Positions 1 to 64,000 of a stretch of 64,000 nt of DNA are shown piece after piece. The DNA is taken from NCBI GenBank assembly GCA_016193585.1, contig JACPRW010000001.1, positions 59,171 through 123,170 of the forward strand, read 5' to 3'. Numbering within the stretch: position 1 is the first letter of the stretch; each line of letters begins with the position of its first letter. The notes beneath the pieces were generated by a model. The model worked only from the letters and a program-made list of their open reading frames with translations. It was not told where the DNA came from and did not search any database. Source of the stretch: Candidatus Aenigmatarchaeota archaeon. Its GTDB lineage: Archaea > Aenigmatarchaeota > Aenigmatarchaeia > GW2011-AR5. The position numbers and the translations under genes are program-made.

Positions 1-580
1 CCAGTTCCCTGTCAAGTGCGTTCCTTCCGGAAGAATCGACGATGAGCACGTCAGCCCTGACCTGCCTGAGCGCGTTGCGGACAATGGTTGCCGCATCCTT
101 TTCGTTCTTCTCCCCGTAAAACGGTACGTCTATTTTTTGCGCTAATTGCTGCAGCTGCTCATATGCGGCAGGGCGCGCGGTGTCACAGCCAATAAGCGCA
201 GGCTTCATGCCCTTCTTCTGGTAGAAGCGCGCAAGCTTGGCGGCGGTGCTCGTCTTCCCTGACCCGAACAGGCCGGCGAGCAGCACTTTCTTGTTGCTGA
301 GTTCGATGTGGGGCTTGTGCTTGCCCAGTACGTTCACCAGTTCTTCGTAGACGACGCGAATGACGTGCTCCTTGCGCGTGAGGCCTTCGGGCAGCTTCTC
401 GAACGCGCGCTGCTTTATGCGCTCGCTCAGCTGGAACACCAGTTTCACGTCTACGTCGGCAGCGATGAGCGCGCGCTGGATGTCCTTCACCAGGCCGTCG
501 ACGACGTCCTTGTCCACGGTGCCGAGCCTGGCTACCTTGTCTATCGCCTCGCGCAGCGTGTCGGAGAGCGCCTTGAGCAT
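1..580 (-). CDS. srp54: Signal recognition particle protein SRP54 (N-terminal NG domain; 3' end runs off the window start)
   Basis: Reverse-strand translation from the ATG at 580 reads MLKALSDTLREAIDKVARLG...LLAGLFGSGKTSTAAKLARFYQKKG...DSSGRNALDREL. This has the SRP54 N-domain and the GTPase G1 (GSGKT) and G2 motifs. The frame is still open at position 1. Confidence 0.85.
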   Translation of the reverse strand, partial: MLKALSDTLREAIDKVARLGTVDKDVVDGLVKDIQRALIAADVDVKLVFQLSERIKQRAFEKLPEGLTRKEHVIRVVYEELVNVLGKHKPHIELSNKKVLLAGLFGSGKTSTAAKLARFYQKKGMKPALIGCDTARPAAYEQLQQLAQKIDVPFYGEKNEKDAATIVRNALRQVRADVLIVDSSGRNALDREL

Positions 581-587
581 AGTATCA

Positions 588-812
588 CTATCCGAATTCT
601 TCTCTTGATTTTCCTGTTTGCCGTATGATGTATTTAATCACAAAGACGGTGACATCCTTATGATGGGGAACCCATGTAGTCAATACCCCTTCAGAAGTAG
701 CTTTCTTAAATGTTATATGTCTAGCAGACCTGACTTTTGTAAACCCATTGCTTAGGAGGATTTCAATAATTTTACTTTGCGGGAGAGGACGAAGTTTTCC
801 TATGTAAAACAC
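588..812 (-). CDS. hicA: HicA-like mRNA interferase toxin
   Basis: 74 aa with LPxxSKIIEILLSNGF...VPHHKDV..IKYIIRQTG, the HicA (YcfA) pattern. It sits in an AT-rich patch and overlaps the HicB partner. Confidence 0.7.
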   Translation of the reverse strand: MFYIGKLRPLPQSKIIEILLSNGFTKVRSARHITFKKATSEGVLTTWVPHHKDVTVFVIKYIIRQTGKSREEFG

Positions 813-1044
813 CTTCTGGTATATCTACAGGGATATTAGTCAATGAAACCGACATTATCGTCTTTATTTCAGGCTTCGTTGTGTCTGGATCATGGTAAAA
901 TTCGTTTATTAAATCCCTGATATTTTCCTTTACTTCTGCTTCTGTTCTTCCCTGCGTAGCAATATCAAGAACAGGGCACGAAGCCACATACCATTCATCT
1001 TCTTTCGCTATGAATACAGGCAATGGAATTGATATTTCTGCCAT
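772..1044 (-). CDS. hicB: HicB-like antitoxin (UPF0150 fold)
   Basis: 90 aa with EWYVASCPVLDIATQGRTEAEVKENIRDLI, which is typical of HicB/UPF0150. It lies immediately upstream of hicA with a 41-nt overlap. Confidence 0.65.
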   Translation of the reverse strand: MAEISIPLPVFIAKEDEWYVASCPVLDIATQGRTEAEVKENIRDLINEFYHDPDTTKPEIKTIMSVSLTNIPVDIPEGVLHRKTSSSPAK

Positions 1045-1094
1045 ACACCCTACTAGTGAAGCAAATGTCTTAAGCTTTGCGGCAAAGTATTCGC

Positions 1095-1481
1095 ATGGAC
1101 GTCTGCATCATTGCCGCGTCGAAATCAGACGAGGAAATTGTAGGCAACATAACGAAAATCCTTGAAGAGTACAAAATTAGCTACGAGTTGCAGTTCGCTT
1201 CGGCTCACCGGGAGCCTGAAAAGGTACAAAGCATTGTAGCACATTCCCATGCAAAGGTCTTCATCGCCGTCGCAGGGCTTGCAGCCGCGCTGCCCGGCTT
1301 TGTCGCCAGCATCACGAAGAAGCCGGTCATCGGCGTTCCCGTGTCCTCGAAACTGGGCGGCCTCGACGCGCTCCTCTCCATAGTCCAGATGCCCAGAGGC
1401 GTGCCGGTAGCGGCAGTGGGCATCGACAACGGCGAGAATGCCGCGCACCTGGCGAAGCGGATACTTGACGCTGCGCAATAG
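1095..1481 (+). CDS. purE: N5-carboxyaminoimidazole ribonucleotide mutase / AIR carboxylase catalytic subunit
   Basis: MDVCIIAASKSDEE...ASAHREPEKV...PVIGVPV..GGLDALLSIVQMPRGVPVA, the PurE signature including the SAHR motif. The ORF track starts at TTG 1077; the ATG at 1095 is preferred. Confidence 0.85.
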   Translation: MDVCIIAASKSDEEIVGNITKILEEYKISYELQFASAHREPEKVQSIVAHSHAKVFIAVAGLAAALPGFVASITKKPVIGVPVSSKLGGLDALLSIVQMPRGVPVAAVGIDNGENAAHLAKRILDAAQ

Positions 1482-1482
1482 G

Positions 1483-1579
1483 TTATAGCAATACAAGGAA
1501 ATAAACACGATATTACATTCTTGTTTGCTCTATGTGAAGCAAATGTATAATATCGGTATTATTTATTTGCTTCACTATA
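1483..1579. repeat. TATAG-terminated palindromic hairpin elements (F6-type TATAGCAATACAAGGAA... plus F1-type GTGAAGCAAAT-loop-ATTTGCTTCAC)
   Basis: It is the reverse complement of 62520-62580 (ttatagcaatacaaggaaataaaca.gata...cttgtttgct.ta). The inner hairpin is gtgaagcaaat/atttgcttcac. Confidence 0.7.
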
Positions 1580-1894
1580 TGCAGCGTGTCTTCAGAAAGA
1601 ATTAAGGGGAAATCATGATGCATGACTGCGATGACGCCACTAGCGCACGTGGAAGTGCTGATGCAGCTTCTATCCTGCAGACGGGTGAAGGAGAATCCGT
1701 GTATTTCATTTCACACGAAAACCGCATGTCGTCTGCATTACCTATGATGGCTTGCAAATAGCTATCCGCACACAATCCTCTTGAAACTGATTTCGGCATT
1801 GAGAAACTGTACAAGGGCGATAACGGCTGTATGCGTGGGCTTGTAAATAGAAATCTTTAAATACTACTATTTATAAGTAATAACAGGTGGTGGC

Positions 1895-2311
1895 ATGAGT
1901 CTTGCAAAAAAAGGAGGTCTGAATAATCTGCCAGAAGAATTTGTCAGACGCCAGCGTGAGCGTTCTGTAGCTGTAGCTTATAGTGATGTAGATTTACTCT
2001 TGAAAATTGCCTATAGACAAGTGCCAGATTCGGTTATTCAAGGAGTCAGTGAAAGCACCAGAAGAGAAGTTGCTCGTGGTCTTTACGCTACAACTGTTAG
2101 CTGTGTAAGGGCAACAGGCGAGACCCTTTCCAGAAGTTTGACGGTGCTTGGGGTGGAGGTAGGAAAAAATTTTGCTGACGAATTTGTGGAAAGGTATGCA
2201 CGTAGCCTTACGGACCTGAAGGGAAGATTATGCAGGCGCTATGGCATAGATGATATTTCCCGAAGCCTGTTAATTATTCAGTATATGCAGTTCACTACTC
2301 CTTCATCATGA
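1895..2311 (+). CDS. hypothetical protein (AT-rich, likely foreign)
   Basis: 138-aa ORF with a GGTGG SD-like motif before the ATG. GC is low relative to neighbours and I recognise no family. Confidence 0.45.
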   Translation: MSLAKKGGLNNLPEEFVRRQRERSVAVAYSDVDLLLKIAYRQVPDSVIQGVSESTRREVARGLYATTVSCVRATGETLSRSLTVLGVEVGKNFADEFVERYARSLTDLKGRLCRRYGIDDISRSLLIIQYMQFTTPSS

Positions 2312-2355
2312 TGCACTGGCTGTTCACGCATTGTGCCGTGTAGCCGCTCGTCGTG

Positions 2356-3363
2356 ATGCCGCCAGCATGCGCTTTTCAACTTTACGCTGATAATAGTTTC
2401 ATGGTTGCTGATGAAGTGCTGAGGAACCAGATCAGCAACAGCCTTCGTGAGACCAATTTCCGCTTCGGCAGCCGCTACAGGGGCAAGGTGCGCGATAATT
2501 ACACCGTCGGCGGCGAGCGCGTCATCGTTGCCACCGACAGGATTTCAGCTTTTGACGTTGTCCTCACGACGCTGCCGTTCAAAGGGCAGGTACTCAACCA
2601 GCTTGCCGCGTTCTGGTTCGACAAGACACGGCACTTGTTTCCCAACCACGTCATCGACGTCATCGACCCCAACGTCACCGTCGCGAAGGAATGCGTCCCT
2701 ATTGCTGTCGAAATGGTCGTGCGCGGCTATCTCACCGGCGTGACGCCAACGTCTGCATGGTACCACTACCAGAAGGGCGTCCGCAACTTCTGCGGCAACC
2801 TGCTGCCCGACGGCATGCGCAAAGACCAGCGATTTGATGAGCCAATTCTCACGCCGTCAACGAAAGCGCATCTCGGGCATGATGTTTCCCTGGCAAAGGA
2901 AGAGCTGCTGCGCACGGGCGTCGTGGACAGGGACACATTCGACATCATGGAGGAAGCGTCCTACAGGCTTTTTGATTTCGGTTCGCGTTTTGCGGAAAAA
3001 AACGGCCTTGTCCTTGTCGACACGAAATACGAATTCGGCGTGCACGATGGCGAAGTCGTGCTCATCGACGAAATCCACACGCCCGATTCCTCCCGTTACT
3101 GGTTCAGCAGCAGCTACGAGGAGAATTTCGAGAAGGGCATCGACCAGAAGTCGTTCGACAAGGAATACCTGCGGAAGTGGCTCAGCACGCAGGGCTTCGA
3201 TGGACGCGGCCCTGTGCCTCAGATTCCCGATGAGGTAAAAGTAGAGACGGTGAAGCGGTATGTCGAGGCATTTGCAGCGATTACCGGCGAGGAATTTAAG
3301 CCCGCACCAGGCAATGTATTAGAACGAATACAGCACGTGCTCGCGGAAAAGGGGTATCTATGA
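2356..3363 (+). CDS. purC: Phosphoribosylaminoimidazole-succinocarboxamide synthase (long form)
   Basis: GKVRDNYTVGGERVIVATDRISAFDVVL... matches the SAICAR synthetase family. The start is uncertain: GTG 2353, ATG 2356, or the internal Met at about 2401. Confidence 0.85.
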   Translation: MPPACAFQLYADNSFMVADEVLRNQISNSLRETNFRFGSRYRGKVRDNYTVGGERVIVATDRISAFDVVLTTLPFKGQVLNQLAAFWFDKTRHLFPNHVIDVIDPNVTVAKECVPIAVEMVVRGYLTGVTPTSAWYHYQKGVRNFCGNLLPDGMRKDQRFDEPILTPSTKAHLGHDVSLAKEELLRTGVVDRDTFDIMEEASYRLFDFGSRFAEKNGLVLVDTKYEFGVHDGEVVLIDEIHTPDSSRYWFSSSYEENFEKGIDQKSFDKEYLRKWLSTQGFDGRGPVPQIPDEVKVETVKRYVEAFAAITGEEFKPAPGNVLERIQHVLAEKGYL

Positions 3364-3412
3364 AAAATAAAACGGGATACGACTACTTTGCAGAAAGCAA
3401 GGGAGGGGTATT

Positions 3413-4780
3413 ATGACATTCAGTGGCATTTCGCCGTTCGATTACCGCTACCTGCGGGACAAGAAACTTGCAGAGAAGGTTGCTCCGTTCCTGTCCGAGG
3501 AAGCGCGCATCGGGTACCAGCTCAAGGTGGAATGCGCAGTTGCCAAGGGGCTGGCACGCGTCGGCGCATGCACGAGAGGCGTTGCTGATGAAATCATCGC
3601 GGCAGCAGCGGAAGTCACGGCCAAAGAGGTGTACGAGGAGGAGGACAGGATACAGCACGACATTCGCGCGCTGGTGAACTGCATCAGGAAGCGGCTCGGC
3701 GGCGAAGCAAAGCCGTTCGTGCATCTCGGCGTGACGTCGAGCGACATCATCAACACCGCTGACGCCATGCGCTACAGGGAATTCACCGGCTCGTCGCTCC
3801 TGCCGTCGCTCCTTGAACTTGAGCGGACGCTCATCAGGATTGCACGCACCGAGAAAGCGACGCTGCAGATAGGCAGGACGCACGGCCAGCATGCGGAACC
3901 CATCACGTTCGGCTTTGCGCTGACGGAATACGTGAGCAGGCTCGGCGGAAGGATACTGGCATTAGCCGAGAGCGCCGGGAACCTGCGGGGCAAGATGTCG
4001 GGAGCCGTCGGCGCGTACAATGCCCTTGCGCTTATTACCGATAATGCCGAAACGTTCGAGGCATACGTGCTCGACGAGCTCGGCCTCAAGCCGGCAACGC
4101 ATGCGACGCAGATTGTCGAGCCGGAATATCTTCTTGACTATGTTCACTGTGTTGTTGCTGCATTCGGCGTCATTGCGAACCTTGCCGACGATATGCGACA
4201 CCTGCAGCGGACAGAACTGGCAGAAATAGGCGAGTCGTTTGGCGATGAGCAGGTCGGCTCGTCGACGATGCCGCACAAGCGCAACCCTGTCAATTTCGAG
4301 AACGTGAAAAGCATGTGGAAGGCGATGATGCCGCGCATGATCACGCTGTATGCTGACCAGATATCCGAGCACCAGCGCGACCTCACCAACAGCGCTTCAG
4401 GAAGGTTCGTTCCTGAACTGCTCGCAGGCCTGCTGGTTGCCGCTGAGCGGATGCAACGAACCATGCAAAAGCTTGCGGTGGACAGGGAGCAGATGCGGCG
4501 CAATGTCGAGCGCAGCAAAAGCCGCATCATCACCGAGCCGCTGTACGTCCTGCTCGCCGTGTACGGCTGCCCTGATGCGCACGAGGCAGTGCGGCGTTTG
4601 ACGCTGCTGGAGAAGCCAATTCTGGAGGCGCTGGAACAGGATGCTGCGCTGGTGCCATACTACGCCAAGTTCACGCCGCAGCAGAAAGAAATCCTGGAGC
4701 ATCCTGAAACGTACACTGGCAGGGCAGCTGAAAAAACAGAAGCGGTGTGCAGCTACTGGGAAACAATGCTCAGCCAGTAA
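3413..4780 (+). CDS. purB: Adenylosuccinate lyase
   Basis: 455 aa with the fumarate-lyase signature GSSTMPHKRNP and an SRLGG-like region. A GGAGGGGG SD lies before the ATG. Confidence 0.9.
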   Translation: MTFSGISPFDYRYLRDKKLAEKVAPFLSEEARIGYQLKVECAVAKGLARVGACTRGVADEIIAAAAEVTAKEVYEEEDRIQHDIRALVNCIRKRLGGEAKPFVHLGVTSSDIINTADAMRYREFTGSSLLPSLLELERTLIRIARTEKATLQIGRTHGQHAEPITFGFALTEYVSRLGGRILALAESAGNLRGKMSGAVGAYNALALITDNAETFEAYVLDELGLKPATHATQIVEPEYLLDYVHCVVAAFGVIANLADDMRHLQRTELAEIGESFGDEQVGSSTMPHKRNPVNFENVKSMWKAMMPRMITLYADQISEHQRDLTNSASGRFVPELLAGLLVAAERMQRTMQKLAVDREQMRRNVERSKSRIITEPLYVLLAVYGCPDAHEAVRRLTLLEKPILEALEQDAALVPYYAKFTPQQKEILEHPETYTGRAAEKTEAVCSYWETMLSQ

Positions 4781-4806
4781 AAGCCGCTGAAAGTAAAGGA
4801 AGGCAC

Positions 4807-6051
4807 ATGAAGCTAACAAATATGCTCAGGAACCTGTTCAAGACAGAAGAAAGCAGGTTCCAGGAAGAAAAGATACTGTCGTTTGAAGAAGCCCTGCTGC
4901 TTTTCAACAGCGGGTGCGAAAGTCTGTCTGCAGAAAAGCTTAACCAGGCACTAGGGCTTTCGGAAAAGATATTTTCTGAATTTCGCATCATGGAAGAAAC
5001 ATTGTCTGCGCTTAAGCTGCAGAAGCTCGATGAAAAATACAGGAGTTCGGAAGCGATAAAAAACCAGTTCTGCGAGAAGTTTATAGCCAGAACCCAGAAG
5101 CTTGAGATGCCGGAAAAGGATAATCATGATATCAGGAGTTTTGCAGATTCCGCAGGAATGCTAGCAGCGGACACCGGAATAACGCCAAAACAGGCAATGC
5201 ACCTGAAATTCTTTTTTGAAAGCGAAATGAAGGGAATAAGCGAGAAAATAAGGCGCATTGATGCGCTGCTGGCTGAAATGAAAGGCGTTCTGAATTCAGA
5301 GATATTTCTGGCCAAAGAAAGCATAGGCAGGTCGCTTGACAAAATCATGTCATCCACACAGTATGCAGAAATCAGCAGGAAAAAGCTAAAGAATCTGGAA
5401 AGCGATATTACCGGACTCGAGAAGCTGAAAATGAAAAATCAGGAAACACTTCGCAGATTTGATGGCAGCGAGCTGCAGCTTCATCTGGCAAATATAAATG
5501 CGCTTGAAGAAGAAAAGTCCAGACATCAACAGCGGATAATTTCTGAAATCGGCTCTGTTTCAAGGCTTCTGAAAAAATACATGCACCAGAAGAACCTACA
5601 GGACAAGCTTCTGAATACATACATTTCCGACCCGGCTGGCGCAATCCATGAAGACAAGCATCTTCAGATAAAGCAGCATCTAAGCAGTGCGGTACAGATT
5701 GCAGATGAACTGGGCGTAGAGCGAAGGCACGTGGAGCGGGCACAGGCGCTGCTGAAAAATTTTGATTCGCTCGCAGAAAGCAGGGACGCCATAGCTTCCA
5801 TTGGAAGACAGATAGCTCAAAAGGAAGACTATATTTCTAAAGCCGTAACGCCCAGAATCAGGCAAAAAGAAGCTGCCGAAGACGAGCTGGTAGCGCTGGG
5901 AAAGAAACTGGAGTCAGCCATGGCCGAGAAATATGACACCGAAAAGCAGCTGGTGCATACGCAATCTGAGGTGCAGAAATTGCAGGCTTATGTAATAGAG
6001 AGAATTTCAAGCGCATTAAGCATGAAGATAAAGCTCACTTCAGAATCCTGA
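4807..6051 (+). CDS. coiled-coil protein of unknown function
   Basis: About 415 aa, rich in K/E/L with heptad-like composition. An AGGAAGG SD lies before the ATG at 4807. No enzymatic motif is recognised. Confidence 0.55.
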   Translation: MKLTNMLRNLFKTEESRFQEEKILSFEEALLLFNSGCESLSAEKLNQALGLSEKIFSEFRIMEETLSALKLQKLDEKYRSSEAIKNQFCEKFIARTQKLEMPEKDNHDIRSFADSAGMLAADTGITPKQAMHLKFFFESEMKGISEKIRRIDALLAEMKGVLNSEIFLAKESIGRSLDKIMSSTQYAEISRKKLKNLESDITGLEKLKMKNQETLRRFDGSELQLHLANINALEEEKSRHQQRIISEIGSVSRLLKKYMHQKNLQDKLLNTYISDPAGAIHEDKHLQIKQHLSSAVQIADELGVERRHVERAQALLKNFDSLAESRDAIASIGRQIAQKEDYISKAVTPRIRQKEAAEDELVALGKKLESAMAEKYDTEKQLVHTQSEVQKLQAYVIERISSALSMKIKLTSES

Positions 6052-6651
6052 CTCTTCTCCCTTCAGTGGTAATCTTGCCTTCGGCAAACAGCCTTATAGA
6101 CTTCAGGATGATTTCCTGCTCTGCCTGCTGCACCTTGGCCTTCAGCGTGTCCACTGTTTCATTTTCTTCGATGGCAACTGCCTTCTGGAGGATGACGGGT
6201 CCTGCATCAACATCTTCAGTAACAAAGTGGAGCGTGCAGCCTGTTACCTTGCTGCCGTAGCCAAGCACGTCCTTGTGCACGTCCCTGTCCATTCCGCCTC
6301 CAAACGCCGGCAGCAGCGACGGGTGGATGTTCATAATGCGGTTCCTGTACCTGTCGACAAATGGCTTTGCTATGATTTTCATGTAGCCGATGAGCAGCAC
6401 AAGCTCGACGTTTCTCTTTTCGAGCTCCCTCATGATTTCCTCATCGTACTGTTCTCTGGTCCTGCCCTTGGGATCGATGAATAGGGCATCTATGCCATGC
6501 TTTCTGGCCCTTTCCAGCGCATACGCATCGCTTTTGTTGCTGATGACGCACGCGATGCGCGCATCCAGCGTACCTGACTGTATCGCATCGATGACCGCCT
6601 GCATGTCCGTGCCGCGCGTCGAGGCGAGGACTGCTAGTGTGACGGTCATGC
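6035..6651 (-). CDS. purN: Phosphoribosylglycinamide formyltransferase
   Basis: MTVTLAVLASTRGTDMQAVIDAIQSG...NIHPSLLPAFGG...LHFVTEDVDAGPVILQ, the PurN formyl-transferase signature. The ORF's upstream extension shows no similarity. Confidence 0.85.
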
Positions 6652-6722
6652 AGCACCAACCATGTATCACCATACAAGCAAAAAGATTATAAACCCCTCT
6701 GCCCAAAAGTATAGAAGATTGT

Positions 6723-7109
6723 ATGAACCTGAAGCTGGCAGCTCTCAAGGGAGCGATGTTATGGGCGCTCGTTTTCTTCGAAGTGAGCATACTCATGTTC
6801 GGGTTCGGCGTGCAGGTGCCGTCAACGCTCTATTACATTGTCCACCTGCCGCTCCTCGCCGCGTTCACGGCATTCGCCGCGCATCTCTATTTCAGGAAAG
6901 AAAAGCGTGCAGGAGCAAAGAACGGCTTTATGCTGGGGCTGTTGTTCCTGCTGGTAGGGATAGTCCTTGACGCGCTCATTACCGTGCCGCTGTTCGTGAG
7001 AGACTATGCATTCTTCATGCGGGCAGACATCATGGTCGGCTTTGCGGTGGTGCTGGCAGCTGCAACAGCGGTCGGCATGCGTGCGCGCAGAGGGAAAAAG
7101 AAGCGATGA
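6723..7109 (+). CDS. small integral membrane protein (4 predicted TM segments)
   Basis: 128 aa, hydrophobic, with a KKKR tail. Confidence 0.5.
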   Translation: MNLKLAALKGAMLWALVFFEVSILMFGFGVQVPSTLYYIVHLPLLAAFTAFAAHLYFRKEKRAGAKNGFMLGLLFLLVGIVLDALITVPLFVRDYAFFMRADIMVGFAVVLAAATAVGMRARRGKKKR

Positions 7110-7338
7110 GATGCTGTGTCAAGTGCCTCGCTGCATGAGCAACCATAAGCTTTCTTGCAATTGAAATAGCCAGTTGCAATGTTGCCCTCTTTCATTGCAC
7201 AGCCGGTGAATACCGAGGTGTGCCATCCTGTCTAGTGCTGTGTATGAATGAAATCCCCTTGGTGACGCGCCTAAAGGCAGCAGTTTTCAAGGCATTCAAG
7301 ATAATGATGCAATGTATCGACGTAAGTCGACAAAAAGT

Positions 7339-8721
7339 CTAATTTTCAGCACTCCTCAGCCGCTTCATGTTCCCGATGCTTCCCTGTATATGTTCGTCGG
7401 ACGCGGCATCCATCCTGTTCCAGAGGTTGCCGTGTATCGCGTGCACGCCTTCCATGGAAATGCGCCGTGCCTCATGAATGGAATCGCCGATGCCGACGGC
7501 GCACACGGTGCGCGAGTTCAGCGCATACGTTTTGCCGTCCCGCAGCTCCATGGAGCACGGGTAGATGCGCAGCTGGTCGTGATAGTGGCTCGCAAGCTTT
7601 TCAGCATCATTGAGGTCCACTTCCCGTGTGCCCTCGAATGCCGGAGCCTTGCCGCCGTAGGTGGGAGGCACCTTGTAGATGGCGACCGATGCTTTGTTTC
7701 TGGTCCGTATGCCGTGCAAATTCCCGCTAATAATACTGAAGCACGTCTCGACGAAATCGTCCTGCAGCGTCGGCATGAGGCATTGCGCTTCCGGCATGCC
7801 AAATCGGGTGTTTATCTCGAAGACCTTGAGCCCTTGCGGCGCGCAGACGAACGCGAAGTACCAGACGCCGCGCAGACCAGTGTTGCTGCCAGTGCCCTTC
7901 AGCTTGGCGAACACCTTCTGGCCGATGGCGAGCGCGTCGTCCCAGTCCTGCCGTGACATGAATGGCAATATATTCCCTGCGTCTTTGTACGAGCCCATGC
8001 CGCCGGTGTTCGGCCCTTTGTCGCCATCGAACGCCCGCTTGTAGTCGCGCACCGCCGGCGTCGGCACGAGCCGCGTGCCGTCGCTCACGAACTGGAGGCT
8101 GAATTCTTCGCCTTCTATTTTTTCCTCGATGATGACCGGGCTGTGGCCGAATATGGTCAGGAAATGCTGCCATAAATCCTCGCGTGTCGCGAAGTGGTCG
8201 CCCCACACGCCGACGCCCTTGCCGAAGCCGGGCTTGTCCGGCTTGACAGCAGCCTGATTGCCGAGCTCGTCGAGCCACGAGAACACGTCTTTTCGCGCAT
8301 CATCGATGCTTGCGTAGTCTTTCCGGTCAAAAACCCTGAATCGCGGATTCACGTCAGGCGCGGCTTCATGCAGCAGCTGCCGCTGCAGCACCTTGCTCCC
8401 TTCGACGGCAAATTCCTTGGTCGGGCATAGCATCGGTATGCCCATGGGTTCGAGCACGTCGCGGATGCCGTCGATGATGGGGTTTTCAGGCCCGACAATG
8501 CCGAAATCGATGCTGCCCTTATGCTTTTTGGCGAACGCGGCAATATCCTGCACGTCCAGATTAGGAATTATTGCGTGCTCCTTCGCGCGCTTCGCGTTGA
8601 ACGGGTTCCGCTGCTTGTCGGCGATGTAGAATTCTGTGTGGTAGTCGCTCCGCGAGAGCGCGTCGATGATGGAACACGCCCGCGCGCCGTAGCTGACGAC
8701 AAGAATGCCAACGCGCTCCAT
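7339..8721 (-). CDS. purD: Phosphoribosylamine--glycine ligase
   Basis: 460 aa starting MERVGILVVSYGARA... with the GARS N domain and an ATP-grasp (A and C domains). Confidence 0.88.
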   Translation of the reverse strand: MERVGILVVSYGARACSIIDALSRSDYHTEFYIADKQRNPFNAKRAKEHAIIPNLDVQDIAAFAKKHKGSIDFGIVGPENPIIDGIRDVLEPMGIPMLCPTKEFAVEGSKVLQRQLLHEAAPDVNPRFRVFDRKDYASIDDARKDVFSWLDELGNQAAVKPDKPGFGKGVGVWGDHFATREDLWQHFLTIFGHSPVIIEEKIEGEEFSLQFVSDGTRLVPTPAVRDYKRAFDGDKGPNTGGMGSYKDAGNILPFMSRQDWDDALAIGQKVFAKLKGTGSNTGLRGVWYFAFVCAPQGLKVFEINTRFGMPEAQCLMPTLQDDFVETCFSIISGNLHGIRTRNKASVAIYKVPPTYGGKAPAFEGTREVDLNDAEKLASHYHDQLRIYPCSMELRDGKTYALNSRTVCAVGIGDSIHEARRISMEGVHAIHGNLWNRMDAASDEHIQGSIGNMKRLRSAEN

Positions 8722-8771
8722 ATCGGGTCTTTGATGAGAAACAATTTAAGATTATACGGCATCCTACTGGT

Positions 8772-9437
8772 ATGCCCATTGTCTCTCGGTTGGTATTAAC
8801 GCCAGTGGATACGCATGAGCTTCATGCACACGGCATGTATATCAGAGGAGAAGAGATACGCCTCCGGAGGGACGAGAAGGCAGAGCTGTTTGGCAGGAAT
8901 GTCAGGCAGGGTGATGTCATATCGATTGAGTACAAGCTCAACGGCACCGCTGCTGCTGTTGCATATCACATCTCATCTGCAGAACCGCCATATGGACATG
9001 TCGGCAGAAAGACGACGGTTGTTATCGAGGGTGAACGGCATGAAGGTAGAGCAGAGGCCATGCGTGCGTATGAAACGCCTTCTTCGCTCCTTGCGTTTGC
9101 CATTGACGCGGAGGTAAGGGGACTGAAAAATGACCCACATGCCGATGTGCCATTTGAACCAGAATCAGCAAGAGGAGGTCACCAAAACCCGTACCGGCAG
9201 AGAGAACCCTTAATCGACGTGATGGAAGAGAACAACGGCGTGCGGATAGTTGTCGAGGCGCCCCCAAGAAGCGTGCGAAGATTAACGTATGCATTCAAGC
9301 GTGATGCGCTTGTGCTGGTTATAGGCGGGGTACCGTACACTGTTGACATGCCTCCGCTGGAAAATCCTGTCATCACCGAGGAAAGCCGCAACCCCGCTTC
9401 TGGAATTGTAAGCCTGCGCCTTGAGAATCGCCAATGA
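8772..9437 (+). CDS. hypothetical protein (C-terminal region weakly Hsp20/alpha-crystallin-like)
   Basis: 221 aa. The C-terminal IDVMEENNGVRIVVEAPP...LVLVIGGVPYTV resembles an ACD beta-sandwich. Confidence 0.4.
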   Translation: MPIVSRLVLTPVDTHELHAHGMYIRGEEIRLRRDEKAELFGRNVRQGDVISIEYKLNGTAAAVAYHISSAEPPYGHVGRKTTVVIEGERHEGRAEAMRAYETPSSLLAFAIDAEVRGLKNDPHADVPFEPESARGGHQNPYRQREPLIDVMEENNGVRIVVEAPPRSVRRLTYAFKRDALVLVIGGVPYTVDMPPLENPVITEESRNPASGIVSLRLENRQ

Positions 9438-9837
9438 TGCATGTGCTGCGTCACTGCTTCAAAAGTTCTTCGACTTCATCGGTGTACGCCTTGAATGGGT
9501 CGGGCGTTTGCAGCGGTGGTTTATTAAGACCTCTCGCCGGCAGTGTTGTCCACGGCTGTTCAGTCGACGGCACACGCATACCTCTCTCTGCAAGCGTCCT
9601 GATGTATAGCGACCTGCCTTGCGCGCGGGTTGCCGGCGGGTTGTCCACTGCGTAGGCTATTTCCTCATCTGCCACGAGCCGCTTGACCTGTTCCCTGTTC
9701 TGCAGGGCATAGAATAAGCTGCCCTCTCCCACCTGATGTTACCTCTAAAGTCAAGAACCCTATCTTTTATTTTCATAAAGACGGTTTCAATTCCGTAATT
9801 ATGGATTCTGCTTGTTTGGTAATTCTGTATTCTATGC

Positions 9838-11241
9838 TCAATCTGTATGCTGGTAGTGCCTTCCTTCATCTGAAAGCCTGCCGTCCTCTGCAAGCCTGTT
9901 GAGCACAGCGCCGTAGGGCGTCGGGTATTCTTTCGTCAGGCAGGCAGTGCATAAATCAGGAAGCCCGATCGCTTCCTTAAGGTCATCGATAGTCTGATAC
10001 GTCAGTGAATCAGCATTGATCATTTCCCTGATTGCTTCAACACTCTTTCCATGAGCAGCCAGCTCTTTGTAGGTGGCAAAATCTATGCCATAATAACATG
10101 GCGATATAATCGGCGGGCACGTGATTGCAAGGTGCACCTCCTCGGCGCCGTGATTCCTGAGAAGCTCAATAATCTTTTTTGATGTCGTGCCGCGGACGAT
10201 GCTGTCGTCGACGATGAGCACCTTCCTGCCCTTGAGGAAATAATCGTTGACCAGATATTTCCGGGACGCATACACCTCCCGGGTCTTCTGGTCTTTCATG
10301 ATAAATGTCCTGTCAACATGCCAGTTCCTGATAAGGATGTCCCTGAAGGGCAGGCCGAGCATCTCTGCCATTTTCTGCGCTGCAGGCCGTGATGTTTCAG
10401 GAACACAGGCAACCATGTCGGCTTTGATGCCTTTCCTCATTATCTGCTTCGCAAGCTTTTCACCCAGGCGTATACGGACATCGTACACATTTCTTCCGTC
10501 AACTGTTGACGTTGGGTGCGAGAAATAGACGTACTCGAACATGCAATGATAATTCTTTTCAGTGCGGAGTTTTTTGGAAACCATGCCATCCTTGCCGATG
10601 ATGATGAGTTCTCCGGGCTCCACGTCCCTGATGTATTCAGGGTTCTCAAGCTGGAAGCAGACAGTTTCTGAGGCAGTCATCACGTGCGTGTTTGTTTTTG
10701 CAAGAAAGAGCGGCCTGATGCCTTTGGGATCGCGGAAAACGACAAGCTTGTCATTAAAAATGCAGGTGATAGAATAAGAGCCGTCAAGCATGAGCATCAT
10801 CTGGCTGACGCTTTCTGCCATATCCCCCTTGTTCTTGCTGAGAAGGTCTGCAAGAAGGTGCGCAATGAGCTCTGTGTCGTTGCCGAACTCCTGCATCCCC
10901 AGCCGCTCGGCAATCTGCATCATATTGGCTATATTGCCGTTATGGGTGAGGCAGAGCATGCCATAGGGTGTTTGGGCCGTGTACGGCTGGGAGAATTTTT
11001 CTATGTGCAGCACCGACGCGCCAGCAGTCGGGTAGCGCGTGGCGCCGATGCATACATCAGTTGTTTCATGCTCATCGATCTTGAGATTGTCCACATAGCC
11101 AAAGCATTTCTGTGTTTTAATCCCGTCAGAACTTGCCCATGCAAGGCCGGTGGCATCCTGGCCGCGGTGCGTCAGGAGTTGTAGCGGGGTTACAATATCT
11201 TTAAGGGAAATTCGTCCAAATATGCCGATAACACCGCACAC
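9838..11241 (-). CDS. purF: Amidophosphoribosyltransferase
   Basis: MCGVIGIFG... Ntn glutaminase start plus a PRTase domain (VLIVDDSIVRGTTS). Confidence 0.9.
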   Translation of the reverse strand: MCGVIGIFGRISLKDIVTPLQLLTHRGQDATGLAWASSDGIKTQKCFGYVDNLKIDEHETTDVCIGATRYPTAGASVLHIEKFSQPYTAQTPYGMLCLTHNGNIANMMQIAERLGMQEFGNDTELIAHLLADLLSKNKGDMAESVSQMMLMLDGSYSITCIFNDKLVVFRDPKGIRPLFLAKTNTHVMTASETVCFQLENPEYIRDVEPGELIIIGKDGMVSKKLRTEKNYHCMFEYVYFSHPTSTVDGRNVYDVRIRLGEKLAKQIMRKGIKADMVACVPETSRPAAQKMAEMLGLPFRDILIRNWHVDRTFIMKDQKTREVYASRKYLVNDYFLKGRKVLIVDDSIVRGTTSKKIIELLRNHGAEEVHLAITCPPIISPCYYGIDFATYKELAAHGKSVEAIREMINADSLTYQTIDDLKEAIGLPDLCTACLTKEYPTPYGAVLNRLAEDGRLSDEGRHYQHTD

Positions 11242-11327
11242 TGCGTTCCACCAGACTATTTGAGTGTACTATACCCACTACATTTTTAAAGGCCACAGAA
11301 CGCGAACGACGGACAACACCTCAATGC

Positions 11328-11424
11328 TATAGTTCTACAAGGAAAGATTTTAGATATTATTTCCTTGTGAACTATAGGTGAACCCAGTCATAACATATCC
11401 TGATTATTTACTGGGTTCCCTATA
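11328..11424. repeat. two adjacent palindromic hairpin elements (F6-variant TATAGTTCTACAAGGAAA...TTTCCTTGTGAACTATA, and F1-variant GGTGAACCCAGT-loop-ACTGGGTTCCC)
   Basis: These are inverted repeats with 20-24 nt loops. The loop is the reverse complement of the F1 loop at 14200-14225. Confidence 0.7.
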
Positions 11425-11784
11425 ACGCTTATGGTGAAACCGCTGCCGATAACCATCCCACCATGCTATCTGAGGTCCCGCAGGAAGCTGCTCACGCTGA
11501 GGCGGCGCGTGCCCCTGCACTTCAGCAAGCGCCTCGCGCATGAGGGGCACGGTATGCTTCATGTACGCATCTGCATCCATTTCAGTGCCGCCGCTCCCCC
11601 AGCCATGCGGCGCAAGCCATAACGGCGGTATACGCCCGCCTGCTATAATCTCGTTATAATGCGGGCCAAGTATAGCCTCCTTTTGGTATCTTACCGAGTC
11701 GTACTGCACGCCGTCGCTCGTCCATAATGGAAGCTGAGGCAACCCAGAACGGTAATCGCTCATAGTGATTGTATTCATGAACAT
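11404..11784 (-). CDS. hypothetical protein (3' end and stop lie inside a hairpin element)
   Basis: 126-aa ORF with no recognisable motif. It may be spurious. Confidence 0.3.
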   Translation of the reverse strand: MFMNTITMSDYRSGLPQLPLWTSDGVQYDSVRYQKEAILGPHYNEIIAGGRIPPLWLAPHGWGSGGTEMDADAYMKHTVPLMREALAEVQGHAPPQREQLPAGPQIAWWDGYRQRFHHKRYREPSK

Positions 11785-11959
11785 GAAATCTTAAATTGTT
11801 TACAACAACAGTGCATTTGGAATCTATTTATTCGATGCATCATAATTAAGCGCCTTGACCGCCTTTGGCACCGAAGGCCGTGTACATGAAGACAAAGTTC
11901 TCGGAACCTCACCGTTTCATGCATGCTACCTTTAAAAATCTTTCCGCGTATATCGCGGC

Positions 11960-12663
11960 ATGCCCTACCGTAATAACAATTACCGGGACAACAGGCTCGT
12001 TGACAGGATTGATGCTGCAGTGCTGCGCCTTCATGAAAACATTGCCCGGTACTGGCAGAATACAACCTACCGGAGCAAGGACGTTCTCGCAAAGGGCCTG
12101 AATGCGACGTCTCTCGCATGCTGCACGGTCAATATCGGCTCCATACCGCTCACGAAGAATTACGAGGATCTCATTTTTTCAATACCGCTGGGAGCAGCCC
12201 AGGCGCGCAGGCTTGTCAGCCGCGGTCGGCAGAAAACGACGTTAGAGGCTGATGCCGAAAGAATCAGAAGAGACGTATATGATGAGCTGTACGATACAAA
12301 AATACCAAGGCTTGTCGTATTGACAGGCGGGCTTTACGCATTGGGGGGGGGGGGGGGGGGGGAATTTCATATGTCGTCGACGGTATGATCAACGGCAAGC
12401 CGGATGCCATTGCAATCGGGGCAGGGGATTTCATACCCCTTGGCATCGGGATTCTCTCTGCGATGTCTGCAGGGTATATAGATCGCGTGGATATCGGCGA
12501 TCCGCCAAAACGTCCGGAAAGAAAAAGCATCAGGGAGTGGCTACAAGAGTATGCTAGGAATGCGCTTCCTTCTCTTCCCTGTTTACCAAATCCCTTTCCC
12601 AAGCCGTCTTTCGGGACGAACGCGTCTTTGCTGACCGAGGAACTGTATCGAATGTATAGATAA
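11960..12663 (+). pseudogene. hypothetical gene split by a G20 homopolymer (ORFs 11960-12388 and 12385-12663 join with +1 G)
   Basis: Both halves look protein-like (…RLVVLTGGLYALGGGGGG / …VDGMINGKPDAIAIGAGDFIPLGIG…). The frame change coincides exactly with the poly-G run. Confidence 0.4.
12343..12362. repeat. G20 homopolymer tract
   Basis: 20 consecutive G read directly from the sequence. Confidence 0.95.
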
Positions 12664-12826
12664 CTGCGTAGTTTATGTGACGTATTATTAGCAGTTATCT
12701 ATATGCAAACTGCGTTGTATGGTGAATTGCACTGGTTATGTCCTGATATTATTTGCAATTCACCTATAGAAAATTGCGCGTTAATACGACATAACAGAAA
12801 TTTTTATTTACTGGTTTCACTATAAA
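12655..12826. repeat. cluster of four TATAG-terminated hairpin elements (F2, F3-fragment, F5, F4-partial, F1-half)
   Basis: tatagataactgcgtagtttatgtgacgtattattagcagttatctata, then tgcaaactgcgttgta, then ggtgaattgca...tgcaattcacc, then aaaattgcgcgttaatacgacataa. The element supplies the stop codon (TAA 12661-12663) of the upstream ORF. Confidence 0.8.
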
Positions 12827-12849
12827 AGCTTTGCAGTTCTATCCTAACC

Positions 12850-14121
12850 ATGAAGGCGGTAGCTGTCGTCGGCATGCAGTTCGGTGACGAGGCGAAGGGC
12901 AAGATTGTCGACGTGCTCTCGAACAGTAGGGACGTTGTTGCAGGCATTCGTTTCGCCGGCGGCAACAACGCAGGACACACGGTCGTGTTCGGCGGCAAGG
13001 AATACAAGCTGCATCACATTCCTTCTTCCATCTTCCACGGCAAGCTTTCAGTCATCGGGCATGGCACCGTGGTCAATCCTGGCGTACTGCTCGATGAAAT
13101 CAGGCAGCTCGGTGCGCTTGCTGAAAACCTGCGCATCAGCCCCAATGTCCATGTCATCATGCCGTACCATATACATGAGGATGTGCTGCTCGAAGCAAAA
13201 AAAAGCAGCAAGGTCGGTACGACCGGTAGGGGCATCGGCCCGTGCTATGCCGACAAGGCGAACAGAATCGGCATCAGGATAAGGGAGCTGTTCGACGGGG
13301 AAAGCCTGAACAGGAAGCTTGAATTCCTGATTCCGCTCAAAAACAGCACGCTGCAGCACGCATACGGCTGGGACGGTGCGCTGGACAAGGACGCAATTGC
13401 GATGGAGTATGCAGCATACGGAAAATTCCTGAAAACGTATGCTTTTGATGGCACAGTACCCGAAGGAACCGTCCTGCTTGAAGGGGCACAGGGCGCACTG
13501 CTGGACATTGACATGGGAACGTACCCGTTCGTGACGTCGTCGCACCCGACTATCGGCGGAGCGCTCGCCGGTTCAGGCATGCCGAAAGCAGACGCGGTCG
13601 TGGGCGTCATGAAAGCATACACAACAAGGGTGGGCGAGGGGCCGTTCCCGACCGAGCTGACAAACGAGGTTGGCGCGAAGCTGCGGCAGGAAGGCAGGGA
13701 ATTCGGCACGACTACCGGCAGGCCGCGGCGAGTAGGATGGCTTGACATACCCATGCTGAAGTACGCGGCCCGCGTCAACGGCGTTACAGCACTTGCACTC
13801 ACCAAGCTCGATGTTCTGGCAGGCATGCCTGAAATCAAAATCGCCGTTGTCTACGATCGTGCCGGCATACAAATTAATGCACTATCCCATGCGACTGACG
13901 TGGCAGATGCAACGCCGGTTTATGAAATAGTGAAGGGATGGAAAGCGCTGTCTCAGGAACAGTGGAATGCACTTGCCCAGGAAGGCTTTGCAGCGCTCCC
14001 TGAAGAAGCGCAGGAATATGTCAGGCTTATCGAGCGCAGCCTTGCCGTGCCTGTTGCGATTGTTTCAGTTGGTGCAGACAGGAATGCAACGATATTACGG
14101 AAGCCTCTTCACGAATTATAG
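12850..14121 (+). CDS. purA: Adenylosuccinate synthetase
   Basis: MKAVAVVGMQFGDEAKGKIVD...GTTGRGIGP...GTTTGRPRR. The stop TAG (14119-14121) lies inside the TATAG terminus of the downstream element. Confidence 0.9.
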   Translation: MKAVAVVGMQFGDEAKGKIVDVLSNSRDVVAGIRFAGGNNAGHTVVFGGKEYKLHHIPSSIFHGKLSVIGHGTVVNPGVLLDEIRQLGALAENLRISPNVHVIMPYHIHEDVLLEAKKSSKVGTTGRGIGPCYADKANRIGIRIRELFDGESLNRKLEFLIPLKNSTLQHAYGWDGALDKDAIAMEYAAYGKFLKTYAFDGTVPEGTVLLEGAQGALLDIDMGTYPFVTSSHPTIGGALAGSGMPKADAVVGVMKAYTTRVGEGPFPTELTNEVGAKLRQEGREFGTTTGRPRRVGWLDIPMLKYAARVNGVTALALTKLDVLAGMPEIKIAVVYDRAGIQINALSHATDVADATPVYEIVKGWKALSQEQWNALAQEGFAALPEEAQEYVRLIERSLAVPVAIVSVGADRNATILRKPLHEL

Positions 14122-14360
14122 ATAATTGCGCAGCTTATGTCGTATTAACGCGCAATTTTCTATAGGTGAATTGCAAATAATATCAGGACATATAGTGAAC
14201 CAAGTAAATAATCAGGTATTATATCTTGGTTCACTTACACCCAAAAAGCAAAGCTTTTTGGTGCACCGGAAAACTTTGTTTTCCGCGTGTAGCGGACAAC
14301 AAAAGTATTATGTCGGTATTCTTTTGTTGGTCCACTATAACCAGTGCAATTCACCATATA
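14117..14360. repeat. hairpin-element cluster: F4, then F5 split by a nested 150-bp element
   Basis: F5 appears intact at 41585-41632 and 55822-55870. Here it is interrupted after ...caggaca by an insert with TIRs TATAGTGAACCAAG / CTTGGTCCACTATA. Confidence 0.8.
14191..14340. mobile_element. about 150-bp MITE-like element nested in an F5 hairpin (TIR TATAGTGRACCAA, TA/ATA target duplication, three internal hairpins)
   Basis: A second copy lies at 57646-57793 in opposite orientation (roughly 95% identity by eye). The F5 halves on either side reconstitute the intact element. Confidence 0.7.
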
Positions 14361-14397
14361 ATCGTACCTTTAAAAACCTGACCCATCTATAACGTAT

Positions 14398-15405
14398 ATG
14401 GCAGCAAAGGATTACAAAATCGCCACACTGGGAAGCCACACGGCGCTGCAGATTCTCAAGGGCGCCAGGGACGAGGGCTTCGAAACGATCGCCGTATGCA
14501 CCCCCCAAATGGCACCGGTATACAAAAATTTCCGCGCTGCGGACAAATTTATCGAGATTTCCTCGGTGAAGGACTTCTTCTCCGTCGAGGAGCAGCTCAT
14601 CAGGGAGAACGCCATCCTTATTCCACATGCCTCGCTCATCACGTACCTTAATCTTGACGCCATAGAACGCATGCGCGTCATGTACTACGGGAACAAAAAA
14701 ATATTGCGGTGGGAGTCGGACCGGCTGCTCGAGCGGAAGCTGCTGCAGAACGCGGGGCTGAAGCTGCCGCGCATCTTCGACTCGCCTGCCGGCATCGACC
14801 GGCCGGTCATCGTCAAGTTCTACGGCGCCAAGGGCGGCAAAGGCTATTTCGTCGTGAAGAATGAAAAGGAATTCGAGGAGAAAATGAAGCAGGAAACAAC
14901 CGGCGAGCAGTATATCATACAGGAGTACATCGTCGGCGTGCCGCTCTATGCCCATTACTTCTACTCGCGGATGAGCAGCGAACTGGAAATCATGGGCTTC
15001 GACAAGCGCTACGAATCGAACGTCGACTCCATCGGCAGGATAGCAGCGAAGGACCAGATGAACCTTAACCTTGAAACGTCGTACAACATCGTGGGCAACA
15101 TTCCGGTGGTGGTCAGGGAGTCGCTGCTGCCGCAGATTTTCTCCATGGGAACTGAGACCGTGAAAGCAGCGGAGGACGCCGGCGGCCTGTTCGGCCCTTT
15201 CTGCCTCGAGATGATCATCACGCCGCAGCTCGATTTCTACGTGTTCGAGCTTTCTGCGCGCATCGTCGCCGGCACCAATCCCTATATCGCCCATTCTCCG
15301 TACACCTACGTGCGCTACAACGAGCCGATGAGCACCGGCAGGCGCATCGCACGGGAAATCAGGGAAGCGATAGCAGCAGACAGGCTGGACGAGATTCTTG
15401 GGTAG
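14398..15405 (+). CDS. purP: 5-formaminoimidazole-4-carboxamide ribonucleotide synthetase (PurP family, ATP-grasp)
   Basis: MAAKDYKIATLGSHTALQILKGARDEGFETIAVC... is the archaeal PurP signature. Confidence 0.8.
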   Translation: MAAKDYKIATLGSHTALQILKGARDEGFETIAVCTPQMAPVYKNFRAADKFIEISSVKDFFSVEEQLIRENAILIPHASLITYLNLDAIERMRVMYYGNKKILRWESDRLLERKLLQNAGLKLPRIFDSPAGIDRPVIVKFYGAKGGKGYFVVKNEKEFEEKMKQETTGEQYIIQEYIVGVPLYAHYFYSRMSSELEIMGFDKRYESNVDSIGRIAAKDQMNLNLETSYNIVGNIPVVVRESLLPQIFSMGTETVKAAEDAGGLFGPFCLEMIITPQLDFYVFELSARIVAGTNPYIAHSPYTYVRYNEPMSTGRRIAREIREAIAADRLDEILG

Positions 15406-15409
15406 TGCT

Positions 15410-16510
15410 ATGATGAACAAAGCCGCTGGGGACGCCATCGTCAGCAAGTACAGCAGGAAGGCAATAACCATTGCAACGATCGGTTCCCACTCGGCGCTCG
15501 ACGTGTGCCGCGGCGCAAAAGATGAAGGGTTGCAGACCGTTGTCGTCTGCCAGAAAGGCAGGGAACAAACATACACGAAGCACTATAAGGTCGTAGTCGA
15601 CCACCCGCTGCTTGTCGACAAGTTCAGCGATGTCGCCAGCCCAACTGTGGTGGCGCAGCTGCAAAAGCTGAACGCGGTTTTTATCCCGAACCGCTCATTC
15701 GAAGTGTACGTGGGCGACTACAGCAGGATCGAAGCGATGGAAATCCCCTTCTTCGGCTCGCGCAGGCTCCTGCGTTTCGAGGAGCGGAACGAAAGCCCGA
15801 ACCAGTACACGCTCATGGAAAAGGCGGGCATCAGATTCCCGAAGCGTTTCGCATCGTCTGATGTTATAGATCGCCTCGTTATCGTCAAAGCAGCAGAGAG
15901 CGAGCGGAATTTCCAGCGCGAGTTCTTCTTTGCTTCATCGCCTGTAGATTTTGAGCGGAAAGCAAGGCAACTTATCGATAGGGGACTTGTTCATGGCAAG
16001 CAGCTCGACAGCGCTGTTATTGAAGAATTTGTTATCGGCGCACACATCAATTTTAATTTCTTCTACTCACCGCTCAGGAGGCGGCTGGAACTCATGGGCA
16101 CTGATTTCAGGCGGCAGACCAACCTTGATGGCTTGCTCAGGATTCCGGCGAAAGAACAGTCAGAATTTACCGTCAATCCAAGCCTCAAAGAAGCAGGCCA
16201 TGTCGCCGCGACCGTGCTCGAGAGCATGCTCGAGAAGGCATTCGGGCTGGGCGAAGCGTTTGTCGATGCGTGCCAACCCTATGGCGGCATCGTCGGCCCG
16301 TTTGCACTGCAGTCAATCATTACGCCCGGCCCGCCGAAAGAAGACATCGTCGTCTATGACGTCAGCCTGCGTATCCCCGGCTCGCCGGGCACGATGTTCA
16401 CACCCTATTCCTACTATCTACACGGCAAGCCGCTGAGCGTCGGCCGACGCATCGCCATGGAAGTGCGGGAAGCCGCGGAAACCGGGCAGCTGGAGAAGGT
16501 GGTGACGTAG
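15410..16510 (+). CDS. purP: PurP-family ATP-grasp paralogue
   Basis: KAITIATIGSHSALDVCRGAKDEGLQTVVVC... is the same family. The start is ATG 15410, or the track's GTG at 15398. Confidence 0.75.
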   Translation: MMNKAAGDAIVSKYSRKAITIATIGSHSALDVCRGAKDEGLQTVVVCQKGREQTYTKHYKVVVDHPLLVDKFSDVASPTVVAQLQKLNAVFIPNRSFEVYVGDYSRIEAMEIPFFGSRRLLRFEERNESPNQYTLMEKAGIRFPKRFASSDVIDRLVIVKAAESERNFQREFFFASSPVDFERKARQLIDRGLVHGKQLDSAVIEEFVIGAHINFNFFYSPLRRRLELMGTDFRRQTNLDGLLRIPAKEQSEFTVNPSLKEAGHVAATVLESMLEKAFGLGEAFVDACQPYGGIVGPFALQSIITPGPPKEDIVVYDVSLRIPGSPGTMFTPYSYYLHGKPLSVGRRIAMEVREAAETGQLEKVVT

Positions 16511-16618
16511 GGATTCTTTGATACATCCCTAGTAGACATAACATCTCGCAGCAGCACACAAGACGAACAAAAGTAGGCATAAGCGCTAGTTAGGCGAAAT
16601 TTATGGAGGAAGTAGAAA

Positions 16619-17353
16619 ATGGATATAAATCCTGAGAAATTCCATAGATCTATAAGTAAAGAGTTGAAGGTAATTCAGGATCGAGTTAGGAATCTTATGG
16701 GTAGTGCACATTGGGGAGAAGAAGGGAGGTATAAGGAAGCCGTATTAAGGAGCATTATAAGAAGATTCTTGCCCAAAAATGTAAGTATAGGCACAGGATT
16801 TATTTTAAAAAAAGAGGGCGACGAGATTAAAATATCAAATCAAATAGATATTATCATCTATGACAATACGTATCCAGTGCTGTTTGCAGAAGGCGATTTT
16901 TTAATAACTACACCAGCAAATGTAAAAGGAATAATAGAGGTCAAGACCAAGTTAAATTCTTCAGATGTAATGGATGTGGTTTCTAAAGCTACAAATAATG
17001 GGAAAGTAGTTGATAATGAGATATTTAGTGGAGTATTTGTTTATAACGAAGGAAATATAGTTAACAACAGCAACATAAGTGATAACCTTAAAAGTGCTTT
17101 AAAAGAGAGTAAAGGCGTTGTGAATCATATTTGTTTAGGGGAAGACATTTTCATTAAATTTTGGCCAAGGAATCCACAAAGTAACTTCCCGAATAAATAC
17201 AGTATCTACAGAATAAAAGACCTCTCCTTTTCTTATTTTATTTCTAACCTTGCTGAACAAACATCTGAGAGTAAGCTAAAAGAAAGATGGTGGTTTTTAT
17301 ATCCCATCGAAAAAGGCAAGGAGGAATATAAAATTGAGGATATTGATGTTTAA
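16619..17353 (+). CDS. PD-(D/E)xK nuclease-fold protein, possible defense/abortive-infection component
   Basis: 244 aa with SNQIDIIIYD ... GIIEVKTKL (D...ExK). The N-terminal region is helical. The gene is AT-rich with a GGAGG SD. Confidence 0.5.
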   Translation: MDINPEKFHRSISKELKVIQDRVRNLMGSAHWGEEGRYKEAVLRSIIRRFLPKNVSIGTGFILKKEGDEIKISNQIDIIIYDNTYPVLFAEGDFLITTPANVKGIIEVKTKLNSSDVMDVVSKATNNGKVVDNEIFSGVFVYNEGNIVNNSNISDNLKSALKESKGVVNHICLGEDIFIKFWPRNPQSNFPNKYSIYRIKDLSFSYFISNLAEQTSESKLKERWWFLYPIEKGKEEYKIEDIDV

Positions 17354-17559
17354 ACTTCGCCTAACATAGCATAAAAGGTTCGTGCCTCACAGCGCTCACC
17401 CAAATTTTTGCTTCGCAAAAACTTCTTTTATGCTGGAAACGTTCAACGAAATTCCGAACATTATTTCAGGCCGCCGACACGATAGCTCTTCGCTTCCAAG
17501 CCTCTGGAACGACAAGGCGAATTTATAAGGATTATCGGAAGAATTATTTATGTGATGTT

Positions 17560-18333
17560 GTGACAAGGAAGAAGGTATCCAAGAAAGATGTACATAAATT
17601 AAAAAAAGAGCCAAAATTTTCTCAAGAGATAAAAACTTCAGTAGTAATGCCTTTCAAATGTAAATTTTGTGGCAATCTTTTTGATATTGAGCACAGACTT
17701 CCAGAAAACCATACTTGTGAAGGTCTTTCTCAATGGAAAGAAAAACATTTGAAAGAATTTCATGAAGGTAAAAGTTCTATCGCATATGAAAACACGCTGG
17801 AACCAAAACATGAAGATTCAGGCTATAAAGATTCTATGAGAAACGCCCTTCGATGTGACTCAAAACAATTTTTCAAAGGAATACCAGAAAAATTCAATAA
17901 ACAGGCAATAAGATTGAATATTCATCGACTAATTCAAAAAAATATGAATGATATCGGCATATGGCTCATAGGCTTATTTATTATCTTTACAGCTTTCAAT
18001 CAGATACTAAAATACTCTATACTTGAAAGTATTTCATGGATTTTTGTTTACGTTGCAGAAATTATTTTTATATATAAGTTGATTAAGCGTGTTGACAAAA
18101 TAGAAGTAAATTCAGATTTGAGTATTTGGGGTTTAAAAATATTATCATTCATCTTTATCCTTATTGGAGTGTATATATTCTTATTCGGGTCTTTGGCATT
18201 AGCCACCGTCTATAGCCTTTATGTTCTCGGGCTTCTTGGTATAATAGCGCTAGGATTCTTTTCAATTGGCGCTTTTCTGATTTTCAAATTCAAACGAAGA
18301 AGTGGGAGCATTGTATGGGTCGGAAGAGCGTAG
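17560..18333 (+). CDS. Zn-finger (AN1-like CxxC...HxxxxxHxC) protein with two C-terminal TM helices
   Basis: [20 protein letters not shown] motif and a K-rich N-terminus, followed by two long hydrophobic helices. The start is uncertain (alternative Met at 17647). Confidence 0.45.
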
Positions 18334-18426
18334 AAGAAATTATTGTAATGAGAAAGTCGTTATAAAACTTATTTTGGCTAGCCTTAAATACTTATATAAA
18401 ATCATATATACATAAACTTATATAGA

Positions 18427-18699
18427 GTGGTAACCATGCAAAAAAGAGAAATTATACACTATCCTAACCTTAGCACAATGCTTGAAGTAGAGAAGGTCCT
18501 GAAAGAAGCAGACGGACCTATATCCAAGGAAGAACTGAAAAGGAGGCTTCCGACAAAGATTATGCACCAGACACTTAACCTTATTTTGGCATACATGGAA
18601 AACAGGGGGCTGATTTTATCAGGCCCGAAAGGCATACTCTGGACATACAATCCCAGCCCGAAACTGCAGAAAGCCATAGAAAAAGGCATTGAGATATGA
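18427..18699 (+). CDS. small winged-helix-like protein (putative antitoxin/regulator)
   Basis: 90 aa. Its stop overlaps the next gene's start (ATGA). Confidence 0.4.
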   Translation: MVTMQKREIIHYPNLSTMLEVEKVLKEADGPISKEELKRRLPTKIMHQTLNLILAYMENRGLILSGPKGILWTYNPSPKLQKAIEKGIEI

Positions 18700-19067
18700 G
18701 TAGAAATATCAACGTCATACTTAGCGAAGAAGCTACCAAGCAATATGAAGAACTGAACAGGATTGTTGGTGATGAAATAAAGAAAGGCATAACGAATTCT
18801 ATTCATCAGCAACTACTCAAATCCATAAAACAGAAATCTGAGCTTCTGAAAATCAATCCTCAGGCTGGAATACACATATCGAAAAAGCTTATACCGAAAA
18901 TCTATATAGACAAATACGATGTCGATAATCTGTGGAAAATAGATTTGTCTGGTTACTGGAGAATGACGTATACGTTGCGGACGACAGAAATAGAAATAAC
19001 GAACTTCGTTCTAGATATAGTAGATCACGTAACGTACGACAAAATACTTGGATACAAGAAAAAATAA
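18696..19067 (+). CDS. RelE/ParE-like toxin
   Basis: N-terminal ...SEEATKQYEEL...IKKGI...LKINP and C-terminal GYWRMTYTL...ITNFVLDIVDHVTY, matching the RelE/ParE fold pattern. Confidence 0.5.
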   Translation: MSRNINVILSEEATKQYEELNRIVGDEIKKGITNSIHQQLLKSIKQKSELLKINPQAGIHISKKLIPKIYIDKYDVDNLWKIDLSGYWRMTYTLRTTEIEITNFVLDIVDHVTYDKILGYKKK

Positions 19068-19466
19068 ACATCGCCTTGTAGCCAAAACCATTCTGAACCT
19101 GAAGAGCCACTTTCAGGCCGTCGGCGGTCCTGTTTTCAGTATTGTGCTGAATGCCTTGCATTCGCACATCTTCGGAGAAATATAATTTCTCCGAGATTCA
19201 GAAAATCTTCGATTTTCGAGAAATTTGCACGAACCTATGGTTCGGTGCAGTATTGTCGGAACTCTTCGCTTTCCTGCGGAAAGCTCGCTTTTCTTTCAGA
19301 AAAGTCGCTGAACAGCGATTAGAAGATCCGCTTCTGCGAAGCTCCATCCAAATGGCGATTATATAAAAAGAAATAATCGCCACTTCTTCTAATCGCATAC
19401 GTTATGCTCAATTCGTGGGCTCGCCGGTTAAAAAGTTTATTAAGCCAACTTAACTATTGATTAATT

Positions 19467-22159
19467 ATGGTAGACATTTTATATATTTTTTCAGGTTCAC
19501 CGTTGCTCTACATTCTCATATTAACATTAATTGCATTAGGTACATTCCTAATCTGGAAGTCATTCAAAACAAAATATAAATTCATTTTTTTAGGGGTTTT
19601 AGGCTTGGGAATAATCACTGTTCTCCTATTTTCTTTTATTAATACTCAACAAGGATCACCTGAACCGGATGCATCTGGAAAATCAGGCTACACATTGACT
19701 CTAAAAGAAGTGTGGGGTTCGAAGAGATGGATAAAGACCTTCGAAAGGCCCGGTAGTGATTATCCATTTGCAGTTCTGCAAACCTCTGACGGCGGGTATG
19801 TGGTTAGCGGGAGAACAAATAACGGCACGAAAGATTGCTATGGCGGGACCCCTATGATTTTAACATTCCTTTTCAAGACAGACGCGGATGGAAACAAAGT
19901 CTGGGAAAAGTTTCATTACGCTGGCAGAATAGTTTCAATCCAGCAGACTTCTGACGGAGGGCTGGTGGCTACAGGATCAATAGCTGCCACTGACACAGGA
20001 ATTGATGTTTACCTTGTAAAAACAGACGCGAAAGGCAGTATTACTTGGGAGAAGAGCTATGGTGAGAGTGATCCCGAGGGAGGATTTTCCGTCCAGCAGA
20101 CTTCTGACGGAGGGTATATCATTGCGGGGGGGGGACAGGTAGACGCTTGGGAAATCAAGGGATTTACTTGCTTAAAGTTGACAGCAACGGAAACAAATTG
20201 TGGAGCAGGATATTCGCCAAAGATTTAAAGACGGATGAGGAACCGCAACTGGTCCAGCAGGCTGCTGATGGAGGCTATATAGTTGTTGGGTGGAGGAAAT
20301 CGCAAGGAATGCCCAGCATAAAAGAAGACCCTAATGACCCATACATTGATGACGACGTCTATTTGCTAAGGACTGATTCATTAGGGAATAAGATTTGGGA
20401 GAAGACGATTGACGCATTTGGGAAGCGTGCAGACGAGAGGCTTGTGCATGATGCCTTGCAAACACCTGACGGAGGTTATGTAATTGTTGGAGGCTCAGCA
20501 CCCATTGTAAGATCAAATGGCGCACTACAAAGTTCGAGCCCCTATGTCTATTTGCTCAAGATTGATTCTGACGGGAACAAAACATGGACGAAGGATTATG
20601 GTATGGGAATTGGTCATTTAGTTCAGCTAACGTCCGACGGCGGTTACATAATCACTGGAGAGGTAATAGACAACGTGGGTCCAAATTACCTTGTGAAGAT
20701 AGGAACGGACAGTGACGGGAATAAGTTGTGGGAGAAACCCATTGAAATACTTAATACATATCAGGGCAAGGATTACCCAAATGTGGTTAAGCCAACCTTT
20801 GACAGCGGCTACATAGTCCTTGGAACCAGAGAATATGGCGACCTTATGGGATATGCCGGCATGCTGGAATCTGATACCCTGCTCATGAAGATAGAAGAAA
20901 CAGACACACTAAGATTGCCGGATTATGAGCGGGTACCGCCGCGTGAAACGAAGTTGCCCACCCAAGTTGAGCTACTGACTCCGACGGGAAAAGGATGGAT
21001 GAAGACAGTTGGAGGGAGTTTAGGCTCAAAGGCGCGAGCCGTGCAGAAGACATCTGACGGAGGCTATATAGTTGCAGGTTGGACTCATCGTAGTGTGACA
21101 GTACCTTATGGATTGAACGACACGACAGTCCTGACACAAAGGGAAGCATATATTGTTAAGACAGATGGAAATGGAAATAAAGTTTGGGAGAAGAGCTTTG
21201 GAGGAGATGGGTTTGAAGACGGGTTTTCAGTACAGCAAACCCCTGACAGCGGGTATATGGTTCTTGGAATCAAGGAGGCATATGCCTATCTGATAAAAAC
21301 AGATGCTTATGGAAACACGCAGTGGAATAAGACACTTGGTGAAAATTATGGTGATGTGGGTTTTTCACTCCTGCAGGCTTCTGACAGTGGATACATAATT
21401 GTTGGGATTACACAAGGCCATGGTGCGACCCCGTGTAACGCAAAAGAACCTGAGCGAGGCGCATCAGCTGATGTCTATATCATAAAGACTGATGCTGACG
21501 GAAACAAATTGTGGGAAAAAGTAATTGGCGGAACGCATATGGATATAGGATATTTTGTGCAGAAGACTTCTGACGGCAATTATATAATAACTGGAATGAC
21601 AGCTTCATTTAGTGAAAAAGGAGTCGAGGATGTTTACCTGCTTAAAATAGACAGCCATGGCAACAAATTGTGGGAAAAGGCAATTGGGGGGGACAAAAGC
21701 GAGATGGGCTATTCAGTACAACAAACTACTGACGGCGGTTATGTAATTGTTGGGCAAACAGTTTGGTCAATCAAAGGAGCAGATATGGGTGAAGGGGGTT
21801 ATGCTAGCCAGTCAGATATCTATTTAATAAAAACAGATACATACGGGAACAAAATCTGGGAAAAGACGTTTGGGGGGAGTTCGATGGATAGGGGATTTTC
21901 AGTGCAGCAGACTTCCGACGGCGGGTACATCATTACCGGAGACACAGACGGGCATCTTTACCTCTTCAAAACAGATGCAGACGGGAATAAAGTCTGGGAA
22001 AAGGCATTCAAAAGAGACGAGACCAAGCCATTCACGGGACGGTCTGTCAAGCAGACTACTGACGGCGGGTACATGGTTGTTGCAAATACGTTTTACACGT
22101 CAACACCTGCCTATCAGCCTATAATACTCATAAAGACAGACGCAAACGGGGATGTGTGA
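19467..22159 (+). pseudogene. secreted multi-repeat beta-propeller-like surface protein, frameshifted at a G9 tract
   Basis: It has an N-terminal TM/signal segment and 15 or more roughly 55-aa repeats (QQTSDGGYII.G....D.YL.KTD..GNK.WEK..GG). ORF 19467-20228 (frame 0) and ORF 20147-22159 (frame 2) share the same repeat and join if the G9 run at 20126-20134 gains one G. Confidence 0.6.
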
Positions 22160-23087
22160 AATTGTGAGAAAAACAATTTTTATAATCCCTTTGCTGATTT
22201 TGATTGTTTTTGTCAGTGGCTGCGTCGGGCAGGGACCTGGCATGAATCCGACTGTAATAACCGGCAAGACAACCATTGAGAAAAGCGGTTTGTACGTCTT
22301 GAACAGCGACATCTCCTGCACCGCCGAAGGTGAAATGGACGTATGCATCGATATACAGAGGCATGACGCTGTGCTTGATTGCCAGGGTCACAGCATAACT
22401 CTGGCGAATCAACAGGCCCGCCGCGGCCCTGCCAGTACCGGGATATACATAGCTGGCAGCGGCGTGGAGGACGTGACTGCCAGGAATACCGTCAGGAATT
22501 GCAGGATTGAGAACTTTGCATTCGGCATATTCCTCAAGGCCAGTTCCAACAACTTCATCAACAACACCATCAGCAACAATGGCATCGGAATCTACTACGA
22601 CGACTTTTCCTCGTACAACATTTTCATAAACAACACGGTGAGTAATAACAACAATAGAGGCATCTACCTGTTCATGCGCTCGTCCAACAACAATTTTACA
22701 GGCAACATTGTAAGAAACAATAGCATATACGGCATCATTATCACCTGCGCGGCACACCACAACACCTTTTCCAACAACGTGGTTGAAGGCAACGGATACG
22801 GCAGCACGAGTGACGAGAACGGCGGAATCTACATCCTCAACTCATACGCCAACGTCTTTTCAGGCAACGGGATATGCAACAACTCGAAAACCATTAAATG
22901 CAAGTTCGATGCCACAATGGAAGGCATAAGTGATATCTGCAGGCCGCAAGTCCTTCCAGACACCATTCCAATTGACAGGGATGCACAGGAAGCCGGAAAC
23001 CTCATTGACGGCGGGGGAAACACCTGTGGTCCGAGCTCCATGAGCTGCGACGGCACCACCATAAGCTGCATCAGGGGTTGCCCATGA
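22152..23087 (+). CDS. right-handed parallel beta-helix (NosD/pectin-lyase-like) lipoprotein
   Basis: Lipobox FVSGC, then N/G-rich approximately 22-aa repeats (NNTISNNGIGIYY, NNTVSNNNNRGIYL, ...). Confidence 0.65.
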   Translation: MCEIVRKTIFIIPLLILIVFVSGCVGQGPGMNPTVITGKTTIEKSGLYVLNSDISCTAEGEMDVCIDIQRHDAVLDCQGHSITLANQQARRGPASTGIYIAGSGVEDVTARNTVRNCRIENFAFGIFLKASSNNFINNTISNNGIGIYYDDFSSYNIFINNTVSNNNNRGIYLFMRSSNNNFTGNIVRNNSIYGIIITCAAHHNTFSNNVVEGNGYGSTSDENGGIYILNSYANVFSGNGICNNSKTIKCKFDATMEGISDICRPQVLPDTIPIDRDAQEAGNLIDGGGNTCGPSSMSCDGTTISCIRGCP

Positions 23088-24604
23088 AAAATCTGGCTAT
23101 TTTCTTTTTATTGTTTATTTCAATAGCACTTATCAGCGGCTGTGTCCAACAACCGTCTAAACTAAAGGATTCAGAAACACCGGGCTATGCATCATCAGGC
23201 ACAACCGGCAAATATCCGGAACAAAATCCAGATTGTGCAAACTCAGGTGTGAAAACCTGGGCAAAAGTGTTTGGCGGGCCTGGATTTGATTATGCAACTT
23301 CACTCCAGCAAACTCCTGATGGAGGGTATGTGGTTACTGGACTCCTTAATTCCGGACCGACGGACTCGACCGGCGAAAAGCAGTATGATGTCCTTTTGTT
23401 CAAGGTTGATATGGACGGGAACAAAGTATGGGAGAAGTCGTACGGGGGGAATGAGAACGATTTCGCATTCTCACTGCAACAGACTGCTGACGGTGGATAC
23501 ATTATCGGAGGAGAAACGCGTTCCTTTGAAGATAAAGGTGCCAATGCCTATCTTATAAAAACCGATGCCGATGGCAATCTGCAATGGAACAGGACATTCG
23601 ATATGTGCGGAGGAAACGAGTCTGACAGGGTACTCTCAGTGAGGCAGACTTCTGATGGTGGGTACATAAGTGCAGGCGTTACATTTTCCTGCAGCCAAAA
23701 GCTCTGGGGGGAACAGCTCCCATGGGACGACTCCTTCCTTCTTAAAACAGATGCAAACGGTAATATGTTGTGGGAGCGCATTTTTGGATGGAAGGAGAAC
23801 ATAGACCAGGCGCTTTCGGTCCAGCAGACCTCTGACGGAGGATTCGTGGCCATCGGATACATACACTATTATGACCCAAACGGACCTATCTATATCTATG
23901 GACGAGACATTTACTTGGTAAAAACTGATAAAGATGGAAACATACTGTGGAACAAAACATTCGGAATCGGTAACAAGACATCTCTTGGAAACGGATTGAA
24001 TAATGCGGAAGTGTTACAGCAGACTTCCGATGGAGGATATGTGGTTGCCGGACAAGGAGCCGACAGACGACTATATCTGCTGAAAGCTGATGCGAACGGC
24101 AATAAAGTCTGGGAAAAATCAATTGGAGATCTGAATTTGCATAGCAGGGGATACTCTGTAAAGGAAACAACTGACGGCGGCTACTTCATTATAGGGGCAC
24201 GATGCATTCCAGACTATGAACCGAGAACCATAATTGTCGACAGTAATGTTATTCTTGAGCATCCATGTGAGTTCTACTTCCTGAAAACTGATGCGAACGG
24301 AAACATAGTATCGGAGATGTCCGGCGGGCGCACTTTCAATGGCGTGCTATGGCCAGGCCAGCAGACTCCTGACGGGGGATACATAATTGTTGAAACTGTA
24401 TTCCCAAGAGTGAGCGCGACCCAGTATGCAAAGACGACTGACATCCTCATGATGAAGCTGAATGAGAATGGAGTTGTATGTAACCTTACTTATGGCCAAC
24501 CCTGCACACTGGTGCCTGAGCCAGAGTGGATAAACAACCCCGCATGCAAAAATCTTATTTATGATGAAGAGTACATTCACAATCCCTATCTCCCAGAGCG
24601 ATAA
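23078..24604 (+). CDS. beta-propeller repeat lipoprotein (same repeat family as 19467-22159)
   Basis: Lipobox LISGC, then repeated QQTSDGGY...YLLK.DANGNKVWEK units. Confidence 0.65.
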   Translation: MPMKNLAIFFLLFISIALISGCVQQPSKLKDSETPGYASSGTTGKYPEQNPDCANSGVKTWAKVFGGPGFDYATSLQQTPDGGYVVTGLLNSGPTDSTGEKQYDVLLFKVDMDGNKVWEKSYGGNENDFAFSLQQTADGGYIIGGETRSFEDKGANAYLIKTDADGNLQWNRTFDMCGGNESDRVLSVRQTSDGGYISAGVTFSCSQKLWGEQLPWDDSFLLKTDANGNMLWERIFGWKENIDQALSVQQTSDGGFVAIGYIHYYDPNGPIYIYGRDIYLVKTDKDGNILWNKTFGIGNKTSLGNGLNNAEVLQQTSDGGYVVAGQGADRRLYLLKADANGNKVWEKSIGDLNLHSRGYSVKETTDGGYFIIGARCIPDYEPRTIIVDSNVILEHPCEFYFLKTDANGNIVSEMSGGRTFNGVLWPGQQTPDGGYIIVETVFPRVSATQYAKTTDILMMKLNENGVVCNLTYGQPCTLVPEPEWINNPACKNLIYDEEYIHNPYLPER

Positions 24605-24668
24605 GACTCCGGGTAAATTCCATAATGGTCGATTAAAATGAGAAACGCGAAGGAAATGAGTAAAGGTA

Positions 24669-25235
24669 TTGTTAGCTTTGATTGTCTTTGTCAGCGGCTG
24701 CGTCCAAGAGGAAAAACAGGTTGAAAAGCAAGAAGAAAAACCAAAAATAGAGGAACGCTATTTTCCTGGCTGGGCACCAGCTCCGCTTGGATTGGCAATT
24801 ACCCCAGATGGAAAAACAGCCTACATTCCCTTCGGACTTGACGATGCGTTACTGGTAGTGAACTTATCAACATTTGCTGTCATCGATTCGATAGATGTAT
24901 CTGAAGCCGGCAACATGCTTCTTTTAACTGCTACAGTCTTGGGTCCAGACGGGAAAAAGCTTTACGTTTCCAACTATGGAACCAAGAACGTGATGGTGGT
25001 AGATACAGAAAACAAACGTGTTGAGAAGGTGCTTCCGTTAAATCCACTCCATGCAGCCGCCATCGCAATATCACGAGATGGAAGCAAAGCCTACGCGCCC
25101 TCAAAAGATGGGGGACTGTACGTAATAAATACTTTAGACAATTCGTATAACCGCATTTTTATACCCGGAGTTATTTTTGGCCCGGTAGTGCCTTCTTCCA
25201 GCAATCCAGAGTTAGTGTATTGGCCGACTTCATGA
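24669..25235 (+). CDS. YVTN-family beta-propeller lipoprotein
   Basis: TTG start with lipobox IVFVSGC, then ITPDGKTAYIP.../GPDGKKLYVSNYGTKNVMVVD.../SRDGSKAYAP YVTN-type blades. Confidence 0.55.
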   Translation: MLALIVFVSGCVQEEKQVEKQEEKPKIEERYFPGWAPAPLGLAITPDGKTAYIPFGLDDALLVVNLSTFAVIDSIDVSEAGNMLLLTATVLGPDGKKLYVSNYGTKNVMVVDTENKRVEKVLPLNPLHAAAIAISRDGSKAYAPSKDGGLYVINTLDNSYNRIFIPGVIFGPVVPSSSNPELVYWPTS

Positions 25236-25259
25236 AGTCCCGATACGTTGTATGCATTG

Positions 25260-26048
25260 TCACGCTACCTTCTCCCGCACATACCCCACCGCATTCCTGA
25301 AAATCTGCATGCCTCCGGCTTCCTTCGCCTCGCCGCGTGTCCAGCGCGGGTGGTTGGTAACGTCGTTAAAAGCTTCAGGGTGCGGCATCATGCCGAAGAC
25401 ACGGCCGGTTTCGTCGCAGATGCCGGCGATGCCATCAGTTGCTCCATTGGGATTCCAGGGATAGCCGGCTTCGGTTCCGTCAGGGCTGATGTACTGCAGC
25501 GCCACATGGCCGTTGTCATGCAGCCGCCGGCGCGTTGCGTTGTCAAGGGGAATCAGATTCCCCTCGCCGTGCCTGACCACCTGATACAGGCGGTCGATGC
25601 CTTTCGTGAACACGCACGGCGATTTCTTATTTGCTTTCAGGTGCACCCAGCGGTTTTCAAAGCGGCCAGACGCATTGGCCGCCAGCGTCACCGTCTGCGT
25701 GAAATAATCTTTGCCGAATGCCGGCAGCAGCCCAAGCTTTGCGATAATCTGAAACCCGTTGCATGCGCCGAATATGAGCTTGCCGTCCGCAATGAACTGC
25801 TCCAGATCAGGGCGCATTGTGTGCTTGAGTTTGATGGCAAATACCTTGCCGCCGGCGATGTCGTCCCCGAACGCAAAGCCGCCGGGTATGGCGAGAATAT
25901 GGAACGAATCGAGACTGATGTTCTTTTTCAGCAGGTCGCTGAAGTGCGCTATAGTGCTCTCCGCTCCTGCGTTCCTGAAGGAATGCGCCATTTCGTACTC
26001 GGCATTGAGGCCGTAGCCGGTGACGACAAGTACTTTGACGTTTTTCAT
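25260..26048 (-). CDS. purQ: FGAM synthase glutamine amidotransferase subunit
   Basis: MKNVKVLVVTGYGLNAEYEMA... class-I GATase. The ATG lies 2 nt after the purL stop (taactATG). Confidence 0.85.
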   Translation of the reverse strand: MKNVKVLVVTGYGLNAEYEMAHSFRNAGAESTIAHFSDLLKKNISLDSFHILAIPGGFAFGDDIAGGKVFAIKLKHTMRPDLEQFIADGKLIFGACNGFQIIAKLGLLPAFGKDYFTQTVTLAANASGRFENRWVHLKANKKSPCVFTKGIDRLYQVVRHGEGNLIPLDNATRRRLHDNGHVALQYISPDGTEAGYPWNPNGATDGIAGICDETGRVFGMMPHPEAFNDVTNHPRWTRGEAKEAGGMQIFRNAVGYVREKVA

Positions 26049-26050
26049 AG

Positions 26051-28957
26051 TTACCATCTCAGCGTTTGCTGCCACGACTCCTTCAGCTCGTTGACAGATG
26101 CACTGATAACTTCGTTTCCGTCAAGACCGCATACGGAAAACAAGCCATCAGGAGTCACGGTACCGATGCACGCCACAACACTGCCAGCTATGGTATGCTC
26201 GAATGCAACCCTGCTTTCAGGTAGGATGGTGACTATGAATCTCGATTGCGTCTCCGAGAAGAGCACGTAGTCATTGCGCTGTTCGCCGTTGTAGGGAACT
26301 TTTCTGAGGTCTATGCTCATCCCTAAATCACCTGCAAACGCCGTTTCAGCGAGCGCCACGCCAAGGCCGCCGTCAGAGCAGTCGTGACACGAAGCGACAA
26401 GCCCTGCTGTCATGGCTTTGTGCAAGCCTTTGTAGAGATTTTTTGCCGCAGGTGCGCTTACCCGTGGTACCTTATTGCCAACAAGGCTATGGTGCGCGAA
26501 ATATTCCGAGCCTCCGAGCTCGTCCTTTGTCTCGCCCAGAATGTACACAAGGTCGCCTGGATGCTTCGCGTCCATGGTGACCGCCGTGCGCACGTCAGCA
26601 ATCTTGCCGACGACGCTGAACAGCAGCGTGGGTGGTATGGAAATCCTTGTTTCGCCCCTGAAGTCGTTCTTCATGCTGTCCTTGCCTGAAATGCACGGAA
26701 CGCCGAAAGCAGTGGTGTAGTCGTACAGCGCCTTGTTCGCCCTCACGAGCTGCCCAAGCTTGTGCGCATCCTGTGTCGGGTCGGGCCAGCAGAAGTTGTC
26801 CAGCGCAGCAAGACAGTCAGGGTCAGCACCGACAGCAACTGCATTGCGTATCGCTTCGTCAAGCGCGCATGCGGCCATGTGGTACGCGTCGATGTCCCCA
26901 TACTTCGGGCAGATGCCGTGGCTGATGGCAATGCCTTCGTTCGATTCGAGCAGCGGCCGGACGACTGCTGCATCGCTTGGCCCGTCGTTGTGCGCGCCGG
27001 TGAGCGGCTTCACGACGCTGCCTCCCTGAACCTCGTGGTCGTACTGGCGTATGACGTATTCCTTCGAGCAGATGTTGAGACGGGAAAGTAATGCCATTAA
27101 TGCGTCCTTCAGGTCAGGCTCGGCAAAGCTGGCATCTGGCCATTGTTTCTCTTCCCACCGGGCGCTGAGCTTCATTCGCGGTGCCCCGTCGTGGAGGAAT
27201 TCCATGTCGAGGTACGCGACCGTTGCGCCGTTGTGCAGTGCATGGAATTTTCCTGTGCCGGTGAATGTGCCGATGGCCGTCGCCTCGACGCTGCGCAGCT
27301 TCGCCAGTTCCATGAATTCCTTTTCCTTGTCCCTGCTCACTGCAAGCACCATGCGCTCCTGCGATTCCGAGAGCAGTATCTCCCATGGCGCGAGTCCCGG
27401 GTACTTGAGCGGGCATTTGTCCAGGTGAATTTCGCAGCCGCCGCTCACGCGCGCGGTCTCGCCGACTGCTGATGACAAGCCGCCGCCACCGACGTCGGTG
27501 ATGAACCGGTACAGGCCCTTGTCCCGCGCCTCGAGCAGAAAATCGTACATGATTTTCTGGGTTATGGGATCGCCGAGCTGCACGGCGCTCACCGGCGAGC
27601 TTTCGCTTATTTCTGCGGACGAAAAGGTGGCGCCGTGGATGCCATCCTTTCCTGTCCTACCGCCTGCGACAACAATGAGGTCGCCGGGAACGACCGTCTT
27701 CGCATGAGACGGTTTCCCGTTGATGGCGTGCGGCATGATGCCGCAGGTGCCGCAGTACACCAGCGGCCTGCCGAGGAAACGGTCGTCGAAAACGATGCTG
27801 CCGTTCACCGTCGGAATGCCGAGCTTGTTGCCGCCGTGCTCGACGCCGCGCCGCACGCCCTCGAAAATGCGCTTCGGGTGCAGGACTCCTTTGGGCAGCG
27901 GCTTGTCGTAGTAGGGGCTTGCGAAGCAAAAAACATCGGTGTTGCACACAAGCCGTGCGCCAAGCCCGGCGCCGATGACGTCGCGGTTGACGCCGACGAT
28001 GCCGGTGAGCGCCCCGCCGTACGGCTCGAGCGCGGAGGGCGCGTTGTGCGTTTCCACCTTCATCGCAATGTTCCAGTTATCATTAAAGCGTATGATGCCG
28101 GCATTGTCCGAAAAGACCGAGACGAGCCACGGCTTCGCAATTTCCTTTGTCGATTTTTTGACGTAGGTGTCGAACAGGGAATCTATCCGCTCTTCGTTTC
28201 CGTCTTCCCTGTAGGTGATTGCTGCGTTGAAAATCTTGTGCTTGCAGTGCTCGCTCCACGTCTGCGCGAGCGCCTCGAGCTCGACGTCGGTAGGGTCCGC
28301 AAGTCCCAGAGCTTCACGCTGTGCACGCACGTCAGGGTTCGAAAAGTGGCGCCTGATGGCCTGCATTTCCCCAAGGGTGAGTGACAGGAGCTTCGATGAA
28401 CTGAGCTGCACCAGCTCATTGTCCGGCAGGTCGACGCTGACCGGTTCTGCATGCGGCGTGCGGTAGAGCTCGACTTTTGGCATCATTGTTGTAGTCGCGT
28501 CGCTTGGGCTCCTGACTTCCCAGCGCTCGATGAGCTCGTTTGCGAGCAGCTTGGTCGCGATGCGTTCCGCGTCGCCTCTGCTCAACGTCCCGCTGACAGC
28601 ATACTGGCGTGATGTATACACATCAGCAGCAATGCCGAGCATGTCGGTTATCGCTTCTTTTGATGTCTTCCCGACGTTGTCGGTGACGCCAGGCTTGAAG
28701 CCGACTTCAATGAGCCAGTTATAGCCACCAAGAACTGGCGCATCGATGGCGAACGTCTGGGTGACAGCATCGGCAAAGAGCTGCGCCGCAAGCGTGGTGA
28801 GCTGCTCATAGCGGAGGTTCGCATCAACAGTATAGACATCAGCAGTTCGCACCGAACCGACATGAAGACTGAGGTCGGCTTCTATTCGCTTGGCGACGGC
28901 ATTGCCGAGCGCGTCCGGGATTGCCGGCTTGCATGCCACTTCGATGCGGTGCGCCAT
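26051..28957 (-). CDS. purL: FGAM synthase PurL with two N-terminal PurS-like domains (PurS-PurL fusion)
   Basis: 968 aa. The N-terminal roughly 170 aa contains two PurS-like units (KPAIPDALGNAVAKRIE... and KPGVTDNVGKTSKEAITDMLG...LANELIERWEV), followed by the AIRS/AIRS_C duplicated FGAM synthetase body. Confidence 0.85.
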   Translation of the reverse strand: MAHRIEVACKPAIPDALGNAVAKRIEADLSLHVGSVRTADVYTVDANLRYEQLTTLAAQLFADAVTQTFAIDAPVLGGYNWLIEVGFKPGVTDNVGKTSKEAITDMLGIAADVYTSRQYAVSGTLSRGDAERIATKLLANELIERWEVRSPSDATTTMMPKVELYRTPHAEPVSVDLPDNELVQLSSSKLLSLTLGEMQAIRRHFSNPDVRAQREALGLADPTDVELEALAQTWSEHCKHKIFNAAITYREDGNEERIDSLFDTYVKKSTKEIAKPWLVSVFSDNAGIIRFNDNWNIAMKVETHNAPSALEPYGGALTGIVGVNRDVIGAGLGARLVCNTDVFCFASPYYDKPLPKGVLHPKRIFEGVRRGVEHGGNKLGIPTVNGSIVFDDRFLGRPLVYCGTCGIMPHAINGKPSHAKTVVPGDLIVVAGGRTGKDGIHGATFSSAEISESSPVSAVQLGDPITQKIMYDFLLEARDKGLYRFITDVGGGGLSSAVGETARVSGGCEIHLDKCPLKYPGLAPWEILLSESQERMVLAVSRDKEKEFMELAKLRSVEATAIGTFTGTGKFHALHNGATVAYLDMEFLHDGAPRMKLSARWEEKQWPDASFAEPDLKDALMALLSRLNICSKEYVIRQYDHEVQGGSVVKPLTGAHNDGPSDAAVVRPLLESNEGIAISHGICPKYGDIDAYHMAACALDEAIRNAVAVGADPDCLAALDNFCWPDPTQDAHKLGQLVRANKALYDYTTAFGVPCISGKDSMKNDFRGETRISIPPTLLFSVVGKIADVRTAVTMDAKHPGDLVYILGETKDELGGSEYFAHHSLVGNKVPRVSAPAAKNLYKGLHKAMTAGLVASCHDCSDGGLGVALAETAFAGDLGMSIDLRKVPYNGEQRNDYVLFSETQSRFIVTILPESRVAFEHTIAGSVVACIGTVTPDGLFSVCGLDGNEVISASVNELKESWQQTLRW

Positions 28958-28960
28958 CGT

Positions 28961-29989
28961 TTACACCAGGACCATATCCTTCTTTTCATGACTGATGATA
29001 ATATGCTGTTTTCCGGTAACCGATCCTATGATTTCGGCGTGCTTGAGCAGGCCGAGAGCAGTGTCGCTGTCTTCTTGCCTGACGATTACCGCAAATCCCC
29101 ATCCCATGTTGAACGTCGAGAACATTTCCTTTGCCGTGATGTTGCCGGCTTCCTGAATAACATGGAATATTGATTGCGGATGGAAATTAGAAAATGCGAA
29201 GCCTTTGCCCGGAGCCTGCATCAGTTTCCCAAATTTGAGGTAGGCATCACCGGTGATGTTGACTGCGGCAAGGACAGTAACTTCTTTCATGAGCTTCATG
29301 AAATCCTGGACATAAATGGCCGTCGGCTCAAGCGCCTCGAAGACGAGCTCCCTGTCCATGCCATCGACGGTGCTATGCGCCTCGTACGCGCCTCCCCATT
29401 CCCTGAACAGCACTTTTCTCGCGAGCGACATGCCGTTTGCGTGAAGGCCGGAACTTCGCAAACCGATGACAGCGTCCCCCTGCTGCAGCGCAGTCCCGTA
29501 AATTATCGACTCTTTTTGCACTTCTCCCACGCAGTCGCAGCCGATGTCATAGGCTGCCGCGAGCAGCTCAGGAACGTCGGCAATCTCCCCGCCTACCATC
29601 GGGCACCGTGCGGCAGCGGCGCCGTCTGCAAGTCCCTTCTGCAGCTTCCCGATAAGCCCTGCGTCAGATTTTCTGACGCTCAGCGTATTAGTTAATGCAA
29701 TCGGCTCGGCGCCGCTGCGGATGCAGTCGTTGACGACCATAGCAACCGCGTCGATGCCAATGGTGTCGTGCTTGCCGGCGAGCTGAGCAAGCATCGCTTT
29801 CGTGCCGACGGTGTCAGCTGTTTTTACCTGATATGCCGTGGCGGTGGGATAGAGCGTGTTGAACGGTGTGGAAACAAGCGGCCCGTATTTGCTGTAGGAA
29901 TGCGTGCCGTCGAACGCAAGGAGCTTTTTCGCTGCCGCGCGCGCCTCGCGGTCGACCCCTGCGTCCTTGTACGTTGGCATAATAACCAT
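28961..29989 (-). CDS. purM: Phosphoribosylformylglycinamidine cyclo-ligase (AIR synthetase)
   Basis: (MVI)MPTYKDAGVD...AIRS family. The start is ATG 29989 or 29980. Confidence 0.88.
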   Translation of the reverse strand: MVIMPTYKDAGVDREARAAAKKLLAFDGTHSYSKYGPLVSTPFNTLYPTATAYQVKTADTVGTKAMLAQLAGKHDTIGIDAVAMVVNDCIRSGAEPIALTNTLSVRKSDAGLIGKLQKGLADGAAAARCPMVGGEIADVPELLAAAYDIGCDCVGEVQKESIIYGTALQQGDAVIGLRSSGLHANGMSLARKVLFREWGGAYEAHSTVDGMDRELVFEALEPTAIYVQDFMKLMKEVTVLAAVNITGDAYLKFGKLMQAPGKGFAFSNFHPQSIFHVIQEAGNITAKEMFSTFNMGWGFAVIVRQEDSDTALGLLKHAEIIGSVTGKQHIIISHEKKDMVLV

Positions 29990-30037
29990 TCTGATGAATC
30001 CTTTAATCTTTTTATTGGGAAGCTGCCATGTGGTAGC

Positions 30038-30886
30038 ATGCAGGAAGCTCTGAAACCGTTTCTCAGGGACTTCAAGCGATGCCTGCACGAATCAAGATTC
30101 AGGAACGACATCGTTTCAGTAGTGCTCCTCGGCTCAGGTGCGCGCGGGGACTGGATAAGGGGCGAAAGCGATATCGACTTCATCGTCGTCGTGAAAGACA
30201 GGAGGATGAAGCGTCCTGTTGCCGCATTTCTGTGGAAACTTGTCAAGAAGCTTGACAGGAAGCACAAGCTCCGGCTGAACCTCAGTGATAAGACCTATAA
30301 CAGCATTCTTTTAAATGCAATCATGAAAGTCGAGGCGTTCTTCCTGCAGCGGGTGCCGCTGTACGTGCTCGCTGAAGAGGAGTTCGACCTGGTGAACAGG
30401 AAAATTCGCGAGCCGCGCATATGGTTCATCGCCACAGTTATAGGCTCGCTGCCGCAGTTCCTTCTCAACCTGAAGCATACCGGGAAGACGATGTACGGGA
30501 AGGATTTGCTGAAGGATATCAGGGTTTCGTTCGGGTTGCTTGATGAGCTGAAAATCATCCTAATTCCCTACTATTATCTCGGACTTGCAGCCTTGCTGCT
30601 GCCCTTTTCGCCAAAGCAGGCAGCGCAGCACGCGATTAAGGCATGCCTTCTCGAGACAGACGATGAACTGCTTCTGCTCCACAGGAAGCTGGGAAGCTAC
30701 CGGAGAGACGAGCAGCTGTACGAACGCCTCTTCCGCGGAAGCCCGACAATACAGCATATCCGGAAGTGCCTGCGCTATCGCAGGATGCTCAGCCGCAAAA
30801 TTATCGGCTACGAGGAAGCGACGGAGTTCGTGCTCGATTCCGCCAGGTTTGTCGCACGAAGCCGTATCATGGTCTGCAGGCCATAG
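30038..30886 (+). CDS. minimal nucleotidyltransferase (MNT) domain protein with a C-terminal HEPN-like Rx6H motif
   Basis: LLGSGARGDWIRGESDIDFIVVV is the pol-beta NTase motif. The C-terminal RGSPTIQH fits the HEPN Rx4-6H motif. Confidence 0.6.
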   Translation: MQEALKPFLRDFKRCLHESRFRNDIVSVVLLGSGARGDWIRGESDIDFIVVVKDRRMKRPVAAFLWKLVKKLDRKHKLRLNLSDKTYNSILLNAIMKVEAFFLQRVPLYVLAEEEFDLVNRKIREPRIWFIATVIGSLPQFLLNLKHTGKTMYGKDLLKDIRVSFGLLDELKIILIPYYYLGLAALLLPFSPKQAAQHAIKACLLETDDELLLLHRKLGSYRRDEQLYERLFRGSPTIQHIRKCLRYRRMLSRKIIGYEEATEFVLDSARFVARSRIMVCRP

Positions 30887-31202
30887 CCAGCGTACATCTC
30901 TCCGCAACGGTGGTACTGGTGATGATTACCTGCTTGCCTGCAGGCATGCCGATGGAGCTTCTGCGCGGGCTTTTTCCAATCGTCCTGTAAGGTCGGTGCA
31001 GGAATCGCGCATAAAGCGGAAAAAATCACCGGCTTCTATTTCTACCCTGTCTATTTCCCAGGACCCCGTGAATATGCATAGAAATCCAGAACAAGAGGAT
31101 CCTCGTATCCTTGCGCCAGCAGTCCATTGAGCAATTCCCTGCAACGCATTTGCGGGTTTCCATGTGCCTATTCGTGTCTCATTCCCTGTGCTCTACGATG
31201 TG

Positions 31203-31784
31203 CTATGCAACCATCTCTCCTTTTGCCTGCGCTGCGCGCTCTTCCTTGGTCATCAGATAGTCCCTTCCCTGCAGCACAGCCGCAGAGGCGATGAGCACGA
31301 TGAGCAGGACGACGCCGGCCTGGTAGACGCCCGGCGACAGGACGACGTTGCCCGTCATCATGCTCTGCAGGTCTTCCCGTGATCCTTCAAGCGCAGCCTT
31401 CTGCCCGGTAAGGTTTGACAACGTAGCTTCGTAATAGTGCTTCTGCGTCACGAGCGTTTCCAGCGCAAGCTCGCGCTCCATCTTCAGCTGCTGCATGCCA
31501 GTGCTGAGGTTGTGCAGCTGCAGAATTTCCCTATCGATGCGAGAGCTTTCCAGGCCTGCTGCATCAATGGAGTTGCTGAGTTCAGCTATCGCCGAAAGAT
31601 TCTCGACGACATAGATCCTCGACCGCGCGTTGCTCACATCATCCGCCCCCAGGAACAGTACCCTGTAGGTCGCATTGCCGTCAGTGACCGTGCCGTTGCT
31701 GACATGCGATTCGTCAAGCGTAAGGCTCCTGGCATCTGCTGCTGCGACGACAGCCAGCACAGCAAGGAATATCTGCATCTTCAT
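31203..31784 (-). CDS. secreted/anchored glycoprotein (signal peptide, coiled coil, C-terminal TM)
   Basis: MKMQIFLAVLAVVAAADA signal, many NxT/S sequons and a C-terminal hydrophobic anchor. Confidence 0.5.
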   Translation of the reverse strand: MKMQIFLAVLAVVAAADARSLTLDESHVSNGTVTDGNATYRVLFLGADDVSNARSRIYVVENLSAIAELSNSIDAAGLESSRIDREILQLHNLSTGMQQLKMERELALETLVTQKHYYEATLSNLTGQKAALEGSREDLQSMMTGNVVLSPGVYQAGVVLLIVLIASAAVLQGRDYLMTKEERAAQAKGEMVA

Positions 31785-32758
31785 GTTTTTTTCACCTTTC
31801 GCACAAACAGGAGCGCGTCGGCGAGGAGAACCGCGGCGATGAATCCCGTCATAAGTGCAATCGAGACGTTCGAAGGCGCAAGAAGCACGTTGGCGGTTAC
31901 GCTGTTCCTGTATGCGGTCACGTTGGCATCCAGCAAAATGTTCGCCTCGCGGGCATCGCTGATGCGCGCTTCAAGAGAGCTGCGGTCAAAGCGAAGCGCA
32001 TCAATCCTGTCGCTCAGGTTCCTGACATCAGCCTGCAGGATGGCGAGCGGGGCTTCGATGCGGGCCGCTTCCCGGTGCTTCCCAAGCGTTGCCGACCTCG
32101 ATGACGACAGGCTGTTTTTCAGCGTTTCAATATGTTCGGTATCTTCGATGAAATGGGTGTCGAGGCTTTCCCAGAATATATAGACCTTTTCCGGCATCTG
32201 GTCGGAACTTATCAGTAACAGACGCTGCGTGTCATCATACGTCCATGCAAGAGTTGCATTGCCGGTAACGAGCACCGGCCCGCTCTTCCTGCCGGTATAG
32301 ATAGAGAGTTCCCTGAGACCAGGCCTGCCAAATGTCACGATAAGCTCGTTTCCTTCGAGATAAAATGACGTTTTCTCAGGTATGATGCCGATATTGGTTC
32401 TGGGAACAATAAGCATGCCGTTGAGCTGAGCGTAGGTGTACGTCCCTGGCTGGATGGTCATGTTGAAATAAACGGCCTTGTCCTCGCTGTGAAGCACCAG
32501 CGTCAGGTTCTTCTCATCGTCGCTGGCAATCGTGTACATTCTGAGTGCAAGACCGTTCTGCGTTATGCGCGCTTCATCGTTCCTCATGACAGGACCCGCA
32601 GGCGTTGTTTCGTTATAGGGTGCAGCCGCCAGCTGGCTGCTTGCTACGTGCGTGACAGGCACCTCAGATGCAGCAGCCTGCTGGAACGATGCGGCAGTAG
32701 CTACGGCCATCGCTCCACATATGACAAGAATCATGACATAGTACAATTTCGTGTCCAT
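31781..32758 (-). CDS. surface glycoprotein (N-terminal TM/signal, many N-glycosylation sequons, C-terminal TM anchor)
   Basis: Start MDTKLYYVMILVICGAMAVATA. It has the same architecture as the downstream gene and the two overlap by 4 nt. Confidence 0.5.
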   Translation of the reverse strand: MDTKLYYVMILVICGAMAVATAASFQQAAASEVPVTHVASSQLAAAPYNETTPAGPVMRNDEARITQNGLALRMYTIASDDEKNLTLVLHSEDKAVYFNMTIQPGTYTYAQLNGMLIVPRTNIGIIPEKTSFYLEGNELIVTFGRPGLRELSIYTGRKSGPVLVTGNATLAWTYDDTQRLLLISSDQMPEKVYIFWESLDTHFIEDTEHIETLKNSLSSSRSATLGKHREAARIEAPLAILQADVRNLSDRIDALRFDRSSLEARISDAREANILLDANVTAYRNSVTANVLLAPSNVSIALMTGFIAAVLLADALLFVRKVKKT

Positions 32759-32786
32759 TGAGAGAACACCACTGATTTCTAGGAGC

Positions 32787-33023
32787 TCATTTCCTTTTTT
32801 TCCTGAACCTGAATTCCTTCTCCCTGATGACGCGGTGCGCGACATAAGCTACGATTATTGCTGCGAGCAGAACAGCAAATGCGACGCGCGTATCGTTCGT
32901 CGTCGCCGTTATCAGCCCGATGTTGTGGTCGGCAGCTGCTCCGGTATGGGCAAACAGCACAAGCAACAGGAGGGCCACAATTCCCATAACACTAATCTTC
33001 CAGCCAAAATTTATAAACCTCAC
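32787..33023 (-). CDS. small membrane protein
   Basis: 78 aa with two hydrophobic helices and a KKRK tail. Confidence 0.35.
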   Translation of the reverse strand: MRFINFGWKISVMGIVALLLLVLFAHTGAAADHNIGLITATTNDTRVAFAVLLAAIIVAYVAHRVIREKEFRFRKKRK

Positions 33024-33059
33024 GCGCCATGGAAGGAAAGTGCAATGGCAGCGTGATTG

Positions 33060-34328
33060 CTATGTAATGAGGTTGCTTGCAATCTCCCCGGCAACAAACT
33101 CCTTGAGCTCGCCATACTCCTGACCTGTCCCGAGAAAGAGCACCGGTTTCCTGAGCGTATACGCAGCCGAGAGCGCGGCGCCGCCTTTTTCGTACACGTC
33201 GACCTTGGTGAGGATGACTGCATCGACGCCGACAGCAGCGTCGAAGAGCTTTGACTGGCTGTAGATGTCGTTGCCCGTCAGGGAATCGAGCACGAGTATC
33301 TTCAGGTCGGGTTTGTTGACCTTGCAGACCTTCTTGAGCTCGTCCATGAGGTTCGTGTTCGCATGGCTCCTGCCGGCGGTGTCCGCAAGGACGAGCCTGC
33401 TGCCCGATGCCGACGCATGCCTGACCGCATCGAAGATTACCGCTGCCGAATCTGCGCCGTACGTATGCTTGATGACGCGCGCGCCAAGCCTCCTTCCATG
33501 CTCCTCGAGCTGCTCGATGCTTGCAGCCCTGAACGTGTCGCCCGCAGCGAGCACCGGTCTGTGCTGCCTGAAGCGGTGCGCAAACTTTGCGATTGTTGTC
33601 GTCTTTCCCACCCCGTTGAACCCGAAGAATACCGCGACGAGCGGCTTGTCGCGGCTCGCGATGAGCGCGTCAATATCGATGGTTTCCTGCTGCATGACGT
33701 GCAGCAGCGCTTCCCTGAGCGCTGTTTTTATGGTTGCTTCGACGTTGCCGCGGCCGACGCGCGTGCCGATGAGACGGTTGCGCACGTCGCTGCAGATTGC
33801 TTCGGCTACCTCGAGGGCGACATCATTCTCGAGAAGGGCGAGCTTGAGCTCGTCGAGCAGTTTGTCAACCGCAGGTGCATCGAGCGTCGTTTCGGTGATG
33901 CGCTGCAGGACGCCGGCAAGAATGCCCTTCCTCTCGGCGGGTTTCCTGATGCGCGCCTCAGTTGGCTCGGCGTGCACAGCTCCAGCAGGCTCCTGAATGC
34001 GCGGCGCCGGCTTCACTGCTCTTTTCTTTTCTTTCGGCAGCACAGGTTCCTTGGTCGGCTCTTCGGCGGGCCCGAGCACCGGCGCTGGAGATCCGGCAGC
34101 TGTGCTTATCGGTGGTTCCGGTATTGGAACAGGAGGCTCTCTGGCAGGCTTGGATTCCCCCCGGCGCACAGGAACATCCTCTTCATGCCTCGGCACAGAA
34201 ACCTGGGAATCAGGCATGGTGACGTCAGGCGCCTGCATGGACTTTTCAGGCCGTGCCTCCTCCTTCGAGATGATGCCGGTTACCTTTTCAACAGCCTGCT
34301 TTAGTCGTTTCTTTAACGAATCGAACAT
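33060..34328 (-). CDS. ftsY: Signal recognition particle receptor FtsY
   Basis: GFNGVGKTTTIAKFA...ADTAGRSHANTNLMDELKKV...TKVD SRP-GTPase motifs with a charged/Pro-rich N-terminal region. Confidence 0.9.
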   Translation of the reverse strand: MFDSLKKRLKQAVEKVTGIISKEEARPEKSMQAPDVTMPDSQVSVPRHEEDVPVRRGESKPAREPPVPIPEPPISTAAGSPAPVLGPAEEPTKEPVLPKEKKRAVKPAPRIQEPAGAVHAEPTEARIRKPAERKGILAGVLQRITETTLDAPAVDKLLDELKLALLENDVALEVAEAICSDVRNRLIGTRVGRGNVEATIKTALREALLHVMQQETIDIDALIASRDKPLVAVFFGFNGVGKTTTIAKFAHRFRQHRPVLAAGDTFRAASIEQLEEHGRRLGARVIKHTYGADSAAVIFDAVRHASASGSRLVLADTAGRSHANTNLMDELKKVCKVNKPDLKILVLDSLTGNDIYSQSKLFDAAVGVDAVILTKVDVYEKGGAALSAAYTLRKPVLFLGTGQEYGELKEFVAGEIASNLIT

Positions 34329-34346
34329 AGGGTCACGTACGTAGTG

Positions 34347-34445
34347 TATAGATAACTGCGTAGTTTATGTGACGTATTATTAGCAGTTATCTATATGCAA
34401 ACTGCGTTGTAGTATGTAACCTAAGTAACGCAGTTTACTATATAG
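34347..34445. repeat. hairpin elements F2 + F3 (tatagataactgcg...gcagttatctata; tgcaaactgcgttgta...taacgcagtttacta)
   Basis: F2 is identical to the element at 12657-12705. It lies at the junction of the conserved ftsY-pfdA block. Confidence 0.8.
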
Positions 34446-34486
34446 CAGATGCAGCTTAAAAAAACAGGATTGCATTTCGGGCAGTA

Positions 34487-34897
34487 TCATTTTTCCTGCT
34501 CGACGAGGCGCTCGACCTCAGGTTCCAGCTTGCTTATCTGCTGGGCGAGCTTGCTCATCTCAGCGAGGAGTTCCTTGTCGAGGTCGATGAGCTCCTTGAG
34601 GCGCCCTTGCAGCATGGTGATGGATTCTTCCCGGGGCTTTCTGACCACAACACCTGCGCCGACGCTCATCAGGATACTCGCCGTGTCCTTGACGTCGCTC
34701 CGGACAAAAGCACCCGAACCGACTGAAGACCACATCTCGTCGCCAGTGCTGATTGTTTCCATCTTTTCCAGGGCGCTGATGGTCGTCGCCACTTCGCTGG
34801 TTTTCTCGTCGAGCATGCTTTTTTGCTCGACAAAACTGGTGAACTGCTGCTTCATTATCTGCAGCTGGATGTATTTTTTCTGGGCTTCCCGTTCCAT
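34487..34897 (-). CDS. pfdA: Prefoldin alpha subunit
   Basis: Coiled coil, then GSGAFVRSDVKDTASILMSVGAGVVV (beta hairpin), then coiled coil. The ORF could start at 34939. Confidence 0.75.
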   Translation of the reverse strand: MEREAQKKYIQLQIMKQQFTSFVEQKSMLDEKTSEVATTISALEKMETISTGDEMWSSVGSGAFVRSDVKDTASILMSVGAGVVVRKPREESITMLQGRLKELIDLDKELLAEMSKLAQQISKLEPEVERLVEQEK

Positions 34898-35147
34898 GCG
34901 TAAGGTATGCACCGATACGCTTAAATTGCCGAACAGCAAAAACGTTTCGTTTTTGCTGCGGGCAGGCGCCGCGCCACCTTTCCGTCTCCTATGGATACGC
35001 TTTTAAAGATTACTACTGTATAGTGACTGCACTCTGCATGCACTTCAGGCGCATGCTGACGCAATAAAATGGGATACACGCAGTTGCAATGCCTCTGCTG
35101 ATCCAAAAAGCGCGTGCCCTCTGTGCACGACACCAAAGGTGGGGTAT

Positions 35148-35294
35148 ATGGGAATGCTCACGGTTCAGGTTCGTCTGACTGAAAAGCAGATAAAAGGTCT
35201 TGACATATTCGTGAAGAAGGGCGTCTATCCTAATCGCAGCGAGGCGGTCAGGGACGCGGTACGCAAGCTCATTATCAACGGCAGCGCGCAGTGA
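35148..35294 (+). CDS. ribbon-helix-helix (CopG/Arc family) DNA-binding protein
   Basis: The 48-aa MGMLTVQVRLTEKQIKGLDIFVKKGVYPNRSEAVRDAVRKLIINGSAQ is a classic RHH. A GGTGGGG SD precedes it. It is too short for the ORF track. Confidence 0.6.
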   Translation: MGMLTVQVRLTEKQIKGLDIFVKKGVYPNRSEAVRDAVRKLIINGSAQ

Positions 35295-35696
35295 CCGTCA
35301 TTGGTGATGCGCCACGCATGGATTTAAAAACTTTGCGCACAGTTTGCTCATCACGAAGCATATTCCCATGCGCTGCATGGTTACACTATCAGAGGCATCT
35401 CAATGGCTTTATTCTATGTATTCATTGACCGTGCACGGGTGCAGGAACTGGGCGTAGATATCCGGCGGTTCCAAGGCCCTCATGACGTATTGAACGAACT
35501 GCCATGAGATGCATATGTCATGATTACTTATCATAGCGCTCGGCGTAGCATCCGATACCAAGAACTCAACAATGAGTCACAGGGCGAGAACCCCAGATAT
35601 GTGAAAATAACCGTTTCTGGCAATTAAACAAAGCCCAGTGTTTCGCTGATTCTTCCCAGCTCGGGTCTAGTTGAAGCATAATTATAGAGGGGAAAA

Positions 35697-36884
35697 ATGC
35701 CACTACAAGAGCTTCAGCAACTCAACAGGCGGTACGGCAAGCACATACGGGCGAGGCCGCTCGAGTTTGCTGATGATGCGGAGGACAGAATGGCAGCGGC
35801 AAAAAAATGGGTCAACTCCCTTCCCCGGGCTTCGCGCCGTTACAAGAGAGACGCCGCAGCCGTGGGAAGGCAACAGGAGATTGCAGACATTATCAGGGAA
35901 GCTGAACAAGAGGATACACCACTCACGTACATGGACCTGTACGGTGTTCTCGCGCTGCGGCACGGCCTCGATGAGCTTGGCCAATACGGGAGCGCATTAA
36001 ATGCGATGACACAACGGGGAATCGTCAGAAGTGAGGGCTGCGGCAGTGTACGGAATGCGCTAACAAGAGGCATCGTAAAGCATATACATGGGTACGTGCA
36101 GTCGCATAGCGGCACATTCACCATTCACGATATTGAAAGTGAACTGGAACTTCCTCGTAATGAGTACTATAGAAAGTTGTCTAATGTGAGCTTAAACCTC
36201 CTTGATATGGTCCATGAAGTTGTGAAATTGCCGGTAAGGTCTGACAGGGATGGTACCCCATGTGCGTGGATAGGTCCAGACAATAGGCATTCAGAACAAA
36301 CTATTCCCTACTGGAACGCAAAATATGCAGTCCTGCTGGCGCTGCGTGAAACCGTCCGGGCAGCAAAGAGCGATTTAGCTGCCAACAAACGGATTGCAGA
36401 ACTGGTTTTTATAAGGGAAGCCCCCGGCGGCCGGTACACGTGCGCAAGCATAGACGCTGCGTTAGATGACTTAATCCATACCGGCCTTGTTGCACCCGGA
36501 ACGGAGTGGAGAAGAAGAACGGTACGCATATATGCAATTACCCCGGAAGGAAAAAGAGCAGTCGATGCAACAGAAGAACAGCGGTATTTGGACGAGGACC
36601 TGAGAAGATGGCTGCTCGGAGAACGATATACCGGCCTAACGCCCTCAGAAATGTTCACCCTGGAAAAAGTAAGGAGAGTAGGACGCATCTACGATTCGTG
36701 GATGAAGGGCGGGAACTATATAGCAAGGATAAGCGAAAGCACATCGTATGCCAATGAGATAACCACGGGGAAAAGGGACCCACTGCACGATATGAACGCC
36801 ACAACGCTCATGGGAAAATATTTCCCGCATCTTGATGCCCGGGAACAGCAGGGGGTTCTATTCTATGTGCACAGGCGGACCTAA
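35697..36884 (+). CDS. hypothetical protein, probably multi winged-helix (inserted between aIF6 and pfdA)
   Basis: 395 aa with several wH-like segments (e.g. RIYAITPEGKRAVD). I recognise no family. Confidence 0.5.
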   Translation: MPLQELQQLNRRYGKHIRARPLEFADDAEDRMAAAKKWVNSLPRASRRYKRDAAAVGRQQEIADIIREAEQEDTPLTYMDLYGVLALRHGLDELGQYGSALNAMTQRGIVRSEGCGSVRNALTRGIVKHIHGYVQSHSGTFTIHDIESELELPRNEYYRKLSNVSLNLLDMVHEVVKLPVRSDRDGTPCAWIGPDNRHSEQTIPYWNAKYAVLLALRETVRAAKSDLAANKRIAELVFIREAPGGRYTCASIDAALDDLIHTGLVAPGTEWRRRTVRIYAITPEGKRAVDATEEQRYLDEDLRRWLLGERYTGLTPSEMFTLEKVRRVGRIYDSWMKGGNYIARISESTSYANEITTGKRDPLHDMNATTLMGKYFPHLDAREQQGVLFYVHRRT

Positions 36885-36911
36885 TTACCGAATCGGCTAT
36901 CAGTACACGCA

Positions 36912-37580
36912 TCACCCAGGGGGCGTGGATGCAAACTCCCCCAGTACATCATTAATCCTTCCCAGCTCTGGCCCTGAGCAGCGATTGGAAACAATGACGC
37001 CGTGCGAATTGGCGATGATGCCCGACCTGACGTACGGCGAGCCGAAGCTCACCGTGCCGATGTCCACGTCAACGGCCAGCGTTTCCTTGATGGCATTTTT
37101 TTCATCAGGCTTCAGCTTCGGGTGCGCAAGGCATCCCCTGTTTGTGGTGACGGCTGCGGAGCCGATGATGGAAAGACCTGCAATCGTCGTCACCGCTGCC
37201 GGGATGCCGAAGAAATCAGCGAGCTCTTTCCTGTTCCGCCGCAGGAGCGGCGAAACGAGCACGCCCCTGTCATTCATGAGTAACAGATTGCCGAGCGCTG
37301 TATACCGGGTGTCCAGAACGAGAACGTGATTGAAAAGCTTGCGGAGCGCATGCAACTCGTATTCCTCCGCTATTTTTGGCACGACGATGCCGTGGCTGTT
37401 GCCGGTTGCGAACAGGGAAACGAGGCTTGTGTAGAGCAGCGACGATACGACCGGTTTCACGTGCAGCTTTTCGCCTATCGCATGCTCGCTTTTGACTTTC
37501 ATGCCGAGCAGGCAGTACGCGTCAGAAGCGAAGCCGTGCAGCCCTATGTTGTAGTCTCCCTGGAAATTCGTCCTGTACAT
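36912..37580 (-). CDS. eif6: Translation initiation factor 6 (aIF6)
   Basis: 222 aa with the internally repetitive pentein-like pattern ...GNLLLMNDRGVLVSP...NSHGVIVS.., in the conserved position next to rpl31e. Confidence 0.75.
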   Translation of the reverse strand: MYRTNFQGDYNIGLHGFASDAYCLLGMKVKSEHAIGEKLHVKPVVSSLLYTSLVSLFATGNSHGIVVPKIAEEYELHALRKLFNHVLVLDTRYTALGNLLLMNDRGVLVSPLLRRNRKELADFFGIPAAVTTIAGLSIIGSAAVTTNRGCLAHPKLKPDEKNAIKETLAVDVDIGTVSFGSPYVRSGIIANSHGVIVSNRCSGPELGRINDVLGEFASTPPG

Positions 37581-37589
37581 AGCGCATCC

Positions 37590-38057
37590 TTAGCTCTTCA
37601 TGACCTGTGCTTCGCGGCCGTACAGGCGCTTGAGCAGCCCGGCGCCCGGGATTTTGAACTTCTGGCCGGTTTTTTTCAGCGAATCGAACGTGACAACCAC
37701 GTCGTCGCCGTCCTGCATGGAAAGCGTGTCCTTGAGGCTTTCATGGTAGACGATTTCGAGTATGTCGTTGCCGTAGACGCCCCGCGCCTGCCGCATCGCC
37801 CAGCAACTGATATCCTTGTCCTTGAACGTCAGCGTCACTGGCGCCAGATAGGCGTCGATGTTGTGCGTGCCGTCGGTAAGGATGTGTTCAACCTTTTTTG
37901 TCGCATGCAGCCGTATGTCGATAGGCCGCTCGAGCTTGACGTTGAGCGTGCCTTTGTACGGATGGAAGCCGAGCATGCCGACGAGCCGCGGATGGATTAT
38001 CTCGATGAAAATCGAGCCCCGCAGCACGCCGGAAACAACGGTGCCTCTGACCTTCAT
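37590..38057 (-). CDS. ribK: CTP-dependent riboflavin kinase (archaeal RibK, DUF120)
   Basis: MKVRGTVVSGVLRGSIFIEI...LGFHPYKGTLNVKLERPIDI matches the MJ0056-type RibK N-terminus (GEVVSGLGEG..F....GFEPYEGTLNLKLD). Confidence 0.7.
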   Translation of the reverse strand: MKVRGTVVSGVLRGSIFIEIIHPRLVGMLGFHPYKGTLNVKLERPIDIRLHATKKVEHILTDGTHNIDAYLAPVTLTFKDKDISCWAMRQARGVYGNDILEIVYHESLKDTLSMQDGDDVVVTFDSLKKTGQKFKIPGAGLLKRLYGREAQVMKS

Positions 38058-38148
38058 GGTATCACGTATACCCTATTGCCAAACGGATTAAAAAGGCATG
38101 CCGTGCGCACCGCCGAAGATATTTAAGCTCTCGTGCGATAGGAATCCC

Positions 38149-38523
38149 ATGGAAGTCAAGGATCCTCGGGCAACTGCCCAAAGACTTCTTTTCCGTGCGT
38201 ATGCATCCCTGCGGGATGGCAACGTTGCTGCTGCGGAGCGCGCGTACCGTCATGCACTGTGGCTCGACCCTGGGCTCGGGCTTATCGGTGAAATGCCGCC
38301 ATATCGTGTCCGTGCCGGTTCAGGAACGACTGCCGATACGCGCCGTTCCATGCAGAACGCCCCACGACAAGCAAATGAACCTGACCAGCGCTATTACTGG
38401 ACAAAGGCATGGCAGGCGGACGAGGCAGAAGCAGATAGGGAACTTGCTGAAGGCCGTGTGATTTCGTTCCCGACTCTCGGAGAGGCACTGCGGTACCTCA
38501 CCAGCAACGCGAGTCAATCCTAA
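38149..38523 (+). CDS. hypothetical protein
   Basis: The start is uncertain (ORF from 38098) and I recognise no family. Confidence 0.3.
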   Translation: MEVKDPRATAQRLLFRAYASLRDGNVAAAERAYRHALWLDPGLGLIGEMPPYRVRAGSGTTADTRRSMQNAPRQANEPDQRYYWTKAWQADEAEADRELAEGRVISFPTLGEALRYLTSNASQS

Positions 38524-38597
38524 CGTAGAAACGCTGCTCCGTCCATGCTTTCTTCTGGGGTTCCTTCCCGCCTCTTCGGATTTTACGCTGACGATGG

Positions 38598-39143
38598 TTA
38601 CTCCAGCACGTAATCCCATCCGGGCTGCCACGCTTTCTTTTTTCTCCAGTCCCCGGCGAACGCCTGCTGCCACGTCTTCTTTCGCAGCAGCACATCAAGG
38701 GCGAGCTGCGGCGCTTTGTGGGCGACGAGAGCGACGCGCTTGCCGTCGTAGTTTTTCTTCAGGGAATCGAGAAAACCGGCGACTCTCTTTTTGACGTCCT
38801 CGTAGCTTTCTCCCTCGGGAAATTTCCTGTCTATGCAGCGTTCCTGCAGCGGCTCGACGATTGCAGATGGCTTGCCGTTGTATGCCCCGTAGTTGCACTC
38901 CCGCAGGCGCGCGTCCTTGACGACCGGCACCGTTCCGTCGAATATCAGCTGTGCGGAATCAGCAGCCCTCTGCAAGTCAGAACAAAAAACCGCATCAAAC
39001 TTCTTTCCCGCGATGCGCTTTTTCAGTTCAATTGACTGCCTGATGCCCAGTTCGGAAAGCCCGGCATCATGCCAGCCAGATGACAGAGAACGTTCGTTGT
39101 CTGTCGTAGTCCCGTGGACAAAATAGGTGATGGCAACAACCAT
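38598..39143 (-). CDS. histidine phosphatase superfamily (phosphoglycerate-mutase-like) protein
   Basis: N-terminal VHGTT (RHG-type) motif and an H in ...LVAHKAP. Confidence 0.65.
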   Translation of the reverse strand: MVVAITYFVHGTTTDNERSLSSGWHDAGLSELGIRQSIELKKRIAGKKFDAVFCSDLQRAADSAQLIFDGTVPVVKDARLRECNYGAYNGKPSAIVEPLQERCIDRKFPEGESYEDVKKRVAGFLDSLKKNYDGKRVALVAHKAPQLALDVLLRKKTWQQAFAGDWRKKKAWQPGWDYVLE

Positions 39144-39195
39144 ATATAGCTCTACAAGGAAACAAACTTAAGTGTTATGAAGGGCAAACAATGCG

Positions 39196-39666
39196 TTATT
39201 CAGACTCGACCTTCTGCTGCTCGATTTTCGGCGCTTCCTCGGGCTTCTTGGTGCCTTCGGCAGCCTTTTCTTCCTCCTGCTTCTTCACCGCCTTCGGCCC
39301 CAGCCGCTCCATGAGCTTTTCTTTCATGCCCTTCTTCTCGGTCTTTGGTGTTGCCTTGAATTCCTCGTAGGAGAAGCCGAGCAGCTCGGCCCTGACTGTT
39401 TCGCCGTCCCTGACTGCCCTTACCCTGACCTTGCGCGGCGGGCGCTTGATGCCCCGTGTCCATACCGCTTCGTTGAGGTTCCTGCCGAGCCTCACGTCGC
39501 CTGACTTCATGTGGCGTGCCAGGTAGCTCCTGATGAGCTGCATCGCGTACGGCGTCCGCTTGAAGTACATCTTGCGGAACGCCTTCCTGAGCGGTATCGT
39601 GTACACGCGCTCATGCTGCGCCTGCGCAGGAGCTTCGCGCTTCGGTTCTGTTTTTTCGTCCGCCAC
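39196..39666 (-). CDS. rpl31e: 50S ribosomal protein L31e (with long K/E-rich C-terminal extension)
   Basis: ERVYTIPLRKA...YLARHMK...VRLGRNLNEAVWTRGIKRPPRKVRVRAVR is the L31e core. About 60 extra C-terminal residues are KE-rich. Confidence 0.85.
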   Translation of the reverse strand: MADEKTEPKREAPAQAQHERVYTIPLRKAFRKMYFKRTPYAMQLIRSYLARHMKSGDVRLGRNLNEAVWTRGIKRPPRKVRVRAVRDGETVRAELLGFSYEEFKATPKTEKKGMKEKLMERLGPKAVKKQEEEKAAEGTKKPEEAPKIEQQKVESE

Positions 39667-39678
39667 GTTTCATCGACC

Positions 39679-39778
39679 TATATACTAAACTGCGAAACTT
39701 ATATGACGCAGATTCGCAGTTTGTATACAGATAACTGCTCATAATATGTCATGCAAATTATGCAGTTATCTATATCTT
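39679..39778. repeat. hairpin elements F3-variant + F2-variant (tatactaaactgcgaa...ttcgcagtttgtata ; cagataactgctcataatatgtcatgcaaattatgcagttatctata)
   Basis: It is identical to 62388-62478. It overlaps the 3' end and stop of rpl39e. Confidence 0.8.
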
Positions 39779-39934
39779 GTTCCGTCCCCTTCTCCAGTGC
39801 TTCGCGGTGACGCGCACGCGCCTTGTCCGCGCCCGCTTGAGCGAGTGCTTCTTGATGTCCGCCCAGCGCGGAGCGCTTCGCCTGCGAGCGGCGATGAGCT
39901 TGAGCTTCTTGCCGTATGCTTTCCGTGATGCCAT
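39770..39934 (-). CDS. rpl39e: 50S ribosomal protein L39e
   Basis: The 54-aa MASRKAYGKKLKLIAARRRSAPRWADIKKHSLKRARTRRVRVTAKHWRRGRNKI matches L39e. The last codons and the stop lie inside the hairpin element. Confidence 0.8.
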   Translation of the reverse strand: MASRKAYGKKLKLIAARRRSAPRWADIKKHSLKRARTRRVRVTAKHWRRGRNKI

Positions 39935-40115
39935 ATCAGAACCCATCATGTTACGCTTTAATTATCGGTTCCGATACCTCCGGTATTATCAGAACCCATC
40001 CATTTTATTCATAAACACTTTGTGTTTATCAGCTTCTCCAAAGCTGGAATGTAGCCGGTTCCCGAACCTCCGCTACTCAGATTTCCCGCTTGGTGCCGTA
40101 TTACTTTTTGCTAAG

Positions 40116-40424
40116 CTATTTCCTCCGTATCCGGATGTCGCGCTTGCTACTCAGCTTCTTAAGGATGGCTATGAGCTGCTCCTCGCTGATTCTGCCCCTC
40201 AGCTGCCCTGCATGGTGCAGCTGCGCAAGGTACGCCTCGAGTTGCATCGCCATGTCAGGCTTCACCACCTTGAGGTTCGCCAGTCGCTCGCGCGCTCTCG
40301 GCTCGAGTATCTGCATCGAAATCGTCTTGAGCGTCGCTTCGATCTGCTGTTGCTGCATCTGTTGCTGCATCTGTTGCTGCAGGAGCCTCTTCTTGATTTC
40401 TTCTTCCTCCATATAGGAACCCAT
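40116..40424 (-). CDS. PDCD5/TFAR19-like dsDNA-binding protein (archaeal DNA-binding protein family)
   Basis: It has a QQQM low-complexity stretch, then EATLKTISMQILEPRARERLANLKVVKPDMAMQLEAYL, and sits in the conserved slot between rps19e and rpl39e. Confidence 0.7.
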   Translation of the reverse strand: MGSYMEEEEIKKRLLQQQMQQQMQQQQIEATLKTISMQILEPRARERLANLKVVKPDMAMQLEAYLAQLHHAGQLRGRISEEQLIAILKKLSSKRDIRIRRK

Positions 40425-40430
40425 CCATTT

Positions 40431-40527
40431 TATAGTAAACTGCGTTACTTAGGTTACATACTACAACGCAGTTTGCATATAAATAACTGCTAATAATACG
40501 TCACATAAACTACGCAGTTATTCATAT
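40431..40527. repeat. hairpin elements F3 + F2 (reverse orientation)
   Basis: tatagtaaactgcgttacttaggttacatactacaacgcagtttgcatata + aataactgctaataatacgtcacataaactacgcagttattcata. Confidence 0.8.
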
Positions 40528-40711
40528 TTTCACATCTTTCAGATGTGCCAGCCTCTCCGAGACTGCACTATAGTCAGTTCCTATTACCTCCGACAGGAAC
40601 CACACGCTTCACTATGCTGGACACACCGACGGTGCGTCAGCTCGTTTTCAGTCCTGAGACCCCCTGTTACAGGAAGGCGGCGAAACCTTGTAATCAATCC
40701 CAGGAATGATT

Positions 40712-41125
40712 TCACGCGACGCTTTTGGCGACAGCATTGAGGAACCGCTTGCCATCGGCAGTGAGTATCCTGCCCTTCTTCGGCTTGTCAACTTTCTGGA
40801 CAAATCCCGCTTTCTCAAGGTCCTGGAGGATGACGCGGACAATCTTGCCGCCGCCCCTGGCGAAATGCGCCGGCTTGTGGCCGCGCCTGTGGAGACCGCC
40901 GTAATAGGTTCGCAGCCGCTCGACGCCAACAGGGCCGTTCAGGTGGATGCGGCGCATGATGCTTGCTGCACGGACGTACCACCAGTCGGGATTTTCAGGG
41001 ACCCGGTCCCGCGAGACGCCTGTCTTCACGTAGAGGGACCACGACGGCGCGCTCATTTTTTTCTTGAGTTCATCCGAAGCCTTCGCTACAAGGAGCTGCG
41101 GATTTTTGTCGTAGATTGAGACCAT
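40712..41125 (-). CDS. rps19e: 30S ribosomal protein S19e
   Basis: 137 aa with ...WYVRAASIMRRIHLNGPVGVERLRTYYGG...KPAHFARGGGKIVR. Confidence 0.9.
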   Translation of the reverse strand: MVSIYDKNPQLLVAKASDELKKKMSAPSWSLYVKTGVSRDRVPENPDWWYVRAASIMRRIHLNGPVGVERLRTYYGGLHRRGHKPAHFARGGGKIVRVILQDLEKAGFVQKVDKPKKGRILTADGKRFLNAVAKSVA

Positions 41126-41196
41126 GTTGCGTCACATCATCCGGTATGGAAAATGCACCAGAGCACGCTGCACCACGGCTGCAGGCACATGGTGCG

Positions 41197-41511
41197 CTAC
41201 AGCTGTTTTTTTGGCTTGTACGGTATTCTCATTATCTTACCGCACGAAAAGCATTTAATAGTTATGACACCATCCCTGAGCCTGCGCTGCGCATTCTCTG
41301 CCGTGAAATATGCATGGCAGTGTTTGCAGAAGGCGCGCTTCAGCTTGCCGAGCCTCACATTATACCGCATGCCGATTCGCTTTGCCAGCGAGGTGTACCG
41401 CTTTGCCAGTACAGGCTCCCTGGCCGACGCCTTTTTCGCCTCGTCGAGAAGAATCCGTATCCGTTCCTTGGCTATCCTGACCTGGTATTCAGGCTTCCCG
41501 CGCGAGCGCAT
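41197..41511 (-). CDS. rnp4: RNase P protein component 4 (Rpp21/Rnp4)
   Basis: RIRILLDEAKK...AKRYTSLAKRI..RYNVRL...CKHCHAY...IKCFSCGKIMR, a Zn-ribbon Rpp21 pattern. Confidence 0.8.
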   Translation of the reverse strand: MRSRGKPEYQVRIAKERIRILLDEAKKASAREPVLAKRYTSLAKRIGMRYNVRLGKLKRAFCKHCHAYFTAENAQRRLRDGVITIKCFSCGKIMRIPYKPKKQL

Positions 41512-41537
41512 GGGAATACCATGCAGGAACGAGGATT

Positions 41538-41634
41538 TATAGATAATTGCGCAGCTTATGTCGTATTAACGCGCAATTTTCTATAGGTGAATTGCAAATA
41601 ATATCAGGACATAACCAGTGCAATTCACCATATA
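41538..41634. repeat. hairpin elements F4 + F5 (intact F5)
   Basis: tatagataattgcgcagcttatgtcgtattaacgcgcaattttctata + ggtgaattgcaaataatatcaggacataaccagtgcaattcaccata. Confidence 0.8.
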
Positions 41635-41705
41635 ACCATCAAAAGAAATAACCGGCATGCAGGGCGCAGCGTTGTGTCTCCCGAAAGAGACACCGGACAT
41701 GCTTT

Positions 41706-41960
41706 CTACAGCGTATCGTATATCCGGGGTCTTTTATCAATTTTTGTAACAAGAACGATTTTTTGTTTCTCCGTAACCTTGTACAAAGCTCTGTAATCTC
41801 CAATGCGGCATCGGAAGACCGATTCGCCGTCTTTATCCCTCGTTATAAACTTTGCGTCAGAAGGAATTGGCACCTCTGCCAGCTTTTTGAGCCGCTTCTC
41901 AATTCGCTCGCGAAGATGCATGTCTAACTTGTCTAAGAATTCTGTAGCCCGCTGGGACAA
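41706..41960 (-). CDS. relE: RelE/ParE family toxin
   Basis: 84 aa with ...FRCRIGDYRALYKVTEKQKIVLVTKIDKRPRIY. Confidence 0.7.
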   Translation of the reverse strand: MSQRATEFLDKLDMHLRERIEKRLKKLAEVPIPSDAKFITRDKDGESVFRCRIGDYRALYKVTEKQKIVLVTKIDKRPRIYDTL

Positions 41961-41975
41961 TTCAACTGCATAAAT

Positions 41976-42164
41976 TTAAACCAGCCTCTTGGTTCTTCCT
42001 TCCTTGAGGTCCTTTTCAGCGTTCCGTATTGATTCCACATCGTCATCGGTAAGCATAATATCCACGTCCTTTATGCGGACTTTTATGAAATCCAAGTCCG
42101 CCCTAATCTCCTTTAGCTCCTTCAGAATCTGTTCTGTTTCAGTAACCATAGTATTGCTACGCAT
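41976..42164 (-). CDS. putative antitoxin partner of RelE
   Basis: A small charged protein directly upstream of relE in the same orientation. Confidence 0.4.
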   Translation of the reverse strand: MRSNTMVTETEQILKELKEIRADLDFIKVRIKDVDIMLTDDDVESIRNAEKDLKEGRTKRLV

Positions 42165-42262
42165 TTGTACTTTATAAATCTACCCTGTGCCACTGGACAC
42201 TTGTCCTTGGGAACACTTTTTTGCTGGATGTGAAGGTAAATCAGGCAACAGGTGCTGCAGGC

Positions 42263-43714
42263 CTAAATTGCCCTCTTCCGCCACCGGGGCCCATAGGGCG
42301 TGTCCTCGACGTGTACGCCGCGGAGCTGCAGCTCCTTCCGCAGCGCATCAGCTTTCTTGTAGTCTTTCTTCATGCGGAAGGATTCCCGCTCCCTGATGAG
42401 TCGTGCCTCTTCGGCGTCGAGCGGCTCGTCAGGCTGCATGATGTCGAGGATGCCGTCGACCATCATAAGGAAGCCAAGGACGTTGCGGAGCGACGCGGCA
42501 TCGGCGCGGCGCTCGTCTATCTCCCTGTTTACCACGGTAAACATCCGGTACAGGGCGGCGAGCGCCTCAGGAACGTTCAGGTCGTCGTTCATGTGGTCCT
42601 CGAAGAGTATCTTCGCATCATAGAGCGCCAGCTCTATCGTTTCGTTCAGCTTGCGCACGGTAGACTGCGCAGCCGTGTCCTCGAGCTTCCTGACGAACGC
42701 GTTGAAATTGTCGACGGTACGCTGGGCAGCCTCGAGCTCGCTGAACGTGAAGTTGAGCTGGCTGCGGTAGTGCGTCGCGAGCAGCAGGTAGCGCAAAGCA
42801 ACAGGGGAATGGCCTTTCGCAAGAATGTCCCGCAGCGTGAAAAAATTGCCCAGGCTCTTCGACATCTTCTTGCCGTCGACGATGAGATGGTCGCAGTGCA
42901 CCCAGCATTTCGCGAACTGCGCGCCGGTCGCGCCTTCGCTTTGCGCTATTTCGTTCTCGTGATGAGGAAAGATGAGGTCGACGCCGCCGCCATGAATGTC
43001 GACAGCACCGAGGTGCTTGAGCGACATCGCGCTGCATTCGATATGCCAGCCGGGCCTGCCCTTGATCTGTTCGCCGCCGATGATAACATTCCAGAAAACG
43101 CCGCCGTCTTCCGGAGCGTACGCTTTCCACAGGGCGAAATCCTGCATCTGGTCTTTTGTGTATTCGTCGTGGCGTATCCGCGCGCCTGCTTTCAGCTCCT
43201 GCAGCTTCAGCTTTGAAAGCTTGCCGTAGCCGCCGAAACGGGATATGTCGAAATAGATGGACCCGTCGTCGCCCTTGTACGCACAGCCGTTCTTCAGCAG
43301 GCTGTTGATGAGGCCGACCATTTCCCCGATGTGTTCTGTCGCGCGGGGGTACACCGAAGCCGGCTTGATGCGCAGCGCGCTGATGTCCTCGAAGAAAGCC
43401 TTCTCATACCGCATCGTAAAGTCCTTGAGCGATATCCCCTGCTTCTGGGAATTCGTGATGGTCTTGTCGTCGACATCCGTAACGTTCATGGCCATCTTGA
43501 CGGCAAAGCCGAGGTATTCGAGATAGCGGCGAAGGAGGTCGGCAAAGGTGTACGCGCGCAAGTTGCCGATATGGACATAGTCGTAGACGGTCGGCCCGCA
43601 GAAATAGAAGGTGACGATTTTTCCGCTGGCTGCGAACGCATCTTTGCCCCTCGTCAGGGTGTTGAAAAGCCTGAATGACGTTGGCTTGAGCGCCTCATGT
43701 GATGAAGGCTGCAT
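42263..43714 (-). CDS. cysS: Cysteine--tRNA ligase
   Basis: HIGN-type (HIGNLRAYTFADLL) and KMSKS (KMSKSLGN) class-I signatures, 483 aa. Confidence 0.9.
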   Translation of the reverse strand: MQPSSHEALKPTSFRLFNTLTRGKDAFAASGKIVTFYFCGPTVYDYVHIGNLRAYTFADLLRRYLEYLGFAVKMAMNVTDVDDKTITNSQKQGISLKDFTMRYEKAFFEDISALRIKPASVYPRATEHIGEMVGLINSLLKNGCAYKGDDGSIYFDISRFGGYGKLSKLKLQELKAGARIRHDEYTKDQMQDFALWKAYAPEDGGVFWNVIIGGEQIKGRPGWHIECSAMSLKHLGAVDIHGGGVDLIFPHHENEIAQSEGATGAQFAKCWVHCDHLIVDGKKMSKSLGNFFTLRDILAKGHSPVALRYLLLATHYRSQLNFTFSELEAAQRTVDNFNAFVRKLEDTAAQSTVRKLNETIELALYDAKILFEDHMNDDLNVPEALAALYRMFTVVNREIDERRADAASLRNVLGFLMMVDGILDIMQPDEPLDAEEARLIRERESFRMKKDYKKADALRKELQLRGVHVEDTPYGPRWRKRAI

Positions 43715-43930
43715 AGGTCTTCTTTCATCCTGATGTTATTAAAATGTTTCACTTGCATTTTTTGCAACTGGCGATGATGTCCTGATAGGGAGAAAGGAGT
43801 ACAGGATGGCGGGTATTCAATAAGGCAAAACCACGATTCTTCCGTTTCGTAAGACGGCAGCATCCCCTGCCCGTATGCCCCTGTATTCCTGCACGATTGG
43901 AGTTCCTATGGCGGTCACGTACGGTCTCTT

Positions 43931-44728
43931 TCACAGCTTCTTGAGCATATCCCTGATTTCCTCGGCCTTGCGCAGCGCGATGTCGATGACCTCTTCTATT
44001 TCCTTCTGCGAGAAGCCGCCCGGACCCCCCTTCTGCATCGAGCAGAGATGAACCTGGTTGTCGCGGTCGACACTGCCAATGGTCAGGCGCGCATGGGCGG
44101 CCATTTCCTCGGCAAAGCTCGGGTCGACGAGCATCCTGTTGCTGACCTTCGCAACCGTTGCGGAGAGCGGAATGCCGTTGAGTTGCAGTTTGTGGTAGCC
44201 TTTTTCCGTGTACACCGGCTTGTCGTTTTCCAGCTCGGGAATCCGCGCGTCAAGCAACGCAGCGGCAGCTGCAATTCCCGCAGCGTCAATGAGGTTTCCG
44301 TCATTGTCGAGGACATCGATGTCGATGTAAATCATCCAGACCTTTTCTCCCGGCGTCAGGCACAGCTTTTTCATGTCAAGTGCTTTCGACTCGCGGATGG
44401 CGCGGTCCACGACACGCGAAACCTCGATGGCTTCTTCTCTAGGCGGTCCTGCCTCGAAATCAGGCGATGCAAGCGGCACGAATTCTGTCGCGACCATGAG
44501 CACGCCTTCGTCAGGCGTGTCGGGAAACGGCTCGCCCACGTCCATTTTAACGCCTGCGACGACCTCGGTTCCGCCGAGGCGGACGCGCGCAGAGCCTTCT
44601 GCGCTTGATACAAAGCCCTGCTCAACCTGAACATTTCGGTATTCCTCGAAGTTCCTGCGGTCGAGCCGCTCGCCTTTGTCGGTCATTTCACATATCAGGT
44701 TCGTGTCAATTTCTATGATAGTAATCAC
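43931..44728 (-). CDS. rrp42: Exosome complex component Rrp42
   Basis: The RNase PH-like ...KGERLDRRNFEEYRNVQVEQGFVSSAEGSARVRLGGTEVVAG aligns with Rrp42. The start is probably GTG 44728, 7 nt after the rrp41 stop. Alternatively ATG 44686. Confidence 0.75.
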   Translation of the reverse strand: MITIIEIDTNLICEMTDKGERLDRRNFEEYRNVQVEQGFVSSAEGSARVRLGGTEVVAGVKMDVGEPFPDTPDEGVLMVATEFVPLASPDFEAGPPREEAIEVSRVVDRAIRESKALDMKKLCLTPGEKVWMIYIDIDVLDNDGNLIDAAGIAAAAALLDARIPELENDKPVYTEKGYHKLQLNGIPLSATVAKVSNRMLVDPSFAEEMAAHARLTIGSVDRDNQVHLCSMQKGGPGGFSQKEIEEVIDIALRKAEEIRDMLKKL

Positions 44729-44735
44729 CTCGTCA

Positions 44736-45464
44736 TCATATCGCTTCGGCCAGTTCGTACTTTTTCCTGAGCGCCTCCTTCTGCTTTGCGTAGATGGCTT
44801 CGCACCCCTTGAGCCCCAGGTGTAGTATCTTCTTGACCTCTTCCTTGCTTGCAAGCCCGTCCATCTGCAGCAGCGTTATCTGTTTGCTCTTCGGGTAGAG
44901 CGCAACCGGCATGTCAAGGTCCCCTTCGGTGTCCTCCTTTCCGCTCACGTCGAGCAGGATGTGGCCTTCGACCTTCCCTGCGCTGCACGAAGCCACGAGG
45001 TCCTTCATCGGCACGCCGGCATCGGCGAGCGCAAGCGCTGCTGCGTTGATGCCAACGCACCGCGTCGATGCATCTGCCTGAAGAACCTCGATGTGCACGT
45101 CGATAGCTGTCTTCGGGAATTCGTCGAGGAATATGACCGGGAGCAGTGCCTGGCGCGTGACAAGGGAGATTTCAACGCTGCGTCGCGACGGTCCCGGCCT
45201 GCTGCGTTCCGTCGTTGCGAACGCGGCCATGCTGTAGCGCGTGCGGAGTATCGCCCGCTCTGCATCCTCGTCGTGGCGCGGGTGGACGGTGCGCGGGCCG
45301 TAGACGCCCGCAATGGCAATGGTATTGCCGAGCCTGAAGAATGCGGAACCGTCGGCATTCTTGAGCACGCCGACGCGCGCCTCCATCGGCCGAATCTCGT
45401 CGAGCGCCCTGCCGTCCAGCCTCTTGCCATTCTGTATAAGTTTTGCTTTTTCTTTCATGTACAT
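44736..45464 (-). CDS. rrp41: Exosome complex exonuclease Rrp41
   Basis: GKRLDGRALDEIRPMEARVGVLKNADGSAFFRLGNT... RNase PH domain, 242 aa. Confidence 0.88.
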   Translation of the reverse strand: MYMKEKAKLIQNGKRLDGRALDEIRPMEARVGVLKNADGSAFFRLGNTIAIAGVYGPRTVHPRHDEDAERAILRTRYSMAAFATTERSRPGPSRRSVEISLVTRQALLPVIFLDEFPKTAIDVHIEVLQADASTRCVGINAAALALADAGVPMKDLVASCSAGKVEGHILLDVSGKEDTEGDLDMPVALYPKSKQITLLQMDGLASKEEVKKILHLGLKGCEAIYAKQKEALRKKYELAEAI

Positions 45465-45470
45465 CGCCTC

Positions 45471-45797
45471 TTACGCTATTCTTCGTTCCTCCTGTTGAAA
45501 GTAGGATTCGCATGCCTGCTGCACGTTCCATAGCTGCTGCAATAACGCACTATTGGATGCTACAGTGTGCATTCTCGATGGACGGAGCGTATCAGCGCCC
45601 CATTCCGTATCAAGCGTGTATTCGACAACGATGCCGCCTTCTGTATCGCGCAGCTCGACCAGCCGCACCGTGCAAGACGTTTCCTTGCCGAACGCCATGC
45701 AGGTTGGCGTCTGGTGCACGCCGTCATTTGCAGCATATCCTGCCTCGTGAAACATGGCATCTATCATTGCTCCGTATCGTTTAAGCATTCTCATCAA
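45471..45797 (-). CDS. hypothetical small protein between rrp4 and rrp41
   Basis: 108-aa ORF filling an approximately 316-nt gap in an otherwise tight operon. I recognise no family and it could be spurious. Confidence 0.3.
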   Translation of the reverse strand: MMRMLKRYGAMIDAMFHEAGYAANDGVHQTPTCMAFGKETSCTVRLVELRDTEGGIVVEYTLDTEWGADTLRPSRMHTVASNSALLQQLWNVQQACESYFQQEERRIA

Positions 45798-46494
45798 CAG
45801 CAGCCTCAGCTCTTGGTGATGTTCCCATTGCAGTGGTGAGCATATCCTTGATGCGGTCGGTCAGGCCGCTCACGTGCGACATTTCCTCGATGGTGTGAAT
45901 CGCCTCGACGGCAATGTGCTCGTTGTCTCCCTTCACCCAGACAATGCCGTTCTGTCCCACGACAATCTGGGTACCGGTCAGCTCCTTGATCATCTCGACC
46001 ATCGAACCTGATTTGCCGATGATGCGCGGCACTTTTGCTGGCGTCACCTTGATGAGCCTGCCGCCGCGCAGCTTCCGGCATTTCCTGTTTTTCATCGAGA
46101 GCTGCACGTTCTTCGTCTTCGAGACGTTCGATATCTCGGCGAATATTACCTCGCCGTAGTCGAAATACTTGGTGAGGTCGGTCCTCGTCATGTCGATGAA
46201 TTCGTCGGTCGCCTCGCTCAGCGGCAGCACCGCCTCGTACGGGGAGTTGATGTCAACCAGCCACTTCGAGAAAATGACGTCTGCTATCTTGCCGATGACG
46301 CCGTCCCCGCGCTTGGGGTTGTAGATGCCGGTGAGCGGTATGACGACATGCATGTCGCCCTTCTGCTCGGCAAGCCCGATGTATTTCGCATGCACCCTGC
46401 CGTGCTCTTCATACGCGCCGTGCCCCGCCTTGCCGTCGCCAAGCACTTCGCCGACAATGACCAGTTTCCGTTTCGCCTGTCCATTTTCTTCCAT
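45781..46494 (-). CDS. rrp4: Exosome complex RNA-binding protein Rrp4
   Basis: The start is MEENGQAKRKLVIVGEVLG. It has N-terminal, S1 and KH domains (KVPRIIGKSGSMVEMIKELTGTQIVVGQNG). Confidence 0.85.
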   Translation of the reverse strand: MEENGQAKRKLVIVGEVLGDGKAGHGAYEEHGRVHAKYIGLAEQKGDMHVVIPLTGIYNPKRGDGVIGKIADVIFSKWLVDINSPYEAVLPLSEATDEFIDMTRTDLTKYFDYGEVIFAEISNVSKTKNVQLSMKNRKCRKLRGGRLIKVTPAKVPRIIGKSGSMVEMIKELTGTQIVVGQNGIVWVKGDNEHIAVEAIHTIEEMSHVSGLTDRIKDMLTTAMGTSPRAEAAVDENA

Positions 46495-46505
46495 ATGATC
46501 ACCGT

Positions 46506-47243
46506 TTATTTTTTCGCTTCTTCGCTTATCCTCGCGTTGCCGTCCGTGACTGCATTGAGCTTGCGGTACACGGACTCGCGAAGGCCAGCTGGAAACACCA
46601 GCTTGATGATGAGTGCCCCGCTGCCGAGCCACTGCTGGTCCTTGAGCTCGCCGAGGTCTTTTACGATACCGTATGCTCTCCCGGCGTACTGCGCGGGAAT
46701 TTCCGCTGTCACCGTGAGCTGCTCCACGCTGATAGGCAGTATCGGCTTGAGCGCCTTGATGATGTCCTCCGCCTGCTGCTCGGCAGGCTTGAACGGGTCG
46801 ATGTTGACGCGCGCCTGGCCCATGGCATTCAGGATGCGGTCGGGCGGGTGGGGCAGCTTGGTCTGGGGGTTGATAGCATATTTACTGATGATGCCTGCAA
46901 TCTGCTTCCTTCGCTCCTCGGTCTTCTTGCGCCGGAAGTCGGTCGTGAGCTGCACGTCGCCCTTTTTGACAATCTCCTCGGCTATCTGCTCGGGGTCGTG
47001 GCTGCCGAACGCTTTTGCAACGTCCGCAGGCGACGCCTTGACCGCCTTCCGCGCGTCAGTGAACACCATGTTCGTTGCCAGCATGCGCGACAGAGAAACG
47101 GTTTTGCCTTCCTTCAGGTCGTAGGCGATATCAGGATCCACGAGAACTTCGAAGTGCTTCCCTTCCTTTGCACAGCGTGCTATGACCGCTTGGTCGACGG
47201 TAACCATAATATCACGTAAGGTGAGCCCCTGCGGCGTACTCAA
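46506..47243 (-). CDS. sdo1: Ribosome maturation protein SDO1/SBDS homologue
   Basis: 245 aa with ...KHFEVLVDPDIAYDLKEGK... FYSH-domain start. It occupies the conserved position upstream of rrp4. Confidence 0.8.
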   Translation of the reverse strand: MSTPQGLTLRDIMVTVDQAVIARCAKEGKHFEVLVDPDIAYDLKEGKTVSLSRMLATNMVFTDARKAVKASPADVAKAFGSHDPEQIAEEIVKKGDVQLTTDFRRKKTEERRKQIAGIISKYAINPQTKLPHPPDRILNAMGQARVNIDPFKPAEQQAEDIIKALKPILPISVEQLTVTAEIPAQYAGRAYGIVKDLGELKDQQWLGSGALIIKLVFPAGLRESVYRKLNAVTDGNARISEEAKK

Positions 47244-47313
47244 AATATAGGTAACTCAGGGCTCATTATGTAACGGAATTATGTATAAAGCAAAGCTTAA
47301 AAAGGGACCGGCA

Positions 47314-48333
47314 CTAGCCAAAGAAATCTTCCGGGAGCACTGTTCTTTCGAAGGGATATGCAATCATCTGCGCTGCTGCATTGACCGCAGCATCTTTTTC
47401 CTTATATGAAGGGTGCCGGCCCCAGAGATAGCCGTGAACCGAAGGGCCTTGCGGCGACCTCCCGATAAGAAAACCGTCGAATAAGCATGCAGTTGGTGTC
47501 CCCATGTCGTCTGCAAGCGCCTTGAATGCAACGCAGTTCATCTGCGTTTCAGGATTCGTGTAAATATCGCGTATTCTCCTCATGAGCGCCGGGATGCCAC
47601 CGTCAGGCACTTCTGCAGGGAGGCTGTGTGCACTTCCTGCTGTCAGCACGCCATGCAACATATGGAAACTTTCGGGCGGCAATTCAAACAGTTTCAGCGC
47701 ATGCTCTCCTGTTTCTCCCCGGAGCTGTTTCATTGCAAAGACATTCAGTACCGAAACAGCTTCTGCGAGCAGCAATTTCTCGTTCCACGGATATGCCTGT
47801 GCCCGGGCGCCGCCTGTATAGTAAACGCTTCCGTATGGCCGCTTCTCCTGACCAATGAGCGCAATGTAGCGGTCGCTGAGCACCAGCCGCCTTTCGATGT
47901 CATCAGTGAAATACGGTGAAGGCAGGACTGGCTTTTCTATCGTCGTGCGCTCACCCTCCTGTGCCAATTCCCTCATGCGCTTTTCTACATACTCATGTTC
48001 CGCTTCGAGCATAGCGCCTTCCGGCAGTATCTGAACTGAAACGCGGAGCGGAACATTCCAGTAGGCTTCCGTGCGTTTTTGCGCAGAAGCTACAATGCGC
48101 TCCATATCATTTTTTCTCAGACGTCCTTGCTTCAGAAGCCCTTGTTCCAGCATCGTATTGTATCGCGTGCCGACCGCATGAGCATAGTGAGGAAGCGATT
48201 CAGGTGCAAGGTAGCGCCGCAGCCAGTAAAACTTGTTCGCCTCCACAATTCGGCGCTCGCCATCGAGCATTTCATGAAGCGTCGGTACTCTTCCGCGAAG
48301 AAAGATGTATTCCCGTATTCCACTGGTGGCCAT
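47314..48333 (-). CDS. hypothetical protein
   Basis: 339 aa with no recognised motif. Confidence 0.45.
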   Translation of the reverse strand: MATSGIREYIFLRGRVPTLHEMLDGERRIVEANKFYWLRRYLAPESLPHYAHAVGTRYNTMLEQGLLKQGRLRKNDMERIVASAQKRTEAYWNVPLRVSVQILPEGAMLEAEHEYVEKRMRELAQEGERTTIEKPVLPSPYFTDDIERRLVLSDRYIALIGQEKRPYGSVYYTGGARAQAYPWNEKLLLAEAVSVLNVFAMKQLRGETGEHALKLFELPPESFHMLHGVLTAGSAHSLPAEVPDGGIPALMRRIRDIYTNPETQMNCVAFKALADDMGTPTACLFDGFLIGRSPQGPSVHGYLWGRHPSYKEKDAAVNAAAQMIAYPFERTVLPEDFFG

Positions 48334-48400
48334 GCTGTAACCATTCGGTGAAATTATATAAAATGGAAAAGATGTTCAACAGGTTCTTAAGCAGATTGTA

Positions 48401-49009
48401 TCAGAGCTCATCCAGCCATTCTTCTGCTCCGATTGCCGTTGCCTCGCCGTGCCCCGGGTACACCGTTGTCTTCTTTGGCAGCGCCGCAAGCCGCTGCAGG
48501 CTCGCGCGCATCTGCCGGTCGTCGCCGCCGGGGAAATCAGTCCTGCCGTATGTCCCTGAGAAGAGCACGTCGCCGGTGAAAACGACATGTTCGTTGTTCT
48601 CGTAAAGGCAGATGCTTCCCGGCGTGTGGCCGGGCGTGTGCAGCACGGCGAAAGAAAGCCCGCCGACCGTTATGGTATTGCCGCTTTCAAGATACACGTC
48701 AGCTCGCGATGGCGCAACGGGAATCGGCGGCTTCATCAGGGCTGAAGGATTTCGCAGCCTGTCTTCATCAAGCTTGTGGCATGCAATCCGTGCGTTCGTT
48801 TTCTCCCTGAGTAGCGCGTTTTCAGTGATATGGTCCCAGTGCCCATGCGTATTCACCATATACAGAAGCTTCGCATCGGCCTTGACGAGTTCGTGCACCA
48901 CCTTTTCGCTGCAGCCGTGCGGCACGTCAACAACCATTGCTTCGCTGCCGCTGACGACGAGATAACAATTGGTGTGCACCGGTCCGAGAGGAAACACGCT
49001 AAGGTCCAT
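48401..49009 (-). CDS. MBL-fold metallo-hydrolase (glyoxalase II-like)
   Basis: NTHGHWDHI motif plus downstream H/D ligands. The start ATG overlaps the upstream gene's stop (TGATG). Confidence 0.75.
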   Translation of the reverse strand: MDLSVFPLGPVHTNCYLVVSGSEAMVVDVPHGCSEKVVHELVKADAKLLYMVNTHGHWDHITENALLREKTNARIACHKLDEDRLRNPSALMKPPIPVAPSRADVYLESGNTITVGGLSFAVLHTPGHTPGSICLYENNEHVVFTGDVLFSGTYGRTDFPGGDDRQMRASLQRLAALPKKTTVYPGHGEATAIGAEEWLDEL

Positions 49010-49704
49010 CAAAAACCCCTGCCGAGCAGCATGAGCGATGCAATGGAGAGCACGCCGAAAAGGAACACCCATGAATTCCCGTTCCTGCTTTTCGGGAGCT
49101 CGTCGCGGACGACAAAATACAGCAGGATGCCGGCGAGGAATGACATGACCAGATAAAATGGCTCACCCTGCAAATTGACCGACGACGCAAGGAAGGCGCC
49201 TGCAACGTAGGACCCTGAGAGCATAAGCCTGCTCATCGCGTCTATCCTGAACGAATCGTGGATGTGCTTGATTGCCACGGACGAGCTGGACGCGCCGAGC
49301 AGCAGCGGAACGAAGATAATGAAAATCACGGGGATTGCCGAAACCGAGGCGATAAGCAGCAGGATGCTGCCGATGACGATGCCATCGAGGAAAAATCCGG
49401 CAAGATGAAGCTTCGCCAGCTCTGCTGACATCTGCGCTTTCCGGTGGTGCCGGTACACGTGCCGCTCGAGGAAATGGTAGAGGGAAAATCCGGCGAGCAT
49501 CGCGAACGGGATGTCGGTGGCATACGGCGAAGCGAAGAGAAGTGGCATAATTTCCAGCAGCAGGAGTGCCACCAGCATGCCCGAAGCAAGGCTGAGGAAT
49601 CCCTGGTGGTACTTTTCCGCACGCGAGAAACGCTCAGCGAACAGGTGGGCAGCCGAGAGCAGCAGCGCGAGTGCAAGCGGCAGCCATGGGAGCACCATGG
49701 TCAT
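49009..49704 (-). CDS. ZIP-family metal cation transporter-like membrane protein
   Basis: Polytopic, with HLAGFFLDGIVIG resembling the ZIP HNF/EGLAIG signature. The start is MTMVLPWLPLA. Confidence 0.55.
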   Translation of the reverse strand: MTMVLPWLPLALALLLSAAHLFAERFSRAEKYHQGFLSLASGMLVALLLLEIMPLLFASPYATDIPFAMLAGFSLYHFLERHVYRHHRKAQMSAELAKLHLAGFFLDGIVIGSILLLIASVSAIPVIFIIFVPLLLGASSSSVAIKHIHDSFRIDAMSRLMLSGSYVAGAFLASSVNLQGEPFYLVMSFLAGILLYFVVRDELPKSRNGNSWVFLFGVLSIASLMLLGRGF

Positions 49705-49807
49705 ACATGTACGCTGCCGCAGAAAAAGGCGGCGGTAGCATCCCATTGAACAAAATTACAGAAATCGTCATTCAAAACTGGTACTAGGTGCTTCCATGGT
49801 CGGTGGC

Positions 49808-50053
49808 TTACCCTTCCGGAAAATACGCCTTGTCAAAGCAGCCATCGCACATGCCATCATGCCAATCCTTGTTGTGCGCAGATATTTTCGCGTTGCATGC
49901 TTTGCAGCTGAAATGCAAGTCCTCGTCGTGCTTTGTATGGAACGTCTTCATTTTCTCTTTCATTTCTCTTGAATCCATAGTTTGCGTGAAAGACCCGCCT
50001 GACCAAAAACTGCCATTGTCCTTTTTCCTGCCTTCTTTTTCGTCGTCTTCCAT
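49808..50053 (-). CDS. small zinc-ribbon protein
   Basis: 81 aa with CKACN...CDGC (C4). Confidence 0.4.
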   Translation of the reverse strand: MEDDEKEGRKKDNGSFWSGGSFTQTMDSREMKEKMKTFHTKHDEDLHFSCKACNAKISAHNKDWHDGMCDGCFDKAYFPEG

Positions 50054-50070
50054 CTCTTGCCCCCCACTGC

Positions 50071-50436
50071 CTATTTTACAAACTCCACATTCTTCATGCC
50101 TGCAAAAGCATCGTCACCGGTAAGGAATTTTAAGTTATTTCCCAATGCGAACGCATACCCTATGCAGTCTGCATACGAGAGGCTTTTCTTCTTGTTTTTG
50201 AGGCGAAATGCTGCTGCGGTAAGCAGAATTTCATCAGAAACGTCGACCTCTGCATCCCTGAATCTCTGGAAAGCTCCTTTTGCAGATGCTCCGTCCAACT
50301 CGGAGAGAATTATATAAACGAGCTCCACGAGATTAAATTTTGTAGTGGCGATATCCTCCCCGATAAATTTGAGATAGTTCGGGTTGTTTTTCGTGATTTC
50401 GATAAGCGCATACGTATCAAAGAAGTAGTTTACCAT
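50071..50436 (-). CDS. vapC: PIN-domain toxin VapC
   Basis: MVNYFFDTYALIEI... and conserved acidic positions (D..E..D). Confidence 0.7.
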   Translation of the reverse strand: MVNYFFDTYALIEITKNNPNYLKFIGEDIATTKFNLVELVYIILSELDGASAKGAFQRFRDAEVDVSDEILLTAAAFRLKNKKKSLSYADCIGYAFALGNNLKFLTGDDAFAGMKNVEFVK

Positions 50437-50642
50437 CCTTTACGCGCCTCATCCTTGAGCTTTTGTGCCGGGGTTTTCCATTGTGGAAACATGCCGAAAA
50501 CGTCCTTCACTTTGACCTGTTTTTTAATGTGCACGCGTATATTCTGGTCCGGTCGTATCCCTTCTTCCTTTACCACCTCACGCGGAAGTATAATGCCTAT
50601 TGACCCGCCGATCTTTCTCGTTTTGCACACTACTTCTGCCAT
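50430..50642 (-). CDS. vapB: AbrB/MazE/SpoVT-fold antitoxin VapB
   Basis: KIGGSIGIILPREVVKEEGI swapped-hairpin motif. It overlaps vapC by 7 nt. Confidence 0.65.
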   Translation of the reverse strand: MAEVVCKTRKIGGSIGIILPREVVKEEGIRPDQNIRVHIKKQVKVKDVFGMFPQWKTPAQKLKDEARKGW

Positions 50643-50690
50643 ATGAATCTGTTACATATTGTTTAATTAAGTATAAAAAGATTTAATTCA

Positions 50691-50785
50691 AGCCACCGAA
50701 GGGAATTGAACCCTTAACCTGCAGTTCAATCGGAAGGTTTCTCCTCTTACAAAACTGCTGCTCTGCCAGGTTGAGCTACGGTGGC
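50691..50785 (-). tRNA. tRNA-Thr(UGU) with 21-nt intron in the anticodon loop
   Basis: Hand-folded as GCCACCG-TA-GCTC-AACCTGGCA-GAGC-A-GCAGT-TTTGTAA-[agaggagaaaccttccgattg]-ACTGC-AGGTT-AAGGG-TTCAATT-CCCTT-CGGTGGC-T. Every stem pairs and the anticodon is TGT. Confidence 0.8.
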
Positions 50786-50828
50786 GTCATCCAAATTGTA
50801 TTCCTGGGTGAAAATTTAAATTAAAGTT

Positions 50829-51173
50829 CTATTCTAGACCAAGACTAACAATTATGGCTTCGTCAACTTCTCGCATCTTTCTATACGACAATTTTCCATA
50901 TTTTTTTATTATTCTTGATTTGTCTATTGTCCTTATCTGGTTAAGCAGTATTGTAGACTTTTCCTTAAGCGGCGAATCTATAGTCTCGGTTTCAACATTT
51001 ATTGGAAACTGTTTGGAATATGTTTTCGTCGTTATAGGCGCTATGATGGTAGTTGGACTGTATTCGTTTCCTATGTCATTCTGAATAATTAATGCAGGTC
51101 TTGTTTTTCCTTGCTCAGAACCAGTTACAGGATCTAAATTGACAAGAACTATATCTCCACGCTTAATTTGCAT
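50829..51173 (-). CDS. mazF: MazF/PemK family endoribonuclease toxin
   Basis: MQIKRGDIVLVNLDPVTGSEQGKTRPALIIQND is the PemK/MazF N-terminal signature. Confidence 0.75.
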   Translation of the reverse strand: MQIKRGDIVLVNLDPVTGSEQGKTRPALIIQNDIGNEYSPTTIIAPITTKTYSKQFPINVETETIDSPLKEKSTILLNQIRTIDKSRIIKKYGKLSYRKMREVDEAIIVSLGLE

Positions 51174-51176
51174 AGA

Positions 51177-51413
51177 CTATTCCTCATAGTCGGCTGATTC
51201 CCATTCCCTGTTTATTTTCTTTGTATCTTTGTACATTTCTATATAGCCTTCCTTCATGAGTCTCGCCTTCTCTTTGTTTTTTTTCTTCTCTATGTAAAGA
51301 ATCAGCTCGTCCTTCAGCGTTATTTTCTCTTTTTCAAGCACGTCTTTAGGTATTATAACGCCTATCGAATTCCCCCATTTTTTTGGCTTTGCAATAACCT
51401 CCACAGGTATCAC
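51177..51413 (-). CDS. mazE: MazE/AbrB-type antitoxin
   Basis: KKWGNSIGVIIPKDVLEKEKI. It lies 3 nt upstream of mazF. Confidence 0.65.
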   Translation of the reverse strand: MIPVEVIAKPKKWGNSIGVIIPKDVLEKEKITLKDELILYIEKKKNKEKARLMKEGYIEMYKDTKKINREWESADYEE

Positions 51414-51690
51414 CGTATAACTATAGTATAACTATTATTTAAAACTACCGCGCGCACGTGGCTTCATTCCAACAGAACGGCGAAAAAGAGCGGCCATGTC
51501 ACGATGTTGCGCAATGGCAGAGCTTGACGTGTCTACCCGCGCAGCGCCGCCATCTCATCTTCCACTCGAAATAGTGGAGGTGCGCTCCGGCAGCAACATG
51601 CTTCCGCAGGCGGCGCTGTTCCATCGCGTCGAAATCAAGGTAGCCGACCATGCTGATAAAACTAATGAAAGAGGAAAAACAGAGAAAAAA

Positions 51691-51978
51691 CTAGCGCCTT
51701 CTTCGTGGCCTTGCTTTTGCCTTCGCTGCGCCCGGCCTGCCGCCGTATAATTTCCAAACGAGCGGATTCGATGCCTTCGCTACCGCGGCGAGCACCAGCA
51801 GCGCGAATGCCGCAGCCCTGAGATCGATGCTCGGCGTCTTGATGAAGTAGAGCAGCGCCCACAGGAATGCATAGCTGAACAGCAAGGTCAATGCCCAGCC
51901 CATGAGTTCGTCTGAACGCATAGTTATCACTATATATCGGTCGGGCGTGCTTATAAGCGTTTCTTGATGCGGGGACAA
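51691..51978 (-). CDS. small membrane protein (2 TM)
   Basis: 95-aa ORF with two hydrophobic helices. Low confidence. Confidence 0.3.
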   Translation of the reverse strand: MSPHQETLISTPDRYIVITMRSDELMGWALTLLFSYAFLWALLYFIKTPSIDLRAAAFALLVLAAVAKASNPLVWKLYGGRPGAAKAKARPRRRR

Positions 51979-52014
51979 CGGTGATGCGCCTGCTTTTTAT
52001 CTCTACACGGAGAA

Positions 52015-53217
52015 GTGATGCCAATGGGAGTCGATCCGTTCTCATTGCTGGTGCTGTTTGCCGTCACCGTCTTCGCCGGTTATATTAGCTCCTTTATCTT
52101 CGTGAAAACCGGCGTGTCAGACGTCATCTGGCTTCTCGGCTTCGGCAGCAGCATTGCCCTATTCGGCCTCGCTAACCCGGCACTCTTCATCATCCTGTCG
52201 CCGTTCCTGCTAGCCCTCGCCCTGCTCATCATCCTGTTCGATGCGGGCCTCAACCTGGACTTCTACCAGCTCCGCCGCGCGCCGCGGAGCCTGCTGTTCG
52301 CCGGGGCAGAGTTCGTGTTCTCCGTGCTCAGCGTCGCAGCCATCGGCATCCTGTTCCTTCACCTGCCTCCGCTGCTTGCGCTCCTGCTCGGCACCATGGT
52401 GAGCAGCGCCAGCTCGCCAGCTGCCGTCATGATTGTCGCGCAGCTGCACCTTAAGCCAGCCACCATGGCACTCCTCAATCTCGGCTCGGCCATAGCCAAC
52501 CCGCTTGCCATTGTCGCCGCGGTCGCCCTTGTCAACCTTGCAGTGCCGGCGACTACAGGCTACAGCACAGCAGCTGATGTCGTCGTTGCCTTCACCATTG
52601 GCGCAGTTGTCGGTCTCGTGGCCGGCATCTTCTGGCTCTTCGCCCTCGACCGGCTCAAAGGGAAGCCGTTCGACTACCTGCTGACGCTTGCCGTCCTTTT
52701 CGCCCTGTATGCGTTCGTCGTCACCGTGGAGGGCTCGGGCGCTGTAGCCGCGCTCTTGTTCGGTCTGGTGCTGGGCAACGGCGCAACGTTCTCCGGCATG
52801 CTCCGGCTGAAGCGGCGGCTTGCAGTGAACTACCTGCTCAAGACCTTCCAGAAGGAGTCATCGTTCTTTATCCGCTCATTCTTCTTCATCTACATCGGCG
52901 TGGTGGCAGCGGTAACCCCTGCATATGCGCTCTACGGACTGGCCATAGCAGCGGTGCTGGCTGGGCTTCGCTATCTTGCAGTGCTCATGGCAACCGTCAG
53001 GATGGAAATCACGGCATTCGAGACCAGAATAATGAGCAGCCTTGCGTCAAGGGGCCTGGCAGCTGCGGTGCTTGCGCAGCTCCCGGCTGTCTACGGCGTT
53101 GCGAACGCGGACCTCTACGTCAACATCGTCTTCGTCGTCATCGTCGCGACCGTCCTGTATACGACGGTCGCGGTGAAACTGCTGGCAGCTCCCGAAAGCC
53201 AAAAACACGAAAAATAG
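52015..53217 (+). CDS. cation:proton (Na+/H+) antiporter
   Basis: 400 aa, polytopic, with LFDAGLNLD and a CPA-family helix pattern. Confidence 0.65.
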   Translation: MMPMGVDPFSLLVLFAVTVFAGYISSFIFVKTGVSDVIWLLGFGSSIALFGLANPALFIILSPFLLALALLIILFDAGLNLDFYQLRRAPRSLLFAGAEFVFSVLSVAAIGILFLHLPPLLALLLGTMVSSASSPAAVMIVAQLHLKPATMALLNLGSAIANPLAIVAAVALVNLAVPATTGYSTAADVVVAFTIGAVVGLVAGIFWLFALDRLKGKPFDYLLTLAVLFALYAFVVTVEGSGAVAALLFGLVLGNGATFSGMLRLKRRLAVNYLLKTFQKESSFFIRSFFFIYIGVVAAVTPAYALYGLAIAAVLAGLRYLAVLMATVRMEITAFETRIMSSLASRGLAAAVLAQLPAVYGVANADLYVNIVFVVIVATVLYTTVAVKLLAAPESQKHEK

Positions 53218-53331
53218 CTTGTTCTAGCGCGGAAAAGCGTACTTCTACATCGAAACAGTGTGAAGTGTAAGAATAAAATAATATAGAAAGAAAAAAAGCA
53301 AAACTACATTGCAAACAGGGTTTTAGAGACC

Positions 53332-53703
53332 TTATTTACTCGAAGCCAGTGCCCATATCGCCTTCAAGGCGACGATGACAGCACCAGGAACCACGAAGAC
53401 AGCGACGTTATCCACGACCCTGTCCAAGAGAGCCCCGATGTTGGCAATGTTTATGACACTGAAGTTTGCTGTACCCGAAACCACGAGGGCTACGGCAGCA
53501 ATAAGGAACGGTGTGGTCTCTCGTTCAGTGATGTTCAGCATACCCACCGCGATTCCCAGCGCAACCAGGAGCAGGGTTGCTGTTCCTGCTGTGTTTGCGT
53601 CAAGCGCTCCCATCTGTGATGCGATTCCCGCAAACACGGCGATGAGGACACCTGCCAGGAATGCGTACTCTCCCATTTTCTGCATTTCCATGTTTGTTTT
53701 CAC
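53332..53703 (-). CDS. small membrane protein
   Basis: 123 aa with 3-4 hydrophobic helices. Confidence 0.4.
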   Translation of the reverse strand: MKTNMEMQKMGEYAFLAGVLIAVFAGIASQMGALDANTAGTATLLLVALGIAVGMLNITERETTPFLIAAVALVVSGTANFSVINIANIGALLDRVVDNVAVFVVPGAVIVALKAIWALASSK

Positions 53704-53730
53704 CGTTACCTCTGTTATAAATAGACATAT

Positions 53731-54441
53731 TTAAAGGTTGCGCCTTGAGGCAAGGTTTAAATATGGTACTGCCGCCGAACCAGCGCCGTTGCCGGCATGT
53801 GCAGGGCAATGCAAGCTTTCGTAGGCGCACGTGACGCTGCTTCCCCGGTCATGGGACAGCTTTTTTGCCGCGTACATAGCGGTGTCAGCCCGTCCAAGGA
53901 GTTCATGAGGGGTTGCCGGCTGTTTTCTGCGCGGGTTGTACGTTGCAGTGCCCGCTGCCAGCGTGATGCGGTGGGCACCGTCGAACGGGTAGCTGTCGAT
54001 GGAAGTTCCCAACCGGTTTGCCGCTGCTATGGCGCCGCGCCTGCCGGTTTCAGGCATGATGACGACAAATTCGTCGCCGCCATAGCGGATGACACTGTCA
54101 GAGTTCCGCATCCCGGTGACAAAGATAGCCGCGGCAGTGCGCAACAGCTCATCCCCAGCCTGATGGCCATAGGTGTCGTTGAACGGCTTGAGTCCGTTGA
54201 TGTCGAGCATGACGACAGACAATGACCGCTGGTAACGGGAGGCCCGTGCTGTTTCATCAAAGAGTATGCCATCCAGTTCCTCGCGACTGTACACGCCGGT
54301 AAGCGTGTCGTAGCGGGGCATTCGTACCTTGGTCCACCACCTGAGATTGACGAGCAGCCGCTCTGCCACCACCTGTCTGAGGAACGCGGCTACCGCTGGG
54401 TCATGCTCTGCCAACCCAATGATAGATTGTTGTATATCCAT
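53731..54441 (-). CDS. GGDEF-domain diguanylate cyclase (no obvious sensor domain)
   Basis: ...LDINGLKPFNDTYGHQAGDELL...RYGGDEFVVIM...ADTAMYAAKK are canonical GGDEF motifs. Confidence 0.75.
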   Translation of the reverse strand: MDIQQSIIGLAEHDPAVAAFLRQVVAERLLVNLRWWTKVRMPRYDTLTGVYSREELDGILFDETARASRYQRSLSVVMLDINGLKPFNDTYGHQAGDELLRTAAAIFVTGMRNSDSVIRYGGDEFVVIMPETGRRGAIAAANRLGTSIDSYPFDGAHRITLAAGTATYNPRRKQPATPHELLGRADTAMYAAKKLSHDRGSSVTCAYESLHCPAHAGNGAGSAAVPYLNLASRRNL

Positions 54442-54553
54442 GACAACCGCCTATACCATAACACTGTAGTATAAAAAAGTTCCGGTATGTGGAACTGTAG
54501 TGCTCTTTCGTTTTCCCCAAGCTTTTAGTACGCGCACGACAAAACCTTAGGAA

Positions 54554-54830
54554 GGGGTCATGGTATAACCAGGTAGTACGGCAGGCTCCAGACGGCTCCT
54601 TTTCTTCGAAAGAAAAGTAGCCGGCAGTCAAAAGAACGAACTGGAGCTTTGAGCTGCGTAGGTAGCAATGATAAGATTCCGCAGGAGGGAATCAGGAAGA
54701 ACTTGATCTTCAAAGAGCAGAGCTCTTTGAGAGCTCAAAGAAGCGAAGCTTCTTTGCAGCAACTGAAGGGAATCTGGGTTCCCTGCGGTTAAGAAACCTG
54801 CTAGTCGGGGTTCAAATCCTCGTGGCCCCA
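54554..54830 (+). tRNA. tRNA-Trp(CCA) with an approximately 204-nt intron (54592-54795) carrying C/D-box-like motifs
   Basis: Hand-folded: acceptor GGGGTCA/TGGCCCC, D-stem GTAT/GTAC, anticodon stem GCAGG ...(intron)... CCTGC, loop CTCCAG|A, T-arm CGGGG-TTCAAAT-CCTCG, discriminator A. The intron contains ATGATAA (C-box-like), CTGA (D box) and TGGAGC complementary to the anticodon region. Confidence 0.65.
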
Positions 54831-54920
54831 TGTGCTCCTTCTTTCAGTCTTCTCACCGCCTACGCGGTGCCGAGCTAGGCTGCCGAAATAGATAAATGCA
54901 CCAAGAACCAAAAGTAGCGT

Positions 54921-55214
54921 ATGGAGCTTGACCGGTTCCCTGTCTATTTCCTCATGGCGCTGCTCATCTACATTTTTGTGCTCCTTGCCGACCTCGGCAG
55001 CTTCATCTTCGCGTTCGCCAGCACCGGGCTGCTGTCGCCTGAATTTTATTTCATCAGCCTGTTCATGTTCCTGCCCCTGCTCGTTCTTGCAGCCCGCTGG
55101 AAGACGGACTTCGGCAGGAACCACGGGTCGCTGCTCGGGGTCGCGTTTGTCGCGGCCGTCCTGCTCGACATCATGGTCAACCTGGCAATCTTTCTGCCGC
55201 TGCTGCTGACTTAA
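54921..55214 (+). CDS. small membrane protein
   Basis: 97 aa with 3 hydrophobic helices. Confidence 0.4.
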   Translation: MELDRFPVYFLMALLIYIFVLLADLGSFIFAFASTGLLSPEFYFISLFMFLPLLVLAARWKTDFGRNHGSLLGVAFVAAVLLDIMVNLAIFLPLLLT

Positions 55215-55240
55215 GAACTTGACGGCATAATGGTGATACC

Positions 55241-55678
55241 ATGGAGGACTGCATCTTCTGCAAAATCGTGCGGAACGAGATACCGTCGAAGAAAGTGTAC
55301 GAGGATCCGGACGCCGTCGCGTTTCTCGACATCAACCCCGCCAACCCCGGCCATTGCTTAGTCGTCTCGAAACGGCATTACGAAAGCATTACGGACGTCG
55401 ACGACGCCGACCTCAAGAAAATGATTGCGATAGTGAAGGTCATGGCAAAGCGCATCAAGACGAGTCTGAATGCCGACGGCATCAACGTGCTGCAGAACAA
55501 TGGCAGGCACGCGGGCCAGATAGTGAACCACATCCACTTCCACGTCATTCCCCGCTTCCCGAACGACAACGTCATCATCACCTACCAGAAGGTGAACGTG
55601 CCGAACCTTGACGAGATTCAGAAGAAACTCTCTTCCACAGGAGCCAGCAGCGGCTACGAGTGGGGAACGCGCATTTAG
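55241..55678 (+). CDS. HIT (histidine triad) family hydrolase
   Basis: IFCKIV...DINPANPGHCLVVSKRH...NHIHFHVIP has the HxHxHxx motif. Confidence 0.85.
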   Translation: MEDCIFCKIVRNEIPSKKVYEDPDAVAFLDINPANPGHCLVVSKRHYESITDVDDADLKKMIAIVKVMAKRIKTSLNADGINVLQNNGRHAGQIVNHIHFHVIPRFPNDNVIITYQKVNVPNLDEIQKKLSSTGASSGYEWGTRI

Positions 55679-55743
55679 GATTAAAAGTATTTGTGACCAT
55701 CAGTATATCTGACACAGTTCTTGTGATTTTTATGGCAGAACAT

Positions 55744-55910
55744 TATAGTAAACTGCGTTACTTAGGTTACATGATATAGATAATTGCGCAGCTTATGTCG
55801 TATTAACGCGCAATTTTCTATAGGTGAATTGCAAATAATATCAGGACATAACCAGTGCAATTCACCATACAACGCAGTTTGCAGTCACATAAACTACGCA
55901 GTTATCTATA
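55744..55910. repeat. hairpin-element cluster F3(half)-F4-F5-F3(half)-F2(half)
   Basis: tatagtaaactgcgttacttaggttacatgata | tagataattgcgcagcttatgtcgtattaacgcgcaattttctata | ggtgaattgca...tgcaattcacca | acaacgcagtttgcag | cacataaactacgcagttatctata. Confidence 0.8.
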
Positions 55911-55954
55911 TGTAGTGAACATTCTGTAGGAGACAGTGCCACACCCTGAGCAAT

Positions 55955-56300
55955 GGGCACGTGAACATAGCTTTCATAGCAGGTTCACGTAATAACCAAA
56001 CTTTTCACCTGAACCTGCTATACGGTATGTTCTGCATAAAATGTTCACTAACCAACAGAACATACTATCAGTATGCACATGAACAGCTCGGAGTTTGCGC
56101 CATGAGGCATGAACAGTGCCCGCCGATAATAAGCGCCGGGTTCGTGTATCAGGTACCTGTACGTGACAGAAAAGACGTACCTCTTCTCGAACTGTGGATA
56201 TATGATAGTAAAGAACATTGATTTTGGAACATTTTATGATGTTCTTTCCCTATAGCAGATTGCAGCTAAAAGTTCCATTATTATTACAATCTGCTATAAG
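55955..56300. repeat. second family of palindromic elements (GTGAACA/TGTTCAC-type and TATAGCAGATTG...CAATCTGCTATA)
   Basis: cgtgaacatagctttcatagcaggttcacg; gtatgttctgcataaaatgttcactaaccaacagaacatac; aagaacattgattttggaacattttatgatgttctt; tatagcagattgcagctaaaagttccattattattacaatctgctata. The last two recur at 62578-62670. Confidence 0.7.
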
Positions 56301-56492
56301 ACCGACCCAGAGCAGGTGCAGCAGGCATTGCGCGGACTTGCTGAACAATACGGTAATGAAATGCCCCATGACTGCAGGGCGAAGAGCGGGAGTTAGCTGG
56401 AAGTTTATGGGAAGCTGTTGTGAACGCTTTTTGTTGTGCGCGCCGGGCTGCAGCGTCAGAGCAGGAAGCTCGCAGAAGTCTACGAGCCGGCG

Positions 56493-57599
56493 TCAGCCGG
56501 TTTTGTACTTCACGCTGCTGATATCGACCGCAGCGTTGAATACCGTCCGGTGCCTGAAGAACTGCTGGGCGAGGTAGTGCTTCCGGTAGGTATTGCCGAG
56601 ATGCTTGTGTATCAGGCTGTCGTACATCTTCAGGGTATTTTCAGAGAAATCGTTTTTCTTGAACGCCTCGTCGATTGCCTGCGCCGCAAGCTTGCCGCTC
56701 AGCATTGCCTCGCCGATGCCTTCGCCGGTGAGCGGGTCGACAAGCGCTGCCGCATCGCCGACGAGCAGCACGTTCTCGTAATAGCACTTCCGCCGCTTCG
56801 AGGCGAGCGGCAGGTTCCAGCCTTTTATCGGGGAGACGAGGCGGGCGTTCGCGAACCGCTTTGCGAAGAGCGGGTTGTCCCTGATGGTGGCGAGCATCAG
56901 GTCCTGAAGGCGCACCTTGTTCTTGATGGCGTACTTCGTGACCATGCCGATGCCGACATTGGCTTTCGTCGTGCTTAGGGGAAATATCCAGAAATAACCG
57001 GGCATCGCCTCGCTGAGGAAGTGAAGCTCGATGTCGTCGGTCAGTCCCCTGACGTTTTCGTAGTAAGCCCTGAGGGCGACGGCGTGGTGCGCTTCGTCGA
57101 CTCGGGACGTATCAAGTTTCCGCGCGATGACCGATGTCGCGCCGTCTGCGGCAACGAGCACGTGGCACGTGAGGCGGCGCGTCTGTCCGCTCGCAAGGTC
57201 CTTTCCGGTGACTGCAGGCGGATTGAAATCGGCACCCGTGACGAGGAACCGCTCTTTGGTGTCCACGAATTTTCTCGCATGCGAGAAGAGCATGTTGTCG
57301 AACGCCTCCCGGGGGCACGTGTAGCCGGTCAGCGTCTCGGCTAACGGTATGCGGACGGTTGTTCCTTTCGGCGATGAGATGAGGAATCCACGGATGCGCT
57401 TGTAGCTCCGCAATTGCTCCATGAGCCCGAGTTCCCTGAAAATCTCGACCGCATACAGCCCGATGCCGTCGCCGCACGCCTTGTCGCGGGGAAACGAATC
57501 CTTGTCCAGGAGGAGCACACGATATCCCATTTTTCCCAGGTAGGCAGCGCACGTTGACCCCGAAGGCCCGGCACCGGCAACAATCACGTCAGCGTCCAT
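56493..57599 (-). CDS. geranylgeranyl reductase family FAD-dependent oxidoreductase
   Basis: MDADVIVAGAGPSGSTCAAYL...DKACGDGIG is the GGR/FixC family Rossmann start. Confidence 0.8.
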   Translation of the reverse strand: MDADVIVAGAGPSGSTCAAYLGKMGYRVLLLDKDSFPRDKACGDGIGLYAVEIFRELGLMEQLRSYKRIRGFLISSPKGTTVRIPLAETLTGYTCPREAFDNMLFSHARKFVDTKERFLVTGADFNPPAVTGKDLASGQTRRLTCHVLVAADGATSVIARKLDTSRVDEAHHAVALRAYYENVRGLTDDIELHFLSEAMPGYFWIFPLSTTKANVGIGMVTKYAIKNKVRLQDLMLATIRDNPLFAKRFANARLVSPIKGWNLPLASKRRKCYYENVLLVGDAAALVDPLTGEGIGEAMLSGKLAAQAIDEAFKKNDFSENTLKMYDSLIHKHLGNTYRKHYLAQQFFRHRTVFNAAVDISSVKYKTG

Positions 57600-57645
57600 T
57601 AGTAGAATAATGCGTTCAAAGGCTTTATAATATAATATAGCGGAC

Positions 57646-57793
57646 CAACAAAAGAATACCGGCATATTACTTTTGTTGTCCGCTACACGCGGAAAACAAA
57701 GTTTTCCGGTGCACCAAAAAGCTTTGCTTTTTGGGTGTGTATCATATCTTGGTTCACGTACGATTATTTACTTGGTTCACTATAAATGCCAAC
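57646..57793. mobile_element. second copy of the ~150-bp MITE-like element (reverse orientation relative to 14191-14340)
   Basis: tatagcggaccaacaaaag...ccggaaaacaaagttttccgg...caccaaaaagctttgctttttgggtg...cttggttcac...ttggttcactata. It has three internal perfect hairpins and TATAG termini. Confidence 0.7.
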
Positions 57794-57934
57794 CTCTCCC
57801 GGAAGCTCGACATAACAGTTGGCGGTGCAGTTTTGATACGTGATCAGTAATTTATAGCTCTACAAGGAAACAAACAGGATATATTCCCCTGTGAGCATGT
57901 CCCTCATGGCAGCGGCATTCATGCGGTGTAAAGA

Positions 57935-58029
57935 TATAGTTAACCAAGTAAAGAATCCGGATATTATAACTTGGTTCACTATATGTGACCAACTTGTGTA
58001 ATACCTGAATATTAAGTTGGTCAGCTATA
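57935..58029. repeat. two adjacent small hairpin elements (tatagttaaccaag...cttggttcactata ; tatatgtgaccaactt...aagttggtcagctata)
   Basis: Perfect 9-10 bp inverted repeats with 20-nt loops and TATA termini. Confidence 0.75.
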
Positions 58030-58181
58030 ATCAATAAGTTCTCTGTCGTAGCCCGGTTGCTCGTCGTGTGTAAACTGGATGGAAGGTCATGTTACACCAA
58101 ACAGAGTAATGGGAGACCTTCGGCTTCGATGCTGTATGCCGAGTAGCCGTGCTCATAGCATCCGACTGAGAACAAATCGTG

Positions 58182-58934
58182 TTACCCTTCCTCGACGCGC
58201 GGCGCAAGAATGAAGGAGAGGCGCACTTTCTCAGGGACTTCGAACTGTATCTTGAGCGGATAGTCTGTCGAGAGCGCCAGCTGCGCGTGGTCGCTGATTT
58301 TGCGCGCCTTGAATATCTTTTTCAGGTAGTCGATAGAATAGCGCGCCCTGACTGGCTCGTTCATGTCAACAACCTTGAAGCTGTCTCCCTGTGGTATCTC
58401 CAGCTGCACCGACGATGCATCGCCTTCGGATTTCAGCATGAGCTGTTCCTTGCGGACGGTGAACACAACGGAGTCGGCGATGAGTTCGGCGTCGTCGATG
58501 CCTGCGGTTATGATGCCGGCGTCCGCGCTCGCAAACGAGGTGAAACCCGCCTCGAGCTTGCCGAGGTCTGGAGTCTCCTCCTTTGAGACGTCAATAAGCG
58601 GGAGGACGAACTTCCGTGTCGAGTTGCTCGCAAGGATGACGTGGAGTTTCTTGTCCTCGAGCCGCAGGGTGAGCGCATCTCCCGGCACCGCCCTTCTGAG
58701 CACCTGCATGAAGTTCAGCAGGTTGAGGCCAATCGTGGCGTCGCTTTCGTACTTGTAATCGCTGAACGCATTCCGGTGCATGAAAAAGTCGATGACCGCG
58801 ACGACTGCCTTGTCAGCAGCAACCATCTCGATGCCGCTTTCCTTGATGCGCAGCTCGGTCTCATCGATGAGTTCAGCAACAGCTCCGAGGCTGTCGCGCA
58901 GAAGTGCAATGTCGTTGAGCGTCGCTTCAAACAT
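58182..58934 (-). CDS. pcn: DNA polymerase sliding clamp PCNA
   Basis: The start is MFEATLNDIALLRDSLGAVAELIDE... About 250 aa with two-domain PCNA topology. Confidence 0.85.
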   Translation of the reverse strand: MFEATLNDIALLRDSLGAVAELIDETELRIKESGIEMVAADKAVVAVIDFFMHRNAFSDYKYESDATIGLNLLNFMQVLRRAVPGDALTLRLEDKKLHVILASNSTRKFVLPLIDVSKEETPDLGKLEAGFTSFASADAGIITAGIDDAELIADSVVFTVRKEQLMLKSEGDASSVQLEIPQGDSFKVVDMNEPVRARYSIDYLKKIFKARKISDHAQLALSTDYPLKIQFEVPEKVRLSFILAPRVEEG

Positions 58935-58938
58935 GCCG

Positions 58939-59250
58939 TCACCGTGCCACGTGCGTTGCCCGTACTTTCTGGTGCAGTTCGATGTCAAGCGCATGCATTG
59001 GCTGGACAAGCTCCGCCCGCAGTTCGTAGCCGTTTTCAAGCGGCAGGACGCGCGCAAAAACGCGCACCAGTTCGTTGTGGCGCACGTCGGTGTCAGCAAC
59101 GATTTCAGCTTTCCCGGTGCCGTCATCCAGCACCAGCACGCCGTCTGTTCTGTCAAGAACCCTGCCGAGAATGCGCACGCGGACATCGCCCTCGCGTATG
59201 TCAGCGATATTTTTGGGAACTGCTGGCAGGCGGCGGTATTCAAACGGCAT
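58939..59250 (-). CDS. OB-fold nucleic-acid-binding domain protein
   Basis: GDVRVRILGRVLDRTDGVLVLDDGTGKAEIV resembles the OB fold (tRNA_anti-codon type). It lies 4 nt upstream of pcn. Confidence 0.45.
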   Translation of the reverse strand: MPFEYRRLPAVPKNIADIREGDVRVRILGRVLDRTDGVLVLDDGTGKAEIVADTDVRHNELVRVFARVLPLENGYELRAELVQPMHALDIELHQKVRATHVAR

Positions 59251-59274
59251 AGAGATTGTTACCGCCCAAACTAT

Positions 59275-59583
59275 TTAAAATCCGGTATCCCACACCGGCT
59301 TCCCACGCTCGTCAGACAGCCGGTCGTCTGCCGGCATGTTCAGGTGTTTCTGAAGTTCCTGAAGGCTGAGAAGTCTTCCGTCTGTTTTAAACAGCGGGAA
59401 CACCTCAACGCCGCGCGTCTTGAGCGCGTCGACGACGTCGGCATGCGACCTCATCGCTTCCTTGTTGCGCATGTCAATGGAACGGATGACCGCACGGGGG
59501 AACGCGCTGCGGATGCGCATGACCGTGGCATCGAACGCAGCGGTACGGCCAATGCCCGGCATCTCGAAAATTTCGATGCGCAT
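59275..59583 (-). CDS. hypothetical protein
   Basis: 102 aa with no recognised family. Confidence 0.35.
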   Translation of the reverse strand: MRIEIFEMPGIGRTAAFDATVMRIRSAFPRAVIRSIDMRNKEAMRSHADVVDALKTRGVEVFPLFKTDGRLLSLQELQKHLNMPADDRLSDERGKPVWDTGF

Positions 59584-59647
59584 GGATTCACCGCAGTGCA
59601 GCAGGCAGGGAAAAAAAGAGAGAACAAGAGCAGAAGAATGGCGTCAT

Positions 59648-59758
59648 TTACTCCTCTTCGTCGCCGTATCCTTCTTCATCTTCATCATCCCAGTCTTCAT
59701 CATCCACGTCGTCGCCGCCTTCGTCCTGATATTTGAACTTCATTGTCTTGACCTCCAT
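59648..59758 (-). CDS. tiny highly acidic protein (D/E-rich tail)
   Basis: MEVKTMKFKYQDEGGDDVDDEDWDDEDEEGYGDEEE. It lies between pyrG and the downstream operon genes. Low confidence. Confidence 0.25.
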   Translation of the reverse strand: MEVKTMKFKYQDEGGDDVDDEDWDDEDEEGYGDEEE

Positions 59759-59848
59759 TGTTTCAAGTTCGGAAAGGTTTTGATGGTGGGACGCTGCAAA
59801 TTGATTTGCATGCTGTCCGCAAAAGTTATGTAGTAAGTGAGGCAATAA

Positions 59849-61579
59849 TTATTTAAAGCCTCTGATGCCTGAACGGGCGCACGCCTCGACGAAGCCGTAG
59901 TACAGCGGCGCAGGGTCGCTGAGCCTCGACTTAAATTCGGGATGCGCCTGTGTCCCGACAAAAAAGCGGTGGTCCGGCAGCTCGATGAACTCCATGAGCC
60001 TGGTCCCGTCGTCGCGCACGTGGAAACCGGGGAACGTCATGCCGTTCTTGACGAGCGTGCCGACAAAATCCGGATTCACTTCGTACCGGTGGCGATGACG
60101 CTCAAGGACGACAGCAGCCACCCGGTCGATGGTGCCGAGGCGGAACAGCTGGTCGGGCATGCCCCTGATGCGCTCGATGCGCGTGCTGTCCTTCTCGAGC
60201 CTGCCGGTGCGCTTGTACAAATCAAGGACACGCGACGCCCCAAGGATGGCGCTGTAGGCGCCCAGTCTCATGCTTGCGCCAATGACATGCTTCGACAGTA
60301 TTTCGCGCTGCAGGGTGAGTATGTCAATGACCGGGAAACGCGTTTCCGCGTTCACCTCGGTAGTGTGCGCACCGTCCATGCCGCACACGTTGCGCGCATA
60401 CTCGACGACAGCGAGCTGCATGCCGTAGCAGAGACCCAGAAACGGGACGTTATGCTCGCGGGCGTATTGGATGGCGGCTATCTTGCCCTCGACGCCCGAT
60501 GCGCCGAAGCCGCCGGGAACGATGATGCCGTCGTAGCCCTCCAGCCTGCTCAGGTTTGCCTTTGTTTCGAGCAGCTTCGCGTCAATCCAGTCGATGGAAA
60601 CGCCGATGTCCAGCACCGCGGTTGCGTGCTCGAGCGCCTGGTTGAGCGAGATGTACGAGTCGACGAGCGAATAGTCGCCGCTGTCGACGTACTTGCCGAC
60701 CATGGCGACCTTTACGGTGCGGGAGGGGGTTTCTATCCTGCTGACGAGAGCTTCGTATTTCTCCCATCCCGGCGATTTCCGCGGCTTCAGGTTGACTTTT
60801 GCAAGTATTTTCCTGCCGAGCTGCCCGGCTTCGAAATTGAGCGGAACGCGGTAGATGGTTTTCACGTCAGGAGCGGAGATGATGTGCTCGGAATCGATGT
60901 TGGCGTATATCTCTATTTTCTTCTTCCGTACCGTGTCGAGCGGCTTGGCTGCCCTGCACAGGACGAAGTCGGGGAATATGCCCATCTCGTTGAGCATGCG
61001 TATCGCCTGCTGCGTCGGCTTCGTTTTCATCTCGCCGATGTTCGACGGAACCGGCAGGTAGGTCACGAGTATGTGCACGACATTCTCCTTGCCCAGTTCG
61101 ACCTCGAGGCTCTTCATGGCGAACAGGAACGGAATGTTCTCGTAGTCGCCGATGGTGCCGCCGATTTCGATGAGGACGAAATCGAAGTTCTTGCCCGCCT
61201 CCCTGATGCGCCGTTTTATCTCGTCAGGGATGTGGGGGATGAACTGCACGGTCTGGCCGAGAAATTCGCCGCGGCGCTCGCGGTCGATGACTTCCTTGTA
61301 GACCTGCCCGGTGGTAATGTTGTTGCGTTTCGGTATGTCAATATCGAGAAACCGCTCGTAGTTGCCGAGGTCCTGGTCTATCTCGCCGCCGTCATCGGTA
61401 ACCCATACCTCGCCGTGTTCGGTCGGCCGCAGCGTGCCTGCGTCGTAGTTGATGTACGGGTCTATTTTGATGGCGGTGACCGAGAAGCCGTACTCCTGCA
61501 ATATTCTGCCGATGGCTGCGACGCTGGTTCCCTTGCCGACGCCGCTCATCACGCCGCCGGAAACAACAATGAGCTTCAC
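59849..61579 (-). CDS. pyrG: CTP synthase
   Basis: VKLIVVSGGVMSGVGKGTSVAAIG... plus a C-terminal GATase (GICLGMQ-like LGLCYGMQ). A GTG start at 61579 with GAGGGG 6 nt upstream is preferred; alternative ATGs lie at 61600 and 61624. Confidence 0.88.
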   Translation of the reverse strand: MKLIVVSGGVMSGVGKGTSVAAIGRILQEYGFSVTAIKIDPYINYDAGTLRPTEHGEVWVTDDGGEIDQDLGNYERFLDIDIPKRNNITTGQVYKEVIDRERRGEFLGQTVQFIPHIPDEIKRRIREAGKNFDFVLIEIGGTIGDYENIPFLFAMKSLEVELGKENVVHILVTYLPVPSNIGEMKTKPTQQAIRMLNEMGIFPDFVLCRAAKPLDTVRKKKIEIYANIDSEHIISAPDVKTIYRVPLNFEAGQLGRKILAKVNLKPRKSPGWEKYEALVSRIETPSRTVKVAMVGKYVDSGDYSLVDSYISLNQALEHATAVLDIGVSIDWIDAKLLETKANLSRLEGYDGIIVPGGFGASGVEGKIAAIQYAREHNVPFLGLCYGMQLAVVEYARNVCGMDGAHTTEVNAETRFPVIDILTLQREILSKHVIGASMRLGAYSAILGASRVLDLYKRTGRLEKDSTRIERIRGMPDQLFRLGTIDRVAAVVLERHRHRYEVNPDFVGTLVKNGMTFPGFHVRDDGTRLMEFIELPDHRFFVGTQAHPEFKSRLSDPAPLYYGFVEACARSGIRGFK

Positions 61580-61775
61580 GTAATACCCCTCGCAACGCAT
61601 CCGCTTATGCGAGTGCGTGCTCAAAGAACCTTTTGTTCTTTGGCAGCTCAGAGAGCTCTGCTCTCTGCAGCTATCCCCTATTACATCTAGTGTAACACGT
61701 CGGGAAAACTATAAAAGTGAGGAATGGGAACAAGCTTATAAATCTGCTGGACGTAGTACTATTCCGTACCCACTG

Positions 61776-62297
61776 TCAGCACACCTCCCTTGTTCTCGTC
61801 TTGTTTTCTGTTATGTTCCTGATAACCGTCATGCGCTTCTTGATGATGTTGTAACGGGTGACAGGGTCTGACTGGGCATAGATAACCCTGCCGGTAACTT
61901 CCTCGCCGGTGTCGTGGGCAAGGATGAACGTGTCAACGCTGCCGGCCTCTATGTAGTGCCGCGCGTTTTTTATTACGCTGCCGCGCTCTGCGGTGAACTC
62001 GACGATAACGGTAAACCATCCTGCTTCAGCGTCAGCGTTCCTTAGCTGCACCAAAGCCTGGGCGTACGAACCGCCGCCGGGATGCGTACCTTTTGAAAAC
62101 GTCGTGTTGACCAGTTCGTTTTTCAGGTAAACGGTATACGGCTGCTTCTCCTCATAGGTCACGTCTTCCGGATACAGGATATAGTCTTCGTACGTTTCAT
62201 TGACCTGCGAGCACTGTGGAAAAAGTCTCCCTCCTGACAGACAACCGCTCAGGACGACAATGCTTACCAGAAGGCAGGAAATCTTCATGTTCCGCAT
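61776..62297 (-). CDS. lipoprotein of unknown function
   Basis: MRNMKISCLLVSIVVLSGC lipobox. The upstream ORF extension overlaps repeat elements. Confidence 0.5.
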   Translation of the reverse strand: MRNMKISCLLVSIVVLSGCLSGGRLFPQCSQVNETYEDYILYPEDVTYEEKQPYTVYLKNELVNTTFSKGTHPGGGSYAQALVQLRNADAEAGWFTVIVEFTAERGSVIKNARHYIEAGSVDTFILAHDTGEEVTGRVIYAQSDPVTRYNIIKKRMTVIRNITENKTRTREVC

Positions 62298-62336
62298 AGA
62301 ATCTCTCTGGTCGGGCACAACACGTAGTTTTTGCCG

Positions 62337-62670
62337 TATATAGTGAAACAAGAAAAGATTCCGGATATTATTTTCTGGTTTCACATATACTAAACTGCGA
62401 AACTTATATGACGCAGATTCGCAGTTTGTATACAGATAACTGCTCATAATATGTCATGCAAATTATGCAGTTATCTATACATGGTAAAGCAAAGCATTAC
62501 CTGTACAGATGAAACGTTGTTTCACCATGTATAGCAAACAAGGAAGTTATCCTGTTTATTTCCTTGTATTGCTATAATAGTAAAGGACATTGATTCTGGA
62601 ACATTTTACAATGTTCTTTCCCTATAGCAGATTGCAGCTAAAAGTTCCATTATTATTACAATCTGCTATA
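62337..62670. repeat. large composite cluster of about 7 different hairpin elements (F1, F3v, F2v, TATACATGGT-type, F6, AAGGACAT-type, TATAGCAGATTG-type)
   Basis: 62388-62478 is identical to 39688-39778. 62520-62580 is the reverse complement of 1483-1530. 62578-62670 is near-identical to 56205-56297. Confidence 0.8.
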
Positions 62671-62701
62671 AGACTTATAAAAGCACAATACTAGTTATTT
62701 C

Positions 62702-63445
62702 ATGTTTCTCCGTACAGGACTTCCGCTGCGGCTGGAAAACAGCAGGCTCGTGTTCAGGGGCATGCCGTCCGTGGCGCCGGCGTTCAGGACGGCGAAAGAA
62801 CTGAAGGACGTCGCTACGGTAACGATGCCCGACAACGAGATTCTGTACGCGATGTACCGCAACATCCAGCGGCCGGAGCACCGGGAACTGTTCAGGCAGC
62901 GCAAAGTTCGCTACGACATCACTGTGATGCTGCCGCGCATGCTGGGCGCCGAGTATCCGAAAACAGTCGGCCACTATCACTCGCTTTCCCTCAAGGTTTC
63001 GTTCCCTGAAGTGTACGAAGTGCTCTACGGCAGGGCCCACTTCCTGCTGCAGCAAGGCAAGGGCAGGATTATCGAGGACGCGGCCGTTGTTGCGGCGCAG
63101 GCAGGCGACGTCGTCATCGTGCCGCCCGACTACGGGCACATCACCATCAACCCCTCAAGGGAGGTGCTCGTCCTGGGAAACCTTATCGCAGTCAATGCAC
63201 AGTCGGACTACAAGCTGATGCTCAAGTACCGCGGCGGGGCGTACTTCGAGACGCCGAAAGGGTTCGTTCCCAACAGGAAGCTCAAATCGCCGCCGCTCCG
63301 CCTGCTGAATGCACGGCGGCTGGGAAGGATGGGGACCAAAAGCCCGCTCTATTCGGCATTTGCAAAGAATCCCGAGACGTTCGATTTCCTCACCAATCCT
63401 GAAAAACACCTGAAGGATTTGAAGCGTGTTCTACCGAAAAAATGA
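62702..63445 (+). CDS. pgiA: cupin-type glucose-6-phosphate isomerase (archaeal cPGI)
   Basis: ...KTVGHYHSL...EVYEVLYGRAHFLLQQGKG...AGDVVIVPPDYGHITIN aligns with Pyrococcus cPGI (TKGHFH...AEVYVALKGKGG...VVYVPPYWAHRTVN). The true start may be an internal Met, which would make the protein shorter. Confidence 0.75.
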   Translation: MFLRTGLPLRLENSRLVFRGMPSVAPAFRTAKELKDVATVTMPDNEILYAMYRNIQRPEHRELFRQRKVRYDITVMLPRMLGAEYPKTVGHYHSLSLKVSFPEVYEVLYGRAHFLLQQGKGRIIEDAAVVAAQAGDVVIVPPDYGHITINPSREVLVLGNLIAVNAQSDYKLMLKYRGGAYFETPKGFVPNRKLKSPPLRLLNARRLGRMGTKSPLYSAFAKNPETFDFLTNPEKHLKDLKRVLPKK

Positions 63446-63680
63446 AATCCCCTTTGTGACCACTGCCTAAAGGCAGTGGCTTCTTGAGGATTTCTTTCGA
63501 CTTCGTGCAAAGGACTTCTTAAGAAGTCCTTTGGCGACTTAGAAAATCTCTGCTTTTCCCAAGTCTTCCCCTTCATATGGTGGAATCTCAGAGATTCCAC
63601 CTATGCAGGTGGTGTTTTACTCCACCAAGCATCCCACACCTAAAGGTGTGGGTTTTCGAAGAGGTCAAAATAAAATAAGC
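63446..63680 (+). terminator. array of five consecutive short-loop hairpins downstream of pgiA (possible terminator/structured RNA)
   Basis: ccactgcc-taaa-ggcagtgg; caaaggacttct-taa-gaagtcctttg; ggtggaatctc-aga-gattccacc; ggtgg..ccacc; cccacacc-taaa-ggtgtggg. The first, together with the preceding gaaatcccc, recurs at 7247-7280. Confidence 0.4.
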
Positions 63681-64000
63681 TTACAGGAACGGCTGCGCGA
63701 GCATGAGCAGTGCATAGGTCGTCGCTATATTCACCACGACAAAAAGTGCGTAGCCCGGTCCGAGCTGCTTGAGCGCGTAAGTGATGAGCAGCACGGAGAG
63801 CACATGGTATGCAGCGACAACGATCGCAGCGGCGGTGAAGAAGGGAAGCGTGTTAAGCGCGCCCGCAGCAACCCCCGCCATGCCGTTGAGCGGCATGACC
63901 ACGAGGGCATGCTCCCACCGGCGCGAGAAGAAGAAAAAGAGCACGGCAATTGCTGCGCCGTACGCGAGGCCCTTCAGCGGCCCCGCGAGGTAGCCGGTCA
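63681..64000 (-). CDS. integral membrane protein (5' part beyond window end)
   Basis: Hydrophobic helices. The frame is open to position 64000. Confidence 0.4.
   Translation of the reverse strand, partial: TGYLAGPLKGLAYGAAIAVLFFFFSRRWEHALVVMPLNGMAGVAAGALNTLPFFTAAAIVVAAYHVLSVLLITYALKQLGPGYALFVVVNIATTYALLMLAQPFL

Follow-up and report, generated by a model that had tools for sequence, protein, structure and literature searches.

TATAG-ended hairpin-pair elements with nested TA-flanked insertions and covarying stems in an Aenigmatarchaeota-like archaeon

What are the short palindromes that crowd the intergenic regions of a Candidatus Aenigmatarchaeota housekeeping region, and do they move? We analyzed one 64-kb stretch of this genome (the window), for which a first-pass annotation had suggested that MITE-like palindromes ending in TATAG form a superfamily, a description that held up. 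A systematic scan for perfect stems of at least 9 bp around loops of 8 to 32 nt detected 34 hairpins in the window, compared to a mean of approximately 5 (range, 1 to 9) in 20 block-shuffled versions of it; approximately 25 of these, located in AT-rich intergenic clusters, carry TATA(G)/CTATA feet. The motifs named earlier (F1 to F6) were found at the positions claimed, with F1 arms GTGAACCAAG/CTTGGTTCAC at 14195/14225, F2 arms at 12657/12691 and 34349/34383, F6 at 62530, and arm counts in the window of 6+5 for F3 and 4+4 for F5. The F4 left arm occurs three times (14122, 41543, and 55780) and its proposed right arm, GCGCAATT, at 14150, 41571, and 55808; the 10-mer's exact reverse complement is not present in the window. 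A further hairpin family, GTGAACA/TGTTCAC, had to be abandoned, its occurrences being direct repeats or lying inside another loop. The count of at least 12 intergenic clusters agrees with our recount of 11 element-bearing intergenic regions plus one solo 23-nt fragment at 39145-39167, and the interval originally singled out, 12655-14360, does contain two clusters, although purA (12850-14121), which lies between them, is outside the feature. Mapped parts sum to about 2 kb of the 64 kb, roughly 3%.

The recurring unit proved to be a pair of hairpins of about 92 nt rather than the freely shuffled single hairpin suggested before. The basic element consists of two hairpins side by side, with 90 to 95 nt between flanking TA dinucleotides and ends reading 5'-TAG...CTA-3', and a long form of 143 to 149 nt has two extra inner hairpins, supplied by a palindromic module of about 50 nt with two 8- to 9-bp hairpins between the two end hairpins. 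Both size classes recur across unrelated sequence families, and at 90 to 149 nt the elements are too short for a transposase gene. Representative elements form separate local hairpins on folding, with z-scores from -4 to -9. Superfamily 1 has a consensus of approximately 26 nt common to both ends; as judged by eye, the likeness between an element's two ends reaches only about 60 to 70% outside the TAG and the loop core, which appears weak for classical terminal inverted repeats. The loops had been taken for plain AT-rich spacers, but those of the largest superfamily share a conserved core, AAATAAT-C(A/C/T)GG-ATAT.

Self-BLAST of the window revealed copies 95 to 100% identical over 60 to 103 nt, in differing combinations. 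Among the two-hairpin elements, an F6-type followed by an F1-type unit (1484..1579, plus strand; 92 nt between TA 1484-85 and TA 1578-79; z = -6.3) begins 2 nt past the purE stop codon, its first unit being 92.7% identical to L010, and a similar element with F6-like and F1-like units and a GAACCCAGT stem (11328..11424, plus strand; 93 nt between TAs; z = -7.3) is located between an open reading frame (ORF) at 11404-11784 (minus strand) and purF. The A+B element in the gap that separates the pfdA stop from the ftsY start (34347..34442, plus strand; 92 nt between TAs) is 98.9% identical to the reverse complement of 40431-40521, part of a reverse-oriented A+B element (40431..40526, minus strand) upstream of a gene for a dsDNA-binding protein. 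A variant, A2+B2, at 39680..39774 (minus strand), with the start of L31e on one side and the stop of a 54-aa gene on the other, is 100% identical to 62385-62479 and 85% identical to A+B. The element at 55973..56068 (plus strand; z = -6.1), with stems GCAGGTTCA and GTATGTTCTG, belongs to a third superfamily and has degraded flanks, CA...TC in place of TA...TA; the next one, with stems AAAGAACAT and TATAGCAGATTG (56201..56298, plus strand), is 95% identical to 62573-62674. Downstream of PCNA, an F1+G element (57935..58029, plus strand; 91 nt between TAs; z = -5.9) is 94.8% identical over its full length to L019 and L027. Remnants comprise a degraded F6-like unit (57853..57900, plus strand; E = 2e-4) and the solo F6-like left-arm fragment TATAGCTCTACAAGGAAACAAAC (39145..39167, plus strand), which is 100% identical to 57853-57875.

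Other copies are assembled into mosaics. The largest cluster, 62339..62672, detected by self-BLAST and the hairpin scan, has five parts in the order F1-like unit (62339-62389), A2+B2 (62385-62479), 50-nt inner-type palindrome CATG...CATG (62480-62529), single F6 unit (62530-62576), and copy of the 56201-type pair (62573-62672). The composite cluster upstream of purA (12655..12824), delimited by motif and self-BLAST matches, contains unit A (12655-12703), the left arm of unit B (12704-12719), a reverse C unit with a truncated D (12720-12794), and an F1-like right half (12795-12824). The stretch 12704-12794 is 100% identical to the reverse complement of 55793-55883, so that both loci share the same nested junction. 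Many junctions are common to different clusters, and 56201-56302 matches 62573-62674 including 5 nt of flank; as read from the copies, common junctions show that recombination or segmental copying also occurs. In the window, asymmetric elements are found in both orientations (A+B, two plus and four minus; D+C, three plus and one minus).

The mobility proposed earlier is borne out by flanks, nesting, and empty sites. The pattern TA|TAG...CTA|TA fits all 29 independent insertions in the window and 11 other contigs, and the target bias is symmetric, T-TA-A, with T at -1 in 18/29 and A at +1 in 20/29. Downstream of purA, self-BLAST identified a D+C element (14117..14358, plus strand) with a nested insertion in its C loop. 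The loop sequence GGACA-TA-ACCAG is intact in three copies (41606-41618, 55843-55855, and, in reverse, 12732-12744), while the fourth reads GGACA-TA-[TAG...CTA]-TA-ACCAG, split by a 145-nt element. The intact D+C element at 41538..41632 (plus strand; 91 nt between TAs; z = -6.5) was used as the reference "empty" copy for the insertion at 14191, and the two halves match it at 100% (14116-14192 to 41537-41613 and 14337-14361 to 41611-41635). The insert itself, element E (14193..14337, plus strand; fold z = -9.3), is a long form with four hairpins, bordered by TA 14191-92 and TA 14338-39. The second nested case, recognized by self-BLAST and TA flanks, is the composite at 55744..55910. Here a D+C element (55775-55869), with a TA at either end, interrupts the loop of a reverse B unit, and the right half of unit A comes next; the reconstructed empty B loop has the length of intact B loops, with two of its four central bases differing. 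Both nested cases rule out a 4-bp TATA duplication. A true 2-nt TA duplication and site-specific insertion beside a TA by a TA-ending element give the same sequence outcome, and we infer the former. When the cluster and one TA are removed at purA, the gene's ending changes from TTA-TAG to TTA-TAA, and the empty sites, as reconstructed, preserve reading frames. The site 3 nt from the L31e stop codon also differs between two relatives, being occupied by an element in L031 and empty in L035.

Other archaeal (Aenigmatarchaeota-like) contigs carry members of these families at different, non-orthologous sites; there the element DNA is 92 to 96% identical and the host proteins are 45 to 75% identical to those of the window. 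Their distribution is patchy, with 0 to 3 elements per 20 kb in related genomes compared to about 16 in the 64-kb window, and none at the syntenic loci of three related genomes. Logan contigs with window genes end at the elements, as expected of multicopy DNA. When 185,579 species genomes were searched with the F5 hairpin pattern, only four isolated bacterial palindromes were returned, approximately the chance expectation, and the same pattern had no match in the metagenome collection, in searches that did not extend to the source genome or its close relatives. Viral contigs searched with four patterns gave no matches or chance palindromes without TATAG feet, and the plasmid and phage collections gave no match to the elements.

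Compensatory stem changes, and with them selection on the hairpin itself, had been suggested from the window alone; such changes were found both within the window and between organisms. Covariation was measured by a register-free swap test and by formal counts on an alignment of long forms; column-based pair counts on a 26-unit MAFFT alignment were dropped, its right arms being out of register. Across 28 distinct stems, all near-perfect whatever the family, arms form a mean perfect run of 9.1 bp with their own partners compared to 4.5 when swapped between families. In the long-form alignment, 95% of cells are paired compared to 32 to 44% in slid controls, and 9 of 45 pairs exhibit compensatory changes between lineages; element E covaries with its copies in L009 and L026. 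Compensatory change also preserves the inner hairpins, which lie outside the terminal repeats. The unpaired cells of helix 1 belong to a second, reverse-oriented copy of E (57636..57785, minus strand; 14237-14339 is 97% identical to the reverse complement of 57636-57738), in which a 21-nt F1-arm stretch is inverted and the hairpin destroyed. With copies elsewhere and covariation both in evidence, the units are not the ordinary local palindromes that they might have been.

The elements adjoin gene ends and starts, lying no more than a few bases from stop codons or in the promoter regions of essential genes. Downstream, upstream, convergent, and divergent contexts are all represented, as are both orientations. 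The elements provide stop codons to neighboring genes: the purA stop codon TAG (14119-14121) is the first three bases of the element at 14117..14358, the terminal CTA (39770-72) of the A2+B2 element is the TAG stop of the 54-aa gene on the minus strand, and ORF 12385-12663, which has no Pfam match, terminates in TATAGATAA of the upstream purA cluster. The elements also bring TATA-like sequences and hairpins to gene boundaries, which may affect expression. Rfam searches at gathering thresholds over the whole window returned only tRNA-Tyr, and at E ≤ 1 the region 55600-58300 had no match. Readings of the elements as C/D-box sRNAs, CRISPR arrays, or terminators were rejected, since the sequence shows neither box motifs nor regular spacing, and neither orientation nor position is biased.

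Pfam scans of approximately 60 window ORFs detected no transposase, in line with the first-pass annotation, which could name no autonomous partner in the window, and none was found beside any copy, at 21 metagenome loci, at five syntenic loci of relatives, or in about 100 kb of relatives' DNA. No Y1_Tnp match was found in any ORF scanned, in the window or beside copies, and the sequences searched contained no IS630-family element encoding a DDE_3-type transposase with matching ends. Three candidates were discarded. A DDE_Tnp_1 transposase in L017 is unrelated; its element has ends GCTCTGTTGAAATCCT and, on both flanks, the direct repeat TAAAATAGC, which looks like a 9-bp duplication. A 144-aa helix-turn-helix protein (HTH_23/28/29) 120 nt from a long-form element in L009 and L017 has no homologue in the window; it is reminiscent of transposase N-termini and has an apparent TATA-like promoter of its own outside the element. 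ORF 39777-40493 (plus strand), a seeming "cargo" between two A+B-type elements, is spurious, with the real genes on the opposite strand.

Our best reading by analogy is that the elements behave like the Correia elements of Neisseria and are organized like bacterial REP/BIME clusters. The first-pass annotation considered them undescribed, which stands for the family as far as we searched; the general kind is known, both as TATAG-ended, TA-duplicating MITEs (Correia) and as hairpin clusters (REP/BIME). Correia elements (CREE/nemis) likewise have TATAG...CTATA termini and a duplicated TA target, are noncoding and abundant between genes, occur in discrete short and long forms approximately 50 bp apart, can give rise to promoter-like TATA at their ends, and have no known mobilizer (PMC2649163, PMC5039591). 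They differ in their bacterial host, their size (104 to 157 bp; shortest, 69 to 73 bp), their single sequence family, and their one pair of 26-bp terminal inverted repeats across the whole element, where the archaeal elements have a local hairpin at each end. The archaeal end TATAGTGGACCAACAAAAG is the best match, 16/19, to the Correia repeat TATAG[CT]GGATTAAC(AAAAA/ATTTAAA)(CCGGTAC/TCAGGAC); homology beyond TATAG was not significant against composition-preserving shuffles (P = 0.26 for the maximum and 0.19 for the mean score), and we regard Correia as an analogue only. The REP/BIME/REPIN sequences of bacteria (GTAG or CGTC tags) share stems of 5 to 13 bp, loops of up to 20 nt, a short conserved foot tag, many families per genome with stems differing by complementary changes, head-to-head heterodimers, mosaic clusters, and TAG stops lent to neighboring ORFs (PMC3733652). 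Unlike the archaeal elements, they have their tag at one end and unpaired, lack a flanking duplication, are RAYT associated, and are confined to bacteria (PMC3733652, PMC6006769). The archaeal elements have TATAG on both sides, paired, with TA flanks, and no Y1 gene in the ORFs scanned. A different comparison is offered by the cyanobacterial SDRs described by Elhai et al. in 2008, reportedly very small palindromic units forming mutually nested mosaics with no obvious transposase; they are bacterial, measure 21 to 27 nt, and have other termini and no reported TA duplication. Archaeal MITEs such as the Sulfolobus SM elements are also nonautonomous and reside in archaeal intergenic DNA. One of these, the approximately 80-bp SM1, is probably mobilized by an element of the IS630 family. 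We found no description of archaeal MITEs with TATAG feet, a two-hairpin 92-nt design, nested modules, and stem covariation; censuses of DPANN MITEs list sequences without anatomy, and the highest MITE densities on record for archaea are those of DPANN genomes (PMC11602168).

We favor, at a probability of roughly 0.55, the reading that these are nonautonomous, TA-duplicating DNA transposons (MITEs) of an undescribed family of Aenigmatarchaeota-like archaea. The enzyme that excises or copies the element would be encoded elsewhere in the genome and would most likely be a DDE transposase of the IS630/Tc1-mariner type; the element end TA|TAGTG may resemble the Tc1 end, TA|CAGTG. Insertion would occur at TA, preferably T-TA-A, with TA duplication. 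In a 53% GC genome, TA-rich targets would mainly be stop codons, promoters, and the loops or junctions of resident elements, so that new copies would pile up beside or inside old ones to form mosaic clusters. Copies seem able to propagate only while their hairpins and TAG ends are intact, and this would account for the compensation seen in the stems. This last feature also counts against the MITE reading, since DDE-type MITEs are not known to depend on local hairpins, yet all the hairpins are kept. Another account, which we consider possible but clearly less probable, is an archaeal REP/BIME-like system in which a tyrosine HUH enzyme (IS200/IS605 TnpA or a RAYT-like domesticated relative) reads the hairpins as single-stranded DNA, with cleavage at the TATAG foot, insertion beside TA without true duplication, pairs corresponding to REP dimers (REPINs), and clusters to BIMEs. 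A conserved foot (TATAG) and loop core with stems that vary freely yet stay paired is the pattern of structure-specific recognition, to which the compensatory changes in inner hairpins also point. Head-to-head heterodimers 1 to 5 bp apart, mosaic clusters, and TAG stops from the termini are the same in GTAG/CGTC REPs (PMC3733652), and IS200-type TnpA is widespread in archaea, although RAYT-class proteins had not been found there as of 2018 (PMC6006769). The REP tag, however, sits unpaired at one end, while TATAG/CTATA stands at both ends within the palindrome here; the symmetric T-TA-A bias suits two-fold symmetric, double-strand insertion; the mixed orientation of A+B and D+C within 64 kb weakly disfavors strand-specific insertion; and no Y1 gene was found in the window or in the DNA adjoining any copy. 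It is a tentative idea, slightly more so than the account as a whole, that this would be the first REP/REPIN-like system in Archaea, with folded single-stranded DNA cut at the TATAG foot by a structure-specific enzyme (a domesticated IS200-type Y1 transposase or another protein). If true, the conserved foot and loop core with free, covarying stems would signify structure-based recognition, not classical terminal inverted repeats, in a system that persists and spreads through Aenigmatarchaeota.

Two further accounts seem improbable to us, to about the same degree. Host-selected structures, be they RNA hairpins at transcript ends, stabilizers, processing sites, or protein-binding palindromes, spread mainly by recombination and retained because they serve the cell rather than as selfish transposons, would fit the strong conservation and covariation between organisms, the placement directly at gene ends and starts, and the shared junctions, which point to recombination or segmental copying. 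Such structures are hard to reconcile with elements in every gene context and both orientations, with their absence from syntenic loci in three related genomes, with nested insertions that wreck the host hairpin, with tolerated degraded copies and an internal inversion, and with the lack of an Rfam family match; archaeal termination is not known to require hairpins. Alternatively, arm complementarity could arise without selection, by template switching in quasi-palindromes during replication of an otherwise ordinary MITE. Arms only 14 to 24 nt apart have the geometry that favors templated quasi-palindrome correction, and near-perfection of all 28 distinct stems in every family would follow. 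But broken hairpins persist in old copies (the 1484 unit, 57853, and 57740-57762), the conserved foot, loop core, and fixed element length are left unexplained, and template switching accounts for one feature only, fitting either transposition model.

Read as MITEs, the elements would add an abundant and, it appears, undescribed family of mobile elements to DPANN-type archaea, a group whose small genomes are commonly regarded as streamlined. Their design lies between classical MITEs and bacterial REPs, with a hairpin per end, a conserved foot and loop, covarying stems, and nesting modules, and could help settle how orphan elements such as Correia repeats are recognized and moved. The elements break short-read assemblies and create spurious ORFs and altered stops that annotation pipelines misread. 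Near-identical copies in hosts whose proteins are only about 50 to 75% identical suggest horizontal spread or very strong constraint, and exchange among uncultured archaea could be traced with the elements as markers.

A scan of the window for hairpins with perfect stems (9 bp or longer) and loops of 8-32 nt returned 34, compared to 1-9 in 20 shuffled versions, and approximately 25 of the 34 are located in 11 intergenic regions (1484-1579, 11328-11424, 12655-12824, 14117-14358, 34347-34442, 39680-39774, 40431-40526, 41538-41632, 55744-56298, 57636-58029, and 62339-62672). A profile search of the window added only a 23-nt fragment at 39145-39167. Self-BLAST revealed copies 95-100% identical across 60-103 nt in various combinations, and when eight representative elements (mostly pairs of hairpin units ending in TATAG...CTATA) were folded, each formed discrete local hairpins (z-scores, -4 to -9). 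The motifs listed in the first-pass annotation were all recovered at their positions, with the exception of its GTGAACA/TGTTCAC family, which is not a hairpin. The interval given there, 12655-14360, is not a single feature; AT-rich intergenic segments full of short palindromes are indeed present on either side, but the middle is occupied by purA (12850-14121; Pfam E = 4e-146), encoding adenylosuccinate synthase.

Read inward from TATAG, the half-units align clearly. In the largest superfamily, TATAG is followed by a stem of 9-13 nt, in which CAA is nearly invariant, then by AAATAAT-C(A/C/T)GG-ATAT, the complementary stem, and CTATA; the loop core (AATAATCAGG) is conserved, and the stems vary among families. 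The similarity of two other superfamilies (TATAGATAAYTGCG...; TATAGCAGATTG... and GGGAAAGAACAT...) to the largest one is limited to the TATAG foot and the general design. Units are nearly always paired, with 90-95 nt per pair between the flanking TAs in 18 cases across unrelated sequence families. The long form measures 143-149 nt, or 202 nt in one case; its end hairpins are those of the short pair, and its centre is a palindromic module of approximately 50 nt composed of two hairpins of 8-9 bp, each with a 3-nt loop. Because this inner module also occurs alone at a TA junction (62480-62529, with CATG...CATG ends), the architecture is nested.

The MITE-like nature proposed for these hairpins is borne out by nested filled and empty sites, uniform TA flanks, and presence or absence between syntenic loci of two relatives (L031 and L035). 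The loop of unit C, one of the hairpin families (...GGACATAACCAG...), is intact in three copies, at 41606-41618, at 55843-55855, and, reversed, at 12732-12744. In the unit C at 14186-14344, it reads GGACA-TA-[TAGTG...145 nt...CACTA]-TA-ACCAG, and each flank matches the intact copy at 100% identity. As read from these copies, this is a filled and empty site pair with an apparent 2-nt duplication; site-specific insertion beside TA gives the same sequence, and a 3-nt duplication could also be read, since the element ends in A. In a second nested case (55744-55883), the loop of a B unit is split by an element made of units D and C, with TA on both sides, and the reconstructed B loop equals intact B loops in length and differs at two bases. 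Both nested insertions rule out a 4-bp TATA duplication. The arrangement TA/TAG...CTA/TA, with slashes marking the element boundaries, fits 29/29 independent insertions from the window and 11 other contigs; TA has T before it in 18/29 and A after it in 20/29, and the target is therefore symmetric, T-TA-A. At the 3' site of the L31e gene, a pair lies 3 nt from the stop codon in L031 and none is found in L035, with the adjoining coding sequence aligning well. Removal of the cluster and one TA from the 3' end of purA converts TTA-TAG to TTA-TAA, so the position of the stop codon is kept, and an element also supplies the TAG stop (39770-39772) of a 54-aa gene on the minus strand. Logan contigs carrying window genes terminate at elements, as is expected of multi-copy DNA.

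The hairpins are constrained. The arms of each unit pair mutually, with a mean perfect run of 9.1 bp over 28 distinct stems, while arms exchanged between families fail to pair (mean, 4.5). Compensatory stem changes, reported by the first-pass annotation, were seen again when the long form of the window was compared with those of two metagenome loci (L009 and L026): 9 of the 45 predicted pairs are changed on both sides yet paired, and because only two lineages are compared, these count as nine events, not many. In both inner hairpins, the window and L009 differ only by compensated changes, and L026 adds one C-A mismatch there (helix 3, 97.7% of cells paired). Over the whole long-form alignment, 95% of cells are paired versus 32-44% with partners slid 1-3 columns, and these slid controls gave 0-1 double changes. 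In the short form, 4/30 pairs are compensated. The sole badly unpaired helix belongs to the long-form copy at 57636-57785, in which an arm carries an in-place inversion of 21 nt; the inverted segment (57740-57762, versus 14194-14216) comprises one stem arm and part of the loop, and through its inversion CTTGGTTCAC/GTGAACCAAG has become a direct repeat instead of an inverted one. This suggests template switching or local inversion inside the hairpins.

The gene content of the window is archaeal (L31e, S19e, PurP, PCNA, exosome subunits, eIF6, prefoldin, and an intron-containing tRNA-Tyr). The nearest non-identical homologues of PurA and eIF6 are 52% and 68% identical, respectively; hence, no close relative is at hand. 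Two PurP paralogues (DUF1246+DUF1297, ATP-grasp) lie in tandem at 14398-15405 and 15398-16510 with an 8-nt overlap, and PurL (26051-28957) has a PurS domain fused at its N-terminus. The purine-biosynthesis neighbourhood is split between purP2 and purQ by a low-GC island (16600-25250; 34-47% GC versus approximately 55% around it). Its products are a DUF6602 protein, a zf-AN1 protein, and large proteins of PQQ/beta-propeller-like and NosD/beta-helix type with internal repeats in their DNA (19868-23841). No hairpin elements are found in this island, which looks horizontally acquired. The tRNA-Tyr gene (50691-50785), whose length of 95 nt implies the intron, is placed between two toxin genes, one of the PIN-domain type (50071-50436) and the other of the MazF/PemK type (50829-51173); PIN-domain genes also adjoin hairpin elements in metagenome loci L021 and L027. 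A GGDEF diguanylate-cyclase domain is strongly matched (E = 4e-36) in a 236-aa protein (53731-54441, minus strand), which may be a bacterial acquisition; to our knowledge, such cyclic-di-GMP enzymes are unusual in archaea. The 185 nt from the element at 40431-40526 to the stop codon of S19e (40527-40711) are non-coding and of ordinary GC content; no ORF is present, Rfam gave no match at gathering thresholds, and an unannotated small RNA could be encoded there. Several long ORFs are spurious, lying antisense to real genes or reading through elements: 39777-40493 (+), 41116-41586 (+), 14335-15576 (-), and the 5' part of 58182-59243. The first of these was rejected as a gene; in 39773-40409, it is the minus strand that carries the real genes, namely the 54-aa gene and one for a dsDNA-binding protein (PF01984). 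Starts and stops near elements are likely prone to miscalling in automatic annotation of the source genome.

A search with the hairpin pattern of the F5 unit family gave only chance matches among 185,579 species genomes and none in the metagenome collection. A degenerate pattern for the long-form ends (TATAGYGRACCAASWAAAKAAT) found 21 metagenome loci, 14 of which carry real elements: the same F1+G unit pair as in the window (L019, L025, and L027), long forms (L009, L017, and L026), F1+F6 pairs (L010, L013, L018, and L021), and, in the remainder, other element types. These contigs are archaeal, with aCPSF1/FttA, thermosome, and exosome genes, a GC content of 35-45%, and gene order in common with the window. 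Their elements are 92-96% identical to the window copies, unlike their proteins, which are 45-75% identical to those of the window. Syntenic loci of 14-20 kb, chosen via eIF6 homologues from MAGs, one of them labelled Aenigmatarchaeota, contain between 0 and 3 elements per locus; L031 and L035 have them, and L033, L037, and L038 lack them. The family is thus patchy and far denser in the genome of the window than in any sampled relative. Viral, plasmid, and phage collections gave no match to the elements.

In line with the first-pass annotation, which identified no autonomous partner in the window, Pfam scans of approximately 60 window ORFs yielded no transposase candidate beside the elements. 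When 30 ORFs of the metagenome loci were included, again no IS630/Tc1, Y1, TnpB, or other candidate was found beside them, nor did any adjoin elements in the precomputed annotation of the syntenic loci. The only transposase seen is a 307-aa DDE_Tnp_1 protein in a small complete IS (L017, 1712-2668) that ends in 16-bp perfect inverted repeats (GCTCTGTTGAAATCCT) and is flanked on both sides by a direct repeat of TAAAATAGC, which looks like a 9-bp target duplication. This IS was rejected as the partner, as its inverted repeats are unrelated to the elements; it lies approximately 5 kb from a hairpin element. A 144-aa HTH_23/HTH_28/HTH_29 protein (L009, 1232-1666, and L017, 7770-8204), encoded 120 nt from a long-form element, has a domain combination that recalls transposase DNA-binding N-termini; it occurs only once, the window encodes no homologue, and it was set aside.

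Altogether, the best-supported reading is that the elements are non-autonomous DDE-type MITEs inserting at TA, to which we assign a probability of roughly 0.55. TA duplication together with a symmetric target is the hallmark of IS630/Tc1-mariner-type DDE transposases. We consider it rather unlikely that the hairpins are instead handled as folded single strands in the manner of REPs, even though their organisation, with hairpin units on a conserved foot, covarying stems, head-to-head heterodimers, mosaic clusters, and donation of TAG stop codons, mirrors that of bacterial REP/BIME/REPIN repeats (PMC3733652). The RAYT enzymes that process REPs as folded single strands are a class without an archaeal report (PMC6006769). 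We weight the two readings in this way because a true 2-nt duplication and site-specific insertion beside TA are indistinguishable by sequence alone. The smaller share of probability that is left falls to a host function or to covariation produced by templated self-correction of quasi-palindromes.

The behaviour described that is closest to that of the MITE-like archaeal elements is found in the Correia repeats of Neisseria, which have in common with them TATAG...CTATA ends, TA duplication, short and long forms, and no identified mobiliser (PMC2649163, PMC5039591). One archaeal end matches the Correia repeat at 16/19 positions, but the match failed a shuffle test; we therefore claim analogy, not homology. 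Archaeal MITEs, TA-duplicating MITEs, and hairpin REP clusters are already known, and general censuses report high MITE densities in DPANN genomes (PMC11602168); in the literature, we found no description of a TATAG two-hairpin archaeal family or of its particular design. In Anabaena variabilis, long palindromes with the consensus TATAGGAnTnnnATTTGATTnnTGAAA--TTTCAnnAATCAAATnnnAnTCCTATA have REP dimers inserted in them (PMC3733652), and these palindromes, from a distant phylum, have TATAG...CTATA ends like the archaeal elements. TATAG-footed elements may occur more widely than in Neisseria alone.

Follow-up and report, generated by a model that had tools for sequence, protein, structure and literature searches.

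Homopolymer switches are known from Campylobacter jejuni, in which the switching tracts are poly-G/C, and likewise from Neisseria, Haemophilus, Bordetella, and Mycobacterium tuberculosis (PMC3025981, PMC11868660, PMC1891110). Orsi et al. 2010 (PMC2831843) and Lin and Kussell 2012 (PMC3315296) proposed that intragenic homopolymers are reversible off-switches, and archaeal genomes were included in these surveys. What they reported as enriched was for the most part short poly(A)/poly(T) toward the 5' ends of genes, with no 5' bias for poly(G)/poly(C) (PMC2831843, PMC3315296). As of 2025, a review listed how phase variation is distributed among archaea as a question for the future (PMC11868660), and our search of the literature turned up neither a report of repeat-mediated phase variation in DPANN nor an archaeal example from a natural population. 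Diversity-generating retroelements are one route by which the surface proteins of CPR and DPANN organisms become hypervariable. Another form of targeted surface-protein hypervariation in CPR/DPANN is a hypervariable repeat gene that was described in a Gracilibacterium (PMC6851277).

Here we consider two poly-G tracts, A and B, in a 64-kb stretch of an archaeal metagenome-assembled genome (MAG); by "the window" we mean this whole stretch. The surveys cited above give statistics and hold no allele data from archaeal populations; what we have here is long poly-G well inside genes, whose length differs between assemblies of one strain. We think that these differences are slipped-strand length variation in the style of the poly-G contingency loci of Campylobacter, and we would give this reading a probability of about 55%.

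Two poly-G tracts at two frame changes

A census of all homopolymers in the window, along with direct reading of the sequence, identified two long tracts, and each lies in a gene that is annotated as two open reading frames (ORFs):

Tract A, 12343..12362, forward strand: G20 in the deposited record
Gene A, 11960..12663, forward strand: two annotated ORFs, HYY37_00355 (142 aa) and HYY37_00360 (92 aa)
Tract B, 20126..20134, forward strand: G9 in the deposited record
Gene B, 19467..22159, forward strand: two annotated ORFs, HYY37_00400 (253 aa) and HYY37_00405 (663 aa)

No other run of G or C in the window is longer than 7. Runs of G become about 5-fold rarer with each extra base (there are 13 of G5, 3 of G6, and 1 of G7), and the longest run of C is 6 or less. 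Extrapolating by hand from the G-run counts, we would expect about 0.03 runs of 9 or more by chance and about 1e-9 of length 20. Also, GGG accounts for 15% of the glycine codons in the window, while the tracts are GGG throughout. Across the assemblies described below, tract A is G13-15 (20 in the MAG) and tract B is G9-11, so both are intragenic homopolymers in the range that can slip (about 8 or more G or C).

Tract A is 57% of the way into its gene, where an ORF at 11960-12388 (frame 2) joins another at 12385-12663 (frame 1). Tract B is 25% of the way into its gene, where an ORF at 19467-20228 (frame 0) joins the reading frame at 20135-22159 (frame 2). An earlier sequence-only reading of this DNA had placed runs of G20 and G9 at exactly these frame changes, and both the sequence and the ORFs confirm it. 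The ORFs are exact matches of the NCBI proteins HYY37_00355/00360 and HYY37_00400/00405, from a contig of 157,853 bp in a MAG that is labelled Candidatus Aenigmarchaeota archaeon. The same reading held that adding one G would restore each gene. In silico, this is correct: the two halves of gene A fuse to give 234 aa and the two halves of gene B fuse to give 897 aa, and the latter product is identical to a protein from independent assemblies (P0007). In nature, however, the in-frame form of tract A is G15TGG (18 nt) rather than G21, and it yields a single gene of 233 aa (P0004). Besides the tracts, neither gene contains a stop or a frameshift.

Upstream of gene A there is a candidate promoter element, from reading the sequence:

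TTTAAAAAT, 11932..11940, forward strand: TATA-box-like, about 24 nt 5' of the start codon of gene A

We take this element to be TATA-box-like from the archaeal promoter consensus. A scan for sigma-70 promoters and terminators was set aside as irrelevant to an archaeon.

The genes that carry the tracts

Gene A had no match in Pfam or NCBIfam, and a word-indexed protein search returned nothing besides the protein itself. Its homologues came to light in a full HMMER scan, which identified 46 related proteins (E <=0.001) among 1.84 billion representatives. A protein-based scan of genome contigs found no relatives of gene A. Most members of the family are about 180-220 aa, and many of them align in one piece from around residue 7 to around residue 215 of the query. 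Those members that could be named are from MAGs of Woesearchaeota and Aenigmarchaeota (DPANN). The family (P0129-P0173) has a conserved N-terminal motif, 'IDxID...WQNKTY', and a C-terminal tail of the form 'DPPKKPKKKP...LPxPxP'.

The alignment of this family is unbroken across tract A: where the homologues have 'LY-GxGxxxxxxG...', the protein in the window has 'LYALGGGGGG', and the homologues lack a glycine run at this site. By codon-usage scoring, the annotated frame is preferred both before and after the tract. Given the family alignment, AlphaFold predicts an all-helical protein (pLDDT 80) in which the glycine run encoded by tract A would lie inside a helix at 114-144; the single-sequence model (pLDDT 36) was unusable. 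The predicted helices are weakly hydrophobic. None of the folds in the PDB was significantly similar to the alignment-based model (the best E was about 1). Gene A is a real single gene from an uncharacterised family of all-helical proteins of about 200 aa, and its product is probably associated with the membrane.

Gene B begins with two N-terminal hydrophobic segments; the next 800 aa or so are propeller repeats with the motif TSDGGY...YLxKTDxxGNKxWEK. It matches PQQ_2 from Pfam at 36.3 bits (the cut-off is 27.6), which places it in the beta-propeller repeat class. There are 7717 homologues with E <=1e-10, including 'delta-60 repeat' proteins and T9SS-sorted proteins. Orthologues at 64-83% identity continue in one piece across the site of tract B, where they have GTTGGGGGTACT, GCAGGCGGGACC or GTGGGAACT, that is, G5 or no run, with mixed codons. 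In the window, tract B codes for GGG(G), which falls in a loop that follows a beta-strand in one of the propeller repeats. Gene B is a real single gene, and it encodes a beta-propeller protein that is predicted to be anchored in the membrane. The sequence-only reading described it as a beta-propeller protein of roughly 900 aa that is split between frame 0 and frame 2, and the 897-aa P0007 and the match to PQQ_2 agree with this. Its further description, as an archaeal surface protein, is reasonable: the genome is labelled as Aenigmarchaeota, the window contains purP genes and a 95-nt tRNA-Tyr (see below), and from the hydrophobic segments and the propeller of gene B we infer that the protein is exposed at the surface.

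One related contig (L008; ENA ERZ27254754, k141_2070519) encodes, at positions 1-120, part of an orthologue of gene B that is 83% identical and has an in-frame TAA ('GGF*VQQTTDGGY'). This stop precedes the site equivalent to tract B, which has no homopolymer, by about 15 codons. Either a nonsense mutation occurred independently or the sequencing was in error. We considered whether P0012, which starts at the tract site, represents an independent frameshift in a relative, and we rejected this: the cause is the in-frame TAA, and there is no tract.

Gene B lies in a stretch of low GC content (16600-25250, at 38-47% versus 50-59% around it) inside a cluster of purine biosynthesis genes. Upstream are purB, purD, purF, purA, and two purP, and downstream are purQ, purL, and a purM-like gene. 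The low-GC stretch itself encodes a DUF6602 protein, a zf-AN1 protein, small ORFs, gene B, a NosD-like beta-helix protein, and two hypothetical proteins, and could represent an island of genes for surface proteins that the genome acquired. The two purP are tandem paralogues at 14398-16510 (formate-dependent FAICAR synthetase; DUF1246 and DUF1297), and they score below the equivalog cut-offs of NCBIfam. A nearly complete purine pathway is notable for a MAG that is labelled as DPANN. Farther along the window there is a tRNA:

tRNA-Tyr (GTA), 50691-50785, reverse strand: 95 nt, unusually long

The length of this tRNA points to an intron, which would be in line with an archaeal origin, as are the two purP genes and the TATA-like element upstream of gene A.

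Tract lengths in other assemblies of the same strain

The MAG is probably from a study of groundwater (PMC7906910; PRJNA640378): an orthologue contig, JACPVU01, falls in the accession range of that project. In that study, each groundwater filter was sequenced on a HiSeq 4000 or a NovaSeq 6000, and the filters were assembled separately with MEGAHIT and IDBA-UD scaffolding (PMC7906910). We compared tract lengths in the contig consensus of per-run Logan assemblies of sister SRA runs, which we found via protein clusters that included ORFs from the window. This gave six Logan runs for tract A (we read four of the contigs) and five Logan contigs for tract B, and the context of the tract was always identical. 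The alleles are:

Tract A, G13TGG (16 nt): third frame, 197 aa; SRR12113422 (1 run)
Tract A, G14TGG (17 nt): out of frame; SRR12113419 and SRR12113385 (2 runs)
Tract A, G15TGG (18 nt): in frame, the 233-aa P0004; SRR12113431 and two other samples (3 runs), the commonest
Tract A, G20 (20 nt): out of frame; the MAG only
Tract B, G9 (9 nt): out of frame; the MAG only
Tract B, G10 (10 nt): in frame, the 897-aa P0007; SRR12113432 and three other contigs, the commonest
Tract B, G11 (11 nt): out of frame; SRR12113428 (1 contig)

The tract was present in all 11 of the Logan runs or contigs that cover the two loci. At tract A, the alleles span all three reading frames, and a T that is three bases before the end of the tract in each of the six Logan runs is absent from the window. 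As in contingency loci, the frame toggles between a full-length and a truncated product: P0004 (233 aa) versus P0001, P0002, and P0009 for gene A, and P0007 (897 aa) versus P0005 and P0008 for gene B.

Outside of the tracts, the assemblies hardly differ. Over about 15 kb, the flanks are 100% identical save for one mismatch at the end of a short contig (L002, at its first bases). Three contigs of 1.29 kb (L001, L003, and L007) differ from the window at tract A alone, and two contigs of 13.9 kb (L004 and L005) have no mismatches to the window, with a sole gap at tract B. The G11 contig from SRR12113428 has the full length of 13.9 kb and the same end points as the contigs from the G10 runs. Other homopolymers in the same contigs (a G7, four A7, and one T7) did not vary. 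The G7 is inside gene B, at 21686-21692, and is invariant across the assemblies that we compared, so it serves as an internal control for stability.

The sequence-only reading, which offered a choice between an artefact and phase variation and called for a look at length heterogeneity, is partly supported. Heterogeneity is present between assemblies (16, 17, 18, and 20 nt at tract A and 9, 10, and 11 nt at tract B) with identical flanks, and it is compatible either with slippage or with miscounting of the homopolymers. Two more specific proposals from that reading did not survive. It had suggested that the G20 run might be a poly-G artefact of two-colour chemistry, but the glycines from the tract fill a segment that is present in the homologues, and the tract is in every assembly that covers it, so it is not an extraneous insertion of dark-G calls. 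And the idea that uniform G20 and G9 tracts mark pseudogenes is contradicted by the variation in length. The tracts are true parts of two true genes in one DPANN strain.

We sought further alleles in the GTDB representative genomes and in metagenomes from JGI, using scans for DNA with exact flanks, and also via the neighboring ORFs; these searches found none. We also note that the Logan contigs from different runs share their ends (at 11389, 12682, 14331-14333, and 28264-28265), which suggests branching of the assembly graph, due to strain variation or to sequence that is common to other genomes, rather than low coverage. Positions 12683-14330, which contain purA, are not covered by any of the Logan contigs that we fetched.

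Explanations for the length differences and comparison with known systems

If the lengths vary by slipped-strand mispairing, then during replication the nascent strand or the template strand would slip within the G:C homopolymer, which would gain or lose a G, and the rest of the gene beyond the tract would be read out of frame unless the change was a multiple of 3. G15TGG would be the ON allele for the 233-aa helical protein A, G10 would be the ON allele for the 897-aa membrane-anchored propeller protein B, and the OFF alleles would encode N-terminal stubs of 141-253 aa. For each of the two proteins, ON and OFF cells would coexist in the population, ON cells would be the most frequent, and the consensus of the deposited MAG would have recorded, by chance, an OFF length at both sites. 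This mechanism presumes that the differences arise in cells, and not in library preparation or base-calling, and that switching is reversible. It would also presume that switching benefits the organism, which is probably attached to a host or exposed to viruses.

The main rival explanation is that the strain has fixed, in-frame tracts (G15TGG and G10) and that the other lengths, those in the window included, were miscounted because of PCR stutter, phasing after long runs of G, or the choices of k-mer assemblers. We consider this to be plausible but less likely than slippage. The spectrum of alleles is what stutter would give as well, and this counts against slippage in cells: the in-frame alleles are the commonest at both tracts, and the deviations at tract A among the Logan runs are contractions of 1 and 2 nt (to 17 and 16 nt), as slippage during PCR predicts. 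G20 without the T and G9 are confined to the MAG and appear in no Logan assembly, which points to an outcome that depends on the assembler. The T near the 3' end of tract A is in every Logan assembly and missing from the MAG, and phasing errors typically include miscalls of T to G after a long run of G. As this T is in all six Logan runs, pure G20 is probably not the exact sequence, and both of the lengths in the window (pure G20 and G9) may be consensus errors. The probable use of the HiSeq 4000 or the NovaSeq 6000 with MEGAHIT and IDBA-UD is in keeping with miscounting, and dark-G chemistry may have been involved, as G is the dark channel on the NovaSeq.

On the other hand, indel errors at a 10-mer should affect a small minority of reads, and yet the contig from SRR12113428 has G11 and is otherwise identical over 13.9 kb. 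Illumina consensus errors at 10-11-mers are uncommon, so a G11 on a full-length contig argues for a real majority allele. Similarly, three lengths of tract A each assembled cleanly, and in different runs. Homopolymer slippage should make any run of 13-15 G highly mutable in vivo, and even if there is technical stutter, the G15 run must slip in cells too. The genes also fit the usual cargo of contingency loci, as gene B is predicted to be membrane-anchored and the helices of gene A are weakly hydrophobic. Further points in favor of slippage are that the tracts recur from run to run, that the shorter homopolymers on the same contigs are constant, and that both tracts consist of GGG, a minority glycine codon, at sites where orthologues have mixed codons.

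Two other explanations take the out-of-frame DNA of the window at face value at both tracts, and we find both of them very improbable. If the genes were decaying and being lost from the lineage by ordinary inactivating frameshifts at mutation-prone sites, then the in-frame TAA in the orthologue of gene B from contig L008 could be another sign of this. But intact alleles with identical flanks exist (P0004 and P0007) and are the commonest, which excludes fixed pseudogenes; neither gene has acquired any other stop or frameshift; and codon usage still favors the coding frames on either side of each tract. Alternatively, the full-length proteins might be made by recoding, that is, by slippage of RNA polymerase or by programmed ribosomal frameshifting, and long homopolymers can indeed trigger RNA polymerase slippage in bacteria. 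We give this little credence. Recoding is not needed, as the lengths differ between assemblies at the level of DNA and include in-frame alleles. And unlike at conserved programmed frameshifts, the homologues and orthologues are in one frame and have no tract; there is neither a conserved slippery site nor DNA that is uniformly out of frame.

Slipped-strand variation in length is one claim, and a switch that is maintained by selection is another. It seems to us a little less than an even bet that a DPANN archaeon has true homopolymer contingency loci here, with an ON/OFF ratio that differs between filter fractions or sampling dates. A contingency locus might be expected to keep its tract in relatives or to recur, and we saw neither among the homologues of gene A, the orthologues of gene B, and the 64 kb. 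The tracts are lineage-specific, and because the orthologues and homologues lack them, evolution has left no sign of a switch that is maintained. The location of tract A, 57% of the way into its gene instead of near the 5' end, also counts against slippage.

If these are indeed contingency loci, then they would be an example, from a natural population, of repeat-mediated phase variation in the Archaea. Biological differences in length would imply a bet-hedging switch of the bacterial type in an episymbiotic lineage of archaea, for proteins that are likely to meet hosts or viruses, and the public runs would make it possible to test the ON/OFF state against attachment (filter size fraction) or time. 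If instead the differences are technical, then the four 'hypothetical protein' entries (HYY37_00355/00360 and HYY37_00400/00405) are two intact genes that were split by homopolymer miscalls, and gene A defines a small family that is so far from DPANN MAGs and that has no model in Pfam or NCBIfam.

How do these loci compare to what is known? They resemble the homopolymer errors of short-read MAGs in that the ORFs break precisely where there is a long homopolymer, no other assembly reproduces the deposited length, and the data are from Illumina. Unlike in such cases, the other assemblies disagree among themselves, and 10-mers and 11-mers are found on 13.9-kb contigs that are otherwise perfect. 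They share with the hypervariation of CPR/DPANN that small episymbionts would be diversifying their surface proteins within a population, and that local disagreement between assemblies is the sign of it. Here, however, there is a simple toggling of the frame by a homopolymer rather than shuffling of repeats or mutagenesis by a retroelement; in the part of the ORFs that was scanned, we noticed no reverse transcriptase or template repeat near gene A or gene B.

The closest parallel is with the contingency loci of C. jejuni. The differences are that the host here is an uncultivated DPANN archaeon from groundwater and not a host-associated bacterium; that there are two tracts in 64 kb, one of which (tract A) is unusually long (13-15 G, or 20 in the MAG) and is interrupted by a T; and that neither tract is conserved in orthologues, with switching that is putative. 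As in C. jejuni, a G:C homopolymer (about 8-13 nt or more) lies within the gene and changes of 1-2 bases in it toggle the frame, several lengths, which may be alleles in cells, occur among assemblies that are otherwise identical, the tract is an unusual run of GGG codons, and the cargo appears to be surface or membrane proteins.

Follow-up and report, generated by a model that had tools for sequence, protein, structure and literature searches.

A TA-flanked hairpin element nested in the loop of another in the purA–purP spacer of an Aenigmarchaeota archaeon

Introduction

The Correia repeats of Neisseria (Correia/CREE/NEMIS) are the closest analogue of the elements described here, being non-coding and flanked by duplicated TA dinucleotides (PMC2649163, PMC2229807, PMC9778887). 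They fall into size classes of 104–108 and 153–157 bp, have a single 26-bp type of terminal inverted repeat (TIR) with tips of the form TATAGTGGA...TCCACTATA (TATAGTGGATTAAC...), carry one CCGG-type and one TCAGG-type end, fold strongly and often lie beside genes and inside operons. The enzyme that mobilises them remains to be identified (PMC2649163, PMC2229807, PMC9778887, PMC5039591), and internal inversions are among the features reported for CREE (PMC9778887). Correia repeats have been found not to form REPINs.

Sulfolobus SM1, Stowaway and Nezha are MITEs derived from IS630/Tc1-mariner elements. This group is also accepted as the origin of bacterial MITEs flanked by TA, RUP of S. pneumoniae among them (PMC2229807), and the IS630 family occurs in archaea, where IS200/IS605 is the most widespread IS family (PMC13343696). 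REP, BIME and REPIN sequences are palindromes of about 20–50 nt with a conserved stem-foot motif and covarying stems, found as intergenic singlets, dimers and clusters at high copy number; REPs have an asymmetric GTAG head, make no target duplication and depend on a single-copy, REP-flanked RAYT gene. In Candidatus Thiomargarita nelsonii a Correia-like long-hairpin MITE with TATAG at both ends and without a parent IS is mostly intergenic, occurs on more than 100 contigs and has one copy inside a group I intron (PMC4853749). For DPANN genomes, MITE densities as high as 146 per Mb have been reported (PMC11602168).

We analysed a 64-kb stretch of DNA (the window, whose positions are used throughout) from a short-read metagenome MAG of an Aenigmarchaeota (DPANN) archaeon, in which one hairpin-ended element lies inside another between two purine genes. 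The locus is set out below together with its empty counterparts, the family of hairpin modules to which it belongs and its likeness to the systems named above.

Results and discussion

An element inserted in the loop of another

A stack of two elements occupies the spacer between the purA stop codon and the promoter-like TTTAAAAA, which lies 23–30 nt upstream of the purP ATG. The outer element, F5, had been noted in a preliminary description of this DNA as a hairpin; the hairpin is real, but it is the second (hairpin b) of a 91-bp two-hairpin element that is present in four copies in the window and spans 14119–14356 when filled. All parts of the stack are given on the forward strand. F5 is bounded on the left by a TA at 14117–14118, within a TTA codon of purA, and on the right by a TA at 14357–14358, after which comes TAA, presumably the original purA stop. 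Its hairpin a (14119–14164; TAGATAATTGCGC...GCGCAATTTTCTATA) is followed by the left arm and left loop part of hairpin b (14165–14190; GGTGAATTGCAAATAATATCAGGACA), identical to 41586–41611 and 55823–55848, and, beyond the insert, by the right loop part and right arm of hairpin b (14340–14356; ACCAGTGCAATTCACCA), identical to 41614–41630. The insert stands between a left (14191–14192) and a right (14338–14339) copy of a target TA that is single at the empty sites. It consists of a left-end hairpin module (14193–14236; TAGTGAACCAAG-loop-CTTGGTTCACT) whose outer arm is the left TIR, a core of two short, GC-richer hairpins (14238–14289; CACCCAAAAAGC-AAA-GCTTTTTGGTG and CACCGGAAAAC-TTT-GTTTTCCGCGTG), and a right-end hairpin module (14290–14337; TAGCGGACAACAAAAG-loop-CTTTTGTTGGTCCACTA) whose outer arm is the right TIR. 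Read through, 14117–14361 is TATAG-ATAATTGCGC..GCGCAATTTTC-TATAG-GTGAATTGCAAATAATATCAGGACA/TA/TAGTGAACCAAG ... CTTTTGTTGGTCCACTA/TA/ACCAGTGCAATTCACCA/TA/TAA, and these 245 nt fold into one hairpin enclosed by another (dG = -55.6 kcal/mol, z = -10.4).

Deleting 14193–14339 from the filled site leaves a 98-nt string identical at 98/98 positions to the intact, TA-flanked F5 of an empty site at 41538–41635 (forward strand), and positions 14117–14192 joined to 14340–14361 match the copy at 55775–55872 at 97/98 by exact string comparison. The earlier view that F5 is split by an insert of about 150 bp and then resumes exactly was thus correct, the flanks being the two halves of one F5 unit, and the 98/98 reconstitution excludes chance as the origin of the nesting. 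The net gain at F5b is 147 nt, the sum of a 145-bp element (14193–14337) and a further TA. In its filled state the site is ...ATCAGGACA/TA/TAGTGAACCAAG...TTGGTCCACTA/TA/ACCAGTGCAATTCACC, the empty sites read ...ATCAGGACA/TA/ACCAGTGC... with a single TA, and the copies at 41538 and 55775 run uninterrupted as ...ATCAGGACA/TA/ACCAGTGCAATTCACCA.... The insert ends, TATAGTGAACCAA and TATAGTGGACCAA, form the imperfect TIRs that had been proposed, identical at 12/13 positions over 13 nt counting the TA (TATAGTGRACCAA), with the consensus TAGTGRACCAA, and these repeats reach the very tips of the element. F5 itself has tips that agree at 8/11 (TAGATAATTGC vs TGGTGAATTGC), and its flanking TAs are at 14117/14357, 41538/41632 and 55775/55869. 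Where a duplication of TA or ATA had been suggested, the 2-bp TA stands and the third base does not, because the base after the TA differs among the three contexts in which F5 is TA-flanked (CGAAT/TA..TA/TAATCG, GGATT/TA..TA/TAACCA and CATGA/TA..TA/CAACGC). A 3-bp ATA duplication was rejected, since it does not hold at the F5 sites and would leave the ends without symmetry.

Support from independent assemblies

Three observations would suit a contig mis-threaded through short repeats into a nesting that exists in no cell: the source of the contig is a short-read metagenome, every unit interrupts the Logan unitigs, and the MAG and the unitigs disagree over one neighbouring cluster. Unitigs from four runs (SRR12113432, SRR12113419, SRR12113390 and SRR12113401) nevertheless lead from the right end of the insert, across the right copy of the target TA, through the right half of F5b into the unique DNA upstream of purP, and the unitigs of purA end in F5a. 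A chimeric join would, moreover, not fall exactly at a TA and restore 98/98 identity, and we regard such an artefact as extremely unlikely. The right junction and the split of F5b are real, as independent unitigs of the four runs carry them; the left junction is known from the MAG alone. A unitig present in 12 samples likewise places the right end of the second insert copy (see below) beside the geranylgeranyl-reductase gene.

The neighbouring cluster in question lies upstream of purA and is structurally polymorphic between samples. Unitigs of ten samples read ...TAACCTAAGTAACGCAGTTTACTATATAGCGAATGA/CAGAAATTT... where ...CGTTAATACGACATAA/CAGAAATTT... stands in the window. Positions 1–35 of the unitigs, made up of the right arm of a G unit and TAGCGAATGA, thus differ from window 12759–12794, while all that follows, beginning with CAGAAATTT, is the same in both.

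The second copy of the insert

The 145-bp element is small and present in two copies at unrelated sites in the window. Its second copy had been reported in inverted orientation at 57646–57793; copy and orientation hold, and the coordinates, about 10 nt off, are corrected to 57636–57784 (reverse strand), 37 nt upstream of the geranylgeranyl-reductase start codon. Including the TA on each side, it measures 149 nt, the same as the first copy, with which it shares 127/149 positions in an ungapped alignment and 97% over 103 nt, the core being identical. Its flanks (TATAATATAA/TA...TA/AATGCC) are unrelated to F5. At 57739–57761 a segment of about 23 nt, comprising the right arm of the left hairpin and part of its loop, is inverted relative to the first copy, which turns the left hairpin into a direct repeat of CTTGGTTCAC. 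The left-end module of the insert is homologous to free-standing units at 57935–57983 and 62339–62388.

A second filled and empty pair

The F5 copy at 55775–55872 (forward strand) is intact and has a host of its own: it lies in the loop of a G-type hairpin unit spanning 55744–55910. The empty G unit, GGTTACATAC/TA/CAACGCAG, occurs at 40431–40481 (forward strand), our reference for this event, and inverted at 34392–34445; the filled unit reads GGTTACATGA/TA/TAGATAA...TTCACCA/TA/CAACGCAG, with the same TA arithmetic as the purA–purP stack. The fourth F5 copy (12714–12811, reverse strand) is inverted, with a 5'-truncated hairpin a, and occupies, within a G unit, the TA that the copy at 55775 also uses; the right junction of the G(F5) composite recurs at 12704–12720, so that either the composite was copied whole or the same TA was struck twice. 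Insertion into a TA inside a hairpin loop has therefore occurred repeatedly, and the two independent filled and empty pairs bear out the earlier proposal of mobility with TA duplication, for which 'Tc1/IS630-like' is apt as a description of behaviour (a strict TA target and a 2-bp duplication).

Some features would also suit an origin without transposition, in which TATA-bounded palindromes recombined, underwent gene conversion or switched templates during replication, with TA/TATA as microhomology. Units are shuffled, truncated and fused (for example a hybrid at 12795–12825 and a 22-nt deletion at 55884), copy 2 carries an inverted segment, and the purA-upstream cluster varies in structure between samples. 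Against this, two independent events show an identical and exact gain of element plus TA with perfectly kept flanks, the inserted segments bring their own TIRs, and the same segments are found at unrelated sites of unique sequence that are also TA-flanked, and on this evidence we consider an origin without transposition very unlikely.

A dense family of hairpin modules

Both elements belong to a larger family of hairpin modules of 45–52 nt, bounded by TATAG...CTATA or close variants, of which about 40 lie between the genes of the window. They stand singly, as dimers or in clusters (1484–1579, 11328–11424, 12655–12825, 14117–14358, 34347–34445, 39680–39774, 40431–40528, 41538–41634, 55744–56298, 57636–58029 and 62339–62670) and add up to about 2 kb, or about 3% of the window. 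Under a strict definition (TATA..TATA spanning 40–59 nt with arms complementary at 10/12 positions or more) there are 15 units in the 64 kb, as against none in 652 kb of 43 unrelated prokaryotic loci, mostly from CPR bacteria, which are the loci of the PurP relatives described below. The strict count corresponds to about 230 units per Mb and the loose count to about 600 per Mb, both above the published DPANN maximum given earlier. A scan of the window against Rfam returned tRNA only, and the units are thus not a known RNA family.

The units have in common their TATAG tip and a loop that is rich in AT and has C(C/A)GG at its centre (e.g. AAAGAATCCGGATATTAT). Over the 11 nt that follow the tip, different units agree with a mean score of 4.99/11 and the two arms of one unit with 8.95/11; there are 19 distinct stems among 20 units, whose arms share TATAG and an A-rich tract only. 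Several unit families have identical or near-identical dispersed copies, which argue for recent spread. Every mobile composite has a hairpin module at either end, and the two end modules are often related to each other (AATTGC in F5, G.G.ACCAA in the insert, AACTGCG in the G dimer).

Searches for a mobilising enzyme and for relatives

No transposase of any family was identified by Pfam among the roughly 80 ORFs of the window, a set from which an 88-aa ORF running across the insert had been left out (GC at third codon positions 0.37). With respect to the window, at least, the elements depend on functions supplied in trans. A 238-aa frame at 39777–40493 (forward strand), which had looked like an IS-like gene between unit dimers, was rejected as spurious; the real genes there, on the opposite (minus) strand, are a 59-aa L39e-like ORF and a dsDNA-binding protein gene. 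A full-length IS with the ends of these elements was found neither in the window nor in the collections searched.

A 22-mer from the insert core had no match in genome contigs or metagenome contigs, four unit patterns had none in viral contigs, and a blastn search of the insert against plasmids was likewise without a match. A 19-mer from the right TIR gave five matches in metagenome contigs, of which four were discarded as chance (three in one coding sequence, one in AT-rich DNA). The fifth, on the JGI contig Ga0315295_10121317 (2328–2356), is TATAGCGGACCAACAAAAGATTCCGGACA, in which the 19-nt match to the insert tip is followed by the loop motif of the unit at 62339, with no matching second arm; it is a possible, if doubtful, solo arm belonging to a related family of some other organism.

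The nearest homologue of PurA is 52% identical and the PurP relatives are at most 61% identical, mostly from CPR bacteria, and the loci of these PurP relatives contained no orthologous empty site. Judged by these proteins, the host lineage appears to have no close relative in the collections searched.

Comparison with described elements

The insert resembles the Correia repeats at its tips. The right tip of the insert, TATAGTGGACCAACAAAA, agrees with the Correia tip at 16/18 positions (15/18 for copy 2; chance expectation about 0.01 per window), and 13 of the first 18 nt of the left end match (5 mismatches, counted by eye). The insert ends carry ACCG(G) and TCAGG at a depth similar to that of the two Correia end types, its length of 149 bp including the TAs compares with the two Correia size classes, and in both systems the elements fold strongly and often lie beside genes and inside operons. 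The cores of the two look unrelated; that of Correia elements is conserved and includes an IHF site in the long form. The inversion within copy 2 has its counterpart among the changes described for CREE (PMC9778887). The differences are that the host here is a DPANN archaeon, that each end is a complete hairpin module, and that at least 19 different stems take the place of the one Correia TIR type. In a search with an HMM of 16 other arms, Correia repeats ranked 273–440 of about 5000 scored sequences, not above decoys, and the resemblance is therefore one of 'works like' and not of 'is a member of', common descent being unsupported. The TATAG MITE of Thiomargarita, whose host is a gammaproteobacterium, is likened to the present modules by its description and not by sequence (PMC4853749).

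The present elements are like the IS630/Tc1-mariner MITEs such as RUP in duplicating a TA, in their short TIRs and small size, in their apparent mobilisation in trans and in lying nested within other repeats (PMC2229807). Those MITEs share their TIRs with an identified IS or transposase, whereas here the TIR interiors vary from unit to unit and a parent IS was not found. Features general to MITEs are present, namely TIRs, a TA duplication in two filled and empty pairs, and a small, multicopy, non-coding nature, while the single transposase-binding sequence conserved in all TIRs of IS630-type elements is absent, as the variety of stems makes plain. The modules resemble REP, BIME and REPIN sequences in being palindromes with a conserved foot and covarying stems, in their intergenic arrangement as singlets, dimers and clusters, and in copy number. 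They differ in being symmetric (TATAG/CTATA) with a TA duplication in place of the one-sided GTAG head without one, and the window encodes neither a RAYT gene nor a Y1 transposase. IS200/IS605-derived (PATE-like) elements have asymmetric ends with subterminal hairpins, lack TIRs and insert 3' of a fixed target of 4–5 nt. The modules are like them in having hairpins at both ends, but TIRs that extend to the tips and targets with only the TA in common speak against such an assignment.

How the elements may move

We interpret the locus, with a probability of roughly 0.55, as non-autonomous foldback MITEs that have become stacked in the purA–purP spacer and are moved in trans by a TA-cutting enzyme, most likely one of IS630/Tc1-mariner type. 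F5 sits, as a TA-flanked 91-bp element, exactly at the purA stop codon, and the 145-bp element later entered the single TA in the loop of F5b and duplicated it. The enzyme, encoded elsewhere in the genome, would make a 2-nt staggered cut at TA and join element ends terminating in ...CTA-3', which is the chemistry of IS630/Tc1-mariner DDE transposases and is seen as behaviour for Correia and other TA-flanked MITEs. Two inverted hairpin modules, in any pairing, would serve as ends and carry the DNA between them; dimers, the 145-bp composite and the occurrence of the G(F5) composite at two loci would all be accounted for in this way. Richness in TA would be the reason why stop codons, promoter-proximal DNA and the AT-rich loops of hairpins are struck.

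The stems fit this interpretation least comfortably. Their variety, combined with matching arms, looks like the outcome of selection or correction for pairing and not of binding by one protein to one sequence; one DDE transposase that recognises a specific sequence could hardly be expected to bind every one of them, and on physical grounds single units of 48 bp would be too short to synapse as stiff duplex DNA. Insertion 3' of a TA, with no true duplication, would fit the TA arithmetic as well. Hence hairpin-guided, single-strand transposition deserves consideration, in which a Y1 HUH enzyme (TnpA/RAYT-like) would read the folded hairpin and its TAG foot and insert 3' of TA, the units being REP/REPIN- or IS200/IS605-like substrates whose own terminal TA mimics a duplication. 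It would account for conserved TATAG/CTATA tips and AT-rich loops beside free and covarying stems, for mobile composites that all end in hairpins and for the hairpin loops that host both nested insertions, and the prevalence of IS200/IS605 in archaea (PMC13343696) lends it weight. The ends, however, are true TIRs, symmetric to the tip, where IS200/IS605 ends are asymmetric and the REP head is one-sided, and the junctions, when solved symmetrically, give a TA duplication of 2 bp. The absence of a Y1 enzyme from the 64 kb also counts against it. RAYTs, furthermore, have been described in bacteria. Taken together, these points make a hairpin-guided route rather unlikely, though it is to be borne in mind.

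A smaller chance still attaches to an enzyme that reads shape, recognising the foot of the hairpin and the TAG/CTA tip, and so moves TATAG modules while still duplicating TA. The stems would then covary because one arm is corrected against the other in a hairpin intermediate. Such an enzyme would represent a mode of transposition between DDE (TIR and duplication) and HUH (hairpin), and its class could include the long-missing enzyme that moves Correia elements and the TATAG MITEs of Thiomargarita.

The purA–purP locus and the surrounding genes

Returning to the reading of the locus as stacked MITEs, the effect of F5 on purA can be followed in the sequence. The gene is now terminated by the first three bases of F5 (TAG, 14119–14121), and the Pfam match of PurA, a protein of 423 residues, extends to residue 415. 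Without F5 and one TA the sequence would read GAA TTA TAA, with an in-frame stop, which suggests that the F5 insertion left the PurA protein unchanged.

The window is archaeal housekeeping DNA. Its purine genes are purE, purC, purB, purN, purD, purF, purA, two copies of purP, purL, purQ and purM, and its other genes include those for FtsY, S19e, L31e, exosome subunits, CysRS, PCNA and CTP synthase. A minus-strand run at 39196–41125 comprises S19e, a dsDNA-binding (PDCD5-like) protein, the 59-aa ORF mentioned above, which looks like ribosomal protein L39e although it has no Pfam match, and L31e. Unit dimers lie at two of the three junctions in this run (S19e/dsDNA-binding gene and L39e-like ORF/L31e), and from this position they would be transcribed within the mRNA.

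Several further features of the window were recorded in passing. Between a HIT gene and the reductase gene, in the non-coding DNA at 55920–56250, GAACA(T/G) or its complement occurs at least nine times in about 300 nt, among hairpin units, and these copies could be a protein-binding array. At 54500–54800 and 61622–61670, both free of ORFs, there are many small hairpins of the form CAAAGAGC-AGA-GCTCTTTG, similar to those of the insert core; they have no Rfam match and may be an unrecognised structured RNA or terminator-like hairpins. A low-GC island at 16600–19500 (0.38–0.40 against about 0.53), encoding a DUF6602 protein and an AN1 zinc-finger protein, is possibly acquired DNA. Large genes at 19467–24604 contain periodic repeats of 140–200 nt with weak Pfam matches to PQQ/beta-propeller and beta-helix domains, and their products are likely surface proteins. 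Three toxin-type genes (ParE, PIN and MazF), together with a 95-nt tRNA-Tyr, probably with an intron, that lies between the PIN and MazF genes, account for 41706–41960, 50071–50436, 50691–50785 and 50829–51173.

Conclusions

What the locus records is ordinary MITE behaviour by an undescribed, very dense and modular family. The two filled and empty pairs within 64 kb provide internally controlled evidence that hairpin repeats of a DPANN archaeon are, or recently were, mobile, and the units, at about 40 per 64 kb in a lineage without a close sequenced relative, constitute an undescribed MITE superfamily. The combination of TA duplication with many covarying stems bears on the old question of what moves Correia-type elements, for which a small genome is now available in which to seek the gene responsible; there is a small chance that the locus points to structure-guided transposition related to Correia mobilisation. 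In the organism itself, the position of the elements at stop codons, at promoters and at the junctions of a ribosomal-protein operon suggests that they probably shape the transcripts of a reduced genome.

Follow-up and report, generated by a model that had tools for sequence, protein, structure and literature searches.

The MITE families SM1-SM4 of Sulfolobus and those of Halobacterium and Haloquadratum have identified parent IS elements, and the Correia elements of Neisseria (CREE/NEMIS) duplicate a TA target. Archaeal MITEs are small, non-autonomous TIR elements that lie in intergenic regions, reach tens of copies per genome and are mobilised in trans (PMC10969869), and the IS630/Tc1-mariner family occurs in archaea (PMC13343696; see also PMC2170065). 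The TIRs of Correia elements start with TATAGTGGATTAACAAAAA (PMC5039591), their TATA-rich ends can complete promoters, and their TIR hairpins are found in transcripts (PMC2649163). The REP families consist of short palindromes outside genes whose stem has a GTAG or CGTC tag at its foot (PMC3733652), and REPs and REPINs have been proposed to be mobilised as hairpins (PMC3733652; bioRxiv 10.1101/2021.07.10.451892).

Here we describe a repeat element of about 150 bp from an uncultured DPANN archaeon, found in a window of 64 kb, by which we mean the whole stretch of DNA that was analysed. The first-pass annotation had proposed that this element is either a MITE-borne sRNA or a transposon-end structure. 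A mobile element is indeed indicated by a filled and an empty site, TIRs, TA flanks, two copies and a superfamily of related modules, whereas the sRNA part of the proposal gains no support from the sequence. We estimate a probability of roughly 0.7 that the element is a non-coding, non-autonomous, MITE-like mobile DNA repeat.

In its general behaviour, the element resembles the Sulfolobus SM1-SM4 and the Halobacterium/Haloquadratum MITEs. However, covarying modular palindromes and nesting in each other's loops are not among the features described for archaeal MITEs (PMC10969869). The element also resembles the Correia elements in being non-coding, intergenic, TATA-rich at its ends and of a size within their range of approximately 70-157 bp. 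Correia elements, however, are bacterial and possess a single conserved TIR, whereas the host of this element is archaeal, many stem variants are present, each end is a complete palindrome, and there is no IHF-site core. The start of the Correia TIR and the right TIR of the element (TATAGTGGACCAACAAAAG) agree at 16/19 positions and diverge after these first 19 nt. This level of agreement is within chance, as 1/862 control TATAG sites reaches 16/19 and the window has approximately 125 such sites (p ~0.14). Homology to Correia elements was rejected as unproven, given that the 26-bp Correia inverted repeat was not found and that 16/19 is not significant.

Results and Discussion

Layout of the element and its two copies

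Copy 1 was read from the sequence as a 149-nt stretch with TATAG at its start and CTATA at its end (Table 1). It is composed of two ~48-nt palindromic modules, each bounded by TATA and inverted with respect to one another, with a 47-nt cargo of two mini-palindromes between them. The element has no coding capacity, and only spurious ORFs overlap the 149 nt. Thus, it is shorter than ~500 bp, non-coding, equipped with TIRs and present in multiple copies at unrelated loci, as is usual for MITEs. The TIRs are imperfect (TATAGTGAACCAAGTAAA vs TATAGTGGACCAACAAAA, 15/18 identical), and one degenerate pattern fits both with 0 mismatches.

Three perfect hairpins had been annotated at 14191-14340. All three are present, and hairpin A is perfect over 9 bp, but hairpin C contains a 1-nt bulge, and the 9-bp stem claimed for hairpin B forms only 8 pairs, its ninth position being an unpaired C.C or G.G. 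These hairpins had been placed between the TIRs. A fourth hairpin (14194-14235) lies within the region that had been called a TIR. Beyond a 1-nt bulge, the stem of hairpin A gains 2-3 extra pairs, and this hairpin carries a run of five T residues (T5) on either strand.

Table 1. Coordinates of the element, its component hairpins, its relatives and its host modules in the window.
Feature	Position	Strand	Description
Element copy 1	14191-14339	+	TATAG...CTATA; 147-nt excision restores the empty host module; boundaries ambiguous by 3-nt ATA
Copy 1, TA-duplication model	14193-14337	+	Element of 145 bp; TSD at 14191-14192 and 14338-14339
Terminal module 1 hairpin	14194-14235	+	11-bp stem AGTGAACCAAG/CTTGGTTCACT; AT-rich 20-nt loop; outer arm is the left TIR
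Mini-hairpin A	14241-14261	strand-neutral	CCAAAAAGC-AAA-GCTTTTTGG; 9 perfect bp, 3-nt loop
Mini-hairpin B	14267-14285	strand-neutral	CGGAAAAC-TTT-GTTTTCCG; 8 perfect bp, 3-nt loop; 5 nt after A
Terminal module 4 (hairpin C)	14290-14339	-	GGACAACAAAAG-(15 nt)-CTTTTGTTGGTCC at 14294-14333; arms 14294-14305 and 14321-14333, 8+4 bp, 1-nt bulge, 15-nt loop; outer arm is the right TIR
Element copy 2	57636-57784	- (inverted)	Hairpin C 57636-57686, B 57690-57708, A 57714-57734; module 1 broken
Inverted segment in copy 2	57739-57761	strand-neutral	23 nt flipped vs copy 1; read from the alignment
Closest cargo-less relative	57935-58029	+	Two-module dimer with stems GTTAACCAAGT and GTGACCAACTT; lacks mini-hairpins; R1 53.4 + 38.5 bits
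Module Z	14117-14164	-	ZY unit (99 nt), first half; TATAG of the module and purA stop codon overlap
Host module Y, left half	14161-14192	+	Loop interrupted by the element
Host module Y, right half	14338-14362	+	ACCAGTGCAATTCACCATATAA
Module Y, intact and empty	41582-41634	+	...GGACA[TA]ACCAG...
Module Y, second intact copy	55819-55871	+	Part of the ZY unit inserted at a TA of the module X loop (55743-55880)

The two full copies in the 64-kb window lie in unrelated intergenic contexts and have sharp TATAG/CTATA borders, and the central 22-mer of the element occurs twice in the window against 0.01 expected. The second copy had been recognised in the first-pass annotation, although its span had been given as 57646-57793, a shift of approximately 10 nt. 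Likewise, the three stems A, B and C had been said to be kept in both copies. This is correct, but since the copies are 97% identical across the A-B-C stretch (103 nt), the retention of the stems carries no information. Three substitutions distinguish the copies, two in the loop of hairpin C and one A/G difference that produces a C.A mismatch in copy 1 and a C-G pair in copy 2; none of them is compensatory. The fourth hairpin has been lost from copy 2 because a 23-nt segment is inverted there, which turns the module 1 hairpin into a direct repeat of GTGAACCAAG.

Insertion of the element into another module

A 99-nt repeat unit that we refer to as ZY is intact at 41538-41636 and at 55775-55873, and is interrupted at 14117-14362. 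When exactly 147 nt are excised from 14190-14339, an intact module Y is restored (GGACA-TA-ACCAG). The insertion of the element thus took place at a TA within another module's AT-rich loop and lengthened that site by exactly 147 nt. The empty site contains TA/ATA a single time and the filled site contains it at either border of the insert; because ATA repeats there, the boundaries of the junction are ambiguous by three bases and the duplication is 0-3 nt long. If symmetry is assumed, the most economical interpretation is an element of 145 bp (TAGTG...CACTA) with a duplicated TA on either side. The junction would fit an insertion after (C)ATA just as well as a TA duplication.

In a second case of nesting, a ZY unit resides at a TA within the module X loop. 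An intact module X is found at 40431-40481, and the copies compared are not identical at two neighbouring bases. No polymorphic empty allele was seen at the element's own two loci. The central 22-mer of the element had 0 matches in the collections of genome contigs and metagenome contigs, and a 23-mer of the commoner ZY unit had 0 matches in metagenome contigs. The degenerate TIR pattern had 26 matches in viral contigs, which is about the number expected by chance (hand estimate), and the inverted partner was found in none of them.

A superfamily of TATA-bounded palindromic modules

Many palindromes of 47-53 nt that are bounded by TATA on both sides are present in the window. The 64 kb contain 19 strict TATA...TATA palindromes, while 651 kb of other genomes contain 3, all weak and AT-rich, and shuffled sequences give 0.04. 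A covariance model, R1, that was built from 23 oriented modules produces 45 matches at about 29 distinct loci in the window, and 0 in 550 kb of control genomes. Its matches include terminal module 1 (14191-14238, 40.5 bits) and terminal module 4 (14287-14339, minus strand, 35 bits). Thus, the two end hairpins of the element belong to this large superfamily.

The constant parts of the modules are a TATAG foot and an AT-rich loop motif of approximately AATAAT-CNGG-TATTAT. The stems, in contrast, are variable: they are 10-14 bp long and represent at least 15 module types with differing stem sequences in which complementarity has been kept. In alignment A2, double-sided changes are seen in 13/15 stem pairs, and the number of compensated cells is 69 as compared with 26.7 ± 4.2 in shuffles, with 0/500 shuffles reaching 69. 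The covariation score in the same alignment is 0.443, against 0.09-0.18 for slid partners. Mismatches on the oriented strand comprise 4 G.T and 10 A.C, indicating no wobble bias for either strand. When RNAalifold was applied to the module alignment, no structure was predicted because single-nucleotide bulges shift the 3' arms out of register, and it was replaced by an explicit structure count and an MFE-based pair table.

Adjacent modules have exactly one TATA in common. Inverted doublets of approximately 100 nt are common among the modules, and half-modules joined at their loops are also present. All of the module clusters are either intergenic or overlap a stop codon only.

The window contains a second small repeat family, composed of paired, perfect 8-9-bp mini-palindromes with 3-nt loops, at 54705-54762 and 61617-61672, and also at 63460-63652. 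The pair at 54705-54762 lies within a tRNA-Trp intron and the pair at 61617-61672 lies just upstream of pyrG. These two pairs are clearly homologous to one another (score 28.5 vs -4.8 in shuffles). The A/B cargo of the element has a like architecture and shows weak homology to them (score 6.0 vs -6.7 ± 3.8 in shuffles). Perfect mini-hairpins as a whole are approximately 5-fold enriched in the window (~18 vs 3.4 expected). The tRNA-Trp(CCA) gene (54554-54830, plus strand), which is missed by default ARAGORN and by Rfam gathering, has a 204-nt intron in its anticodon loop, between positions 36 and 37 (ARAGORN). This intron resembles a C/D-box sRNA (weak sn2991 match) and has three short perfect hairpins inside it.

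Proposed mobilisation of the element

A MITE-like element of this kind would be moved in trans by an enzyme from elsewhere in the genome, with the conserved TATAG foot, the loop motif and either the hairpin or the TIR as its presumed recognition features. Candidates are a TA-duplicating DDE transposase of the IS630/Tc1-mariner type and a structure-recognising single-strand enzyme, and any effects on neighbouring genes via the TATA-rich ends or T5 runs would be secondary. As with IS630/Tc1-mariner MITEs, the target is TA, it is apparently duplicated, and the TIR of approximately 20-26 bp is sufficient for a bipartite HTH DNA-binding domain. A TA-duplicating DDE enzyme thus fits the junction and the ~24-bp length of the arms. 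However, the length of the duplication is ambiguous, and a scan of 40 ORFs of the window revealed no transposase domain, IS630-type or other. The diversity of the stems also argues against one sequence-specific transposase, as at least 15 stem sequences are hard to reconcile with a single enzyme that binds the TIR by its sequence. Furthermore, a single TATA that is common to neighbouring modules is not predicted by a simple TA-duplication model for independent insertions.

We consider it unlikely that the same mobile repeat is moved by another mechanism, in which single-strand hairpins are recognised by their structure, as in REP/REPIN-RAYT systems or in PATE ends derived from IS200/IS605. An HUH tyrosine transposase would insert next to a short (C/T)ATA target without true duplication, and the 3-nt ambiguity of the junction permits an insertion of this type. 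The exactly one TATA that neighbouring modules have in common and the frequent inverted doublets speak for this mechanism. In addition, stems that vary freely yet remain complementary, next to a constant TATAG foot and loop motif, agree better with recognition of a hairpin structure than with recognition of a TIR sequence. Templated correction of quasi-palindromes, which is an established mutational mechanism, could nevertheless keep the arms complementary without selection or an enzyme.

A conserved short tag, variable but complementary stems, mosaic clusters and inverted doublets are features that the modules have in common with REP/BIME/REPIN sequences. They differ from these in that the modules are two-fold symmetric, with TATAG/CTATA on both ends, whereas the REP tag is one-sided and the GTAG or CGTC tag that defines the REP superfamilies (PMC3733652) is absent. 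They also differ in having AT-rich stems and loops of 18-23 nt. Subterminal hairpins are found at both ends of the element, but these ends are two-fold symmetric; IS200/IS605-derived PATEs have strand-asymmetric ends with subterminal hairpins and insert 3' of a fixed 4-5-nt target without duplication. None of the 40 window ORFs that were scanned is a Y1/HUH or a RAYT gene, while IS200/IS605 is more widespread in archaea than any other IS family (PMC13343696).

A broader version of this mechanism, which we regard as unlikely, holds that the ~48-nt modules are the archaeal counterpart of REPs and REPINs. They would be mobile hairpins that are recognised by structure, are served by an HUH-type or novel enzyme and prefer each other's loops, and the 150-bp element would be a composite product. 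We know of no REP/REPIN-RAYT-type system described in archaea. If true, DPANN-like archaea would gain their first system of this kind, in a lineage without close sequenced relatives.

Genomic setting and possible host function

Exact protein matches (MBI2970842-MBI2970866) assign the window to a 157,853-bp contig of a MAG that NCBI labels Candidatus Aenigmarchaeota archaeon. The genes of the window are ordinary archaeal housekeeping genes and include a purine-biosynthesis set as well as those for FtsY, CysRS, exosome subunits, PCNA and L31e. The host belongs to an isolated lineage. In a comparison with 5.8 billion proteins, its best PurA homologue had 52% identity; the PurP relatives in GTDB representative genomes, mostly from CPR bacteria, reach 61% identity at most, and none of these offers an intergenic region for comparison. 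The purA stop (14121) and the purP start (14398) enclose copy 1 of the element, and the distance from copy 2 to the geranylgeranyl-reductase-like gene downstream of it is 36 nt.

It is compatible with a mobile origin, although in our judgement distinctly unlikely, that the repeat has been co-opted as a cis-regulator, be it a bidirectional archaeal terminator or insulator, a TATA-box donor or a 3'-UTR stabiliser. For a terminator, the relevant feature would be GCTTTTTGG of hairpin A, which is present on both strands and provides the first T5 after the purA stop. A bacterial-type terminator scan, however, detects no terminator at A or B of either copy, the reason being that the T5 is part of the stem. 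The bacterial-type (intrinsic) terminator reading of A and B was rejected, as a GC-rich stem with a T tract was not found.

The archaeal TATA box is located at about -26. Read by eye, the terminal TATA of a related module together with flanking AAAG yields TATAAAAG at -29 to -22 of the purA start, and TTATAAAG adjoins the end of copy 2 at -31 to -24 of the downstream gene. In contrast, purP has its own box, TTTAAAAA, at 14369-14376, outside the repeats. The restriction of the clusters to intergenic regions and stop codons is consistent with a regulatory role, and Correia elements act comparably in Neisseria (PMC2649163), yet the modules are absent from many intergenic regions. The TATAAAAG sequence, at 12821-12828, is centred approximately 26 nt upstream of the purA ATG, which is the archaeal TATA-box geometry for a leaderless mRNA. 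Module ends may supply promoters with TATA boxes or overlie existing ones.

Folding of the element and the question of a small RNA

The RNA MFE of copy 1 is -54.9 kcal/mol for the plus strand and -58.1 kcal/mol for the minus strand, with z values of -7.7 and -8.5 relative to shuffles, and that of copy 2 is approximately -53.6 kcal/mol, with a z value of about -6. When DNA parameters are used, the folding value is -37.6 and z is -9.3. Folding of both copies, which the first-pass annotation had suggested as a check, thus confirms structures far more stable than those of shuffles (z -6 to -9), on both strands alike.

The very stable predicted structure would suit a genuine gene for a small structured RNA (MITE-borne sRNA), or an RNA element acting in cis, consisting of the whole element or of its A/B core. 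We find this very doubtful, as the two strands fold equally, the hairpins are Watson-Crick palindromes, and the fold is just as pronounced for DNA. The best Rfam 15 matches in the region 14100-14400 score 12-18 bits, as compared with gathering thresholds of 36-117, and no family passes; over the entire window, only one tRNA passes gathering. The copies are oriented alike, 57 and 36 nt upstream of start codons, although with two copies only, a like orientation is a 50% coincidence. A transcribed context is known for the related mini-hairpin pair in the tRNA-Trp intron, but its homology to A/B is only weak. A compensatory change between the copies is absent, and one substitution instead breaks a pair in copy 1. 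In addition, hairpin 1 is destroyed in copy 2, and the module family is without a G.U wobble bias.

As judged from the sequence, every argument for a dedicated sRNA is removed, and the idea appears unsupported. We infer that the hairpins are a property of DNA palindromes and not of a selected RNA. An RNA-level side effect of the element within a UTR may occur.

Independent assemblies

The gene-proximal junction of copy 1 is reproduced in independent Logan assemblies (contigs from 4 samples), and that of copy 2 is reproduced by one Logan contig (L077) reported from 12 samples, in both cases with the copy-specific SNPs included. Since the junctions of both copies recur in independent assemblies, the arrangement is not an artefact of one assembly. 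All 8 Logan contigs recovered for the window genes (L001-L004, L048 and L075-L077) terminate within a TATA-bounded module on one side or both. These short-read breaks exactly at modules show that the repeats are multi-copy genome-wide.

The MAG and Logan L075/L076, which come from other samples, disagree upstream of purA: at 12700-12795 the MAG carries a Y module together with a truncated Z module, whereas in positions 1-60 of L075/L076 the right arm of module X and TAGCGAATGA take their place. This difference reflects either polymorphism of a module cluster within the population or a mis-join in the MAG.

That the nested arrangement is a wrong repeat-graph path in the MAG is barely credible, for although short-read unitigs end at every module and the MAG conflicts with L075/L076 upstream of purA, the junctions recur with their SNPs as described above, the internal order is identical in both copies, and the arms are only 10-12 nt long, which is below the assembly k-mer length.

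Significance

Our verdict is that the element founds a new repeat family, MITE-like and of a kind already known. No general concept would be changed by it, as MITEs, REPs and Correia-type elements already show such behaviour. If the MITE-like reading is true, palindromic mini-repeats occupy, by our own estimate, approximately 2.6 kb, or 4%, of a housekeeping window in an uncultured DPANN archaeon. This bears on MAG quality, given that unitigs stop at every module and that the MAG and other assemblies disagree at one cluster, and on annotation, given that such hairpins are easily misread as sRNAs or terminators. It also bears on biology, where the variable yet complementary stems raise the question of the mobilising enzyme.

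Other observations in the window

Two tandem purP-like genes are present at 14398-16510. Their nearest relatives in GTDB representatives are 55-61% identical and come mostly from CPR bacteria (Peregrinibacteria, Gracilibacteria and Saccharibacteria), a sequence-level pattern which suggests that an archaeal-type PurP enzyme may have moved between domains. An ORF at 53731-54441 (minus strand) has a strong GGDEF diguanylate-cyclase domain (E 4e-36). This domain is, as far as is known, unusual in archaea, and the ORF may have been horizontally acquired.

The direct-repeat families D1-D10 at 19467-24604 (plus strand) are coding repeats of beta-propeller-like surface proteins, with the motifs ...QQTSDGGY... 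and ...KTDADGNKVWEK..., and are unrelated to the palindromic modules. At 50071-51173 (minus strand), PIN-domain and MazF/PemK toxin genes are located on either side of a tRNA-Tyr(GTA) gene (50691-50785, minus strand), which is 95 nt long and must therefore contain an intron.
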